From Lepidodermella squamata (taxonomy: Eukaryota; Animalia; Gastrotricha), in contig JBLDXI010000007.1 in NCBI GenBank assembly GCA_047495785.1, forward strand, positions 1,116,001 to 1,180,000: a stretch of DNA of 64,000 bases, given 5' to 3'. Made by a program: the position numbers and the translations under genes. Shown here in pieces: positions 1-64,000 of this stretch; position 1 is the stretch's first letter, and each line of letters begins with the position of its first letter. Under the pieces are notes generated by a model. The model ran no database searches and was not told the DNA's origin. It saw only the letters and a program-made list of their open reading frames with translations.

Positions 1-308
1 GATTAAGCTTTACGAAACGTGGCACGCCGTTCTACTTATATTCCTACGCGTTCTCATTTATGTTTCATTCGTAGCCTAAGCCGTCCACGTGTCGAATATT
101 CGAACACTACAACGCGTTGGTTCAAAGCGCTAAATAAATCGATCGGTCGATTGACACTATTTTAAGTGCAGTCTGAATTTTTAACTCGCAGACCGCAGAC
201 ATGTCACTGTGCTCGTCTGGGGAAGTGCATTGAATACATATTATAATTGAATGATTACATTTTAGTAACGTTACACTCAGCGTATCGTTTCATCTTAGAA
301 GCGTTATC

Positions 309-1713
309 ATGCCACGTAAATCATGTACGAAGGAGGACAAAGAGCGACGAGTCGAGTTTTGCCGCGTATGTGGTATTTTTTAATATTATTAAGGCGGAAT
401 TTTTAAAATAAGACAACTCTATCCTAACAGGTGTGTGGCATCGAAGTGCCGCGGCGAAAGTTGTTTCAACCGAAAATATGTTTTGCTTGCCAGAAGTACT
501 TCAGTCGAAAGGTGTTATACCGCGACGAAATAAAGTGCATCCGTGGTACCAATAACTGCGATATTGAGCCAAAAACTCGCCGTTTTTGCGGACGATGCCG
601 CTTGGAGCGATGCATTGCAGCTGGAATGAAAAGTATTGCAGTTTAATATTGGGGCAAACAACGAAATTTAGTAAATTTTTAGGAAAAGAGGCTTATGATA
701 AGCGTAACTCTACAACTGAACTTCATCTTTTGGTATTGGATTCTTGTGACAGCTGTTCGTCAACGTCCTCCTCTTTGCCTTTCGAGCCAGTAATTCATAG
801 AGCCTCTGAGGTCGAAAGGGCTCTTCTTACATCTACTCATGCAATCACTTTTCTATTAGGGCTTGAATTCGTAAGGTCTTATCTTTTTTATTTGCATCAA
901 CTCCAGTACCTTTGTCCTTTGTGTTAGCTACCAATGAAAATGTACCATGGACCAATCGACGACGGTCTTGTTCGGGAACTGAGTGTGAAGCAGATAGCTC
1001 AAATGAACGATACAGGGGATAAATTTGCAGGCTTTCTGCAAGGCATTGATTCACTGAACTCCTAGGATTATTATCAAAGTTTGATTTTTTTCAGATGCTT
1101 ATGGCTTTGGTGAAGTTGAGAAATCGACGCTGCTAGCTACGGGTCTTCTGCCAATCGTCATTGTATTCTGTGCCATGCCGTCGAATTCCGTCAGGCATAC
1201 AGTTAACCCGCAAACGCTGAAGCAAATAACGAAATTGTGCCCTGCCCTAGACGTAACGATTTGTTAATTTTTGAAGATTAATCCTAATGCGCAGTTCTTA
1301 TGAAGGAGGCGGAAAGCGACATAGCAAGTCTTGGGAGTATCCTCGAAGAATGGAAACCGAGTTTTCTCGAATCTGCGCTTCTTTTTCTGCTCCTTGCTTT
1401 CAATCGTGAGCATTTATACTTTCTTCTAAAATTTCGATTTTCTTTTGTTTTTTATTTAGCGACCATTGCAAGTATCAGCCAGCAAATGGCGAATATTCGC
1501 AAGCTTTTTCAAATGGCGTTCAACATGGTAGAATCGAAACAGATGTGCTGTGGCGGGCGAAGTTCGGCTCCGTACTTATCTCGAACAGTTCGCCTGCTCG
1601 ATCGCATTAGTTCGATTGTAAAATCGGCGATTCAAGCTGCATGGGAGAGAACCAGGGTCGAATTCAACGAACAGTCAGTCACAAGCATTGACAAATTCAT
1701 GTGCGATCAGTGA
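309..1713 (+). CDS. Divergent nuclear hormone receptor, copy A (7 exons, ~357 aa)
   Basis: Hand-spliced exons 309-365, 431-632, 683-870, 928-1042, 1095-1252, 1306-1405 and 1460-1713 stay in frame. C4 DBD: CRVC-x14-CFAC...C-x6-C-x9-CGRCRLERCIAAGMK. LBD-like segment ESALLFLLLAFNP. Intron 1043-1094 is GC-AG. Confidence 0.88.
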
Positions 1714-3055
1714 AGCGATTTGTTAAATCTTGAAAATTTGACTCATCCTGGTATCATCGGGAATGAATCATTTGTCTCATAGTTGACCGTTTTGTCATGA
1801 ACGCATGAAAGCATCAACTTCGATTGTATCTACCAGTTCAGTTTATAGAACGACACGTGGCGACTGCAGTTATGAATGAAACATTAATAAGAATGCTTTT
1901 GATTATAAAAGTAGAACGGCGTGCCAGATTTCCTGAAGCTGACTTAATGCAATACACCAGTGAATAGCGCTTATTGATTCAATAAATAATACGAAATTCG
2001 TTTGATGGCTCTGTTTTGTGGAGGAAAACTTGTAGGGTTTGTATCAAAAAACAAAACACATATGTTGTAGTTGGTATAGTCTCCATTTGATTCCGCGAGA
2101 CCCGAAGATTCCCGGCGGCGATAGAAGTAAAAGCTATCAAGGACCAATATTCGCTGAATTGAGGATTTTTCTGATACCTTGATCCTTGTTTGTATGAATA
2201 GAGCTAGTTTTAAGATAGAGGTCCTACTCCTGACTAAGCCTGTAAACGCCATGGGCACCAAATGTGTGATGAATCAGCATCGAGTGGTTAGAAAAGTAAA
2301 CAAATCAGGTGATTTTCTATCGCTTATTATTCTAGTTCCAGATAGCTCTTGAAACGATGCTCACATTGATTATTTTTTCGAAATTTTAACTATTTTTGAA
2401 ACTCGCAGCCATTTCAATCGCCGCTGGCGTATTTCCATCAAGTAGGCGGTGTAGATCCTCGTTGGTGATGACCATCGATTGATACCCAGATCGGTATCAG
2501 TTATAATATAACGGTCCATGACAAAGGTATGACAGTCAGGCGAACCTGGTGAATATTCCCAATAGGTCAATTGCCACACAATGAATTTCGTATGTAAATC
2601 GTTAATTATGCATAAAATGATCGATTTTCGCCAAGCATTTTTTTGCTAATTTTTTGCTTCGAATTGTTTTAATAACTCCGTAACCATGAGGAATTTTTTA
2701 TAGCGGGCTTCACCAGTCGATAGATCTAGTCTGTTGTAAACTTTCCTAAAATCCTGGTTAAATTGGGATAAAATTTGCGAAATTGGTGACGAAAATGCTT
2801 CTTGTGCTTTTGAAGAAAAAAATCATTCTTGAAAAATGCTATTTTTGCATGTGACTTGGGGCAATCATTTTTCTTGTCAGAGGGTTCAGATTTTGGCGGT
2901 ATTGACATCACTCCCTGCTAAGAATATGGTCCAATTTAGCTTTACTCCAGGAAAATGACAAAAAACGCTAAAACCTGGTAAATAGCATTTTTCAAAAATG
3001 AACTTTTCAAAAATGAAGCAGTAGCACGATGGAATTAAGCAATCTTGGATGGCTC

Positions 3056-3330
3056 AGAATACAGAAACACTTTTCTTGTAGGAATGACTGTATGAATCGA
3101 GGTTCCGCAGGAACCGAAGATGAATACAGTCATGAGTTTTACAGTGTTTCTGTATTCTGAGTAAATCCTAGATTGCTTTTCTCCTCTGTATCTGCTAAAA
3201 ACTCGGAGAAACGTAGCTAGAAAGTGCGGGAAAAAGTGATCTTGTACGCCATTTATATAGGAAAATGCGATAATAAAAAGTCCATCTTAATAAAAGTGTT
3301 TCTGTATTGTACAGGAATACAGAAACACTA
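3056..3330. repeat. Short inverted repeats of AATACAGAAACACT (MITE-like relic)
   Basis: CAGAATACAGAAACACT at ~3056, its reverse complement AGTGTTTCTGTATTCTG at ~3143, and a second inverted pair at ~3295-3329. Confidence 0.55.
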
Positions 3331-3578
3331 TTTCTGTATCGTTTGTTAGCCTCAATCATAGGAGAATAAATTATTTAAAATAGCCTTAAAATGGTTTGGA
3401 GTATCCTATAGTCCAAGCCTCTGAACACTGTTAGGTTCTATTCTATTGAAAATTAGCAATTACAAACTGAACGGGTATATACCGAAGCTACGCTGCAATC
3501 TAACGTTATACACGTTTAACATATTCGGATTATTCGATTCCGATGATACTATAGGATGAATCAAATCTTCAAAAGATT

Positions 3579-4889
3579 TCATAGATCGTACACAAATTTG
3601 TCAATGGTTGTTGCGGACTGTTCGCTGAAGTCGGCCCTGAATCTCTCCCATTTTGCTTGAATCGCCGATTTTACAATTACACTGATGCGATCAAGTAGGC
3701 GAACTGTTCGGGAAAAGTAAGGAAGGGAACTTCGCCCACCAAAGCACATCTGCTTCGATTCTACCATGTTGAACGCCATTTCAAACAGCCTGCGAACATT
3801 CGCCATTTGATAACTGGTACCCGCAACGGTCGCTGAGAAATTAAACAGGCAAAATAGATATGAAATGGGAAGAAAATTTGCTTACGATTGAAAGCAAGGA
3901 GCAAAAAAAGAAGCGCAGATTCGAGAAAGTTCGGGTTCCATTCTTCGAGGATTAAATTACGTCTAGCTCAGGGAACGATTTCTTTATAAGCTTCAGTGTT
4001 TGCGGGTTAACTGTATGCTTGACAGAATTCGACGGCATGGCACAGAATGCAAAGACGATGGGCAGAAGAGACGTAGCTAGCAGCGTCGATTTCTCAATGT
4101 CACCAAAGCCATAAGCTTCTGAAAAATTCAAGTTAAAAATTTGAAAATAATCCGTTGAATTATTGCCTTGCAGAAAGCCAGCAAATGTATCCCCTGTGTC
4201 GTTCAATTGGGCTACCTGCGTCACACTCATTTCTCGAACACGAATTTCATCAATTGGCCCATGGTACATTTTCATGGGTAGCTGAGACAAAGGTACTAGA
4301 TTTTATGCAAATCCAAAAGGAAAGATCTTACAAATTCAAGCCCTAGCAGGAGGGTGACTGCATGGGTAGATGTAAGCAGAGCGTTTTCGACTTCGGAGGC
4401 TCCATCAAATGCAGGCTCGAATGTTAAAGGGGAAGAAATCGACGAGCAACCATCCGACAAATCCAATTTAACAGGTTGAAGTTCGGTTGCAGAGTTGCGC
4501 CTATCATAAGCACCGTTTCCTAAAAAATTACTCAATTTCGTAAATTGTAATTATTAATTGCAGCAGTACCGTGCATTCTAGCTGCAACGCATCGGTCCAA
4601 ACGGCATCGTCCGCAAAGACGGCGAATTTTCGGCTCGATTTTGCAGTTATTGGTACCACTAATACACCTCATTTCGTCGCGGTATATCACATTTCGGCTG
4701 TAATATTTCTGGCAAGCGAAACATATTTTCGGCTGAAACAACTTTCGCCGCGGCACTTTGACGCCACACACCTGTGAAATAGTTTTCTTATTTTGAAAAT
4801 TCCGCCTTAATATCAAAAAAAATAACACATACGCGGCACAACTCGACTCGTCGCTCTTTGCCCTCCTTGGTGCATGATCTATGCGGCAT
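3579..4889 (-). pseudogene. Nuclear receptor paralogue B; probably disrupted by an internal deletion
   Basis: Colinear with copy A (MPHRSCTKEGKERRVELCRVCGVKVPRRKLFQPKICFACQKYYSR...) with the same intron positions. At ~3945-3960 the intron-5 acceptor and the start of exon 6 are missing, and read-through hits TAA (ELDVI*). Confidence 0.72.
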
Positions 4890-6578
4890 GATAACGCTTC
4901 TAAGATCAAATGATAAGCTGAGTTGCAAACATTTAATCATACATATATGTGTTGTAGAATGCATTTCCTATTCCTAGACGCGCGCAGTGACATGATTGAG
5001 TTAAAGACTACGCGTAGGAGTTTTAGTAGCTAGGCGTGGCACATTGCCTGGGAACTACAGCTACTTAATACAATAAATCACTTCGTGAATAGCGATTTTA
5101 GTTCGGAGGTTAGTTCGAAATGTGACTCTGGCGTAGTGTGGAGGAAAACCTGTAAGGTTAACAAAAAGAATAACCGCATATATGGTTGGTAGAGACTTCG
5201 CACTTGTCTTCGCTAGACCCAAAGATTCCGGCGATGACAGAACTGGCTGAGAGACTTCTAACATCCACTCACACTACCGGCACTGCCGTCGACTTAGAAG
5301 TGGTACCGCTCGGACGAGTTGGTATGCTGTTACCACCTGTTCGGTTTCAACTACCAACTACTCCTTTACGGGTTCCAGCGAACGCTTTATTTGGGCCTAG
5401 AAAAAAGACAGACATCCGAATTCAACCAATTTGAGTTTTTAAATTGTAACGCGAAGAGAGGCGCGGAAATATCGAATTTCAGCTTGAAAATTCGACATTT
5501 TTACCTCGGTTGGAGCGTCTGGAAGTCTGTGGTTGGAGTATTTTGTGTCTGACATTTTCGACATTTCAAGAAATTGATGGTTCACGGAACATTTCCGCTG
5601 AATTTGCACTGACTTAAACGCTCAACTCATGGCTATACAAGTTAAATAGTTCTTCGCATTCAATATTGTGTCACTTGAGGTTAATTACATGTGTTTTAGT
5701 GGTTCCTAGCTATCTAAGGGTTTTGAGCCCAACTCAAAGGGTCTCAAAAGTCTGAGAACCCGACCCGCTCCCGGCCCGGCCTGCCTCTTAGCATTTTACA
5801 AACATTTTACAATGATCGAAACTAGATCGTATTTTCCACCGAGAAACCTCAAAACAATTGTTAAAATTCGGTGAAAAATCGTTGAAGGTCAAACTTAGGC
5901 TCGAAAGAAAAGCCGCGTTTAGATCCATCGACAATTGTTTCAATTTCATATTCATTCTTGTCGATTTCCCATTCTTTCATTTGCCCGCTCAAAAAACTTT
6001 AAAATGCATTTTGAATAATTTAGAAAAATAATAAAATCACGAAAAAATAACCATCTCGTTCCTCTTAATATTCTCTTCCCGGTTCCATCAACAAACTTGA
6101 GACAACCAACTCTGATTTAACGGAATCGATCGAACAAAAATCATCTTCTGGAACCCGTAAAGGTAAAGTTGAAACGTAAAGCGTAAAGTTGAAACCGACC
6201 AGGTGTTAACAGCTGATCCAGCAGTTCTGTATGGAAGAGAGGTATCTTTCGATGCCATGCATGACTCATGAATCAGCTGACTGAAATGCGTCTCAGAGGC
6301 ATTAACTTTCAATTCATTTCGGAAACAGGATTCAATGATGTACCTGTATAGAGTTCATCATTTATTTTTCTCTAATGGAACATGCACCCGCTATCCTGAT
6401 TTTTCCTGATTTTTACCTTCGGGCTTGCGGAATTAAAAGATTTCGCGGCCATATAATACGTCACGCGTAATAAATACCTGGATTAGTTAGCCCCATGATC
6501 CTGCGTGGCAAGTGTTCAAAAATAACACTTTTGCCACAAGAAAAAACAATCAATTTCGACCATCGATCAGCAAGCAGC

Positions 6579-8098
6579 ATGGACACGTGTTTCGCATTGA
6601 AAGCTGAAATAACCTCAATTAACCAGTCCTGGTTTTGCCTGGAAGAATACAACGGCACAACAGACGAATGTTTGTTCTCCTACGAGCAACAATTCAATCG
6701 CCAACATACAGGATGTGGCTACTTGGAAGCAGCTCTAATCATTATCGCCGGGTTATGCGTATTTCCATGCAATATTATCGCATTAAAAAACTTCAGGGAT
6801 CGGAAAGTCAACCATGAATTCATGCTGCTAATCACTTCTCTGGTGGCTTGCAACATGGCTTTTGGAGGTCTTGCAATTTACCGCGGAATTTTGAGGTTTG
6901 AAATGAGTGGCAATTTTCCGACAGATTTTCTATATTTTTCCGTGAATTTCAGGGCTACTGACTGGATTGATGCGTATGGCTGTCCTTTTATTTTGACATT
7001 CGGCGGGGCGACTTTCACGGTTTCCTTCTACATTTTCGCCTTAATCAGTATCGAAAGAAATATGAGTGTTCGATCTTCATCTTATGGAAGAAGCATCGCC
7101 ATGCTGACCCATCACATCACAAGGTCACCTATCGCCTATAATTTCCCACAGGCCGGCCGATCCGATCACTATTGGCACCTGGTCGCAGCCATTTTCGGCA
7201 TAGTTGTAACAGTTTCACTCGCCTATTTTGTCCAGCTGGTTAGTGGCGGAGCTGTTCAAACTATGCCTATGGTCATTCGAGGTGTTAGAGGTGGTACTCA
7301 GCCGATCAATGTTTGCGTTTCGTTTACTGCTAGGCAGTTTTTCAGTGGAACCGCTCTAAGCATTGCCTTCGGCTTACTCACCCTGGGAATTCCTCTTTTT
7401 ATTATAATAATTAATTACAGGTAAAATAACTGAAAAAGTCCGCCTTAAAAATAGGTCATCCGTGACATTTGACAAAATTTAAAAAAAAATTTTAAATTAT
7501 ATTGATATTTTAAATTTTTAACTTCGTCTATTCATTTTCTTATTCAATTCAAGACTTGATTAAATAAAAAAATTAATATAAAAAATTTCAAATGAAAATT
7601 ATTTTTTCGAAAATTTAAACTGAAAATCCTATCGATTTATTGCTTTCAAAAATTATTGGTAAATTTTATTTATTTTATAGTTGCCTCTGGCACCATGTTA
7701 GAGCTGTTCACAGGGCGTCAATTCTTCGCAGCAATACGAGTAATGCCGCTGTTAACATGAAACGGCAACGCCGCCGCGAAACCGTCCTAGCTCTTCTGAT
7801 GTTGGCTTCGGTTTCTGAATTCATCCTCTGCATCACCCCCATGATTTTGGCCATCAGTGCTATCAATTACGACGGCGAGTTTGGCGGGCGAAAAATGCAG
7901 TCTTCAGTGCTGTTTTACTCGATTTTCATTCAGGTCATCGATTCGGCTTTGAATCCTTTCTGGTCAAGCTTTGTGATGGTTCGACCAACCGTGAAATCTC
8001 CCAAGCTAGCGACGCCGTTGAATTATTCTCAGAATAATAGTTTAGCTGGAAATCAAAATACGATAGCTTCTGATTCGAACGCAGATGTTCAAAAATAA
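6579..8098 (+). CDS. Rhodopsin-like (class A) GPCR, orphan
   Basis: Seven hydrophobic segments. TM3 ends ISIERN (DRY-like), TM5 GIPLFIIIINY, TM6 FILCITP, TM7 DSALNPFW (NPxxY-like). Intron 7421-7680 and a likely in-frame 57-nt intron 6896-6952. Confidence 0.88.
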
Positions 8099-8162
8099 TT
8101 GAAACACCCTAAAAAAATGTCGTAAAATGATAGGAATAAAAATCTATATTTTATTTCAAGAT

Positions 8163-9554
8163 TCAGTTAAATTCTGCGAACTTCAAGTAATCAGTTATCG
8201 ATTGAGGCAATCCTAATCTATCAATAAAATTTGACCTCAATCCTAATCCCATAGGTAAGCAAGACACAATTTTAGAGCGGCATAGCGCTTGAAGAGATCG
8301 AGGATAAGCTTTCGAACATTCATCAACAAAAATAAAATGAGACCTGGTCAAATTTCGACTTTGAACTTCGATGAATAGCCGAACTTGCGGCAAAGGAAAA
8401 TTATGTCTCGGTCTGCATTCGATGAGAATTTTGCTTAGCATGGCCACAATAGTTTCCTGGTCTGAGTTTTCGGTGGGTAATTCATCAAAATATCGCGTAA
8501 AATTGAACCAATCAGAGCAGTAAGGCCAGTCTAATGATCGATCCCAATCCAAAGGATCAGGATAGCAGAGTGATCCGGATTTGACAAGCGGTAAAATCGC
8601 GTTTTGAATCATGGAACGGCACCTGGGAAAATCGCCCGATTTCAACATTTTTCCAGCGATCAAAAAGCATTCGGCGAGAACTGTTTGAGCCTGACTCAAA
8701 TTTCGCTTCTTCGCTCGAGAAATTATAGAAGAATCGAATTTCGAAGCAGCATCAATAATAGCTTCAGCGGCAGAAATCGCTTTGTATTCGATGAGTTTTG
8801 GGACGTAATTTATTGTAAATTTACCCCAAACCGGGCCTCCAACGATACTTTGAGTTAGAACCCTGACAATCCTACCCAATCGACCCTGCCAATTATCAAC
8901 GGTGCCAATCGATTTAGGCGGTAAATTTTCCAATGAATAAACCAACAAATCGTAGGAAGCATCGGCGCCATTTTCGACTAACAGTTCTACGGCTTGATCG
9001 AAATAAAGCACGACTGCTCGTTGTAATAAATGCGACCTCACGCACCAAGGGACAATTCGGCGATTCGATTGAAAAAATTGCCGCAGACTTGCGATGTCCA
9101 TCGAATTTAAGGCGCACCACAGAAATAGGGCTGAAATTGGCTGAAAAATCTGTACCTGCTTCCCGATCATTCTTCGGTTGATATTTGAAGTAAATTGTTG
9201 ATAAATTTGATTATTTGAATTATCAGTTGGACGTTTTTCGATCCAAACTCGGCATTCCGGGTGGAAATCACTGTCGAAGAGAAGAAGGTTATCCGGCCTA
9301 GTTTTGCTTTGAAACGAGCTATTGATGCGCGACGAAGCGTGAACAGCTCTTCGTCGGGTTACCATTGCGATCTCTTCAGCTGTAGACCGAAGTTCCGTGA
9401 TGAAAGGAACCTCCGATAGAGGACATGAGCAGCCACAAGAAGATGTCGATATTACTACTGGAACTTGCTTCGTGCTAACTGCTAAGCTCGTTTTAGCGCT
9501 GCTTAACTGCCTTCTGTAAGGCAATCTCGCTGAATGTGACATGATTATTTTCAA
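8163..9554 (-). CDS. Ankyrin-like/SOCS-box protein (ASB-like); true start probably internal
   Basis: AVELLVENGAD ankyrin half-repeat; C-terminal SOCS box PRSLQALCRSKIV...IDRLGLPQSITDYLKF. Confidence 0.85.
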   Translation of the reverse strand: MKIIMSHSARLPYRRQLSSAKTSLAVSTKQVPVVISTSSCGCSCPLSEVPFITELRSTAEEIAMVTRRRAVHASSRINSSFQSKTRPDNLLLFDSDFHPECRVWIEKRPTDNSNNQIYQQFTSNINRRMIGKQVQIFQPISALFLWCALNSMDIASLRQFFQSNRRIVPWCVRSHLLQRAVVLYFDQAVELLVENGADASYDLLVYSLENLPPKSIGTVDNWQGRLGRIVRVLTQSIVGGPVWGKFTINYVPKLIEYKAISAAEAIIDAASKFDSSIISRAKKRNLSQAQTVLAECFLIAGKMLKSGDFPRCRSMIQNAILPLVKSGSLCYPDPLDWDRSLDWPYCSDWFNFTRYFDELPTENSDQETIVAMLSKILIECRPRHNFPLPQVRLFIEVQSRNLTRSHFIFVDECSKAYPRSLQALCRSKIVSCLPMGLGLRSNFIDRLGLPQSITDYLKFAEFN

Positions 9555-10165
9555 AAATTAATTGTCCTAAGAAAGCTGAAAGGTTCGAACTTTATTTTGT
9601 GCTCTGGATTGGCTTTAGCCCGGAACAAAAAAACTAGCAAACGGAAGTTCCCACTTCAGCGAATTGCCTTCATTTCTCGTGCAGCCAGACTTCCTAGACT
9701 TGCTATCAACAAAAACGGGCTTTTTGAAAAATTTCTTATACTCAGTATTCCTAAAATTTTCAATCCATATTGGTCTGATTGCGCGCTGAAATTTTCGAAA
9801 TCTTGAAATTCAGCCAATTATCTTTAATTTTAATTGTTAATTTAATTTAGGGTCTTTGGTCACCCTTATAAGTTAATTTTTAAGAGAATCCTGCTTTTTT
9901 TCTGCAATAACCCTTAATTTGTTGATTGGTGATTTCTAGAGTCGGAAAAAAATGGCCGCTCAGCTGCCTGGTGCAGTTGGCATGGGGCGGAAACGAAGGT
10001 AACGAGTTCCTTAGCGAAGAACAGGCGCCGTAATTTATTGATTAATCCTAGTTTTTTTTCGACATCGAACAATTCAGAAAACACAGCCACAGCTCAAAAG
10101 AAACAAAACAACGGCGAAATATAAATTCATCAATTTCCAATATAATTGGCGGGTTAAAGAAATCT

Positions 10166-11371
10166 TCAACAAATTTTAATATCGAATTCGTCAAAATTAA
10201 GGTAGCTTTTCAAGCAAGGCGGTAACATTGAAAGACTAAGGATTGCTTGATCGCGGGCCTTCAGGCCGCGAGGTAGCTGATCGATAATCACATGTCGGCA
10301 TAAGGATTGAAGTTTGAGGGGGAAACTCGCCCTCACGGCCCGGCCAAATTTCCGATATTTCATTACGAGATCGTTATTTTTATCAAAATCATCAACATGA
10401 GAAACTATTTGAGAGGATGAAATAGGGCCGAAACCAGCTGTCAACAATTCGAGAAATTTCGAAGGTCGAAAATAAAATTTGCGTCGAAGTTCGAAAAGCA
10501 AGTCAATAAAAACATTTGACCGGCCCCAAATTAACGAGGAAAATTTTTCGATTTCACAATAAAATAATGGTAGATTTGTAGGAATAGCCGGCAACTCTTC
10601 AAAAGGGTCAGGCGATAAAAAACCGCCAGATCTCAAAATAGGCAACAATGCGAAAGAAATAATTTTCAAAGTATTTAAAAGATTAAAACCGAAATAAACA
10701 TTTGAATTAAGGAGGTCGTAGAACACAGCTGACAGTGGCGTGCATTTTGAATAAGGAACAATTGAAAAAGCGGCGAAATTCGCGGATTCAACGATGCGGA
10801 ACGCAGCTTCTCGACCATACTGAGCGATGTAAGCCAATTTATGAAGAGCCGTCGTATTACGGCCGTAATACGTCTCGTCATTCGACCACTGATAAGGCAG
10901 ACCAGGGTCTCGGATCGAAACATCGGCGCCATGTTCGATAAGAGACGTGATGATGCTGGTGAAAGCTGCTGAGTTCTTCCGAAACTGGCCCTCAGGAATT
11001 CGATACATCACCCCAGGCCCATTTATGTTGATCACATGAGTCATTGCGACTGAATCGTTGCCAGTTCGAAAGTCCTTAGCCGGGTGGTTCGGGTTGGCGC
11101 CGTGTTTGAGCAGTAATTTGACCCCGTTCGCGAATAATCGGTCACAGGCGCGTAATAAACATCTCGCAAATGAGTCTGGCGTAATGAATGAGTCAGTTCG
11201 GCTGAGGACTGAGGCTAGGGTTGCCTCATCGTGGTCATCAATTACCTCGCCCAGAAGCTCCTCGATGTTGTACGAACAACAGCTAGCATTATTCACGGCT
11301 AATTTCGCCTCTTCGACTAGAACGTCGAGTTGAATTTCGATATTGTCAAGTTCGAATTGAAGCTCAAACAT
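10166..11371 (-). CDS. Ankyrin/SOCS-box protein (ASB-like), single long ORF
   Basis: VKLLLKHGANPN, LIEHGADV, TALHKLA; SOCS box PLKLQSLCRHVI...LPPCLKSYLNF. Confidence 0.9.
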   Translation of the reverse strand: MFELQFELDNIEIQLDVLVEEAKLAVNNASCCSYNIEELLGEVIDDHDEATLASVLSRTDSFITPDSFARCLLRACDRLFANGVKLLLKHGANPNHPAKDFRTGNDSVAMTHVININGPGVMYRIPEGQFRKNSAAFTSIITSLIEHGADVSIRDPGLPYQWSNDETYYGRNTTALHKLAYIAQYGREAAFRIVESANFAAFSIVPYSKCTPLSAVFYDLLNSNVYFGFNLLNTLKIISFALLPILRSGGFLSPDPFEELPAIPTNLPLFYCEIEKFSSLIWGRSNVFIDLLFELRRKFYFRPSKFLELLTAGFGPISSSQIVSHVDDFDKNNDLVMKYRKFGRAVRASFPLKLQSLCRHVIIDQLPRGLKARDQAILSLSMLPPCLKSYLNFDEFDIKIC

Positions 11372-11454
11372 TCGAAAAAAATCTAAAATTTTTTTTAAAA
11401 AATAATTAACTGATTTTTAAACAATTTATTAGACTAAATTAAATTAAGAAAAAT

Positions 11455-12981
11455 TCACAAAGCCGTGGGTAGAATTTCAAATTCTTTAAAATTAAGGTAG
11501 CGATTAACGCATGGCGGCAAGTCAAGTGAATTGATAGCTTGGGATCTTGGCACCAAGCCAACAGGTAGTTGATTCAAAATCACAGCTCGACAAATCGATT
11601 GCAACTTCAAGGGCAGTCTCGATTTTGCGAATCTCAACGCACCTTCAGGCGTAGCTCCATCAAACGCGAGATTCTCTTCAGGTCTCGTGAAGGTCCAAGC
11701 TTCGTCCAACGATGTCGGGTAAATGCTGTCCTCATCAACAGGTTTCCAGCTGGATGATCGGCGGCATTCTAAAATCAGGTCAGCAAAAGCCCCGCGGCGG
11801 CCCCATAATTTCAAATCCACGGCGGCAGTCAAATCGTTCCGCCTTAAAATCGCCAATAAACTACTTCCCATTAGAGGGTAGGTCAAAAAATCGAAAGAAA
11901 GTACGGCACCGGCTCTTAACATAGGAAGAAGAGCGTTTTGAACCAATTTCGCCAAAATCGAACTCGCAGTAGCTTGAATCCCGTAGATGAAGTGGAAAAC
12001 CTGTTCGTGGTGCGATAGCATGTGCAAAATATCGTCACCCTCCAACATTCGACGCTGCCCAACCAGCTCGTCCAGGGCGATAACGTAGTACCGGCTTCCC
12101 AAACGAAGCGTGACGGCGAGACAGGAGTACAAATTCGGCTCCCGATACTGCGCAACGTTTCGATCCAACAAATTTCCGGCACTTGTCGCTTCGATTATCG
12201 CCTGGGGGACTTCGGATCCGTGAATCGCTAAATAGGGTGTTTGAAAAACAGCACAAGCGTCGGCTATACTGTAATCATCGACACTGGCATTGACATCAGC
12301 GCCGTGGGAAATCAGCAGTAGCACTATAGAATTAGCCCGGCGAATTTTCACATCGCGATTTCGGCCATCTTGAATAGCTGTGAATACGTCGAAAGCTCGT
12401 CTCAAGGCGATTTCGTCCGGGTTGATCTCAGGCGTGTAGTAGCTTCGCCACGTCCAGTTCGGCGAAACGCCAGCCTCCAGCAAAATTCGAATACCGTCTT
12501 CGAAAATCGTTGAAATCGCCTGGCTGAGGAGTGAGGCGAGTTGGCACTGTGCCAATGACTTCAAATCGCCGCCTATTAAGGCGGATCTTAACGCATCGGC
12601 GCTTTTCATATTGATCGCACAGGTGATTTTCAAAGCTAGGATGATTTCAGGGTAGCCGTTGTTATTCGGGTAGTTGTTCAAAGATTCAATCATTGATTGG
12701 TACAGGCCTTTGATTGTACCTCGGGCTTGTCGAATTTCTTCTGGTGTTAGGAACACCCGGGTTGTATGGCGGTAGCGAAGGTGCAGCTGTGAATGATCGC
12801 CTTCGAATTCGATTTCGAAGCTAGCGTTTGTTTGCTGGTCGATAAGGGCTGTTGACATTTGTAGGGCTCGGTACGTTACGCCGGCCATACGACCTGAATA
12901 TCCACCGTCTCGGATGAAGGGACATTCGCTGCAGTGGCACGGCACAGTACTATGCCGCCATTTGCCTACTAATCTAGCCAT
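11455..12981 (-). CDS. Ankyrin/SOCS-box protein (ASB-like), single long ORF
   Basis: IRILLEAGVSPN, LLLISHGADVNA; SOCS box PLKLQSICRAVI...LDLPPCVNRYLNF. Confidence 0.9.
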   Translation of the reverse strand: MARLVGKWRHSTVPCHCSECPFIRDGGYSGRMAGVTYRALQMSTALIDQQTNASFEIEFEGDHSQLHLRYRHTTRVFLTPEEIRQARGTIKGLYQSMIESLNNYPNNNGYPEIILALKITCAINMKSADALRSALIGGDLKSLAQCQLASLLSQAISTIFEDGIRILLEAGVSPNWTWRSYYTPEINPDEIALRRAFDVFTAIQDGRNRDVKIRRANSIVLLLISHGADVNASVDDYSIADACAVFQTPYLAIHGSEVPQAIIEATSAGNLLDRNVAQYREPNLYSCLAVTLRLGSRYYVIALDELVGQRRMLEGDDILHMLSHHEQVFHFIYGIQATASSILAKLVQNALLPMLRAGAVLSFDFLTYPLMGSSLLAILRRNDLTAAVDLKLWGRRGAFADLILECRRSSSWKPVDEDSIYPTSLDEAWTFTRPEENLAFDGATPEGALRFAKSRLPLKLQSICRAVILNQLPVGLVPRSQAINSLDLPPCVNRYLNFKEFEILPTAL

Positions 12982-13570
12982 TTCGTAAGTTATCTAAAGC
13001 AAAATGAAGAATTTTTACTTCAGGCCTCAAATTATTGAATGGCGGAGTGAAGTGAGGAAACTGGGCTCTTTAATTAAAATTATTCCACAATCACTAAGTG
13101 TTTAGGAAACGAATGATGACACGTCATTGTTGGGCAGCCGAACACATGGAACTCTGAGTAAAACAAATAGAAGTAAGGCGTCATCACTTAGCGCACCTTT
13201 CGCACACCTTAACGGATGTTGTTTACCCAGTAAAATGATTACTTTGAAAGTGAAAAGAATATTTTTTGAAGGGCTATTAACTCACAAGCGAACAAAACGA
13301 AAGCGAAAAAACGGCTACACTAAATTAAAAGCTATATTTATGGCTTAATTTATGGCAAAATACTGTCAGCTGATTCCGAATTCTGTTATAAGTAAAATTT
13401 AAATGCATTACGAATACCGCCGCAAAACAGGGGCTTCGGGAAAAATATTGAAATAGGGATTAAATCAAGTAAAAATTGTCATCAGATTTACCGAGCGCCA
13501 AATTAAGAATATTTATTCAGGGTATTCATTAAAGTTTGATTGTTTTTTTTCCACATTGCTAATTCACCGG

Positions 13571-13652
13571 GGTGGTGTGGCCGAGTGGTCTAAGGCGCTA
13601 GATTTAGGCTCTAGTCTCTTCGGAGGCGTGGGTTCGAACCCCACCGCTGCCA
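13571..13652 (+). tRNA. tRNA-Leu (TAG)
   Basis: GGTGGTGTGGCCGAGTGGTCTAAGGCG; anticodon arm CTAGA-TT-TAG-GC-TCTAG; long variable arm; GGTTCGAACCC; followed by a T5 Pol III terminator. Confidence 0.96.
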
Positions 13653-13719
13653 ATTTTTGAAATGGGAAATTTAAAATTAGGAACTACAAATAATTTGAGT
13701 TGATGTTCGTTCTCAGACA

Positions 13720-13791
13720 AGCAGAGTGGCGCAGTGGAAGCGCGCTGGGCCCATAACCCAGAGGTCTGTAGATCGAAACTACGCTCTGCTA
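13720..13791 (+). tRNA. Initiator tRNA-Met (CAT)
   Basis: AGCAGAG...CTCTGCT acceptor stem with A1:U72; three consecutive G-C pairs in the anticodon stem around CAT; GATCGAAA T-loop typical of eukaryotic tRNAi. Confidence 0.96.
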
Positions 13792-13908
13792 ACTGTCGCA
13801 CTATTTTTAATCAGAATTTCGAAGTAAATAAGGAATAACCAAATGACTTCAGTACCCACTTATGGTCCAACTGCCGAGCGGGGTCGATCGCGTGGACCTT
13901 TGGCCACT

Positions 13909-14068
13909 AAACTTACCTGGCACTGGGATGAACCGAGCTCAGCAAGTCGGTCGCCCCAGGGCGAGGCGGGCCATTGCACTGCGGTCCGCTGGCCCCTTGC
14001 GCTCTGCCTCATCGGTGGAGTCGGGTGCAAAATATTTCACTTGGGTACCGGCGTTCGCGCCTCACCCG
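13909..14068 (+). ncRNA. U1: U1 spliceosomal snRNA (variant)
   Basis: 5' AAACTTACCTGG; helix H GCACT/GGTGC; SL1 with loop GCTCAGCAAG; SL2 GGGCGAGGC...ATTGCAC (U1A site); SL3; SL4 GGCG-TTCG-CGCC; ~160 nt. Confidence 0.92.
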
Positions 14069-14395
14069 CGAATTACAAAATAAATTGTCAACATTATGTA
14101 TCGCCCTGCTGGCCCTCGATGGACTAGATCAAGTAATAGAATATTTGTGAATACTATACCCTGCAGTCTCCTGTAAAATCAGCTTGTTACGGTTTCTTGG
14201 ATAAAAAAATTGAAAATGCAACAAATGACACGTCATTTATTTTACTTACATTAAATGACCCTACATTCAAGCAGTAAAATAGCATCAATATAAATCAGAA
14301 AATTACTCTGCGAAGCTCAGCTTTATACTGTAGCATCGGAGAAGAATTGGTTCCTTAAATAAAATAAACGAAACTTTTACTCAAAGTTGTTGGGA

Positions 14396-16801
14396 TTAAA
14401 TTCTCTTGATCGTAAAGTAGATGTTCGCGTGAATACCAATAAATGCAGCTAGAGCGACAAGGAAAGCAATGATGTCGATAAGCCTTGCCACAGTGATGCG
14501 TTTCTTCAGGATTCCACCGATCATCTCACCTCCTCTGCAGCACGCTACCAGCCAAACAGTCGCCATTTGGTAAATCGTGATAGCTGCAGCGAAGAACACC
14601 AGTTGCATGATGTATTCACCCAATAGGGAGCGATTTTCAGTCTGAGGCAATACTGATCTTACGTCAGCCTGGGCTACGACCAGGGCTAGAAGCGATGTGA
14701 CTGTGAAGGTCGGTCTTTCAGCAGTTTCAGGCAGCAAGAAAAACGTCAACAGGTTGATGGACGACAGGACAGCACTAGGCAGGGCCAAATTAACGAGATA
14801 GTAGTCAGGGATTCGTTTGATCCTAATTGAAAAATTAGCGGCATGAACGGTTTCCCCCATGAAGATTCGAATTGACGTCTCCTTCCCCAGCTGAGTCAGC
14901 CGCCACTTGTCCGTCACATTGCTCTCAGCCCAATCAAAATAGATGGCTGAAAATTGGACTCGGTCATAATTTCGAACCATTTGAAACGTAAAGTCGCATT
15001 CCTGGGTGTCGAATGGGAAGTTGTCGAGATTCAGCGGACAATCCGACTCCAGCAGGCCTTCCCTTACCCAGTAGAAACTCAGCGTGACGTTGTCCCCCTT
15101 TTCAGGCACATCCATGTAAACAGTCAGATCTTGAGCATAGCCGTCAAGATGGTAGTTGGACGTAGCTGTCGATGTGAATCTGGCATAAGGTAGCCAAGCT
15201 TCATCCGCAGATGTTACCTGCAATTTCTGACCCCGAGCTAAGTACATATTTTGCGCTTTATTCGAACAAGTTGTTACGTTCCATTTCGCCAGCATAATAA
15301 CGTCAATTGCAATCTTCTGCGCCACATTATCGACATCCCGAAGCGAGTTGACGATAAGAACAAAGCTGACAAGGTTCGGTGAATCGTTGTTTGGTGGGAA
15401 GGCCCTCAAGGCCGAAAAATCTTCACAATACGGTTTGATTTCGGAAAGTTGTATCGGATTTAGCTCATAACTTGGAATTTTCGGGATGTATTGTTCTAGT
15501 GGTGAGCTAGCAAACCTAGCGAAAGATGAGGGTTCAGCCGTTGTAAGAGGATATGACACCGTTTTAGATGATCCAATGACAGCAGGAGTTGTTGCTTTAC
15601 TTGTAGTCCAGCTAGTAGTTGGTGACACGGTTGTCGTAGGTGTATTAGAGCTTGATGCTTTCGAAGTTGTCACCGATGATGTCACCGGTGTCGTCGATGT
15701 GGATGGAGTCGTCGAGCTCTTTGTCGTTGATGTCGATGCTGTAGTCGTAGACGTGGTGCTGGTGGTCACTGTTGTTGTCGTCGGTGGGACAAACCCTCCA
15801 ACAGCTGGTTCCATTGCAACGGGCGTTGCCGCAGTGTTAACAGTTTCGAACGAGTACAGTTTTCCCTCAACTCCTGGCGAATATTTCTCGCCGTTTTCAG
15901 CAGCGACTCCGATGACATAGGGACCACCGGTAGCGAACCCTGTTATTGCTTTCGATTGCACGATAGTTTTACTGTCCCCGTTACAGTTGCGAAGCTGGAC
16001 CTTCGATTTTAAAAGCTGCTTTATCTCGTGGCAAAATTATATGCTCTAACTCACGTTCAAGATGTCGTTTCCTATCGTTATGGTGTACGTATGATTTCCG
16101 TAAGGTAAATTTCCTAAAGGAAAATCACCCACCACTTTTGGAGTGTCATACCAAGCCTTTGCCGGGTCAAAGTAGGTTGTAGCGTTTTGAAAATAAACAT
16201 AGGCTAATTGATTGTCGTAGTAGCATTCAACTATCAAGCCTCTGATTGGTTTCTTCATGAAAATAGTATGTGGCTCGACTGGAAAATAATCAATAAATGG
16301 GCAATTAGCTCATCATTTTCCATCAAATTATTAATTACATACAGGCTCCAAATGATTGGAGAGAATTTGGTTGAAGGATGTAAATCAACAATCCGTCGGA
16401 CTTTGTTAAGGCGGGGCTAGTGATGCCGAAAGAAACAGTTAAATTCAAACCAGTGACATCGTTCATCATCTATGGTACAAGCCTTGAACCTTTGTCTGAC
16501 GAAACTGTAACATCAACATACTTTCTTTGAAACCAATACATAAGCAGCCTTTTCTAGTTCGTAGAAAGGAAACCCGGCGCTTCCAGCTGGAACGATTGGC
16601 AACGTCTGGCTTACAGTAGCGTTTTTAACGATATAATACCAGTTATCGATATCTAAAAAGTACTTGGATATTTCCTCTCCCAATTAGAAGATGATTACCT
16701 GTATTATTTCCGAAGAAGGTGAATTCAGGTAAGATGACTCCCGATGGTTCGGAACCGGGCAAAACCATCCAAAAAATGCATAAATTAATAGCGAGAAACA
16801 T
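14396..16801 (-). CDS. Cys-loop (pentameric) ligand-gated ion channel subunit with N-terminal LamG/TSPN-like domain and Thr/Ser stalk (~729 aa, 5 exons)
   Basis: Exons 16801-16699, 16652-16522, 16469-16343, 16278-16055 and 16000-14396 splice in frame through GT-AG introns. Signal peptide MFLAINLCIFWMVLPG; Cys-loop CPLNLDNFPFDTQEC; KRIPDYY-M1; M2 AERPTFTVTSLLALVV; four TMs. Confidence 0.88.
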
Positions 16802-17123
16802 TATTTCCGAATGTTTCAAATTTTCATTCCGTGGGTAAGGTACGAACTAAGGCCGAAACTCAGCTGGTTATTTGCATTATTTAATTGACACGAAGCTACC
16901 TGAATTTTCGCCTTTCGAAGTAATATTTCCAACGTACCGTGTCACTGTGTATACAAAGTACCCGAATTTGTTCGGCTAGCAATCGAATTTATCTATGTCA
17001 ACAAATTGTTAACAATGAATAGGCCACATCTATCAGGTTTCCTTAGCTGATTTTCGAGTTTCGTCTTCGATGATGAAAAATCTTGTTAACATCTGGAGGG
17101 AAAGGTGTAGAAACCGTATAAAA

Positions 17124-17965
17124 CAGTGGTGCGCAAACTCGGTTTTTCCGGCCGATTGCGGCCATTTTTGGCGGCCGGCTGGCCATTCGGCTCAGTATAG
17201 CATCACGTGCGGCCGGTCGAGGCTTGTGCATTCGGTGATTTGGTATTATGGCGGGTGAGAACGCACCCAGCTCCAAAATCTTGTTGAGTAATCGATAGAT
17301 CTAGCCACCTTAATTTAATGAGGTAATTTGTGTAATTTTTCTTGGTAAAATGACGGCTGAAATTTGCGACTAATCGAAAATCTGATCGATGGACTATCTT
17401 GCTAATTTCGGCGGTTTATTCCTCCTCGAATGAGAAGGTCACGAGTTTTCCACCTTGTCTTTGCCGCTTTCAAGTTGATAAAACGGAGAGATTTCATAAA
17501 CCTTGGACCTGTTTTCTATCTGGAACGTCCATTAATAATTGCGTTTCAAACCGTCCATCATCTTGCACTAAAGCCTAAACTTGGACGTGAAATTTTCGGA
17601 ACCATAGATTGGAACGTGGTATACAATTTTTTGTATTTAAGATGAATCTGAATTTGAGACTGGTAACAAGACAGGGGATCAATGATTTAACCCGATAAGG
17701 CTGGCTTGCATTATTGGCTTTTGGGTTTCGCATGTTTTGCATCATCCACCGTAGAAAATTGGAAATAGGTATTAATTTTGAATTTTCCCGTCAAAATCTT
17801 GATTTAGAGAAAAATTTTACAAAGAAAATCAGTTGATTTGGCCGATGGCATGTAAAAATATTCTGGCAGTGCGGCCGGTTTAAGACGCCGAGAGTGTTTG
17901 CGGCCGGTTAGGGACATTTCCGGCCGCCAAAATTGCCGGTAGTGGAATAAGTTTGCGCACCACTG
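17124..17965. mobile_element. hAT-like non-autonomous element
   Basis: 16-bp perfect TIRs CAGTGGTGCGCAAACT/AGTTTGCGCACCACTG; subterminal CGGCCG repeats; degenerate flank match ccgtataaaa / ccgtaaaa. Confidence 0.75.
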
Positions 17966-18110
17966 CCGTAAAATTAAAAAAAAATAAACATTTTATTCCG
18001 ATTTCATAGTTCTTCCATCCAGAAAAAAACGATTCGAAGTATAGGTAGGTACATCATCGGATTCATTTTACAATCGCTCAGTAAGAATTCGCGGAAAATA
18101 AGGCAACAAA

Positions 18111-19190
18111 TTATTCAACAGTTCCCGCTGGACTGTTCTTCGACATCAATTTTTTCAGAAATTTCAAGGTTTCATCTCGTTTGTTATTCACAGCTCGAGC
18201 GTACGGGGTTTCACCATCACACTTCAAATAAACAAGTTCAGGCTTCAAATCACACAAATATTTGACAACGCTAAGGTTGCCGTTTTCCGCAGCTCGATGA
18301 ATGGCCGAAAAATTGGCCAAACCCCATTTTCTAGAAATAGATGTGACCAACGTAACATCAGCGCCATTTTCGACAAGAACTTTCAGAACGTCGAGATAGC
18401 CCTTCTCTGCGGCTACCATTGCAGCAGTTATGCCCTGCCAGTTTGTTTCGTTCACCTTGCAACCTCGGGATAGAAGCCATTCAACCAAATCGACTCGTCC
18501 TGATGTCGTAGCCGCCGTCAAAACTGACTGATCTCTGGCGATTTTCTTAGAAGTTAAAATCCCAGGATCGACGGTGACTAAATACTTGAATACATCAATA
18601 GCGTCATTTCCTAAGGCGGAGTGCGCTGGGCTTGGGGTCCCGTGACCAGCAATTCTTGTCTTGGCACCCAATCGGACCAAGGTTCGGACTGTTGGCAACT
18701 CGTGAGATATGGCAGCACGGTGTAGAGGCGTGGCATCTGCCATATCTTTACAATCAATATCCACGTTCATCTGTTGGACCAAGTAACAGACAATGCTGGG
18801 GCTACCCGCATCTGCAGCCTTATGAAGCGGAGTGAATCCATATTCGCCACGAGCTTCAGCCAATTTTTCATCCACGCGGCATAATATTTTTACGGTCTCT
18901 AGAGAGCCGGCGCAACATGCCAGGTGTATTGGCAAGGCGTCATCTTCGCGCATACTGCTCCGGCTCTCGTTCCGGGTCTTGGCCCAGATATCGGCGCCCT
19001 GTGTGACAAGATAGGAGGCGAGATCCGCGTTGCCGTTATAACAGGCGTAGTGCAAAATGCGCTTCGAATCGGCCCATGGATCGGCCGATTCGAGGGCATA
19101 TTTTCGGCAATCTGCCGGCAAATAGGAAAACACGTCTTTAATCGCTGCCAAATCGCCGGCCTCAGCAAGAGTGTGAAGCCATCGAATCAT
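18111..19190 (-). CDS. Multi-ankyrin-repeat ORF (unit 1); possibly the last exon of the upstream RING gene
   Basis: About 9 ankyrin repeats (TPLHKAA, TPLHRAA, GADV); paralogous to 25254-26321. Confidence 0.9.
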   Translation of the reverse strand: MIRWLHTLAEAGDLAAIKDVFSYLPADCRKYALESADPWADSKRILHYACYNGNADLASYLVTQGADIWAKTRNESRSSMREDDALPIHLACCAGSLETVKILCRVDEKLAEARGEYGFTPLHKAADAGSPSIVCYLVQQMNVDIDCKDMADATPLHRAAISHELPTVRTLVRLGAKTRIAGHGTPSPAHSALGNDAIDVFKYLVTVDPGILTSKKIARDQSVLTAATTSGRVDLVEWLLSRGCKVNETNWQGITAAMVAAEKGYLDVLKVLVENGADVTLVTSISRKWGLANFSAIHRAAENGNLSVVKYLCDLKPELVYLKCDGETPYARAVNNKRDETLKFLKKLMSKNSPAGTVE

Positions 19191-19468
19191 TAGCGGAATT
19201 TTCTTGAAAAAATAAATACACAGAAATTAATACGAGAATCAGAAAAGAAAGTTGGATGTCATTTCAAAGAACTGTGGCCACACTGGAAATTGGAAAAAAG
19301 TCAATCGATCTCTCAATTGGTTTCGAAATTTTATGATGAAATAACAAATTTTTCAGAAGCTTTTCTATTTCGAAAAAACAACATTTTAAATTCGACTTGA
19401 AATGTAGGCTTGAACTTCAATTTTTACGTGCAATAGTTTTCCATAATATTTAAAAATTGAGGAAAATA

Positions 19469-19646
19469 CCGTATTTGTTCTTATAGCAGCCCGGGCTATT
19501 GAAATTTAACCTCGAAATTTCGAAAAATTCGAAAATTAATTTTTCGGTGAATCGTTCATTTTTCATGTTTACGAGCCCACTAGGCCCCTTAACCTTGGGC
19601 TACTATTGACAATGGGCGAACAGAGTTACTATTGGAACAAATACGG
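19469..19646. mobile_element. Tc1/mariner-pogo-type MITE
   Basis: TIRs CCGTATTTGTTC/GAACAAATACGG, flanked by TA on both sides. Confidence 0.75.
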
Positions 19647-19691
19647 TATTTAAATGGTTTATTTCAAAATTTAGAAACCATAGCAATAGCT

Positions 19692-19920
19692 ACAGCGTGT
19701 CCCATAAGTTGCGCAACCATTGTTTATTTTGGAACGCTTTGTAGGAAATTCAAATAATTTTTTGAAAATAGACCGTAGAAGATTAACTTCCATCCTTTAT
19801 CCGCGACTTCACCGAAGAAATTGAAAATTTACCGGAGAAAACCCGTAAAAACCCGATGGTAACTGGTTCGGTAATTTTCGGTATTTTACACGGCTGGACC
19901 GAATTTCTCCGGATTTGTTT
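19692..19920 (+). mobile_element. DNA transposon end fragment (homologous, inverted, to 27170-27380)
   Basis: TA-CAGCGTGTCCCATAAGTTGCGCAACCATT here; AATGGTTGCGCAACTTATGGGACGCGCTG at ~27352-27380; similarity extends ~200 bp (e.g. AAAATTTACCGGAGAAAA). Confidence 0.65.
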
Positions 19921-20506
19921 TAATCCTATAATGACAAGTGATACAATTGATTACTATTCTCATGACATTCCGAATTTTTTAAGGTTTCCCGGGCGTGAGA
20001 AGTGACTCCGTCTTTTATTTTAGAGTTCCTTGTCCGTTTTAGTTTAAATGAGCCTTTCTAGTGGAATTTTGTTGTAAAAAGAGGGTTGCCAAGTCAACAC
20101 CCTAGATTAAGGGTTCCAAAGCTAAATTTCTCCAAAATATGGTTTTTCGAGTTCATAGTTTTCACTATATAGGAATCCCTTTTTTATTATGACGCCTAAC
20201 TGATCGGCCGATCTATTACGTTTATTTGAAGCTACAATGGCTGCCTATACTTATATACTTCAGCCTGGCACGCCATTTTCGATTTCCGTTATCCAATTAA
20301 CAAATCAGTGATTTCTCCGATAATACCAGTCGTGGGAATCAAGATTGAAGTTTTTCTAGTTACCTGAGTAGCGGCTGAAGGGTGAATCATTTTATAACAA
20401 GGAAATTGTCAGAGTCGCAAAATTTAGAGCTGAAACCTAAATTTTAGTGGGCTAATTGATAGACCCGATTAATTTATAAAAGAAAACCGATGGGCTTACA
20501 ACTCAC

Positions 20507-21477
20507 TTTAATATCACCAGCTTCTTCCTTCGCAGACTTTTTACAATTTTGCCAATAATTCGACGCATTTTCAGCCGCCGCCATGCGCTCATCTTCACTA
20601 GTATCCTGGGCCCAAACGGGCGTCGACAATTCCAGACCGTGCAAATTTACCGCAAGCTCCCCACTCATCATCTTCAACAAATCGAAGCAACCACAGAGGT
20701 AGGCGAAGCTTAACTGCTCGACAGAAAGCGACGTTAAATCATAACAAAAATCAGCGATCCAAGGCCAGTAGTCTTTGCCAAATGTTTGATGGAATTTCAG
20801 GACGACGTCTTCGCCTAGATCAACCCGTCTTCGTAAACCCTCAGCATTTTTGTCGACCCAAGCGTTTGTTCTCCTTTGCAGCATCAAAAACTGAAAATGC
20901 CATACTTCGAAAATGAAAATAATATTATAAAGGAAATGAACTCTCACGTGTTGAACAAGCCATATTGCTTCGATTCGAACTCGTTCTTTGTGCCGATAGA
21001 GACAAATTTGACAAAATTCGCGGGTGCAGTGATCACACATGATCGGCTCTTCGACGAGTGGCAAATGGGTGCAATCGTCGATAACTGCGTCGAAATCGCC
21101 CATCGCAGTGTCCTTGTCTCGGTTCTTTACCCATTCAATCAATTGTTTTAGGGCATAGTTGGTTGGAAAAGCTGTAAAAGGTTCCAGATAATTCGATCCG
21201 AAACTGGGAAAAGTTGTCTCTTTACCTTTGTCGAAGTCATTGTCTTCAGAGCAAACAGGGCATGTCATTTCAAAATCTTCCCGTCTCAATTTATCGATGC
21301 AGTGTTGACATATTTCATGGCCGCATTCAGGTAGGACCTTTGATGGAGCCCTTAATTGGTCACGGTAGGATCCGCCGCAGCGAGGGCAACTCGGTAGCTA
21401 GATTGCGAAAAAGTTATGAAGTTGAGGAAAGCTGCTAGTCAAGCTTTTACCAATCGAAAATCACCGATTTCGTCCAT
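20507..21477 (-). CDS. RING-HC / B-box-like / helical (TRIM-like) E3 ligase exons, unit 1; 3' end uncertain
   Basis: Spliced MDEIGDFRL|LPSCPRC...ECGHEICQHC...TCPVC (C3HC4 RING), PTNYAL, then CTH...CDHCTREFCQICLYRH. Confidence 0.82.
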
Positions 21478-22978
21478 ACACAAGCCTTTTTTAACGTGAA
21501 ATCAAATTCAAATGGCTTCAAAGAGATGATGAAAATTAGAGTTCTGTTCTCGTATGTAATGCGCTGCGGTAGACTTTTATTTTTGATTGTTATGTCATAC
21601 AATTTTTTCGAGTTTCTTCGGCGTTGTTGAATTCAAATGAAGTATTTTCAAGCCAGAATAGAAATCTGATTAATGTTAGAGGGAGGAAGCTGTTGAACAT
21701 GCAAATGAGCGTAAAAAATTTCCCGCTTATTGTCGAAAGCAAGGCAAATTGCGAAAAATCAGGTTAAAATCTGAAAAATCTTAGAATTTGCAAGAATATC
21801 AGGAATCACATTGTCCAATTTCGTTTGAAATTCTAGAATTTTTTAGCAAATCTGATTTGTTACCGTTTAGCCAGTGAGTGCCATCTTCAATTTGAGGCTT
21901 CAGCACTATATTTTTTCCCCAAAATACGTTTTTCTTAGTTTCCTTTCCGGTAGTTCCCGTTTAACCTCGATTTTTCATTTTTCATCATTGTGCCAAAGCG
22001 ATGGATCGCTCAGCCCATGTCGAGCTTCGGCGGTCAGTTTTACTTCAGTTTTCGAAGCCGGGTTGGATTTTACAAATCAGCGATTTTTCCGATATCAGCC
22101 ACCTTGGAAGCCATACTTCAAATCGCTCTGAAATCTGAAAAATCTGAAACATTTAGGGCTGCTACTTCAAGTTTATATGTGAAAATATTTAAGCTTGGTT
22201 TTTTCCAAAGTTACCCTTCGTTTTATTCGTCGGACTTTCACTGACGAGATTTTTTATTCTACAGCTTCAAGAAAGAGACTAGTATCGTATTACTAAGAGC
22301 GTTCTTTTTGGAACTTGGAACTTGGAACTTGGAAATTTGAAAGGTGTTATTTTTTTACAGGTGAACAAGCAAATGACATCAGATCTTAAATATTAGTCCT
22401 TTTGATATTTGATACCAAAAGAAGCTAGAATTCTCTCGCTATTTTCTTTGAAGTTTTTGTAAGCAAGATCGCATCAAAACTGGCGTGCGCGGGAAAATTC
22501 TACGTCCATTTAGTAATTAGAGATAATCCACAGCCATCTACATCTACCATCGGGGCAGTTGGCCGCGCCAATTTTTGCCTTACTACCTTGAGACAGAAGC
22601 CATTCGAATGGGGTCGCTCGCATGCCTGCATACGCTAATATATTGATGCGTGATTCACTGTGAACCTGAATAAATGAATAAATCAGAATTATTTATCTAG
22701 GCCTGAACGCCATTTTTTACTGCAAGCATCATACGCCATTTGTTTTTTTCTAGGCGATGCGGGTCGTTTAGTCCTCCGCGATATAGGATATAGGATATAG
22801 GATGTCGGTAAGCCCGTTCAACGGCGACGGCAATGAACCTTATGAACTATACACAGAGGGATTCAATAACTTTCATCAGAATTTCAGATTCCCGAAATTA
22901 GAATTACAGATTACAGAAATTACAGGATAAAAGCTAAAATAATTAATGGCGTAATTAAATTTTCTATTTTTTCTCAAT

Positions 22979-23878
22979 ATGTTCAATATGCTCAAGGTTT
23001 TAGGATTCTTCGGCATTCTTGGCTTCTTGGGAATGGTGTTCACCCTCCCTCAGGCTATAGCTGAATCTTCACCTAATTCTGATTGGGAGTTCGGCGGCAA
23101 TGTCACTGGCGAGCTACGTTACGAAAATTCCGAGACTAACCTGGCCAACTCATTCATCGCCGAGTCTAATCAGACCTATACCATGGGTCTCAGCCAGTTT
23201 TCCGATATAGATGATTATGATGAATTCCAAGAATTCGGCATTTTCGCCTTCGCTATGCTTGGAATGATGAGCAGCCGCGCCAAATACCCAGTTATTAAAA
23301 AAAATCAATTCAACCAGGATTGCCGTCACCTTTTCACGATGACCTACGCCAGCGCCTATGACGCGGGAAATAACGCTGTTTTGACTAATCACTATATAAG
23401 TTGCTCCATGGCTCGGCTTCGTGCAAATGGGTATGCTCTGTCTAGATTCAAAGCCAAATTGGAAATTGGTAGTCTCGAATACAACTTTGAATGCTGCGAT
23501 TACCCGGCTGTAGCTGGCTCGACGCCAACGCATTATTCCACGCCATCAAATCTTGACATCCATATTCAATATCTCGACCGTCATATCGTTGCATGTCCTC
23601 CCGGAAGTGTGCTATTGGAGTTCCAGCTGAAGAAGAATAGTCCTAGAGAAATGCACTATGATTTTTCCTGCGTCCCTATTAAGCATCTGTTAACTTGTTC
23701 AGTCCACGAAACCCCTGCTACGGCACTGCTATACCAAAAGTTGTGCCTTGCCGATCACGACGTGAAATGTAACGATGGAGCCTTGCTGCAAGGGTTCCAG
23801 TTCCAAGCGTTGTCACGCTCTAATGGATATCTTGACATGCGTTACCGTTACACTTGTTGCAAATGGTGGAGCGATTGA
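22979..23878 (+). CDS. Secreted Cys-repeat protein with a cathepsin-propeptide(I29)-like motif
   Basis: Signal peptide; NQTYTMGLSQFSDIDDYDEF; three repeats of L-x-x-H-x-[IV]-x-C...L-x-x-F...Y-x-[FY]-x-C(C); intronless, 299 aa. Confidence 0.8.
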   Translation: MFNMLKVLGFFGILGFLGMVFTLPQAIAESSPNSDWEFGGNVTGELRYENSETNLANSFIAESNQTYTMGLSQFSDIDDYDEFQEFGIFAFAMLGMMSSRAKYPVIKKNQFNQDCRHLFTMTYASAYDAGNNAVLTNHYISCSMARLRANGYALSRFKAKLEIGSLEYNFECCDYPAVAGSTPTHYSTPSNLDIHIQYLDRHIVACPPGSVLLEFQLKKNSPREMHYDFSCVPIKHLLTCSVHETPATALLYQKLCLADHDVKCNDGALLQGFQFQALSRSNGYLDMRYRYTCCKWWSD

Positions 23879-25253
23879 ACACATTAACTTCGAAATTCAC
23901 AATTTAATTTAACAAGCCTATTGACCCTTGACATTTTGGAATGAATATAAAATTAATAGATACCCCTATGGGTGAAACTCCCGGCAGGCGACAGATGAAA
24001 GAGAACTGTCGGGGGTTTTGCAGCAGATAAATATAATGATTTTGCAACTACCTTCTTCTCGAACTATATTCCCCGTCGTATATCCAATAAAAGATGAAAA
24101 AAACTCCCTACGTTTCTTTGAATATTTCAACAAATACAGGGCAATATTTTTTTGCCTGAAGAAAACGTCAACGCGATAATGAGCCAAACTCATTATCGAA
24201 TTATCATCCTGTTAAAGCAGAGGTCGGGCTTCCTCGAATAGCATCGGCTATGAATCGGCATGCCCTGCATCCGTTCGCATGTGAACCGATGGATCTAACG
24301 CGCGTTTTGCCTAACTGAAAAATCACCATTCCGTATGCGCATATGAGAGTCTAAAATTATTCATGCTCAAGAAATTTATTCGATAATGTTTTCGATCGCA
24401 AAGAAATCAGCTAAAAATGATAAAATCACCAAAATTCGCCAGGAAAATTGGAAATCACCATGCACACATTTGTCTCAAATATCATAAAATTGTCGAATTA
24501 AGACTGATTTTTTATCCTCGAAAACATGGCCAAAATTACCCTGGCTGCCCTGCGGTATTCTTTTCTGATTTTAGTCCTGCAAAATCATAATATTTGTAAA
24601 TGGCCAATTAGAGCATCCCGCCCTAAAATCGGCCACAGTTTTTGAAGACTTTTAGGTTTTTCCTACTTTGCCAGCAAGGTGAATTTTCAGAAAATATTCG
24701 GCAAATACAGAATTATAGAGTTCTTGGGCTATCGAATGCCGGTTTTCCCAAGTCCGGACGATTTTACCTCGACTTCTGGCTAATTTCTTCAGTCATCTAG
24801 ACTTCTGGCCGGAATTAGGGAACCGGGTGCCCTACTTTTGGCCGCCCCATCCAATTAAGCTAATACCTAACGTTTATTACCGTTAAATTTGTTTCGGCAA
24901 GCTGAGTGTGGAAACCGCGGCCTTTGTTGCTTTACCCTTGCTTTAACTCTGAGCTTATCCTTGGCCACGTGATGCCTGAACCTCTGGTGTTTATGGTAAA
25001 AAAACACTTGAGAGCCCCCTCGTCCGCATTTAGAAGATTTTTTGCGATCACGTGCTTGAAAAATCATGAATGGCTCAACAGTTCAAATTTCTTGAGTTGC
25101 GTGTTTATGGTAGCAAATCGCTCTTGAGAAAGCAAGTTCGCCGTGGCCAAGTACACAAGAAGTGGCAGAAATCAGAAATTATGAATTTCTACTCTAATAA
25201 AAACAGGCATGAATATCGATGAAAAAACTCGGTTTCATTTAGTTTCGCATGAT

Positions 25254-26321
25254 TTATTGATCAATTTCGTCACCCATCAAAGATTTCAAATATTCAGCCA
25301 CTTCAGTTTGATTCTTTTTTACAGCTCGAAAATAAGCAGTTTCACCACTCGTGCCTTTCATCCTGACAAGTTCCGGCTTCAATTCACACAGGTATTTGAC
25401 AACTTCCAATCGCCCCATAGCCGCAGCTCGATGAAGAGCCGTTCCATTGTCGAGCTTGCTCATCGACTCACTAACCACTGTAACATCCGCGCCATGCTCG
25501 ACCAACAGTTTCAGCAGTTCGAGCTTGCCGCTACCAGCCGCTATCATAGCCGCCGTTTCACGACGAAAGTTTTTCGCGTTGACGTCACAGCGACGAGATA
25601 GCACCCATTTTACGAAGTCGATCGAACCTTTTTCAACAGCTGCAATCAAAACAGATCCACATTCGGCGAGTTTTTTCGACCTCAAAATACCAGGATCTGA
25701 CTTGATCAAATACTTGGCAACGTCGAAATTGCCGTTAATTATAGCAGTATGAACAGGGGTGCTATTCATATCGCCTCCTTCTCTTGTTTTAGCACCCAAT
25801 TTGACCAACATTTTCACAGAGGGTAAATGGCCGTTACCAGCGACTCGGTCCAGCGGCGTAGCGCCGCCCATATTTCTCGCATTAACATCGGCATGCATTT
25901 CTTCGACTAGATACCGAATTATTTCCGGGCTCTTACCATCAGCCGCGTCGTGAAGTGGGGTTAGTTGGTAATTTTCGCGGGCTTTCACTAGATTCGGATC
26001 TTTTTCGCACAGAATTTTCACGATTTCCAAATGGCCGTTGTCACAAGCGAGATGAATTGGTAAAACGTCATCGTCGAAGAATTTTTCCCGCGTTTCTGTA
26101 TGAGGTTTGCCCCAAACATCGGCGCCGCAGTCGTGGACGAGGTATCGAACAAGGTCGACATGGCCGTTCTTACTGGCGTGGTGTAGCATTCGATAATTTT
26201 CGGACCAGCTATCGGCGTATTCGACGACGTAGTTGACGCAGTCGGGTGGTAGGTCTTCGAAAACTTCCTTGATTCCGGCTAAATCGCCCTCGTCGACCAA
26301 GTATTGAAGGTTCCGCGCCAT
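25254..26321 (-). CDS. Multi-ankyrin-repeat ORF (unit 2); possibly the last exon of the upstream RING gene
   Basis: TPLHDAA, TALHRAA and GADV repeats; colinear with 18111-19190. Confidence 0.9.
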   Translation of the reverse strand: MARNLQYLVDEGDLAGIKEVFEDLPPDCVNYVVEYADSWSENYRMLHHASKNGHVDLVRYLVHDCGADVWGKPHTETREKFFDDDVLPIHLACDNGHLEIVKILCEKDPNLVKARENYQLTPLHDAADGKSPEIIRYLVEEMHADVNARNMGGATPLDRVAGNGHLPSVKMLVKLGAKTREGGDMNSTPVHTAIINGNFDVAKYLIKSDPGILRSKKLAECGSVLIAAVEKGSIDFVKWVLSRRCDVNAKNFRRETAAMIAAGSGKLELLKLLVEHGADVTVVSESMSKLDNGTALHRAAAMGRLEVVKYLCELKPELVRMKGTSGETAYFRAVKKNQTEVAEYLKSLMGDEIDQ

Positions 26322-26489
26322 TGGAGGTTTGGTCTATTGAGAAAGTGAGAAAATTGGATGATTGAGAAATCGAAATATCTTGGGAGCGGATCAGGATGAA
26401 ACCCTGAATTTGAGTGCGAGCTGAATGTAGCTCCACCATAAAATGTTCAATTATAATGAACATATTTTCTCGCTAATAATTTGATTTAA

Positions 26490-27053
26490 CCCTTTCATGG
26501 CCATAAGGACGGTTTCGGAATTCTGACTTTGCATGCTCAAAGCTCGCTTAATTTGTCGAAATTTTGTGTCTCCTTTCGTACTGCACTACTTTTGGATGTT
26601 GGCTACAAGAATCTGAAACCCGAATTTCATTATTCCGTTGCTTCTCGGAAGGCGATCAATTTTAAAATTTCAAACCGAGGGGTGTTTTTCTTTTTTTTCA
26701 ATGGAAGAAATCGGCATCTCAAATTTTTTTCTCCTAGATCTGACTTGACAGCCGTGTCCGGCAGGGTCTCCTTGACTACCTACTCCGTTTTTATGACTTT
26801 TTTTTGTAAAACTGGCAAAACGGTAACCTGGCTGACGAATCCTATGAATTCATCCGGATGAATCTATATTCAAAAAACTAGGGCGACTGAAATTTTCAGT
26901 GAAATCAGAACCCAGAACCTGATGCGAACTATGCGCCCAAGTGCCTAGTTTGGCATACGGTTGTCGATTTTCCGAATAGGTTTTTCCATTTGCCAGAAAA
27001 TTAAAAAATTCGATTTTTTTGCTTGGCTGAAAAAAAATTCGGCCGTGAAAGGG
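26490..27053. mobile_element. piggyBac-type non-autonomous element
   Basis: TTAA|CCCTTTCATGGCC ... GGCCGTGAAAGGG|TTAA. Confidence 0.85.
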
Positions 27054-27611
27054 TTAAATGATTTTTCAAAAAATGACGAAATATCGGAAGAAAAATTAGC
27101 AAGATTGATTGAAAGGCTGCTTTCAAATTTTCCGATTTTTTCCGTTCTCGTTTGATTATGAAGCCTCCGAGATCCGAAGAAATCCGAATAAATTTGATCC
27201 AACAAGTTAACATCCGAAAAATCACCGAACTAGTAACATTTTCTCCGGTAAATTTTTCATTTCGTGGATAAACGATGGAGGATTCCCCTAGTGGGCTAAA
27301 TTTCAAAAAATAAAATTAGTTTAAATTCATAAAAAGAAATCAAAGATTCCAAATGGTTGCGCAACTTATGGGACGCGCTGTTGTTTTGATATCTATACAA
27401 CTTGTATCGGATCGGCATAATAAAACTGGAAAAATTACATTTATTTTACACGTACGTGAGACTCAAATTTGAAGCCTAAATTTAGCACATCATGAATAAA
27501 AGAAATCTCGCCTCATTTGTAAATTTAGCAAATTTTAAACTTAAAAACCGTTGCACAGCTCGGAAGAAAATTAACGAAAATCAATCAAAAATTGGCTATA
27601 AATCACTAATT

Positions 27612-28537
27612 TTATACCTGTTTCATTTCCTCTGTTAAAATTCCCCTCTTCGCCACAATAATTTTCGCTTGTTCGCAGGAAATTTTCAACGGGCATTGCG
27701 GAAGAGACTGAATTTGCTCCAATGCACTGGCCACTTCTTCGCCATGACTGCAAAGTGAGAGGTAACTCGAGATTAGTCGATCGGGCGATAATTGCTGAAG
27801 CGAAAATTCGTCAATTTCAAGTCGCAAATCAGTGTTGACTAATCCAACGAGTTTTTGCACGATTTCAGAAAATTCAGCTTTTTCATCAACGAATTGCTGG
27901 CCGTGATTTTCAGCCCACCGGTTCACTTTTTCCCGCTGACGAATAAGCTATCAAGGAGAGAAAATTAAAAAAAAATCGTAAATTTATCGGCAGATAACTC
28001 ACGTTTCGAGCCTGCCAAACCACTTCGATACGCACGCGCTCAAGGTGGCGAATTAAGCAAATTTCGCAAAACATTTTCTGGCAATGAGCGCAAGTTGTCA
28101 CAGCCTCGACCAGAGGCAGATGGATGCAGTCGTCGTTGATAGCATCAAAATAGACGTATGGAAGTTTCTCGTCTCGACTGATGACATATTCAATGAATTT
28201 ACGAGCCGCAAAATTGTTCGGATAGTCTGTTAAGAAGGAAGAAATTAACTGTATCCGTGACATTTTTACTAGAAGCTCACCGGCGCCCTTATTCGGGCCT
28301 ACAACATAGCTACAGGAGCAAAATGAGCATTCGAATTCGGTGTCCGGGGGCACCCGCTCGAAGCAGGCTGCACAAAGCTGATGACCACAGAGAGGCAGTA
28401 CTTTCAAGGGAAAATCCTTGGTTTCCTCGTAGGATCTGCCGCATATTATGCAGTTGAAGAGCTAAAAATTAAATCAGAATAAAAAATTGCGAAAAAGTTA
28501 TTCTCCTTACGAAGCGAAAATCGTTCATTACATTCAT
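27612..28537 (-). CDS. RING-HC / B-box-like (TRIM-like) E3 ligase exons, unit 2; 3' end uncertain
   Basis: MNVMNDFRF|LFNCIIC...LCGHQLCAAC...ECSFC, PNNFAA, CIH...CAHCQKMFCEICLIRH; same intron positions as unit 1 where comparable. Confidence 0.82.
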
Positions 28538-29869
28538 TTTCAAATAGTGTTCTAAAACTTGAATTCGGACAAAACAAGCAATTGTTACTGAAACAGGTTG
28601 GATTTCACTGTGTTATGCAATCGCTGCGATTTTAAACAAAAAATGTCTGATTTTGAATTAGTTCCGAAACAATTCCAGAATAATTCGAAGAGTTTTTTTG
28701 TAGATCTTGACGAGTTGTTGGAGAAAGCCAATGTGAGTTGCGATTTCGAGGACCTCGTCTGTTGTGGCTGTTGCTGTTTGAGTTTTTCAAACGCGCGTGC
28801 GTTGGCTAATGAGGGCGGCTTGTGCTTTTATTGCACCTCGGCCAAAGCCACAACTTGCCTAAGTTTACAATAAGCAATAATCAATCGTCGATGAAATCCA
28901 TCATGGAAAATGCGTCAAATTTTAGGGATGAATTTAATATTGATGCTACGAAGAAAAAGGCTATTTTGAGGCGCATCAGTATATGACCTATGAAATTAGG
29001 AAATCAAAATTGACTGGAAAGTTGACCCGGAGGCTCGATTTTCGCTTTGCTGAAAAAATGCCGGGGGGAACCCCCATACTGTCACCGTTTGTGAGTTGAC
29101 AAGTTGTTTGTTTGTTTGTATGCCGCCAGCGTGCGCACAGTCTGTGCACGCCTGTTGCGCACTCTTTTAACTATTCAGGTTTGGTTTTTGGATGTAAAAC
29201 TTGGCGATAACTGAGTAGTTAACCACCGCATACATTACAGATGTACGCTACTTCTTGCCGGTGACCGAAAATTAACCTTTTCTTGAGATTTTATACTTCA
29301 AAGCGTGGTTTTATTCAGCAATCACATAGTGAGTAAACAATCAAGTATTGGCCAGCAATTGACGTGGCTTCGACTCTGTCAATTCTGTCGATTTCAGCCC
29401 GCCGCAGAATGTCGATGTATTGATCTGCATTGACTCGACCGAGGCACTGCTGTTCGATGCCGAATCATGACCATCTTTTATGATGCCGGAGCAACACTCG
29501 TCAGAGAAAGACACACAGCGTTAATTGTGAATTGCCTTGTCGCCTGCATTCAAGTTGCGCTTTCAGACCGCCGGTTTGCGGCGAATACCATTGATTCTCA
29601 AGTGTAGTGAGACGGTTCGGGCTGACGGTTCGGTTATGTGTATTGCTGCCCGACTCGGTGTTTCAGCTGATCCAGCGGCAATCTCCGTCCAAATCGTAGG
29701 GAGAGACACTGTGTTTTTACCTCCGAAGCCGACCCCATCCCCTGCTCATTCTCCCGGACGCTGCACAGCCACGTGCCAAAACCCATTGAAATCCATTACG
29801 CCGTTCACTGAATTAGTTGCTTTTAGGCTCTAACTATCCCGAACAGTTCGTCGCTCCCGATGTCCGTAC

Positions 29870-30690
29870 CCGATCTTCAACGAACTGAGCCTCTTCAGCT
29901 CCCAGAACCGCCGAGTTCTCCGTTCTCCGGCGCGTGGTAGCCGATAATGATCGCCTTGAGACTCTAATACCTATTGGTTGGATGCTATTAGTCCCATTTT
30001 CTACGAGTGGGGAAAGGATGTCAAGTAGCACCTCCGTTGTACTCCCTTGTAATCCACACCTGTGATCTCATCTGTTCACCCAGAGCCCTTGGTAAGGCAC
30101 GTAGGCTGAGGATGTCACCTCGTTTATAGTAAGGGAGCTACTTTGTCAGAGCCAGAGTAAAGGGCTCAGAATGGAATCGATCACTGCCTAGGCTTGCCTT
30201 TAGCGGCAACAGTTCCACGTCGCCATGTTGCAAAACAAAACACTCAGCGCAATTCTGGCAGTCCGTTTCACGACTACCGCGTCAGAGGCTCTTACGCTGC
30301 TATCACCGGCAGTTTGACGCGTCCGAACTTGATCTGCGACGAACTGGATCTCTACAACTCCCAGAACCACCGCGTTCTCCTTTCTCAGGTGCGTGGTAGC
30401 CGATACTGCGTGTATCGCCTTGAGACTTTTATAACTCCCTGGTTAGAGGCCTTATTAGTCCTATTTTTTAAGAGCGAGGAAACGGCCACTTGACACAGCG
30501 ACAGAACTACCGCTAGGGATGGTTCCGCGGTCCTACTACACTATCTTCCACGAACTGAGCCTCTTCAACCCCCAGTATCGCTGAGTTTTCCGTTAGCCAG
30601 CGCTTGGTTCAATTTAGCATACACTTTGACTCGCCGATAGCTTTCTACAACTCCCGGGTTAGATGGTATTAGCCCTATTTCTAAAAGTGT
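29870..30690 (+). repeat. Three degenerate ~140-bp direct repeats, possibly non-LTR RT domain-0 debris
   Basis: GAACTG(A/G)..CTCT.CA..CCCAG at ~29882, ~30341 and ~30552; the third copy encodes TPGLDGISPI, similar to the (K)SPGPDGI motif of LINE RTs. Confidence 0.5.
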
Positions 30691-30784
30691 CGATCTCCTC
30701 CGTATTTCTTACCGTAGTTCTACTGTAGTGAGCACGTTGCCATTTAGCACGGTACCGTAGGTGGACAGAAAAATTGACGGTAGC

Positions 30785-30846
30785 AGATGCCATTTGAACC
30801 CTCAATTCAACACTTGAAGCCAGGCACCTTATTAACTGAGCTATCG
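30785..30846 (-). pseudogene. tRNA-derived fragment / SINE head
   Basis: Minus strand GATAGCTCAGTTAATAAG (A box-like) ... GGTTCAAAT (B box-like); the stems do not pair. Confidence 0.4.
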
Positions 30847-32029
30847 TGCAGTTTCGGACATGCTAGTCTTTAAAGGTGTCCCTGAATAGTTTTTTGCGTT
30901 AGTTTCAAACAAGACAGTTTCTGGAAACTTTCATTTATATAGAAGAAAGTTTTCAAGTGAAAACTATGACACCGTGCTGAAGAACTACCGTTCCGCTAAG
31001 CTCTACCGTAGTCGTGGGTTAGAACTACGGTACATATGAGACCCGCCAAGCGTTTTCGGCCCTATCTCGGTGTTCAATCATTCGAAAATTGGGTGTTGTG
31101 CAATTGGGACTATGCGCCATATGTTGTCTTTTCAAATGATTTATAAGGGACGAAATCGCTTGGCGGGTCCCAAATGTACGGTGTGAATCGGTGTTGCTAG
31201 GGGTGTCACCTCTTTTGTACATAATCTGCTTAACTGGTCTCCTCCGTTTACCCAGCACCCTTCGCACGGCGAAGGACGCCATCATGAGATTCCGTCCTAA
31301 GACTATTACGTCAGAGTCTCCATCCTCGAGCACCGCTGTCGCTTGCCAGGCGTGCCTTTCTTCATGTGGCGCATTCAACGCCGCTGTGAGGTAACGCCGT
31401 TCGCTTAGTGCTGCCGTTGCGTGAGGATACGGAAGGGTACAGTGGATCTTGGTCTTGGCATGCGTAGAGATTACAGCAGGCTCGATTCAGGCCTTACCCG
31501 ATAGTTCCGAGGTAGAATTACCATCATTGTTCTCTTCAGTCTCAAAGGTTCCCCCCGGCGCTACTGCGGCAGCTTTGCTGCTGCTGTTGCCAATTGATTC
31601 TCTTTTCACTTTGCAGCGGTCATTTCAATCTCGCACGGCAACTTGACCCAGAATATTTGTGTGTGCCTGTCATCAATCATCGAATACAGCAAACTTTGAC
31701 CCAATCTCTGCACATCCTTATTGCGATTTTTCCTATCAGAGGTTTATTTATATCGTGTTTTAATTGGTAAACATATTTTGAGCTATACATTGCAAATTGG
31801 GCGGGTTTTTAACCGACCTACATACATTCAGGGTGACACAAGCCGCTGATAAGAGGACTATTTATTTCACGGGAATTAATGTTTGCTGAATGAAACTCTG
31901 GGCTGAATCATCATGCACTAGAAGGAAATTAGCTCGATATACGCCTTCTGCTTATCTGCGAGTTCGGTCGCCATAAAACATACCTAATCGTTGTGAGACC
32001 GTCTATGGCCTTGTCGGCAATCTTGATAT

Positions 32030-32780
32030 ATGGCTGAAGCTGCTAAAATTAAACTTCACTACTTGAATGGCCGGTAAGTTGAATTTGAAAGTTTAGCAAA
32101 AATAAGGCGTTGCATGTGAATGCTATTTCAGCGGCCGAGCTGAGTTGACCCGGTACATTTTCCACTACGCCGGTCAACCATTCGAGGATGTCCGCTACAC
32201 GAAAGATGAGTGGTCAAACCAAAAAGCAAGTCAGTCCGAATAACAACATATCTGCAGCCTATTAAAATTGCATTTTTAAGATTTCCCCATTGGCCAGCTA
32301 CCACTTCTGGAGATGCAAAAGGATGGCAAGACTCATTTCTTGTCCCAGAGCTTGACTATCGCCCGTTCCGCAGCCCGCAAGTACTGCCTTACCGGCGCTG
32401 ACGAGGTAGAAGCTGCCCAATGCGACGAGGTTGTAGATTGCATCAACGAATTGGCCAACATGTCCCGATTGGCACGGCTCGAGACTGACCCTGAGATTAA
32501 ACAGCAGATCAGGGCCCGTCTTCGCGCCGAGGAGTACCCCCGCTTGTTAGGCTACCTTGAAAAGAAAGTCCGATTGAATGGCGGTAAACATATTGTTGGC
32601 AATAGCTGGACTTGGGCGGATTTCGCCGTTTCACTGATTGTCAACGCCCTGCTGAAGCGTGCTGAAGATAGTGCTAGCACAGCCGAAAAGCTGCCGGGCC
32701 TTGTTAGCCTGGCGAAGAGCGTTGATGAGATTCCGCAAATCGCTGAATGGATCAAAAAACGCCCCGTAACTCCGATGTAA
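32030..32780 (+). CDS. Glutathione S-transferase, sigma-like (3 exons)
   Basis: MAEAAKIKLHYLNGR|GRAELTRYIFHYAGQPFEDVR...FPIGQLPLLE...SQSLTIAR...VGNSWTWADF...IAEWIKKRPVTPM. Confidence 0.95.
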
Positions 32781-32839
32781 CTTGATTAATTCTCAACTTA
32801 TTCTTTATTCGAATTGTAAATAAACTTGCAAAATACCTG

Positions 32840-33268
32840 CCGTCGTTTGGGGTGAAATGGGCACTTGAGACTTGCGGCAATTTGGCCGAAAATTGATGTC
32901 ATTACATTACTTTTGATAGCTCAAAGACTATGAGTTTGATCTCTGAAAAAATTATGCAGATGATCTTCAATAGACCCCCTACATCTGCAGAAATTTTCAG
33001 CAAGTTGTGTTCCGAAATCAGCTCACGGCAAGCAGTATTTACTGGCGAGTTTAGGCGGGTAAAAACGACCCCCGACCCATATGAATTGGATTATCTGAAA
33101 CCAATCGAAAAGCTTTGAGTTCAAATAAAGTTTTTTCCGCCGACAATTTCCTTTGTTTATAACAGGCAAAAACCGCGACCTGAGACGATGCACAGGTATG
33201 GCCCGAGCCCTAATTGCGCCCAAATTGCCCCATGGAAAATTCACTGCCAAATTTGCCCCAAACGACGG
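32840..33268. mobile_element. MITE with CCGTCGTTTGGGG TIRs
   Basis: CCGTCGTTTGGGG at left and CCCCAAACGACGG-TA at right. Confidence 0.7.
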
Positions 33269-33740
33269 TATACATTATACGATATCAAGGTTAGAGGAGA
33301 CTGAGGCCACATGCACAAGCTGTGGCTTTTCTGATTTATATAACCGAAAAATGTCAGCTCCGAAACATTCAATAAGATCGATTGAATGGGAAACCACGCT
33401 GATGGCTATTTTCCTGAAAAACATTGGTTCTAAAATAAACCGGTGCTTGAGGCAGTTCGGCGATTCTGAATAGCCGATAATGGTTATTCTATCACATCAA
33501 AGATGAACAATCCTCTGAGACCTCTGCGACCAGAAACTTGAAGTGAAGAAGCTTAAACCATATTTGCCTTCCCGCCTCTTCCACCCCATGCCCGCCATCA
33601 GATGGAAAAAGCCGTGCATTTACAGGATATTCGCAGGAAGTTTGATATTTCAACTCCATTGATCGATGATTACAACTCCAATGCAAAACAACCAGTCGGA
33701 GAACAATTTCGTCCCTGCAAATATTAAGCGATAAAGCCCG

Positions 33741-34916
33741 ATGGCATCGTTCTTCGTTTTGCTGATACTGATGGCTAAGCTCGCGTCGATGGGAGCTGCT
33801 TTGTCGACTGCTGAAGAGTTTGCAGCGAAATTTGCTAAATTTTGTCCGGCAGTTCGGTCGAAAAGCCTAACAATGGAGCAATCACTTTATTCAAATTACA
33901 GCCGTCCGATTGTCGTGAAAATCAACATGATCCTTTATCGTTTTGTTGACATTGACGACGTGGAGCAAAGACTATCTCTACTTGGGTATCTGTCTTATGA
34001 ATGGGGGCTGCCATGCGAAAGCCCGAAATGTACGGATTTACTGACTGAAACAGAGTGCATGATGTTCAATCCTGCCAGGCTTTTCTACCCAGTCCCAGCT
34101 TTAGACATTTGGACTCCAAGGATCTATCATTTGACAGCCAGTGAATCACCTGTTTTCAATCGCAAATTGAGTGACCAGGTCTGGATCTTTCCATTTTACG
34201 AATCGAGATCTATGAATTACTACACTTTCGATCGATTCGACGTCTCATGCACTTCCTTCAGCTACCGCAAATTTCCTTTCGATACGCAATCCTGCACGAT
34301 GATTTTTGAATGCGATGATGTTCTCGAAGACGTGGTGCTCAGCCTCGAATCATTTCAAATCGATGTGTCAGCCCGTGATACCTTCATTGTTGATACTGAC
34401 ATATGGTCTGTTGTCGAGCCACTCGAGCATAGCAGCTACACATCCTTGCAGGCTAACGGCGCTTTCAATGTAAGCCGAGTTAACATGACCGTTCAATTTC
34501 GACGGAAAAGAGGCTACTACGTCTGCAACATCTTCGTGCCAACTATTACTCTGTTCATTCTTCAAGTCGTTTCTCTATTAACCGAGCCAGTGAATCGAGA
34601 CCAATCAGCGTTTTGCGTTACAGTTGTGCTTTCCTACGTTGTTTTCCTCACTATGATTTTTGACATGGTGCCAAAAACTTCAGATCATGTCTACCTTGTG
34701 TACATGGTAGCTTCTAAATTCATCTTTGCAGTTCTAATTACGGCATATACTTGTTTGAGTCCTAGTTTTCCTGAGTCGCTAAAATCCCGTGTTGTCAAGT
34801 TAAATAAATCTCTGGACATACCAATCGGTCGTCTTCTGGACCTGGTAATGGCTGCAGCTGCAGGTCTGATTGTAATGGTTATTGACGCAATTCTTTTCTT
34901 ACTGATGTTATCTTAA
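33741..34916 (+). CDS. Divergent Cys-loop ligand-gated ion channel subunit, intronless
   Basis: Signal peptide, IWTPRI, CTSFSYRKFPFDTQSC, RRKRGYY-M1, M2 DQSAFCVTVVLSYVVF, PKTS, short M3-M4 loop, M4. Confidence 0.92.
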   Translation: MASFFVLLILMAKLASMGAALSTAEEFAAKFAKFCPAVRSKSLTMEQSLYSNYSRPIVVKINMILYRFVDIDDVEQRLSLLGYLSYEWGLPCESPKCTDLLTETECMMFNPARLFYPVPALDIWTPRIYHLTASESPVFNRKLSDQVWIFPFYESRSMNYYTFDRFDVSCTSFSYRKFPFDTQSCTMIFECDDVLEDVVLSLESFQIDVSARDTFIVDTDIWSVVEPLEHSSYTSLQANGAFNVSRVNMTVQFRRKRGYYVCNIFVPTITLFILQVVSLLTEPVNRDQSAFCVTVVLSYVVFLTMIFDMVPKTSDHVYLVYMVASKFIFAVLITAYTCLSPSFPESLKSRVVKLNKSLDIPIGRLLDLVMAAAAGLIVMVIDAILFLLMLS

Positions 34917-35680
34917 CGTCTTCCTTCTTCTGCTGTGCATCCTGGTTAGAATTTGTACCTATTTACAACCATTCCGTGATTTCCAAATTCTCAAATCTGT
35001 CACCTAAATCTCGAGCTTCTTTGAACATTATCAGTCTAATTTTTACTATGGTTCTCAACAATATTTTTTGTGTTTCGATTGGTGTTTCATGAAATATCTC
35101 ATGAAATTTATTTCATATATTTTTCATATATTTTCATTGTTCTCTATACAACGATTTTGCTATCTTGCGGTAGAGTTCTCAACCTTCAAATGGACAATTG
35201 AACATGGAAAACTGAATTTGACCAACCAGACTGCTATTTAGGCGGCACCTGTGAGATGGCTGGATAATTTTGCTGCGATGAGCGTTCGATAGGCTTAAGC
35301 TCTTAATAAATAATCACAAATAAAAATATCAGAATCGCGCGTATGATCTACATACAATGAATGAAGGGCCTAGAAGTAAATTCTGAACCCGTTGACTAGG
35401 CAGACGTTTCGATAGTTTCATAATTTCAAAATTTGGCTTCGCTAAAGATTTTCGGAGAAAAAGTGTTTTGTCTCTCTTTGTCCAAATAGTTGCGCCACCG
35501 GCACCACCTAGATTCACCTACCAGCTTGTCTACACGTGGCGCATTATTAGTGGTAACTTAGACGCATTGTAGAGGAAGAAGAAAAACGCAGCCAGATGCT
35601 GCCAAACATCTCATGTGCTCATGAGTTGGAACCGCTACAGAATCAATCAACCATTTTCAAAATTAGTACAAGGTAAAAGA

Positions 35681-37587
35681 ATGCGTGAAGTAGCTGTCTT
35701 CATCGCTATATTGCTTCAAAATGGCTTGTGCCAAAGTCGCGTTCAAAATCTCGAATTCCTCGCGGCCGGGTACAGTTTGTACCACGGAAATCCCCACTGG
35801 ACACCGCCCGCCGCCATCGACCCCGGCTTCCGTGCTAGCATTTTCGATCTCACAGTAACCAGCGGGTCTGAACAACTGACCAGCGACGGAGCATCGATAT
35901 TTCACCGCGGCATCGACGTTAAACTTTGCTCAGCATGCAGTCTCAACTTCAAGAGCAGCCTTTCGAAATCAATGAACGACTACGTTGAATCCCTTCGAGC
36001 ATCAGTGAAAGTAACCGACCCAGTTCTACATGGCGCGTTTGCCGCAAGTGATGACTACAAAACTGTCGAGCAGCTGATAGCTATTGGACGCAGGCTAGTT
36101 GTCGAATCATTGGCTACTTGCGTCACTCATTGCGCAACGCTAAACATGTACGACTCGCCGCCATTCACCGGCAACTTCAAACAGGCCGTTTCAGGGTTGC
36201 CCGATCATTATGACAACGAGACTATGGAAGAATTCACGGAGTTTATCGACCACTTTGGCACGCATTTTGTTACATCAATGCAACTCGGCAGTATTTTCGG
36301 GCTTCGTGGAGCAATGTGCCGGAAACGGGTTGAGCGGCTTCAAAAATTTGGCGTCAATATTGAACAGGCGGCCAGCCATTCTGTTCTGGCTGAGTTATCT
36401 GCTTTTAATCAAATTTTGTACGCCAGCAATCAATCAGTGTTCACGGCAAGTAATGAAGATTTGGAGGCCATTCGGCTGTTTAAACGTTTCGTCGAGGCCT
36501 TGAACTATATTAGTTTGGGTGCTCGACCTCCAGCGAGTGGATTATCAGCCGAGTGGTTAGCAGCATCGGCTATAGAGCCGGCACCAGTGAGTTTCTTCAA
36601 AATATTTTCATTACATTTTTTCATTTTTCTAACTTTCCAGGTTAGTATCTCCGTCATGCCTATTACGAAACTGCTTACACGGACGAGGTTTGATTACGAC
36701 ATCGAGTCGCGACAGAAAGCTCTCGAAAAAGCTGTAGCTGAGTATTGCAATAAAACGTTACACGGAAAAACGATCACCTCTCATTGCCTGGCGGCTTCAA
36801 AAGTCGACATGTACAATTTGGGACACCACGCACGGCGTAAGATTATTTATTATGCAAGGTCCTGTCTTATTTTTTATTTCCCTAATAGCGAAGCCGCCGA
36901 GGTATTTCGTCATGCCCACTCGAACTGGGTATCGGTTCAGCGACGCCCAAGCGGCTTGTGTTAGCCAAGAGGCCAGACTTGCTATCATTAAAACTGTTCA
37001 AGAACATGCGCTGGCCAAAGCTGCATTCAGCGGTACGTTTTCTCGAAATATAGCCATTCGAATTTAGAAAATGAGTACCGTAACACGGTGTAATTGTTGA
37101 CAGGATAACCTTGGAATCTTAAGGCGTTGATGATTATTTTAGGGTTGAACGCTAAAACATGCATAACATTTTTTTGAGCAAAAGCTGAATTTAAACCTTT
37201 AAACTTTAAAACTTTTTCCGAAGTTTACAGTATAATATGTTTGTAGCTGCTCGCCCGTACTGTGCTTGGATTGGCTTAACGGGCGGCGTAGGAGCTTGGC
37301 AGTGGTTAGATGGCACGAAGCCAGAGAATTTCTACCGTGACGGCTGGCAACCGTGGGAGGGTGCCACTGGTCCTGTCGAAATGTGCGCGGCCATGTGTCA
37401 GGGCAAGGTTGATAAGAAAATTCGTATCTGAGAAATATTATGAATTTTCATCTTTATATAGGGTATTGTTGGATGGGCGGACTTGCACTGCGACCTGTCT
37501 TGGATGACGCAAGGTAATGGCCCAGTAGCGGCGCTATGCGAGCGTGTCGATGTGAAACCGCATCCAGATGAAATTCCGGACTGCTAA
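35681..37587 (+). CDS. Secreted MACPF (perforin-like) protein fused to a C-type lectin domain (5 exons)
   Basis: Signal peptide; GYSLYHGNP...DPGF; FIDHFGTHFVTSMQLG (MACPF signature). CTLD: AQAAC...LA, WIGL, WQWLDG, C...WADLHC...ALCE. Exons join in frame. Confidence 0.88.
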
Positions 37588-39218
37588 TTGAACACATTTT
37601 CGTTGTTGTTCATGGTTGTAAACCTTGGAGTAATAAAATGACCCGTGTTCTTGTGTCGATCTTTCCATTCATTTCTCGTCATGTTCAAACCTTACGTTTC
37701 AATTTCGATCCGAAGAAGAAGTTTTAAAACCATTTCAGAATATTTTAGTTTGTAACGAATAAATTCGTTGAAAATTGAAATTGAAACTCGCAAAAACGTG
37801 AACTCAGCTGCCGCTTAGCTCTTGTTGTCCTGTTGCTGCTATTGTTGTCCTATCCCATCATAGGCCGCTGGTCAGTCAGTTTTGACGCCATAAGACGTGC
37901 TTGGGTTATCGCTACCGTAAAACCAGTATAACTGTATTCGTCTTTTGTCATTGGCTCCCTTCAATTTGAGAGCTGTATGCGATATTTTTGCACAATTTGC
38001 TTCCGTCGTAAATCAAAATAGCGTTGTCACCTGTCATTATTACGGTGTTTTAGCCTTGGCGCGATTCCAACGCAAATTTTTTAACCCGCCGCATCAGCGC
38101 TAGGTAGGCGTAGCTGAGCAACACAAGCCGCAGCCAGGTGACGACAACAGCAAACCAGCCACAAAGCGCCAGACCCCTCATCCGTTGCCTATTTATGAGA
38201 CCGTCCGCAAGGAAAGCAATAAAATCTCGAACAATGGTTGCATGCTGCGCAATCTAAAAGCATTGTGCTCGCACTCATTAAAACAAATCGAAAAAAACAC
38301 ATCCTCTTCCTTTCTTTTGGACGGTCTCATATTGATCTCCACAGAAAAGTTTATTGGAAAGAGCTTGTTGGAATATAACAATAAATATAATGGTCTGATG
38401 AGACTCGACTATTGAAACCCTGAACCCAGCTACATTAATGGTGGCAAGAGTTGGCCGAATGTCTTATCTACGCTCGTTCCTGACAATTTTACCTAGCCAC
38501 GCATCTTTCTCCTTTTTGCCTTGACAAATGAAATATCTCTTGCGAGAGAGCGCTTTCACGCTTCAAGTTGACCACTAGAACTAAGCTACAGGAGCCACCT
38601 CCTTCAGCACGGCCGAAATCTAATAAGAAGTCAGTGTTTAGTTGATTTTTAATATGGGGTGAAATTAAGTAAATGCGTACCCTGCATGCAAATTGCTTTT
38701 GTTGCAAAACGTTATTGTTGCATGCGGATAAACGCCGACACCCAAGAGACCTCACAGCGCGGCGAATAATAATGAAATCATACTGGGATGTATTAATAAT
38801 AACCTTGAATCTCACCTAACCTAAGGTTTGGGAATAACCAAAGGTAACCACAAAAAACGCTATCGGCACAAAGAGATCGATCGTAATCAGGGATTGAGAG
38901 AGAAGGGAATACAAATTTTAAATTGTATACTTAAGTATTTCCTCGCAGCCCTGTGAGGAAGAGGAATAGTTCTATGGAGACCACACTCAATGATATAGCT
39001 TTTAACGCAAACCAGAAAATCAATAATTTTAGTATGAGGCAAAATATCAACACAAAATTGTTTTTTTTTGAATTTATTGCGCACTCTGTTCCAGCCGCAC
39101 TCGCCAGTACGCACATAAAAAATGGTGCACCTATTTGCACATAATTATGTGGTATATTTCAACTATTTGTAAATAATTATGCGGCAATTTGTCCCTATTT
39201 GTACATAAGTTTTTTCAA

Positions 39219-39270
39219 AACTAACCCTAACCCCAATCCCAAACCTAACCCTAAACCCTAAACCCTAACC
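39219..39270 (+). repeat. Telomere-like (CCCTAA) tract inside a repeat
   Basis: ACTAACCCTAACCCCAATCCCAAACCTAACCCTAAACCCTAAACCCTAACC. Confidence 0.7.
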
Positions 39271-40371
39271 AGGATAACCCACAAATTCGCGACGTAAAAA
39301 AGTCAACTTTCGAAAATTATGTACACATAGTCACATAGACACTTAGCATAAAAAGGTCAGTGGCAGGTAGCTGGGAGATGGGACCAGTTTTCACCTGCTT
39401 GAAAGCAGATACCGACCTGGTACCTGGTTCTACCTGCCACTGGCAATTTCTATGTGCGTAATGGTAGTGAGTGGCCGGAAAAGGGTGCGTAATATATTGT
39501 AAGAAAAGCAATTTTGCGTTGAATTTTGCCTCACAACCTTATACGTTATACGGATTGGGTTTGTCTTTCGGGAATAACGCTTTGCGGGTCAGAACCAACG
39601 GATTTTTTGGATTTTTTTCTTGGCAGGAAAAATAAATTCATCGCCTTGTTCCACACCTATGGCGGTGTGTGATTTTTGCGTACCGCGAGTCTAATTGCTG
39701 TATTTTAGGGCAAGTTTATAAATAATATCTTCCTAATGAATTTTTAATCATGCGCGCATGCTCGTTAAGCTCAGTTGAAAGCAAAGAAATTCTTCTTTGC
39801 AAACTTCAGCTTGTATATAAGAAAATGTTTAACCAAAAATCTGCTCGCCATGTGGTAAAATGCACCTAGCCAAAATTGCATTACCATCGGCTGTATTTTT
39901 CATCTGTTACCATTACGCTTGTAACGCGACGACTACGTGGAAGGCGTGGCTGCATCATCACGTGAACATCGCGGGAAAATGCAGAAGCAAAGTATATTTC
40001 TCCAATGACAAAATAAATCCGGATTAAGTGTTCTAAAATTATTGATTTTCTGGCTTCCGTCCACAGTTTTATCCATTAGTGTAGTCTCCGAAACACAAGT
40101 CCTTTCCAATTGACATCGAAGCTACTAATCTGAGTCTACTAATTACTATGGCAAAGAAATTTTAGGGTCCCATAAAATAGTAATCCTGTTGTTGTTTTAT
40201 GATTATGATTGAATTGATTATGCTAATGTATCTCTACGCTAGCTTCTTAGGGACGAACAAATAAGCTGATTGGTTACCTGCCTTAAGAAAGCGGAATCAA
40301 TGGCTATTTGAAGCTATAATTGCCTCAAGACAGTGACTAATATTTTCTGTTCTCGTTTGAGGGAATATAAT

Positions 40372-41705
40372 ATGCACATGAGAATGGTTTTAACCGTCTT
40401 CTCAACAATTTTCTTGGCGATCATCTTTGTTAGAGAAGGTTTGGCTCTGGGCAATGTCAGTGGCAGTTCGGCTAATTACAACCCAGATGCTCTGCGCGAT
40501 ATGTTCTTCGAGCTTTGCCCGTTAGCAAGATCCAGCAATCTGCCAACGTCGTTCCACAGAAAGATTAATAACTTCTCGGTACCCATCCAAAGTTACTTTG
40601 TAACTCGTCTATTAGCAATCAACGATGTCAGCGATGTTACAATGAGGTATTCTAAATTGTTAAGTTAATAACATTCATCCATCATTCATCATTCCAGCAT
40701 GACAATATCCATGACATTGCGTATCTATTGGGACATGCCGTGCGGCGAAGATATAAGGGAGCAGTTGTGGCCGGGTTACTCGGCTTTGAGCCAAACATTA
40801 CTCGATAGGATTCAATTCGAAGTTCCAATCGATCAAGTATGGTGGCCGGACATGGAACATATAAACGCTATTGGGGAGACACGACCGTTGCGAGGGTAAA
40901 TATCTGCTGAATTTAAAAAATTCTGCTTTTGGTTGGAAATTCCAACCTGAAACATTAATTAAAAATTCATTTCAGGGAAAGGTTGATAAAAGTGCGGCCA
41001 TTTCTCGTTACTGGGCCGAGATTTGTCATTTACACCGTGCGGACGTTTCAATCGAACTGTTTTCAGTTCAGCTACACCAAGTTCCCATTCGATGTTGCAA
41101 CTTGCACCCTCGAGTTCGAAAATGAAAATCTCAACAACGAGGTTAATCTTGCGATCGATTCAGTTACCGTTGCCTACTTATATAAGCCCCTCCGGGACGA
41201 TGACATTTGGACTTTCCAGACCTACAATGGGACAGTTTATGACTTCGGTGGTTATCCGCATGTCACTGTTACTCTATCTCTGAAACGGAAGTTTCAATAC
41301 TACGTCGGAAATGTGCTTCTGCCAATGTTCACGCTCTTTATCCTCCAAATTCTCTCTTTAATTATGGACCCTGCGCATCCGGATCGGCCCAATTTTTGTG
41401 TGACGATAAATTTGTCTACCGCAGTTTTACTCTCCCTAGTATTTTCGCTGATTCCTCGAACGTCGGAGAACGTTTATTTGATCAATGTCCTAGTCAGCTT
41501 TATGTTGATCTGCGCACTTCTCACGGCTTATGCCCTGATCACAAACAGTCTCAGCACTTGGAAACCGGCTCGACAAAGAATTGGAGCAAAATTGTTCCAC
41601 GGAGGGATCAAGGTAATCAGGGTTGCGGACCTGGCGATGGCAATAGCTGCATTCATCACTGGCATGGCAGTTGTTACACACTATGGAGTCAAAATGTTGG
41701 CTTGA
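40372..41705 (+). CDS. Divergent Cys-loop channel, tandem paralogue 1 (3 exons)
   Basis: ORFs at 40372-, 40699- and 40983- join through GT-AG introns; VWWPD, CFQFSYTKFPFDVATC, KRKFQYY, four TMs. Confidence 0.92.
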
Positions 41706-42686
41706 CGATTTTTCCGATCTAGAGATCTATTCATGTTGCGATACCAATCTACTGCTCCTATATCCACGCACGAGCGTTTGCGGCACAAAATAATACTAAT
41801 GCTATTGTTGTAAAATTGAAAATGCTGTTGTACAGTGCGTTTACCATAACTATTAACATGCCGGTTATTTTTAGAAACAATGAATCACGCGCACTTCGTC
41901 ATATCAACGTTAGCATTTAATGCTTATGAATAGGAGCCAATAAAACCGCTTTGTATAGCTTTAATTAAATTGGGTAATGTGCCCTAATATGTCATAATTA
42001 TGCTTACTTCTTTTCGAGGCCCGATATCTACTCACCTGATGGGTCCCGGTCCGATTTTTCTTTGCAGTATACCTGGTTCAGGTCTTGACTTCGATAATCC
42101 GTCAAAAAAGTCGACCCCATTGCATCATTGTGGGCGTGGCTTCAGATGTTGTTACGCATGATTGAATACATACCTGGTTCTTCCTAATCCTTATTCTTCG
42201 TCAATGATCATGATGAGACGAGTTTTTTGTTAAGCAAGAAGATCTGATTAATCATTATCAAGGAATGAATTGCAGACTGTAGTTGCAAAGATCAAGCTTC
42301 ATAGCTCATGAGCTCAGCACTAATTAGTTAATAATTAGGTACTTACTTACTGCTCACAGCAATACTTGTAGGTTGTAGAAGAGGATGGGGTCAGGATTGA
42401 CTTGTTATCTTATGAGGGTAACGCGTAAAACACAGGGACGGCGGCTCAACTCCAAAATCAAAATTTAAACTGTTCAGTTTTTAACACAGGTTTATATACT
42501 TTTTACTTTTACAAATAACAACAATATTTTAATCAAATTATTTAATAACAAATTTATTTTAGTAAATTGGGGGTAAGAAGCGCTTTTCGAAAGGGAAGTA
42601 TTTTTTAGTAGATTGGATATCGTTGCTCAATTTTTGGTTGCTCAAATTAGCATAGAACCAAATGAAAATAGGGAAAGACTCTTTGC

Positions 42687-43247
42687 TAGCGTTTCGGTAT
42701 AACTCTCCATTTGACGGTAATTATTTTACCGCAGCACGCAAACAAGGTCACCTCAATGCTTGTGCGGTAAAACGAACGCCGCAGCGTTTGTAAATTTTTA
42801 CCGCGCGCGTTACTTTTACCGTAGAAGCAATTGGGGCAGTTACTATTTAACGTAAGCTTTTGTCTTTCCACTTACTATACGGCTGACACGGCGAGCGAAA
42901 GAAGCATGCTGCATAGGAGCCATGGAGGAATCCCGCGCGCACACCATGGTAACGCGTCATTTTATAACACCCTAAACCAACAAGCAATATTTCTGTTATA
43001 CCCATGCTCTACGGCGGTTGCGTAACACGCTCTATTGTAAGAACGCGAGCAAAGACTCCGACTCTGTTATTTATATTTCTCCATAATATGAGCTGAACTT
43101 ACCGCAGAAAAAAATAATTTTACCGCGCGCGAGTATATGTATGCTTCAGAGTCGATGTAGTGCCGTTTACGGTAAATTGTTTACCGCAACTAGAGAACAA
43201 TGGCGAGATAGAGTTACCGTCAAATGGAGAGTTATGCCGAAACGCTA
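42687..43247. mobile_element. Non-autonomous DNA transposon (hAT-like ends)
   Basis: 34-bp TIR TAGCGTTTCGG(T/C)ATAACTCTCCATTTGACGGTAA with one mismatch; internal TTACCG repeats; no TSD seen. Confidence 0.8.
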
Positions 43248-43718
43248 ACGTCCTGATTTTGGCAGCAAATTTGATAAGGCTAAGTTATCTCAGCAGTCTA
43301 CATGAACGCTAGATGTTATTAAACGAAATATTAACTCGTTATTAAATCTAGAAAATTTATCGGCAGCATACTACGTGTAATTTCCTAAAGCTTTCAGAAA
43401 ATCAGGATAAATTCACCCCAGTTTGTCTGAGAAATCAAAATTTGGGCATTGATCTTGTCGCTTGATGGAATGGCGTATTCAATCCTACCTTCTCTTAGTC
43501 CCATCTCTTAAATTGATTTGCTTCCATTGCAAATCCGTCTGCCTTCTTGCGTGGTCAACACTCTCACCCTTCTTTCTGTAAAAACATAAATTTCTCTCTA
43601 TTGGAAAACCACGTCACTTCTGTGGTGAGGCGCCAGGAAATAACTTTCTTCTGAACTGCTGAGGCCTTCTTCCATATTTGCAAATATTTGCCATGAAATG
43701 AGTATTAGTATGAGTAAA

Positions 43719-44126
43719 CAGTAGTTTTGTGTTAAGCCGGACTCGATCTGTGCCAGAAGATTTAGTCCGGCTTAATGAAAGTCCGCTTTATTGTAAGCCG
43801 GACTGGTCCGGTTTAAAAATAAACAGGCATTTCTTCACAATTTATTCAAGAATATAAACGCTTTTAAGTAATAAGCTATTTAGTTGTTTAAAAAGTTCGA
43901 TTGTCGAGCTGGAATTAAGGTTTTGCCACAAGAGCGAACAGTTATTTCCCAAGACTGCGATCATTTTGCTGGAAAATCCACCCAAAACCAGCGTGGAGAG
44001 GGTGTTCATGCGCTCTGGATGGAAATTAGTCTATAAGCTGGACTTTTTTAAGTTAAATTCACTAAAAGTCAGTCCATTATAACGCAAGTCCGGCTTATGA
44101 TCGTCCTACTTAACGCAAAACTACTG
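43719..44126. mobile_element. Tc1/mariner-type MITE
   Basis: CAGTAGTTTTG(T/C)GTTAAG TIRs; internal AAGCCGGAC repeats. Confidence 0.75.
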
Positions 44127-44967
44127 TAATTCAAAATAGGGTTGCTATTACCTGTCATTTATCCAGTGTTGTAACTCCGGCGCGGCGAACACATATTTTC
44201 CAACGGCAGATCATCGATAGGCGTAGCTGAGCAACATAAGCCGCAGCCAGCAACAAAGCGTCCAGCCCTCAACTGTCGCCAATTTATGATACCGTCCGCA
44301 AGTAAAACTATAAAATCTCGAACAATGGTTGCATGCTGCCCGATCGAAAAGTATTGTGCTCGCACGCCTTGAAAGAAATCGTAAAATCCTATTTCTTTTC
44401 TTTCGGACGGGCTCATATTGATCTCCACAGAAATGTGATAGGAGATATAGCTCGTTGAAATGTAGAATTTACTGATAAAGATACCGTAAACAACAAACAC
44501 TCCTCCTTAAAACTAGAGTCTAATTTTTTCAACTTTTCCAAAAAATATGCGTTTTAGTTAAAAAAAAACTCTAGTCTCACTCTCGAGTTACCCACTAAAA
44601 ATGAAAATTTGATTTTATGGTTTCACTTCCCCGCGACTGAGCGTCTATACCCTTTCGGGTTTTGAGGAAGGCGAAGGCAAGGCAAACAAAAAGAACCTGT
44701 CACCCGCCCCCACGTCCGAGAGTATCTTGCTTTTGTTGTAAAATTCAAAATCTTCTTAAGTCTCGACAATTTTACGCCATTCGCCTCGATCTAGGGCAGT
44801 TGTTTCGGTCAATGTCCAATCAAAACGGTTATTTCGATAAATCACTACCAGCTTTACGAGGTCTGCCACGGGATCCGTCAGTTTTTTCCTTATTATATTT
44901 TCGGTTATTATATTTTATTATATTTCGAAAGAGCGGTACTCTTTCGCTCAAGACGATGAATAAAGAT

Positions 44968-45920
44968 GATGTAATGTAATGTAATGTAATGTAATGTAAT
45001 TTTCGGTTGTACGACCCACTCTTCTTAGACTTCTTTCGAACGAATCGAGCCACCTAGTTCGAGGTCTTCCCACCGGTCTCTGCCATTCCTTAGCGGCTAC
45101 CCACTTGTAAAGGTCGCAGACTGGCCCCGGTGGTGTCGGGTCACCTTTATCATCGATCATTAAGGCGTTGTTTTTCAATTAATCTACCCACTTCAATTAT
45201 TCCGCCACACATTGATAGTCTAATGTCTATGTTGGGAATATAGTCCATTGCTGTAATTCATAAAATGCATCGCTGCCACTTATATTCTTGGGTATTTAGC
45301 GCAATTTCTTCGTCTTCAGTAATATTCCATAACTCTCAGGCATACATCATTGCTGGAATAATAACGCATTTTCATATTTCTTATTTTACGGCCAAAGAGA
45401 CATCGTTAGCGTCGTTGAATAACTCGGATTTTGGCTTGTTTACATCCGTCCCAAGGTGCGAGGTGACAAAAATTTTCTCTTGGTCTGCCTCTTCATTCCT
45501 GTAAAAAACCCGCCTTTTACTTGTCACCTCTCACCTTGAAACGGATGTAAACTAGCCAAAATCCGAGTTATTCAACGACGCTAACGACATGTTTTCGGTT
45601 GCACTTGTACATAAATGTACTTATCGCGCTACCTGCTTTTGCAATGCGTGCTTCAAGTTCCTGGCTGATTTTGCCATCGTCAGTTATAATGCTACCTAAA
45701 TTCTTGAACGTGCTTACTTTTTCAAGATTGCGCTCCTCCTAGATGCAATCTCGGGTACCTTTAAGAGGCTGAAGCCGACATTAGATTTTGAGATGTTCCT
45801 GCCCAAAGAAGCGCGCAATTTTCTCTCCAGAATAATTGCACACAGTTTACTAATTACACTTAGCAGCGTTATTCTGCGGTAATTTTCACATGAAGATTTC
45901 GATTTCCTGAGTTTTATGAA
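44968..45920 (-). mobile_element. Decayed RTE-like LINE with (ATTAC)n tail
   Basis: Minus-strand peptides NYRRITLLSVISKLCAIILERKL, LEKVSTFKNLGSIITDDG...EARIAKA and RPVGRPRTRWLD; (GTAAT)n at 44971-45000. Confidence 0.82.
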
Positions 45921-47649
45921 GTCGCTTGACCATTATATTACGAATATTGCGCATGTTAACGCAAACCTTTTTGGTATTTTGAGAAAGTTTCTTTCGTCTT
46001 TTTACAGATATCGTACGCCTCGGGGTGCCACCATGGTGGCTTATTTTCTCTCACTTTGCCTTTGTTTTTGAAAAGTAGCGAGGAAAACTTCTCTTGCGGC
46101 GTCTAAGGTCGCCTTCTTGGTTTTAAGCCACTTATCCTCTGTCTCTTTTGCCTTATCAGAGCTATAATGGTCCTATTTAATTTAATTTTCTCGTCCCTCA
46201 GATTTTGGTGTTTAATTATTATCTTGGCAGTTTAAACGGGTTTCTGTTGTGAATGTATTTGAATTTCGCCGATAATCAACCGATGTTCGGACTCGAAGAT
46301 AGCTTCTTCCCTGACTAAACAGTTACTGAACAAATTTTCATTTGATTTTTCCACCAGAATGTGATCTTTAAATGACATATTAATGATGCACCATCACGCA
46401 CATAAAAATGCCAGTGGCATGTTGTATCTGGGACCAGTGGGACCAGTCGGCTTGCAAGCAGGTAAAACCATTGGGAAAATAAGCTTTCAAGCAGGTGAAA
46501 ACTGGTCCCTGAGACTACATGCCAGTGGAATTGGAAAGTGCCAGTGGAAAATGTGCGTACTGGTGCGTGATGCGGTGATGGGTGGCTGAAAAGTGGCGTT
46601 TAATAAATTATAATAAACCAGTTTTTGCTGATTTTTTGTCTCATAATTCAATTATTGAATTTATGGTTTGCGTTAAAAGCTTTATCAATGAGTGGGGTCT
46701 CGGTTTTCGCTTTGGTCGCTTTTCTGCTTTTCAACTTCCGTTAATTTCCGTTAATCCGTTAATTTCTTCCTAATTTTTAATAAATATTTCCGCTTCATTA
46801 GACAGTGCCAGAATTATTAGTGCTAACAACAGTTCCGCCAGAAAAATTGAAGCAAAAGTAACGTGTTCTCGGATTTTTAGGCGTTACTATGGCCGAAATA
46901 GCGCGTTACTTTAAATTTGTTCAGTAACTCATTACTTGGGGTGGAACGCGATACTTATGCCGCAGTGAAGCGATGCCGATTTGGGTGCATTTCACCACGT
47001 GGCGAGCACATGTTTTGCTTAAAATTGTTCTAAGATAAAAGCTGCAGTTTTCTAGGAAGAATTTTTTTGCCATGAGCCGAGCTTGACGAACCTTCGGGCT
47101 TCGTGATTTTTCCAATGCTGCGCACCTCATTAAAAATTCATTAGGAAGAAGTCAACTCTTAAATACAGCAATTACTCTCGGTACACAAAAATCATACTGC
47201 CCTGAATGTGGAACAAGAGGATGATTTTTTTCCGACCAAGAAAAAAATCCAAGCAGTTGACTCTGACGAAATGTTATTCCCCAATCGAACCCAATCCGTA
47301 AAAGGTGAATGAGGCAAAATTCAACGCAAAACCGTTCTTCTTACAACTTTTTCACACACCATTTTCCAGCCATTACGCACATAGAAAATGCCAGTGGCTG
47401 GTAGTACCAGGTACTAGTCGAAAAATCTGCTTTAAAGCAGGCGAAAGCTGGTCCCAGATACCTCGCACCGAAATTTTTTATGTGCGCCATGGCAAGTGCG
47501 GCTGGAAAAGAGTGCGTAATAAATCAATGTTTTTCCTTTCGCTTGCTTGTCTGCTCCGGCCTTGGCGACCTTGGTGTCGTGCCAAACAATTTTTAGTCTC
47601 ATAATTAAATTATTGAATTTATGGTTTGCGTTGAAAGCTTTATCCACGA

Positions 47650-48346
47650 GTGTGATCTCTGTTGCGTCGCTTTTTTTCGCTTTTCATGTTCCGCTAATTT
47701 TTAACCTCCACATTTTATCGATGAACATTTCCGCTATTCGCATATCCGCCCCAGTGTGATTATTCTTTTGTAAACATTTCCGCTTCAGTAGACTCCCGCT
47801 AACAAGAGGAGCAATAGATAGCGACGCCGCCATGTTTTTTCGCTTCGAAGTTATCCGCCAAAGTGATTTTTCGCAATATCAAATGAATCAAACTTTCGAA
47901 TTACCCAATAAATGTTCTTAATAGCTTATTTTTCGACTTTCACTCCGTCGAAGCTTGAACCTTTATCAACTATTCTTGGGCTTTTTCTCTTTGCTGTCTT
48001 GACAAATACCTCTGAGTTATTCCGAGCCCGTAAGATTACTGATATCATGAATTATTTTATGAGAGCAAAGAGCAGTTGTAACCTTTTCTAGAATTTATCT
48101 TCCAGCTTGTCAATTTGTTAAATGCAACCATGGGAGAGCCCTCTCGCTAAACTAGTGGTTACATCACGTAACCATCACTTTTATGTGATCTATAAGCGTA
48201 AACTATGAGCGGAAGTGTTTTCAGCGGGAATCAACTTTGGCGGAAAGATGATTGGCGGAAATGACATAAGGCGGAAATGATCATAGCGGAGAAAAATTCG
48301 ACGGAAATTGAGCAGCGAAGCTTAAAAAGCAGAGAAGCCATCACAC
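47650..48346. repeat. Foldback element with ~15-bp periodic TTCCGC/GCGGAA arms
   Basis: GTGTGAT..CTCTG left end and CAGAG..ATCACAC right end; mirrored periodic arrays; a related partial arm at ~46700-46850. Confidence 0.6.
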
Positions 48347-48534
48347 GGTGGTCTGCTGTCTCCACATTACTATTTATCGCATATCCTGTCAAACCGACAT
48401 CGAAACTACTAATCTATAATCTAGTTTCTTTGCTGGTTACCTGACTTTTTTTTGATCAATGTATTTTTAGAGCTAATAGAATGTCTCAAGACAGTGACTA
48501 ATATTTTCTGTTTTCATTTGAGAACTATAATATT

Positions 48535-49895
48535 ATGCAAATAAGAATGGTTTTAACCGTCTTCTCAACAATATTCTTGGCGATCATCTTTGTCAGAGAA
48601 AGCTTGGCCCAGGGCAATGCCAGCAACATTTCGACTAATTTCAACCGTGATTACAACCCAGATGCTCTGCGCGATATGTTCTTCGAGCTTTGCCCGTTAG
48701 CAAAATCCAGCAATTTGCCGACCTCGTTCCATAGAAAGATTAATAACTTCTCGGTACCCATCAAAACGTACTTTGTATCCCGTCTATTAGCAATCAACGA
48801 TGTCAGCGATGTAGCAATGAGGTATCGCAAATTATCGAGTTATTCAAATTATTAAAATTTAATGATCATCATTCCAGCATGACTATTTCCAAGACATTGC
48901 GTATGTTTTGGGACATGCCGTGCGGAGAAGATATAAGGGAGCAGTTGTGGCCGGGTTACTCGGCTATGAAGCAAAGTTTACTTGATAGGATTCAATTCGA
49001 AGTTCCAACCGATCAAGTATGGTGGCCGGACATGCAACATATAAACGCCATTGGAGAATCACGACCGTTACGAGGGTAAACATCTGACAAGTTTGAAAAA
49101 TTTTACTTTGAAAAAATCCCGACTTGAAACTAAAGCTAAAATATGTAAATTGATTTTTCTTCCAGGGAAAGGTTGATAAAAGTGCGGCCATTTGTCGTTA
49201 CTGGGCCGAGATTTGTCATTTACACCGTGCGGACGTTTGAATCGAACTGTTATCACTTTAGCTACACCAAGTTCCCGTTCGACGTTGCAACTTGCACCTT
49301 AGAGTTCGAAAATGAAAATCTCAACAACGAGGTTGATATCGCGATCGACTCAGTTATCGTTGCAGCTAATTACAAGCCGCTCAGGAACGATGATATTTGG
49401 ACTTTCGTGAACTACAACGGGACAGTTTTTGACGCCGGCGGATATCTGCATGTCACTGTTACCCTAAGTCTGAAACGAAAGTTTCAATATTACGTCGGAA
49501 ATGTGCTTCTGCCTATGTTCACGCTTTTTCTTCTCCAAATTGCCTCTTTAATAATGGAACCTGAGCACCCGGACAGGCCCACCTTTTGTGTAACGATTAA
49601 TTTGGCAACCGCGGTTTTACTTGCCCTAGTATTTTCGCTTATTCCTCGAACGTCGGAGGACATTTATTTGATCAATGTCCTACTTGCCTTTATGATAATC
49701 TGCGCAATTCTCACGGCGTATGCCTTGGCCACCTGCACTCTCAGCGATTGGAAGCCCGCGCGACAAAAAATTGGAGTAAAATTGTTCCACAGAGGGATCA
49801 AGGTAATCAGGGTTGCTGACCTGGCGATGGCAATAGCGTCATTCATCATTGGCATGGCAGTAGTTGCATACTACGGAGTCAAAATGTTGGCTTGA
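48535..49895 (+). CDS. Divergent Cys-loop channel, tandem paralogue 2 (3 exons)
   Basis: Same exon structure as paralogue 1; CYHFSYTKFPFDVATC; intact frame. Confidence 0.92.
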
Positions 49896-50339
49896 GGATT
49901 TTTCCGATCTGAAGGCTCTATCATATATCGATACGAACCCACTCCTTTTTTATCTATGCATGACAATTAACGGCCATTAATAATGCTAATGTTGTTAAAT
50001 TGATAATGCTGTTATGTTTCTGACCTCGCGCTGCATAATTGTGCATGTGGTTTATTCATTCATTGAAGGAGCCTTAACGCCCAGAAGAGGACAATTGTCA
50101 AAATGCTAATCGGTAATCTTTAAACATAAACCGGTGAGTCAGATAGAATCAGCATATTGTTTTGATAGGATGTACCTTGTATCATAACATGCCGTTTATC
50201 ACGAGCATTCCAAAAGTGTAAGCAAAGTATTATATATAAAATAGTAATTGTTAATAAACATGCATACTAATGGGAAATCATTTACCTGTCCATAACAAAT
50301 CGGAAAGGCTAAGAGAAGCTTCCATCCAACTATCGTTTA

Positions 50340-51263
50340 AAAACATATCGCCGGCGCCAAAAGTGAAGCCCGAAAAGGCTTGTTTGCTTTAAAGCTGGCT
50401 GCAAAATTTGTTGACAGGAGGACGGCGATAATGATGGCGAATGGCTTGGTGTTCAGCCATTTGAACTACGGCGATATTACACTAGGCCAGGCTGTGCCAA
50501 CAACGCTTAGCAGACTTCAGTCGACCCAGGACAAAGCGGTGAAGATTATTTGTGGTGCCAACCATCTCGCGGATCCTGAACCGCTTCGGCATCGCCTCGG
50601 ATGGGTAACGGTGCACCAAAAGCACGCGATTCATCTGGCGACTTTCGTCTGGAAATGTGTTAACGGACAAGCGCCAACAGCGATGCAGGCAATATTCAAA
50701 CTGAACGAACCGACCCAATACGACATGCGCAACTTCGAACCAATGTTCAAACCGACTTACGATTCTCTGCGCGGTACTTTGAGTCTAAGTTATCGAGGAC
50801 CCAATTTATGGAACCAACTTCCTCTTGAGGCACAGCAATCTGAAACGGCCGAGAATTGTCGCGAGGTAGTTTACCAGTACTACTACGGAATGAATGCCGC
50901 TAAATTACCCCAGTGATCATCATTTTTGTTCTGATTTAATTTTGATACACTTTGTTGTGATTTATATACTTTAATTCCTGATACTGAAATGGACCTGATT
51001 GAATACACTTTATTTTTATACTGCTGAAATGCTGCTGTTTTGTTTTATTACACTACTGTTGCGATTTTTACTATTACCTATCATTATTATATTATATACA
51101 CATTGACGTGTATTTCTAATCCTAATTCTATAACTTTGTTTCTTCTACAACACCTTTCCTGTCCTAAATGTGATCCTGTCCTGCAATTATATGTTGTTTT
51201 CCTTATACTTTGTCAAGCTTCCCTCTTTGGGTGTAATAGCTTCTAAATAAATAAATAAATAAA
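50340..51263 (+). mobile_element. 5'-truncated L2/CR1-type LINE with (TAAA)n tail
   Basis: ORF 50380-50916 has post-RT motifs LVFSHLNYG, LQSTQDKAVKII, LGW and SYRGPNLWNQLP; AT-rich 3' UTR; TAAA repeats at 51245-51263. Confidence 0.88.
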
Positions 51264-51862
51264 TCTTCCTGGTTTTAAAACCTGAGCGAAATGAATCGGT
51301 CATAACTTTTCCAAAAAACGTGCGAAATCAAATTCCATAAAATAGGTGGGCCATAATAACTGGAACGCCAACCGATCTACAGGCTGTTCTATTTAAAACC
51401 GAACATCCTGTCGTAGTACTGGCAAATAAAGCTGCCGGCTATTTTAGTAAATTATTTTCATCATTTTTTAAAATTATTTTCAATTATGTTTTCCATTGCG
51501 CGATACCCTTGAATTTCGTTTTTCATATTTAAGCCGATAAAACCTGACTTGTGACTTCGCCGTGGGACATCCGGGCCTTGTTTACTCGATAGATAATGGC
51601 CTTCTGAATCCCGGCCAGTATTTGCGGCTGGGTCAAATTAGTCGCAACCATGCCGCAACTTCGAAGAAATCCGAACAACAACTCGGTTGCATCGTCGCGA
51701 AAGTGGTGGATACGAACGAAATTGAAACCGTGATTCTCGAAAAGTGACTTCGAGAAGCGAGACCATCTGGATTATCAGGCAATCTTCCGCTACATCATTC
51801 ATCTGGTCGTGCAGTAGGTGAGAGAATAAATCCCCTCCACCAGGACGGCCAATCACTTGATC

Positions 51863-53217
51863 CATGTGACGTAGATAGGACGCCGCACTCAGAGCACGCC
51901 GGCAGACAAGAAGACGTGTTCACTTTTTTCCTCATTAATATTCAGAATATTTCGCAGCTTAAAAAAAATAATATGGTCGGGCTCAATTTGAAGTTGTTTA
52001 ATATTTAAAATTAAACAATTTAAAATTAATTAGTTCAAGTTTCAAAGATCGCAAAAAGTAGTGATTTGGCGCGGTTTCCGAGACTCTACAAAGAGGAGAT
52101 GCATCTTTAAAGATGAATTCAGCTGATGAAATGGCAGCATCTGCTCAAAATTACACACAAACAGCACAAGAAATATTCGTCGCATTTACACTAGACTACC
52201 CAGTAATTATCCAATTTAATTACTTTCACTGTTATGCAATCATTTTCACGAAAGACTTAATGCGTGGTTTTATCCATTTTTTTTTAAATTAATTCATCAT
52301 ATTTGGCACTTACTTGGTCGAGAAGAAATTTCACAAAATTAGCTCGACTGAGGTCTATAAGCTTCTATAAGCCTATATCACCTCGCTTCAAGCTTGCTAT
52401 GAAATGAAATCCGCCGAATTTGTTACGAATTTTTCTGAGAAAAAGTAAAAATAATTTGAAAGATTGAAAAATAGTGTTTAAAACCGATACTTCTAGATTG
52501 CGGATCAACACTGAAGAAATATTGCGATTGCTATTCGAATATTATTAAAATAATTTAGGGAGAATTTTCTCATAGAAATATTTGAAAATTCAATGTACTT
52601 TAAGCTTGTGTTTGAACCATGAAAAGGAACGCTTAACGAAACCTCCGATATCAATTTTTCTGATTTTTGAGTTTTTCCAAGTATTTTTCCGTATTACCGA
52701 TATACCGCTGTACAATACCTACACGGTGGCTGGAAACTGCCCTAGTGACGCGATTCGTTGCATAATTCTATATAGGAGAATTTGGGCAAAATGTAGAAGT
52801 TCTTATAATTTTGAAATCGATCATTTCTATTTTTCCAGACAGAGAATTGTATCGATCACGTGCAAGCCAAAAATGTGATTGCGAAATTGCGATGACTTGA
52901 AACCGCAAAATTTGATTTTTAAATCGCTTTGTCGTGACTTGTTAACAGCGCCCATAAAAATTTCCCACAAAAATAAAAACAGCAACCCTTGAAAAACAGC
53001 GCTCACTCGAGTTAAAGTAAAAATGATGATGCAACAATCGAAGTAATCAACATCGATAATTACGAAGTAGCTCGTGTAAATGCGACGATTGGGGTGGAAA
53101 ATAATGACATGATTCATCTCATTAAATTTGAAACGATGAACTTTGCCCCTTATTAGTCTGACTTCAGTTTTTCGTGTCCGAAAACCTCTTAGTGCGGCGT
53201 CCTATCTACGTCACATG
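51863..53217. mobile_element. P-element-like non-autonomous element
   Basis: 27-bp perfect TIRs CATGTGACGTAGATAGGACGCCGCACT; perfect 8-bp TSD ACTTGATC (51855-51862, 53218-53225). Confidence 0.9.
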
Positions 53218-53707
53218 ACTTGATCGAGCTTTGCTACATAGAATGCGGCTTTTCGTGAAGACATTTCGTCCATCTGGATGACACAGTCGGTGGCATTTCG
53301 CGGGTTAATGATCGAAACTGCAAAGTTAATGATTTAAAAAGAATGATAATTAATGATCAGGGAATATTACCAACCTGTTTCCAGAAAACGAATGAGACGC
53401 TGACTAGCCCTGCTTTGACTGGTATTCGTTCCAACCACCTGTACACTGTTGTCCGGCACGGGACTCTTGCGACTCATTAAAATAACGCTTACGGCATTTT
53501 CGAAGACACGCAAGCCACGATTCGGGAGTTGTGGTGCATCAGGTGAATTTTCCGCTCGCTCAAATTTCTTGCTAGCTTTTCGTCTTTCTGTCTGGTTCAT
53601 CAATTTCACTTTGGCTCGCAATTCATCGATGGTGTCACCCTGGCGACCCTGGCGTTTTCGAGCTGGTGTTTGAGCACTAGATTCTACAGCGTTACCCACA
53701 GGTCGAC

Positions 53708-54173
53708 CAGAGACTTTGATTTGATTTGATTTGATTGTGATTTGATTTGATTTAGGCCATTTTTTGATGATTTGATTTAGAAAACTCAGGATGATTTGAT
53801 TTGATTTAAATTTAGCCCACTTGATTTACGGCTGATTTATAAAAATCAGCACTCTCGGAATTTTCCCTGTTGCTAAACATGAGAACTCACATTTGCCTTG
53901 AAAACAGCCGTTTTCCAAAGCCTCGAGCTATTCATACCCTTTCACACTCATTCTGCCAAAACCAAGCTTGAAATTTGAAAGCATCCCCAGAAATTTACAA
54001 TGATACTCATGTTTCCCCATGCGAAAGATTTGATTTGATTTGATTTAAACGGGCCTGATGATTTGATTTGATTGATTTACTATCGATTTTTGGGGGATTT
54101 GATTTGAAATGATTGATTTACAAAGACCTGTGATTTACTGAAGAAATCAAATCAAATCAAATCAAAGTCACTG
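53708..54173. mobile_element. hAT-type MITE built from ATTTG microsatellite arms
   Basis: CAG(A/T)GACTTTGATTTGATTTG TIRs; perfect 8-bp TSD AGGTCGAC (53700-53707, 54174-54181). Confidence 0.9.
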
Positions 54174-54711
54174 AGGTCGACTTGGAGCCGGAGTCGCCAC
54201 ATAGCTTTGAATGACCGGTGATTGGACGATGATAATGTTCGGAGTCGATGCAGCTGTCGCGCTATTAGAATCATTTCAATGAGCCCATTTAATGAACCAA
54301 CGCGGGCTCTTCGCTCCTTGCGCTGGGCGGATTAGGCGGAGATTCGATTGGAATTGGGGTGCCGCCAGTGACAGAACTCGGCTGCTGTTGGATGACTGCT
54401 GCATTGTCTGAACGCCTTGCCACCAGCAGGGAATGCAGTCGGTCTTTATCAAGATTGAATTCAATGTCAAAGCTTGGAGTTAGGGCATACTTCTTTCTGT
54501 CGGTAACCTTATTCGCTCGCTACAATATTCGCAGCCTGTTTGGAGCATTTCTCAAAACTGGGTAAGGAAAACACCACGACTCAATTAAATCATAGCCTGA
54601 CTGCCTTGATAATGCCCCGAACTTACTCAAGTATTCTGCTGATATCTTGAACGTTTTCCTGTCCATCCGGCATTGTGCAGATATCGATTAAAAGGTTATA
54701 AGACAGCAGTG

Positions 54712-55282
54712 ATATTTGAGCAGGAGACATTAACATTCGCTACTTCAGCAAACAGCACTTCAGCAGGCGACAGTTCAGCAGAACTTAGTTCAGCATTCGG
54801 TATTTCAGCAAACGGCTTTTTAGCCATCGACACTTCAGCAACTTCCACTTTAGCAGCTGCTGTACTATTCAGCAAAAGACTCTTCAGCAGAAGACTTATG
54901 AGCAATGATATACTTGAGCAGAAGTCATTTCAGCATACGACATTTGCTCAGTGTGAATTTGCGCAGAACGTAATTTAAGCAGACGACAGTTCAGCAGAAT
55001 AATATAGTATTCGTTCAAGTGACTTTTCAGCAATTACATTGTCGCAGATGTATATTTCAGCAAAAGACAGTTTGTCAGAACGACACTTCAGCAGATGAAG
55101 AGACTCTAAACGATAAACAGCCTCTTTGCTCAATGCATGATTTAAAAAATGGTTCTGCTGAACTGCCGTCTGCCGTCTGCTTAACTTAGTTTCTGCTGAA
55201 CTGTGCACTTTTTTAAAGTTAATAAAATTGCTCAAGTTCCACTTGCTGTAAAGTAGTTCTGTTTAACTGTCGCTGCTCATAT
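54712..55282. repeat. Foldback element with 15-bp periodic TTCAGCA/TGCTGAA arrays
   Basis: TTCAGCA recurs about every 15 bp over 54744-55092; mirrored TGCTGAA/TGCT units follow to ~55282. Confidence 0.75.
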
Positions 55283-56569
55283 GGCTGATCATATGACTGA
55301 CGGATGTACTTCAGAACAACTGTCGTCGAGCTATTATCCTTCCTGGCCTTCGATCAAAGCCGCTATTTATTTATTCATTTATATATTTAAGTGCATAAAT
55401 CCCAAAGTTGAGAGCACGATAAAAAAGGTTTCGAGTGGTATTCGAGTTGCCAGATCATTTCAAGAGATGTACTTAGGAATCTTATGGTTTTTGATTAGGC
55501 CTAATGATGACGTATAACCAGAGCGAGAAGGGCAGAAAAAGTCGACCCTGCGCTCCTGTAGGGTCGGCAACACCGGCTTTTTCTTGCTTTATCGTCATAC
55601 TGATATAGTCTCTCAGCAAAATCACCCAATTCTACCCCAATCTGACCGTTGCATTATTTCCTAACATCAATCGGGTAAGGTTACCTAAATCTGTATAAAA
55701 ACTTTCTTCAAATCCTTGTGATTCCATAACCATGAGGTTCTCCGGGCTCATATTTGACCATAAACTGCCAGAACCCATTCTAGTAAGCTCACAAAATCTC
55801 ATGAGCCAATTCCTCACCGCTAGCGAGCCATCGTTGCTCAAAGTTGAAAAGGCTGCATAAAAGCTTCACCTTAACCTTAAACGTTCCAATACACCCGAAT
55901 TATTTTTAATTTAACGTCGTAGTGCATCCTAAGCATAACATGTGTGAAGCCACGTTGACCAAAGAACTAAGAAACGTGAACTAAGAAATGTTCCACATTA
56001 TCTATGTTCACGAAAGTAAGTGTATATAAGTTTATCTGTGTCGTATCGTAACCAGTAACGTTTTCAGGGTTACCAGTATTGTATGGTATAAACTCGCTAA
56101 ATTTCTACTGCTTCAATTTGAAATTAAAAATCCTCCATTTTAACCAGCACAAACCAGCTGGTTGGTGCTGGACGCGTGCTTGACAAAGCGCGTTTATGCT
56201 AGATTGTGCCCAATAAAATTGTGCTGGTCATGCGACTTGCTATCCAGCACCGTCTCCGAAATCATCAAGCACGAATTCGTGTAACACACCTCAACAACCT
56301 GAAAATGGACTCAAGCAGCTCAAAACTCAAAAAATATGCTTAAGGATGGGTCGCTTGCTGGACAATTTTGAACGGGTTCAGCAAACGCCCCAATGAGACT
56401 TGCTCGAATTTGCGGTCGAAAATAAGAGAAATTGCTCAAATCCTATGAGATTGAAAAAGTCGAATAAGTAAAGTTTATTAACCAAAAAAATGACCCGCTT
56501 TACTAAAATGCCCCGTGCTCTTGCCGGCAATGTGACGCGTTTGGGGTCTATCGCACTGTGAATGAATTA

Positions 56570-57014
56570 CCGTAATTTTCAGTATAAAGGCCGCTACCCG
56601 AATAAAGGCCGCGCCTGAATAATTGCCGCAAAATCACCATTAAAACCAACTTCGGATGTTAATAAAGGCCGCACTCGTTTAATCACCGCACGGTTCAAGC
56701 CATTAGCTCTCAGCGACCTTAAGCGGCCCGCTGACACCCTTATAGACTCCAGACACCCTCTCAAATATGCTAACAGATTAAATTCACCTTGGGTGAGTCG
56801 GAAAGTGATCAAATATCACGTGATCTCTGTTCAATGCATACGCCTGCAAGCTAAGTTTTAGGGGAAATACCATGCTGCCTATTAAAATCGAAACTTGGGA
56901 AAAATAAGGGCCGCACTCGATTAAAGACCGCACCCGATTAATCGCCGCAATGTTGACCCATTTCTCGAAAAACAGGAAAATTACTCGCCGCGGCCTTTAT
57001 ACTGAAAATTACGG
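56570..57014. mobile_element. Tc2/pogo-type MITE
   Basis: 25-bp perfect TIRs CCGTAATTTTCAGTATAAAGGCCGC; TA on both sides; internal TAAAGGCCGC repeats. Confidence 0.9.
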
Positions 57015-57745
57015 TATCTATCGAATGAGCTATGGCTCATGGTCGTCGAATGCACATTTACTGATGTGGACCCCTTGCAAACCTATATGCAGCACCGTGT
57101 AGTCTGCTGGTCAGGTTTGCCACTATAAGCCGCGCTTGCGTCATGCATCGCGTGGTGAAACTAACAATGAATTTTACTTATATTTTGCCATTCGCTCCCT
57201 TCAATTTAAGACCTGTATCCTGTATGCGATATTTGTGCGCCAGGGGATTTGCTTCCATTGCAAATCAAAATAGCGTTGCTACCTGTCATTTATCCGGTGT
57301 TGTGACCCTAGCGCGATGAACGCAAATTGTCCAAACCGGCGGATCATCGCTAGGCGTAGCTGAGCAACATAAGCCGCAGCCATGTGAAGCTAACGGCAAA
57401 TCTGCAATAAAAGCTTCCAGCCCCCCATCCGTTGCCTATTTACACGACCGTCTGCAAGAAAAGCGAAAAGCGTCGGCTGGAAAATGGCGCGCAAAACATT
57501 GTAAAAAAAAACAATTTTCTGGTTTGCGTCAACAGTTTTATCCATTAACAATTAACACTATTCATCACATGTCCTGTCAAACTGATATCTAAACGACTAA
57601 TCAATACGCTAGCTTCTTTGAAGGAGAAATGAACAAGCTGCATACCCGCCTTAACAAAACGAGATCAACGGATGTTTATAACTATAATTGCCTCAAAACT
57701 CAAGACGGTGACTAATACTTCCTGTTTTCATTTGAGAAATATAAT

Positions 57746-59092
57746 ATGTACGTCAGAATGACTCTAGCTTTCTTCTCAACAATTTTCTTGGCGATCATCT
57801 TTGTCAGAGAAAGCTTGGCTCTGGGCAATTCCAGTGGCAGTTCGGCTAATTTCGACCGTGATTACAACCCAGATGCTTTGCGCGATATGTTCTTCGAACT
57901 TTGCCCGTTAGCAAAATCCAGCAATTTGCCGACGTCGTTCCACAGAAAGATTAATAACTTCTCGGTACCCATCAAAAGTTACTTTGTAACTCGTCTATTA
58001 GCAATCAATGATGTCAGCGATGTAAATATGAGGTATCGCAAATCATCGAGTTCACAATATTTGAATTTAATATTCATCATTCCAGCATGGCTATATCCAT
58101 GACATTGCGTATCCTTTGGGACATGCCGTGCGGCGAAGATATAAGGGAGAAATTGTGGCCGGGTTACTCGGCTATTGAGCAAGATCTGCTTGATAGGATT
58201 CAATTCGAAGTTCCGATCGATGAAATATGGTGGCCGGATATCCAACACATCAACGCTATCGGGGAATCACGACCGTTACGAGGGTAAATAGCCAAAACAA
58301 ATTTTATTTTACAAATTCTTCTTTTGGTTGGAAATTCCAACTTGAAACGTTAAATACAAAAGTCGTTTCAGGGAAAGGTTGATAAAAGTGCGCCCATTTC
58401 TCCCCGAGCCAAAAATTATCATTTACACCGTGCGGACGTTTGAATCGCACTGTTTTCAATTCAGCTACACCAAGTTCCCGTTCGACGTTGCAACTTGCAC
58501 CTTAGAGTTCGAAAATGAAAATCTCAGCAACGAGGTTGATATCGCAATCGATTCGGTTGAAGCTAATCATAATCCGCTTCGGGACGATGATATTTGGACT
58601 TTCGTGACCTGCAACGGGTCAGTTTATGATTTCGGCGGACAGCCGCATGTTACTGTTACTGTAACTCTGAAACGAAAGTTTCAGTACTACGTCGGGAATG
58701 TGCTTCTGCCAATGTTTACGCTTTTCATTCTCCAAATTGCATCGTTAATTATGAAGCCTGCGCATCCGGACCGGCCCACCTTTTGTGTAACGATAAATTT
58801 GGCTATCGCTGTTTTACTCGCCCTAGTCTTTTCGTTGATTCCTCGAACGTCGGAGGACATTTATTTGATCAATGTCCTAGTTAGCTTTATGGTGATCTGC
58901 GCACTTCTGACAGCGTATGCCCTGGCCACCTGCACTCTCAGCGGTTGGAAGCCCGCGCGACAAAGAATTGGAGGAAAATTGTTCCACGGGGGGATCAAGG
59001 TGATCAGGGTTGCTGACCTGGCGATGGCAATAGCGTCATTCATAATTGGCATGGCAGTAGTTGCATACTACGGAGTCAAAATGTTGACTTGA
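57746..59092 (+). CDS. Divergent Cys-loop channel, tandem paralogue 3 (3 exons)
   Basis: Same structure; IWWPD, CFQFSYTKFPFDVATC; intact frame. Confidence 0.92.
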
Positions 59093-60094
59093 GGATTTTT
59101 CCGATCTGAAGGCTCTATCATATATCGATACGAATCCACTCCTTTTTTACCCATGCCTGACATTTAACGGCCCTATGAAATAGTAATGTTGTTAATGTGT
59201 GTATTGTTGTAAACTTGATAATGCTCTTGTATTTCTGAACGTGTGCATCATATCATGGTTCACGTTGTTCAAATGTTAAACAGTAAATATACGAACCTGA
59301 GATTATTGTCATAATGAGCGGAGGTCGCAGGTTTGGGGGTCAGAAAGAATTGCCATGTTGTTTCGAGGGTTTTCACGAATCAGCAGTCAATAATGGAATC
59401 GAATGCGGGAAAACAAATCGGTTCCTTTATTCTACAGAAGCCAATGGATCTTTTAGATATCTTCCAGAATCTCAGGAAGGCAACCATAAGGTAGAAAAAA
59501 GCTGTGACTGTAAAAATGTACTTGGTAAAACTTCAAATACTACCAGAGAGTCTATTTTTTTGGCAGACCAAATAGTCCCACAAACGGTAGCGAGAACCAG
59601 GCTACAAGTGTCGATCAGCTTGCGCCAGATGTGAACAAATGCATAAGCGTGGTAGCGCAATGATTAATTTTTTTCTTTTTTTGTGAATTGAAAAACTTGA
59701 CTGCAAAAACCGTTTTTTGCTTAAGTCAGCCTTACGGTTGCAATCCCCCTTCAAACGCGTTAGAAATCCCCTGAGCCAAAATCTAATGCCATATGCACAA
59801 ATTATGGCATTACAACGGGAGCTTTAAGACAAGGAGCAATCGCTGGGATGTCCGCTGGAGCTGGCCATTCTTTTTCGGCCCGAACGGAGTGTTTGCGGTG
59901 TTTGCTCACTTTTCATGATGTCTGTAGTTTCATTGCAGGCCTGTTTTGCGCTTCAGAACTGCATGCCTTCAGGCCACTATGCACTCATCGCGCATTACCG
60001 GTTCAATTCATGATACGTCTAAAGTTTATCGTTAATTTTCACATAGTAAAAATGTCATTCTGGATCGGACTGAAACGGGAACAATTTATAGAAT

Positions 60095-60600
60095 TTACTG
60101 CAGCGCGGGGTGCTTGTGGCACACCGAAATCAATCGACTCAACGGCGAGGATGCTTCGCTGTTTATTTTCGTCGCGGTTTGGCGGCATTTGCTCAAATAG
60201 TTTATCAATAGACGAACTGACCTTTCAGTTACACCAGCAGATCGAAGCGATTCGACGATGCCATCGGCGTTGAGCGTGTCGAATGCTTTCGACAAATCGA
60301 TGGACACCGCTCCAGCCACGTTGTCAAGTACCTATGTAGATGACGCCAGCGTAAGGCTTTCAAGTAAGGCTGAAATGCAAAACTTCGCAACTTCCATTTC
60401 TCGAGCTGCATCGACCAAAATGTTGGCAATCAAGAACGAAATCAAGATACTCATGGCCTTAAAATGCTTTTCACTCATCAGAGTTATCATCGGAGCAATT
60501 TGTAACCATAAGGGCATATTCTTATTTTCGTCTCATTTTCGAACTAAAATGACTTCTATGAATGGTTGATTTATCAATGATGCAATGATTCCACAAATCC
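60095..60600 (-). mobile_element. CR1/L2-type reverse transcriptase fragment
   Basis: AVSIDLSKAFDTLN...LRSAGV...LLINYLSKCRQ, then a frameshifted GVPQ. Confidence 0.8.
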
Positions 60601-60637
60601 TTGCGATTTTAACCTGAACCTGAACCTTATTTTCTAG

Positions 60638-64000: not shown

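Follow-up and report, generated by a model that had tools for sequence, protein, structure and literature searches.

U1 is the RNA that locates intron starts, and its Sm site and the loop bound by U1-70K are among the most conserved RNA-protein contacts of eukaryotes. The window analyzed here, a stretch of 64,000 nucleotides from the gastrotrich Lepidodermella squamata, contains a U1 gene in which letters at both of these contacts differ from those of textbook U1. The locus raises the question of whether the gene is a variant copy with a role of its own, a copy in decay, a sign that the recognizing proteins have changed, or the regular U1 of its lineage. Our analysis favors the last of these. 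The gene is probably the lineage's ordinary many-copy U1, carrying tolerated drift that has been fixed by concerted evolution.

The gene occupies positions 13909-14069 (161 nt) on the forward strand, as its parts described below also do. It was found using cmscan with the Rfam model RF00003, which it matches over the full model (1-166, non-truncated) with a score of 95.7 bits as compared to a gathering score of 69.5 (E = 1.1e-22). The preliminary description had called it a U1 snRNA, and this score bears that out. A second U1 was not found in the window, even with a permissive scan at E ≤ 1. Helix H and stem-loops I-IV are all present. The 5' splice-site pairing arm ACUUACCUG (13911-13919) and the stem-loop II loop AUUGCAC (13973-13979), which is the U1A/SNF site, were read from the sequence and are intact, as described before; the loop is also placed by the cmscan alignment. 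The U1-70K site, loop GCUCAGCAAG of stem-loop I, is located by the same alignment at 13937-13946. The Sm nonamer AAUAUUUCA (14031-14039) lies in the single strand between helix H and stem-loop IV, and stem-loop IV (14042-14069) carries a UUCG loop, as supported by both the cmscan alignment and a free-energy fold.

The preliminary description also had all helices pairing, which is nearly the case: approximately 41 of about 46 model pairs are standard, but five pairs (10 positions) are marked as non-standard on the NC line of the cmscan alignment. At approximately 28 further positions (14 pairs), marked ":" in that alignment, pairing is preserved with non-consensus letters. Free-energy folding recovered the cloverleaf, with a four-way junction, an unpaired Sm stretch and stem-loop IV. 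The energy of this fold was no improvement over that of shuffled sequences (z = -0.75), and thus the fold by itself proves nothing. A separate count of pairs, made by MAFFT and RNAalifold against the background sequences introduced below, misaligned stems III and IV; it was discarded and the cmscan alignment was used instead. Score, architecture and three of five sequence hallmarks place the window gene in the U1 family. The remaining two hallmarks are loop I, which has 9 of the 10 letters of GAUCANNAAG, and the Sm site, which has 7 of the 9 letters of AAUUUNUGR in the right place and single-stranded.

U1 genes from metagenomes served as a background for the deviating letters. They were retrieved with a search pattern in which the 5' arm, the motif GGCAC and the U1A loop were fixed, and loop I and the Sm site were left unconstrained. 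GGCAC was picked in order to avoid vertebrate-type U1 (GGCAG), and hence human contigs, and none of the fetched loci looked human. At least 120 loci were fetched, and removal of partial, duplicate and chimeric ones left 73 unique invertebrate U1 sequences among the matches listed. This background is biased by its one search pattern and few host groups, although the direction of the result is still clear. A close relative of the window U1 was not found among the metagenome matches listed, which contain only distant U1 genes and were used as background, not as kin.

When the Sm nonamer was compared to AAUUUNUGN, the best match in the window had two mismatches, as opposed to none in 69 of the 73 listed background sequences. 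At Sm position 4 (14034) the window has an A, while the listed background has U in 72 sequences, G in one and A in none. At Sm position 8 (14038) it has a C, versus 71 sequences with G, two with U and none with C. Loop I position 2 (13938) is a C in the window and an A in 72 of the 73 listed sequences, with G in the one remaining and C nowhere. The RNA begins with AAA in the window and with AUA in all 73 listed sequences, a deviation beyond those that the preliminary description had noted. The three letters of the Sm site and loop I are absent from all of the listed background U1, so the deviation is real, and the earlier report of a non-consensus Sm site stands as far as positions 4 and 8 of AAUAUUUCA are concerned. 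The report of an altered loop I stands in part. The C at 13938 is unusual, but the other difference, at loop positions 6-7, is ordinary variation. Those positions vary freely in the background, where the GC found in the window is common, and 30 of the 73 listed sequences deviate from GAUCANNAAG somewhere. This leaves a single unusual letter in loop I, the change of A to C at 13938. In a rough MAFFT alignment with the matches listed, the mean identity of the window U1 to the background was 63%, versus 81% within the background. The Sm stretch, used as an exact pattern, had no match in viral_contigs or genome_contigs, and a literature search for AAUAUUU in combination with snRNA turned up only unrelated papers.

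Other copies of the gene were sought in the Logan contigs of four public runs, each belonging to a different study (X1, X2, X3 and X11). Contigs were placed on 13800-14300 at 80% likeness, a region that leaves out both of the tRNA genes located upstream. Of the words sampled from 13850-14120, no public run contained a fraction above 0.36, and no run is recorded as RNA. In X1, the unique 3' flank of the gene (14083-14300) was matched without difference at a word depth of approximately 78, and X1 thus carries the window locus. The summed depth in X1 over the U1 body was approximately 2,600-12,000, exceeding that of the flank by a factor of 30-150. Contig depths added together do not give a copy number, yet such an excess is as expected of a many-copy gene. 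In total, 59 contigs were placed from X1, 35 of them at ≥99% likeness. Across 14005-14068, no alternative letter reached 10% in the contigs of X1, X2, X3 or X11, a result to be read with the proviso that contigs drop rare variants and that canonical copies might escape if they were few or fell below 80% likeness.

The runs X2, X3 and X11 represent other organisms or samples, and they contain the same Sm stretch on contigs with flanks unlike those of the window. In the contigs of other organisms, matching ends at 14068, with loose ends from 14068 onward in X2 and X11. A long contig from one of the organisms, designated organism B, has five listed differences from the window within the upstream flank 13868-13885, as compared to differences only at 13992 and 13997 within 13909-14023, and the U1 gene body is better conserved than its flank. 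Judged by these contigs, the window U1 looks to be the major, many-copy form and to be common to related organisms.

These results separate the two possibilities that the preliminary description had offered, a functional variant U1 snRNP or a lineage-wide shift in recognition. Minor variant U1 genes of the vU1 type are outnumbered by a canonical major U1. The form found here is instead in the majority, its body depth far exceeds that of the flank and no other letter attains 10% in 14005-14068. Given this dominance among copies and the lack of any alternative Sm letter at that level in the contigs of the four runs, the reading as a variant copy is not supported. The lineage-wide character of the change, by contrast, is upheld by the identical Sm site in the contigs of other organisms.

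In loop I, the change of C to A at 13938 was seen in two X1 contigs (388.8 of a depth of 4960) and in one of three X2 contigs. Among the copies, loop position 2 is thus mostly C, with A as a minority state. One X1 contig combines this change with C to G at 13943, giving GAUCAGGAAG. One X2 contig has A13936 changed to G together with U13947 changed to C, a double change that preserves the loop-closing pair of stem I. The U1 family contains at least three loop I types (window 13936-13951; runs X1 and X2). In human U1, the main U1-70K contacts of loop I are G28, U30, C31, A32, A35, A36 and G37, and A29 closes the loop via a trans Watson-Crick/Hoogsteen pair with A36 (PMC4383343). The window loop has the equivalents of all of these contacts, and only the equivalent of A29 is changed. 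Since one edge of cytosine presents both an amino donor and a ring-nitrogen acceptor, a C-A pair of the A29-A36 kind is plausible in the window loop. The occurrence of either C or A at loop position 2 among copies argues against a strict new requirement of U1-70K.

The Sm nonamer of the window is spaced 2 nt from helix H, the same distance as in human U1, and was mapped to the pockets of the ring without gaps. In the predicted arrangement, the two leading A's enter SmF and SmE, U enters SmG, A enters SmD3, and the following U's enter SmB, SmD1 and SmD2, with C and A thereafter. In the human U1 snRNP, G130 stays out of the SmD1 pocket, and G132 contacts none of the key pocket residues, being stacked instead between Arg47 of SmD2 and Lys20 of SmD1 (PMC4383343). 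The window has a U in the SmD1 position, as does U4, and its C at position 8 corresponds to human G132. SmD3 is predicted to be the only ring pocket that receives a different base as compared to the human U1 structure. The sections of PMC5131778 that cite Weber 2010 describe the SmD2, SmG and SmB pockets as strictly uridine-specific, and all three of them receive U in the window nonamer. The sections of the same paper that cite Raker 1999 describe single substitutions of U121-U124 in the U4 nonamer as hardly affecting Sm core assembly in vitro. We also weighed a register displaced by 3 nt, AUUUCAC, and rejected it, since the uridine-specific SmD2 pocket would then receive A, SmF would receive U and the spacing would be altered.

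The changed positions (the SmD3 pocket, G132 and A29) are the least base-specific in the human structures, and thus a shift in recognition is not required. The suggestion of a shift in Sm/U1-70K recognition is accordingly weakened on the side of the proteins, the more so as copies still differ between C and A at loop position 2, and is retained as regards the lineage. In humans, Gemin5 recognizes A-U-U-U at positions 2-5 of the nonamer (PMC5131778). The window reads A-U-A-U at these positions, so that a Gemin5-type check, if present, would see a weaker site.

The window copy differs from its family at the junction of stem-loops II and III (13992-13997), where letters specific to this copy were recognized from the contigs of the four runs. 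The G at 13992 is private to the window copy; all contigs placed from the four runs have A. The position lies within an internal loop of stem-loop II, and most of the listed background U1 have A there as well, in the motif CUGAC. The equivalent G does occur in some apparently intact metagenome U1 (L010, L089 and L090). The T at 13997 is lacking in about half of the depth. Based on its letters, the window copy may be fully active or slightly impaired. The preliminary description had argued from the preserved stems against a dead copy, which is reasonable for the family, but the window copy itself has the private G at 13992.

Upstream of the gene, approximately 80 bases are common to other copies and to the U1 locus of organism B. 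The stretch 13826-13908 has at least 80% likeness to other U1 copies, and among the contigs listed, four from X1, one from X2 and one from X3 run from the U1 body into it. This sharing fits an external polymerase II snRNA promoter, and the stretch is a candidate external (PSE-type) promoter on the forward strand. Two tRNA genes precede it on the same strand, namely a tRNA-Leu(TAG) gene (13571-13652) and an initiator-type tRNA-Met(CAT) gene (13720-13791) that is followed by a T5 run and lies 117 nt upstream of U1. Together with U1 they make up a Leu/iMet/U1 cassette at 13571-14069, with gaps of 67 and 117 nt. The T5 run ends the tRNA-iMet unit and separates the tRNA from U1, and a T run of four or more was not found in the 330 bases after 14069. 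These two features led us to reject transcription by polymerase III or by read-through from the tRNA.

The contigs of X11, a run that is only guessed to be RNA, cover 13910-14068 and none of the window flanks. One X11 contig has a strand-switch joint at 13910, where 14012-14043 of the opposite strand is joined directly to 13910, a fold-back such as cDNA synthesis makes at the 5' end of an RNA. This joint hints that the 5' end of the relative's U1 RNA is at 13909 or 13910.

The surrounding window holds several open reading frames (ORFs) that were recorded alongside the U1 locus. Two 240-aa ORFs (40983-41705 and 49173-49895), 8.2 kb apart, are 84% identical without gaps. Both have hydrophobic stretches that resemble membrane helices, and the pair may represent exons of Cys-loop channel-like genes arranged in tandem; a Neur_chan_LBD domain is present in other ORFs of the window (14396-15961 and 33741-34916). 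On the reverse strand, at 8163-12981, three adjacent long ORFs (463, 401 and 508 aa), all of which terminate in a SOCS box and one of which has an ankyrin repeat, look like a tandem family. Further ankyrin-repeat ORFs are found at 18111-19190 and 25254-26321. For a MACPF ORF (35615-36964), a word-based protein search at 1e-10 returned no relative. A weak match to Rfam RT-3 on the reverse strand at 47882-48046 (21 bits versus a gathering score of 40.5; E = 0.9) is most likely due to chance.

Under the reading that we prefer, the U1 RNA would be made by RNA polymerase II from the upstream promoter. The arm ACUUACCUG would pair with 5' splice sites, loop I would bind U1-70K and loop II would bind U1A, and an ordinary seven-membered Sm ring would sit on AAUAUUUCA. 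Four letters set this RNA apart from textbook U1, namely U to A at Sm position 4, G to C at Sm position 8, A to C at loop I position 2 and U to A at nucleotide 2. These would be lineage-specific drift at places where the proteins presumably read loosely, and concerted evolution would have fixed them in the gene family. Co-evolved proteins are not needed for this reading. Observations that speak against it include the A-U-A-U in place of the A-U-U-U that Gemin5 reads, and the private G at 13992, which perhaps marks a weaker copy. In addition, Sm positions 4 and 8 are clearly constrained in other animals, and this leaves room for a compensating change in protein.

A compensating change of this kind could involve the SmD3 pocket, perhaps those of SmD1 and SmD2, and U1-70K, all altered to fit the three letters, in which case the locus would reflect co-variation of RNA and protein and not neutral drift. 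The occurrence of the three letters in none of the 73 listed background U1 is in keeping with such a history, as is their dominant and unvarying state here and in relatives, which is how a compensated change would look. The unusual overall divergence of this U1 (63% versus 81% mean identity in the rough MAFFT alignment) points the same way. The structures nonetheless suggest that the altered letters fall where the proteins demand least, and copies still carry either C or A at loop position 2, so we regard co-evolved recognition as unlikely. It is also conceivable, though distinctly improbable in our estimation, that the major spliceosome of the whole lineage runs on a U1 that presents adenine to the SmD3 pocket and lacks a G behind its U run, by way of matching SmD3/SmD1/SmD2 changes, a loss of Gemin5-type proofreading, or both. 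If true, this would be a natural example of co-variation between an Sm site and Sm proteins.

The remaining alternatives concern the copy and the type of its core. A functional family might include a decaying or silent copy at the window locus, considering that G at 13992 is in no contig placed from the four runs and that none of the contigs listed matches the window's own upstream flank exactly. Decay would nonetheless have left only one private letter in 161 nt, at a position where some apparently intact metagenome U1 have the same G, and the upstream stretch and tRNA cassette are intact; we therefore give this reading little credence. As for the core, the C after the U run might indicate a U7-like or otherwise altered Sm core in which Sm-like proteins replace part of the ring. 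The stretch AUUUCACUUG at 14034-14043 does fit the U7 motif RUUUNUCYNG (PMC5054213) at all but one of its 10 positions, but a short motif with one mismatch is weak evidence. A 3-nt shift in register would be needed, an A occupies a position where the core UUUNUC requires U, and the RNA, which is the bulk U1 of the animal, is otherwise without likeness to U7. We consider a U7-like core to be extremely improbable.

A bulk U1 with A at the SmD3 position and no G after the U run amounts to a natural tolerance experiment, one that would show which contacts are truly needed by the Sm ring and the assembly machinery. Annotators of this genome should treat this type of U1 as normal and not mark it as a variant or a pseudogene. 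Aside from its interest for tolerance, the window gene is an ordinary U1.

In comparison to human U1 (PMC4383343), the window gene is alike in its length, its four stem-loops and helix H, its arm ACUUACCUG, its AUUGCAC loop, the 2-nt spacing between helix H and the nonamer, and the UUCG on stem IV, and it has 9 of 10 loop I letters and 7 of 9 Sm nonamer letters in common. It is unlike human U1 in having A at Sm position 4 (the SmD3 pocket), C at position 8, C at loop I position 2 and A at nucleotide 2, and in stem sequences that are strongly diverged with their pairs preserved. What it shares with the deviant Sm site of U7, RUUUNUCYNG (PMC5054213), is that the U run is followed by C and not by G. 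A U7-type Sm site would require a shifted register and leave a core mismatch, and there is no histone-pairing arm; the window RNA is a complete U1, and its Sm site is not of the U7 type. Like the human vU1 genes, as far as the accounts in PMC10870369 and PMC8457000 extend, the gene belongs to a multigene U1 family with variants in protein-binding sites. In those accounts, human vU1 are minor copies beside a canonical major U1, whereas in the window's lineage the non-consensus form is the major one. The copies nearer to the consensus, with A at loop position 2, are the minority here, unlike the human vU1 arrangement that those accounts describe.
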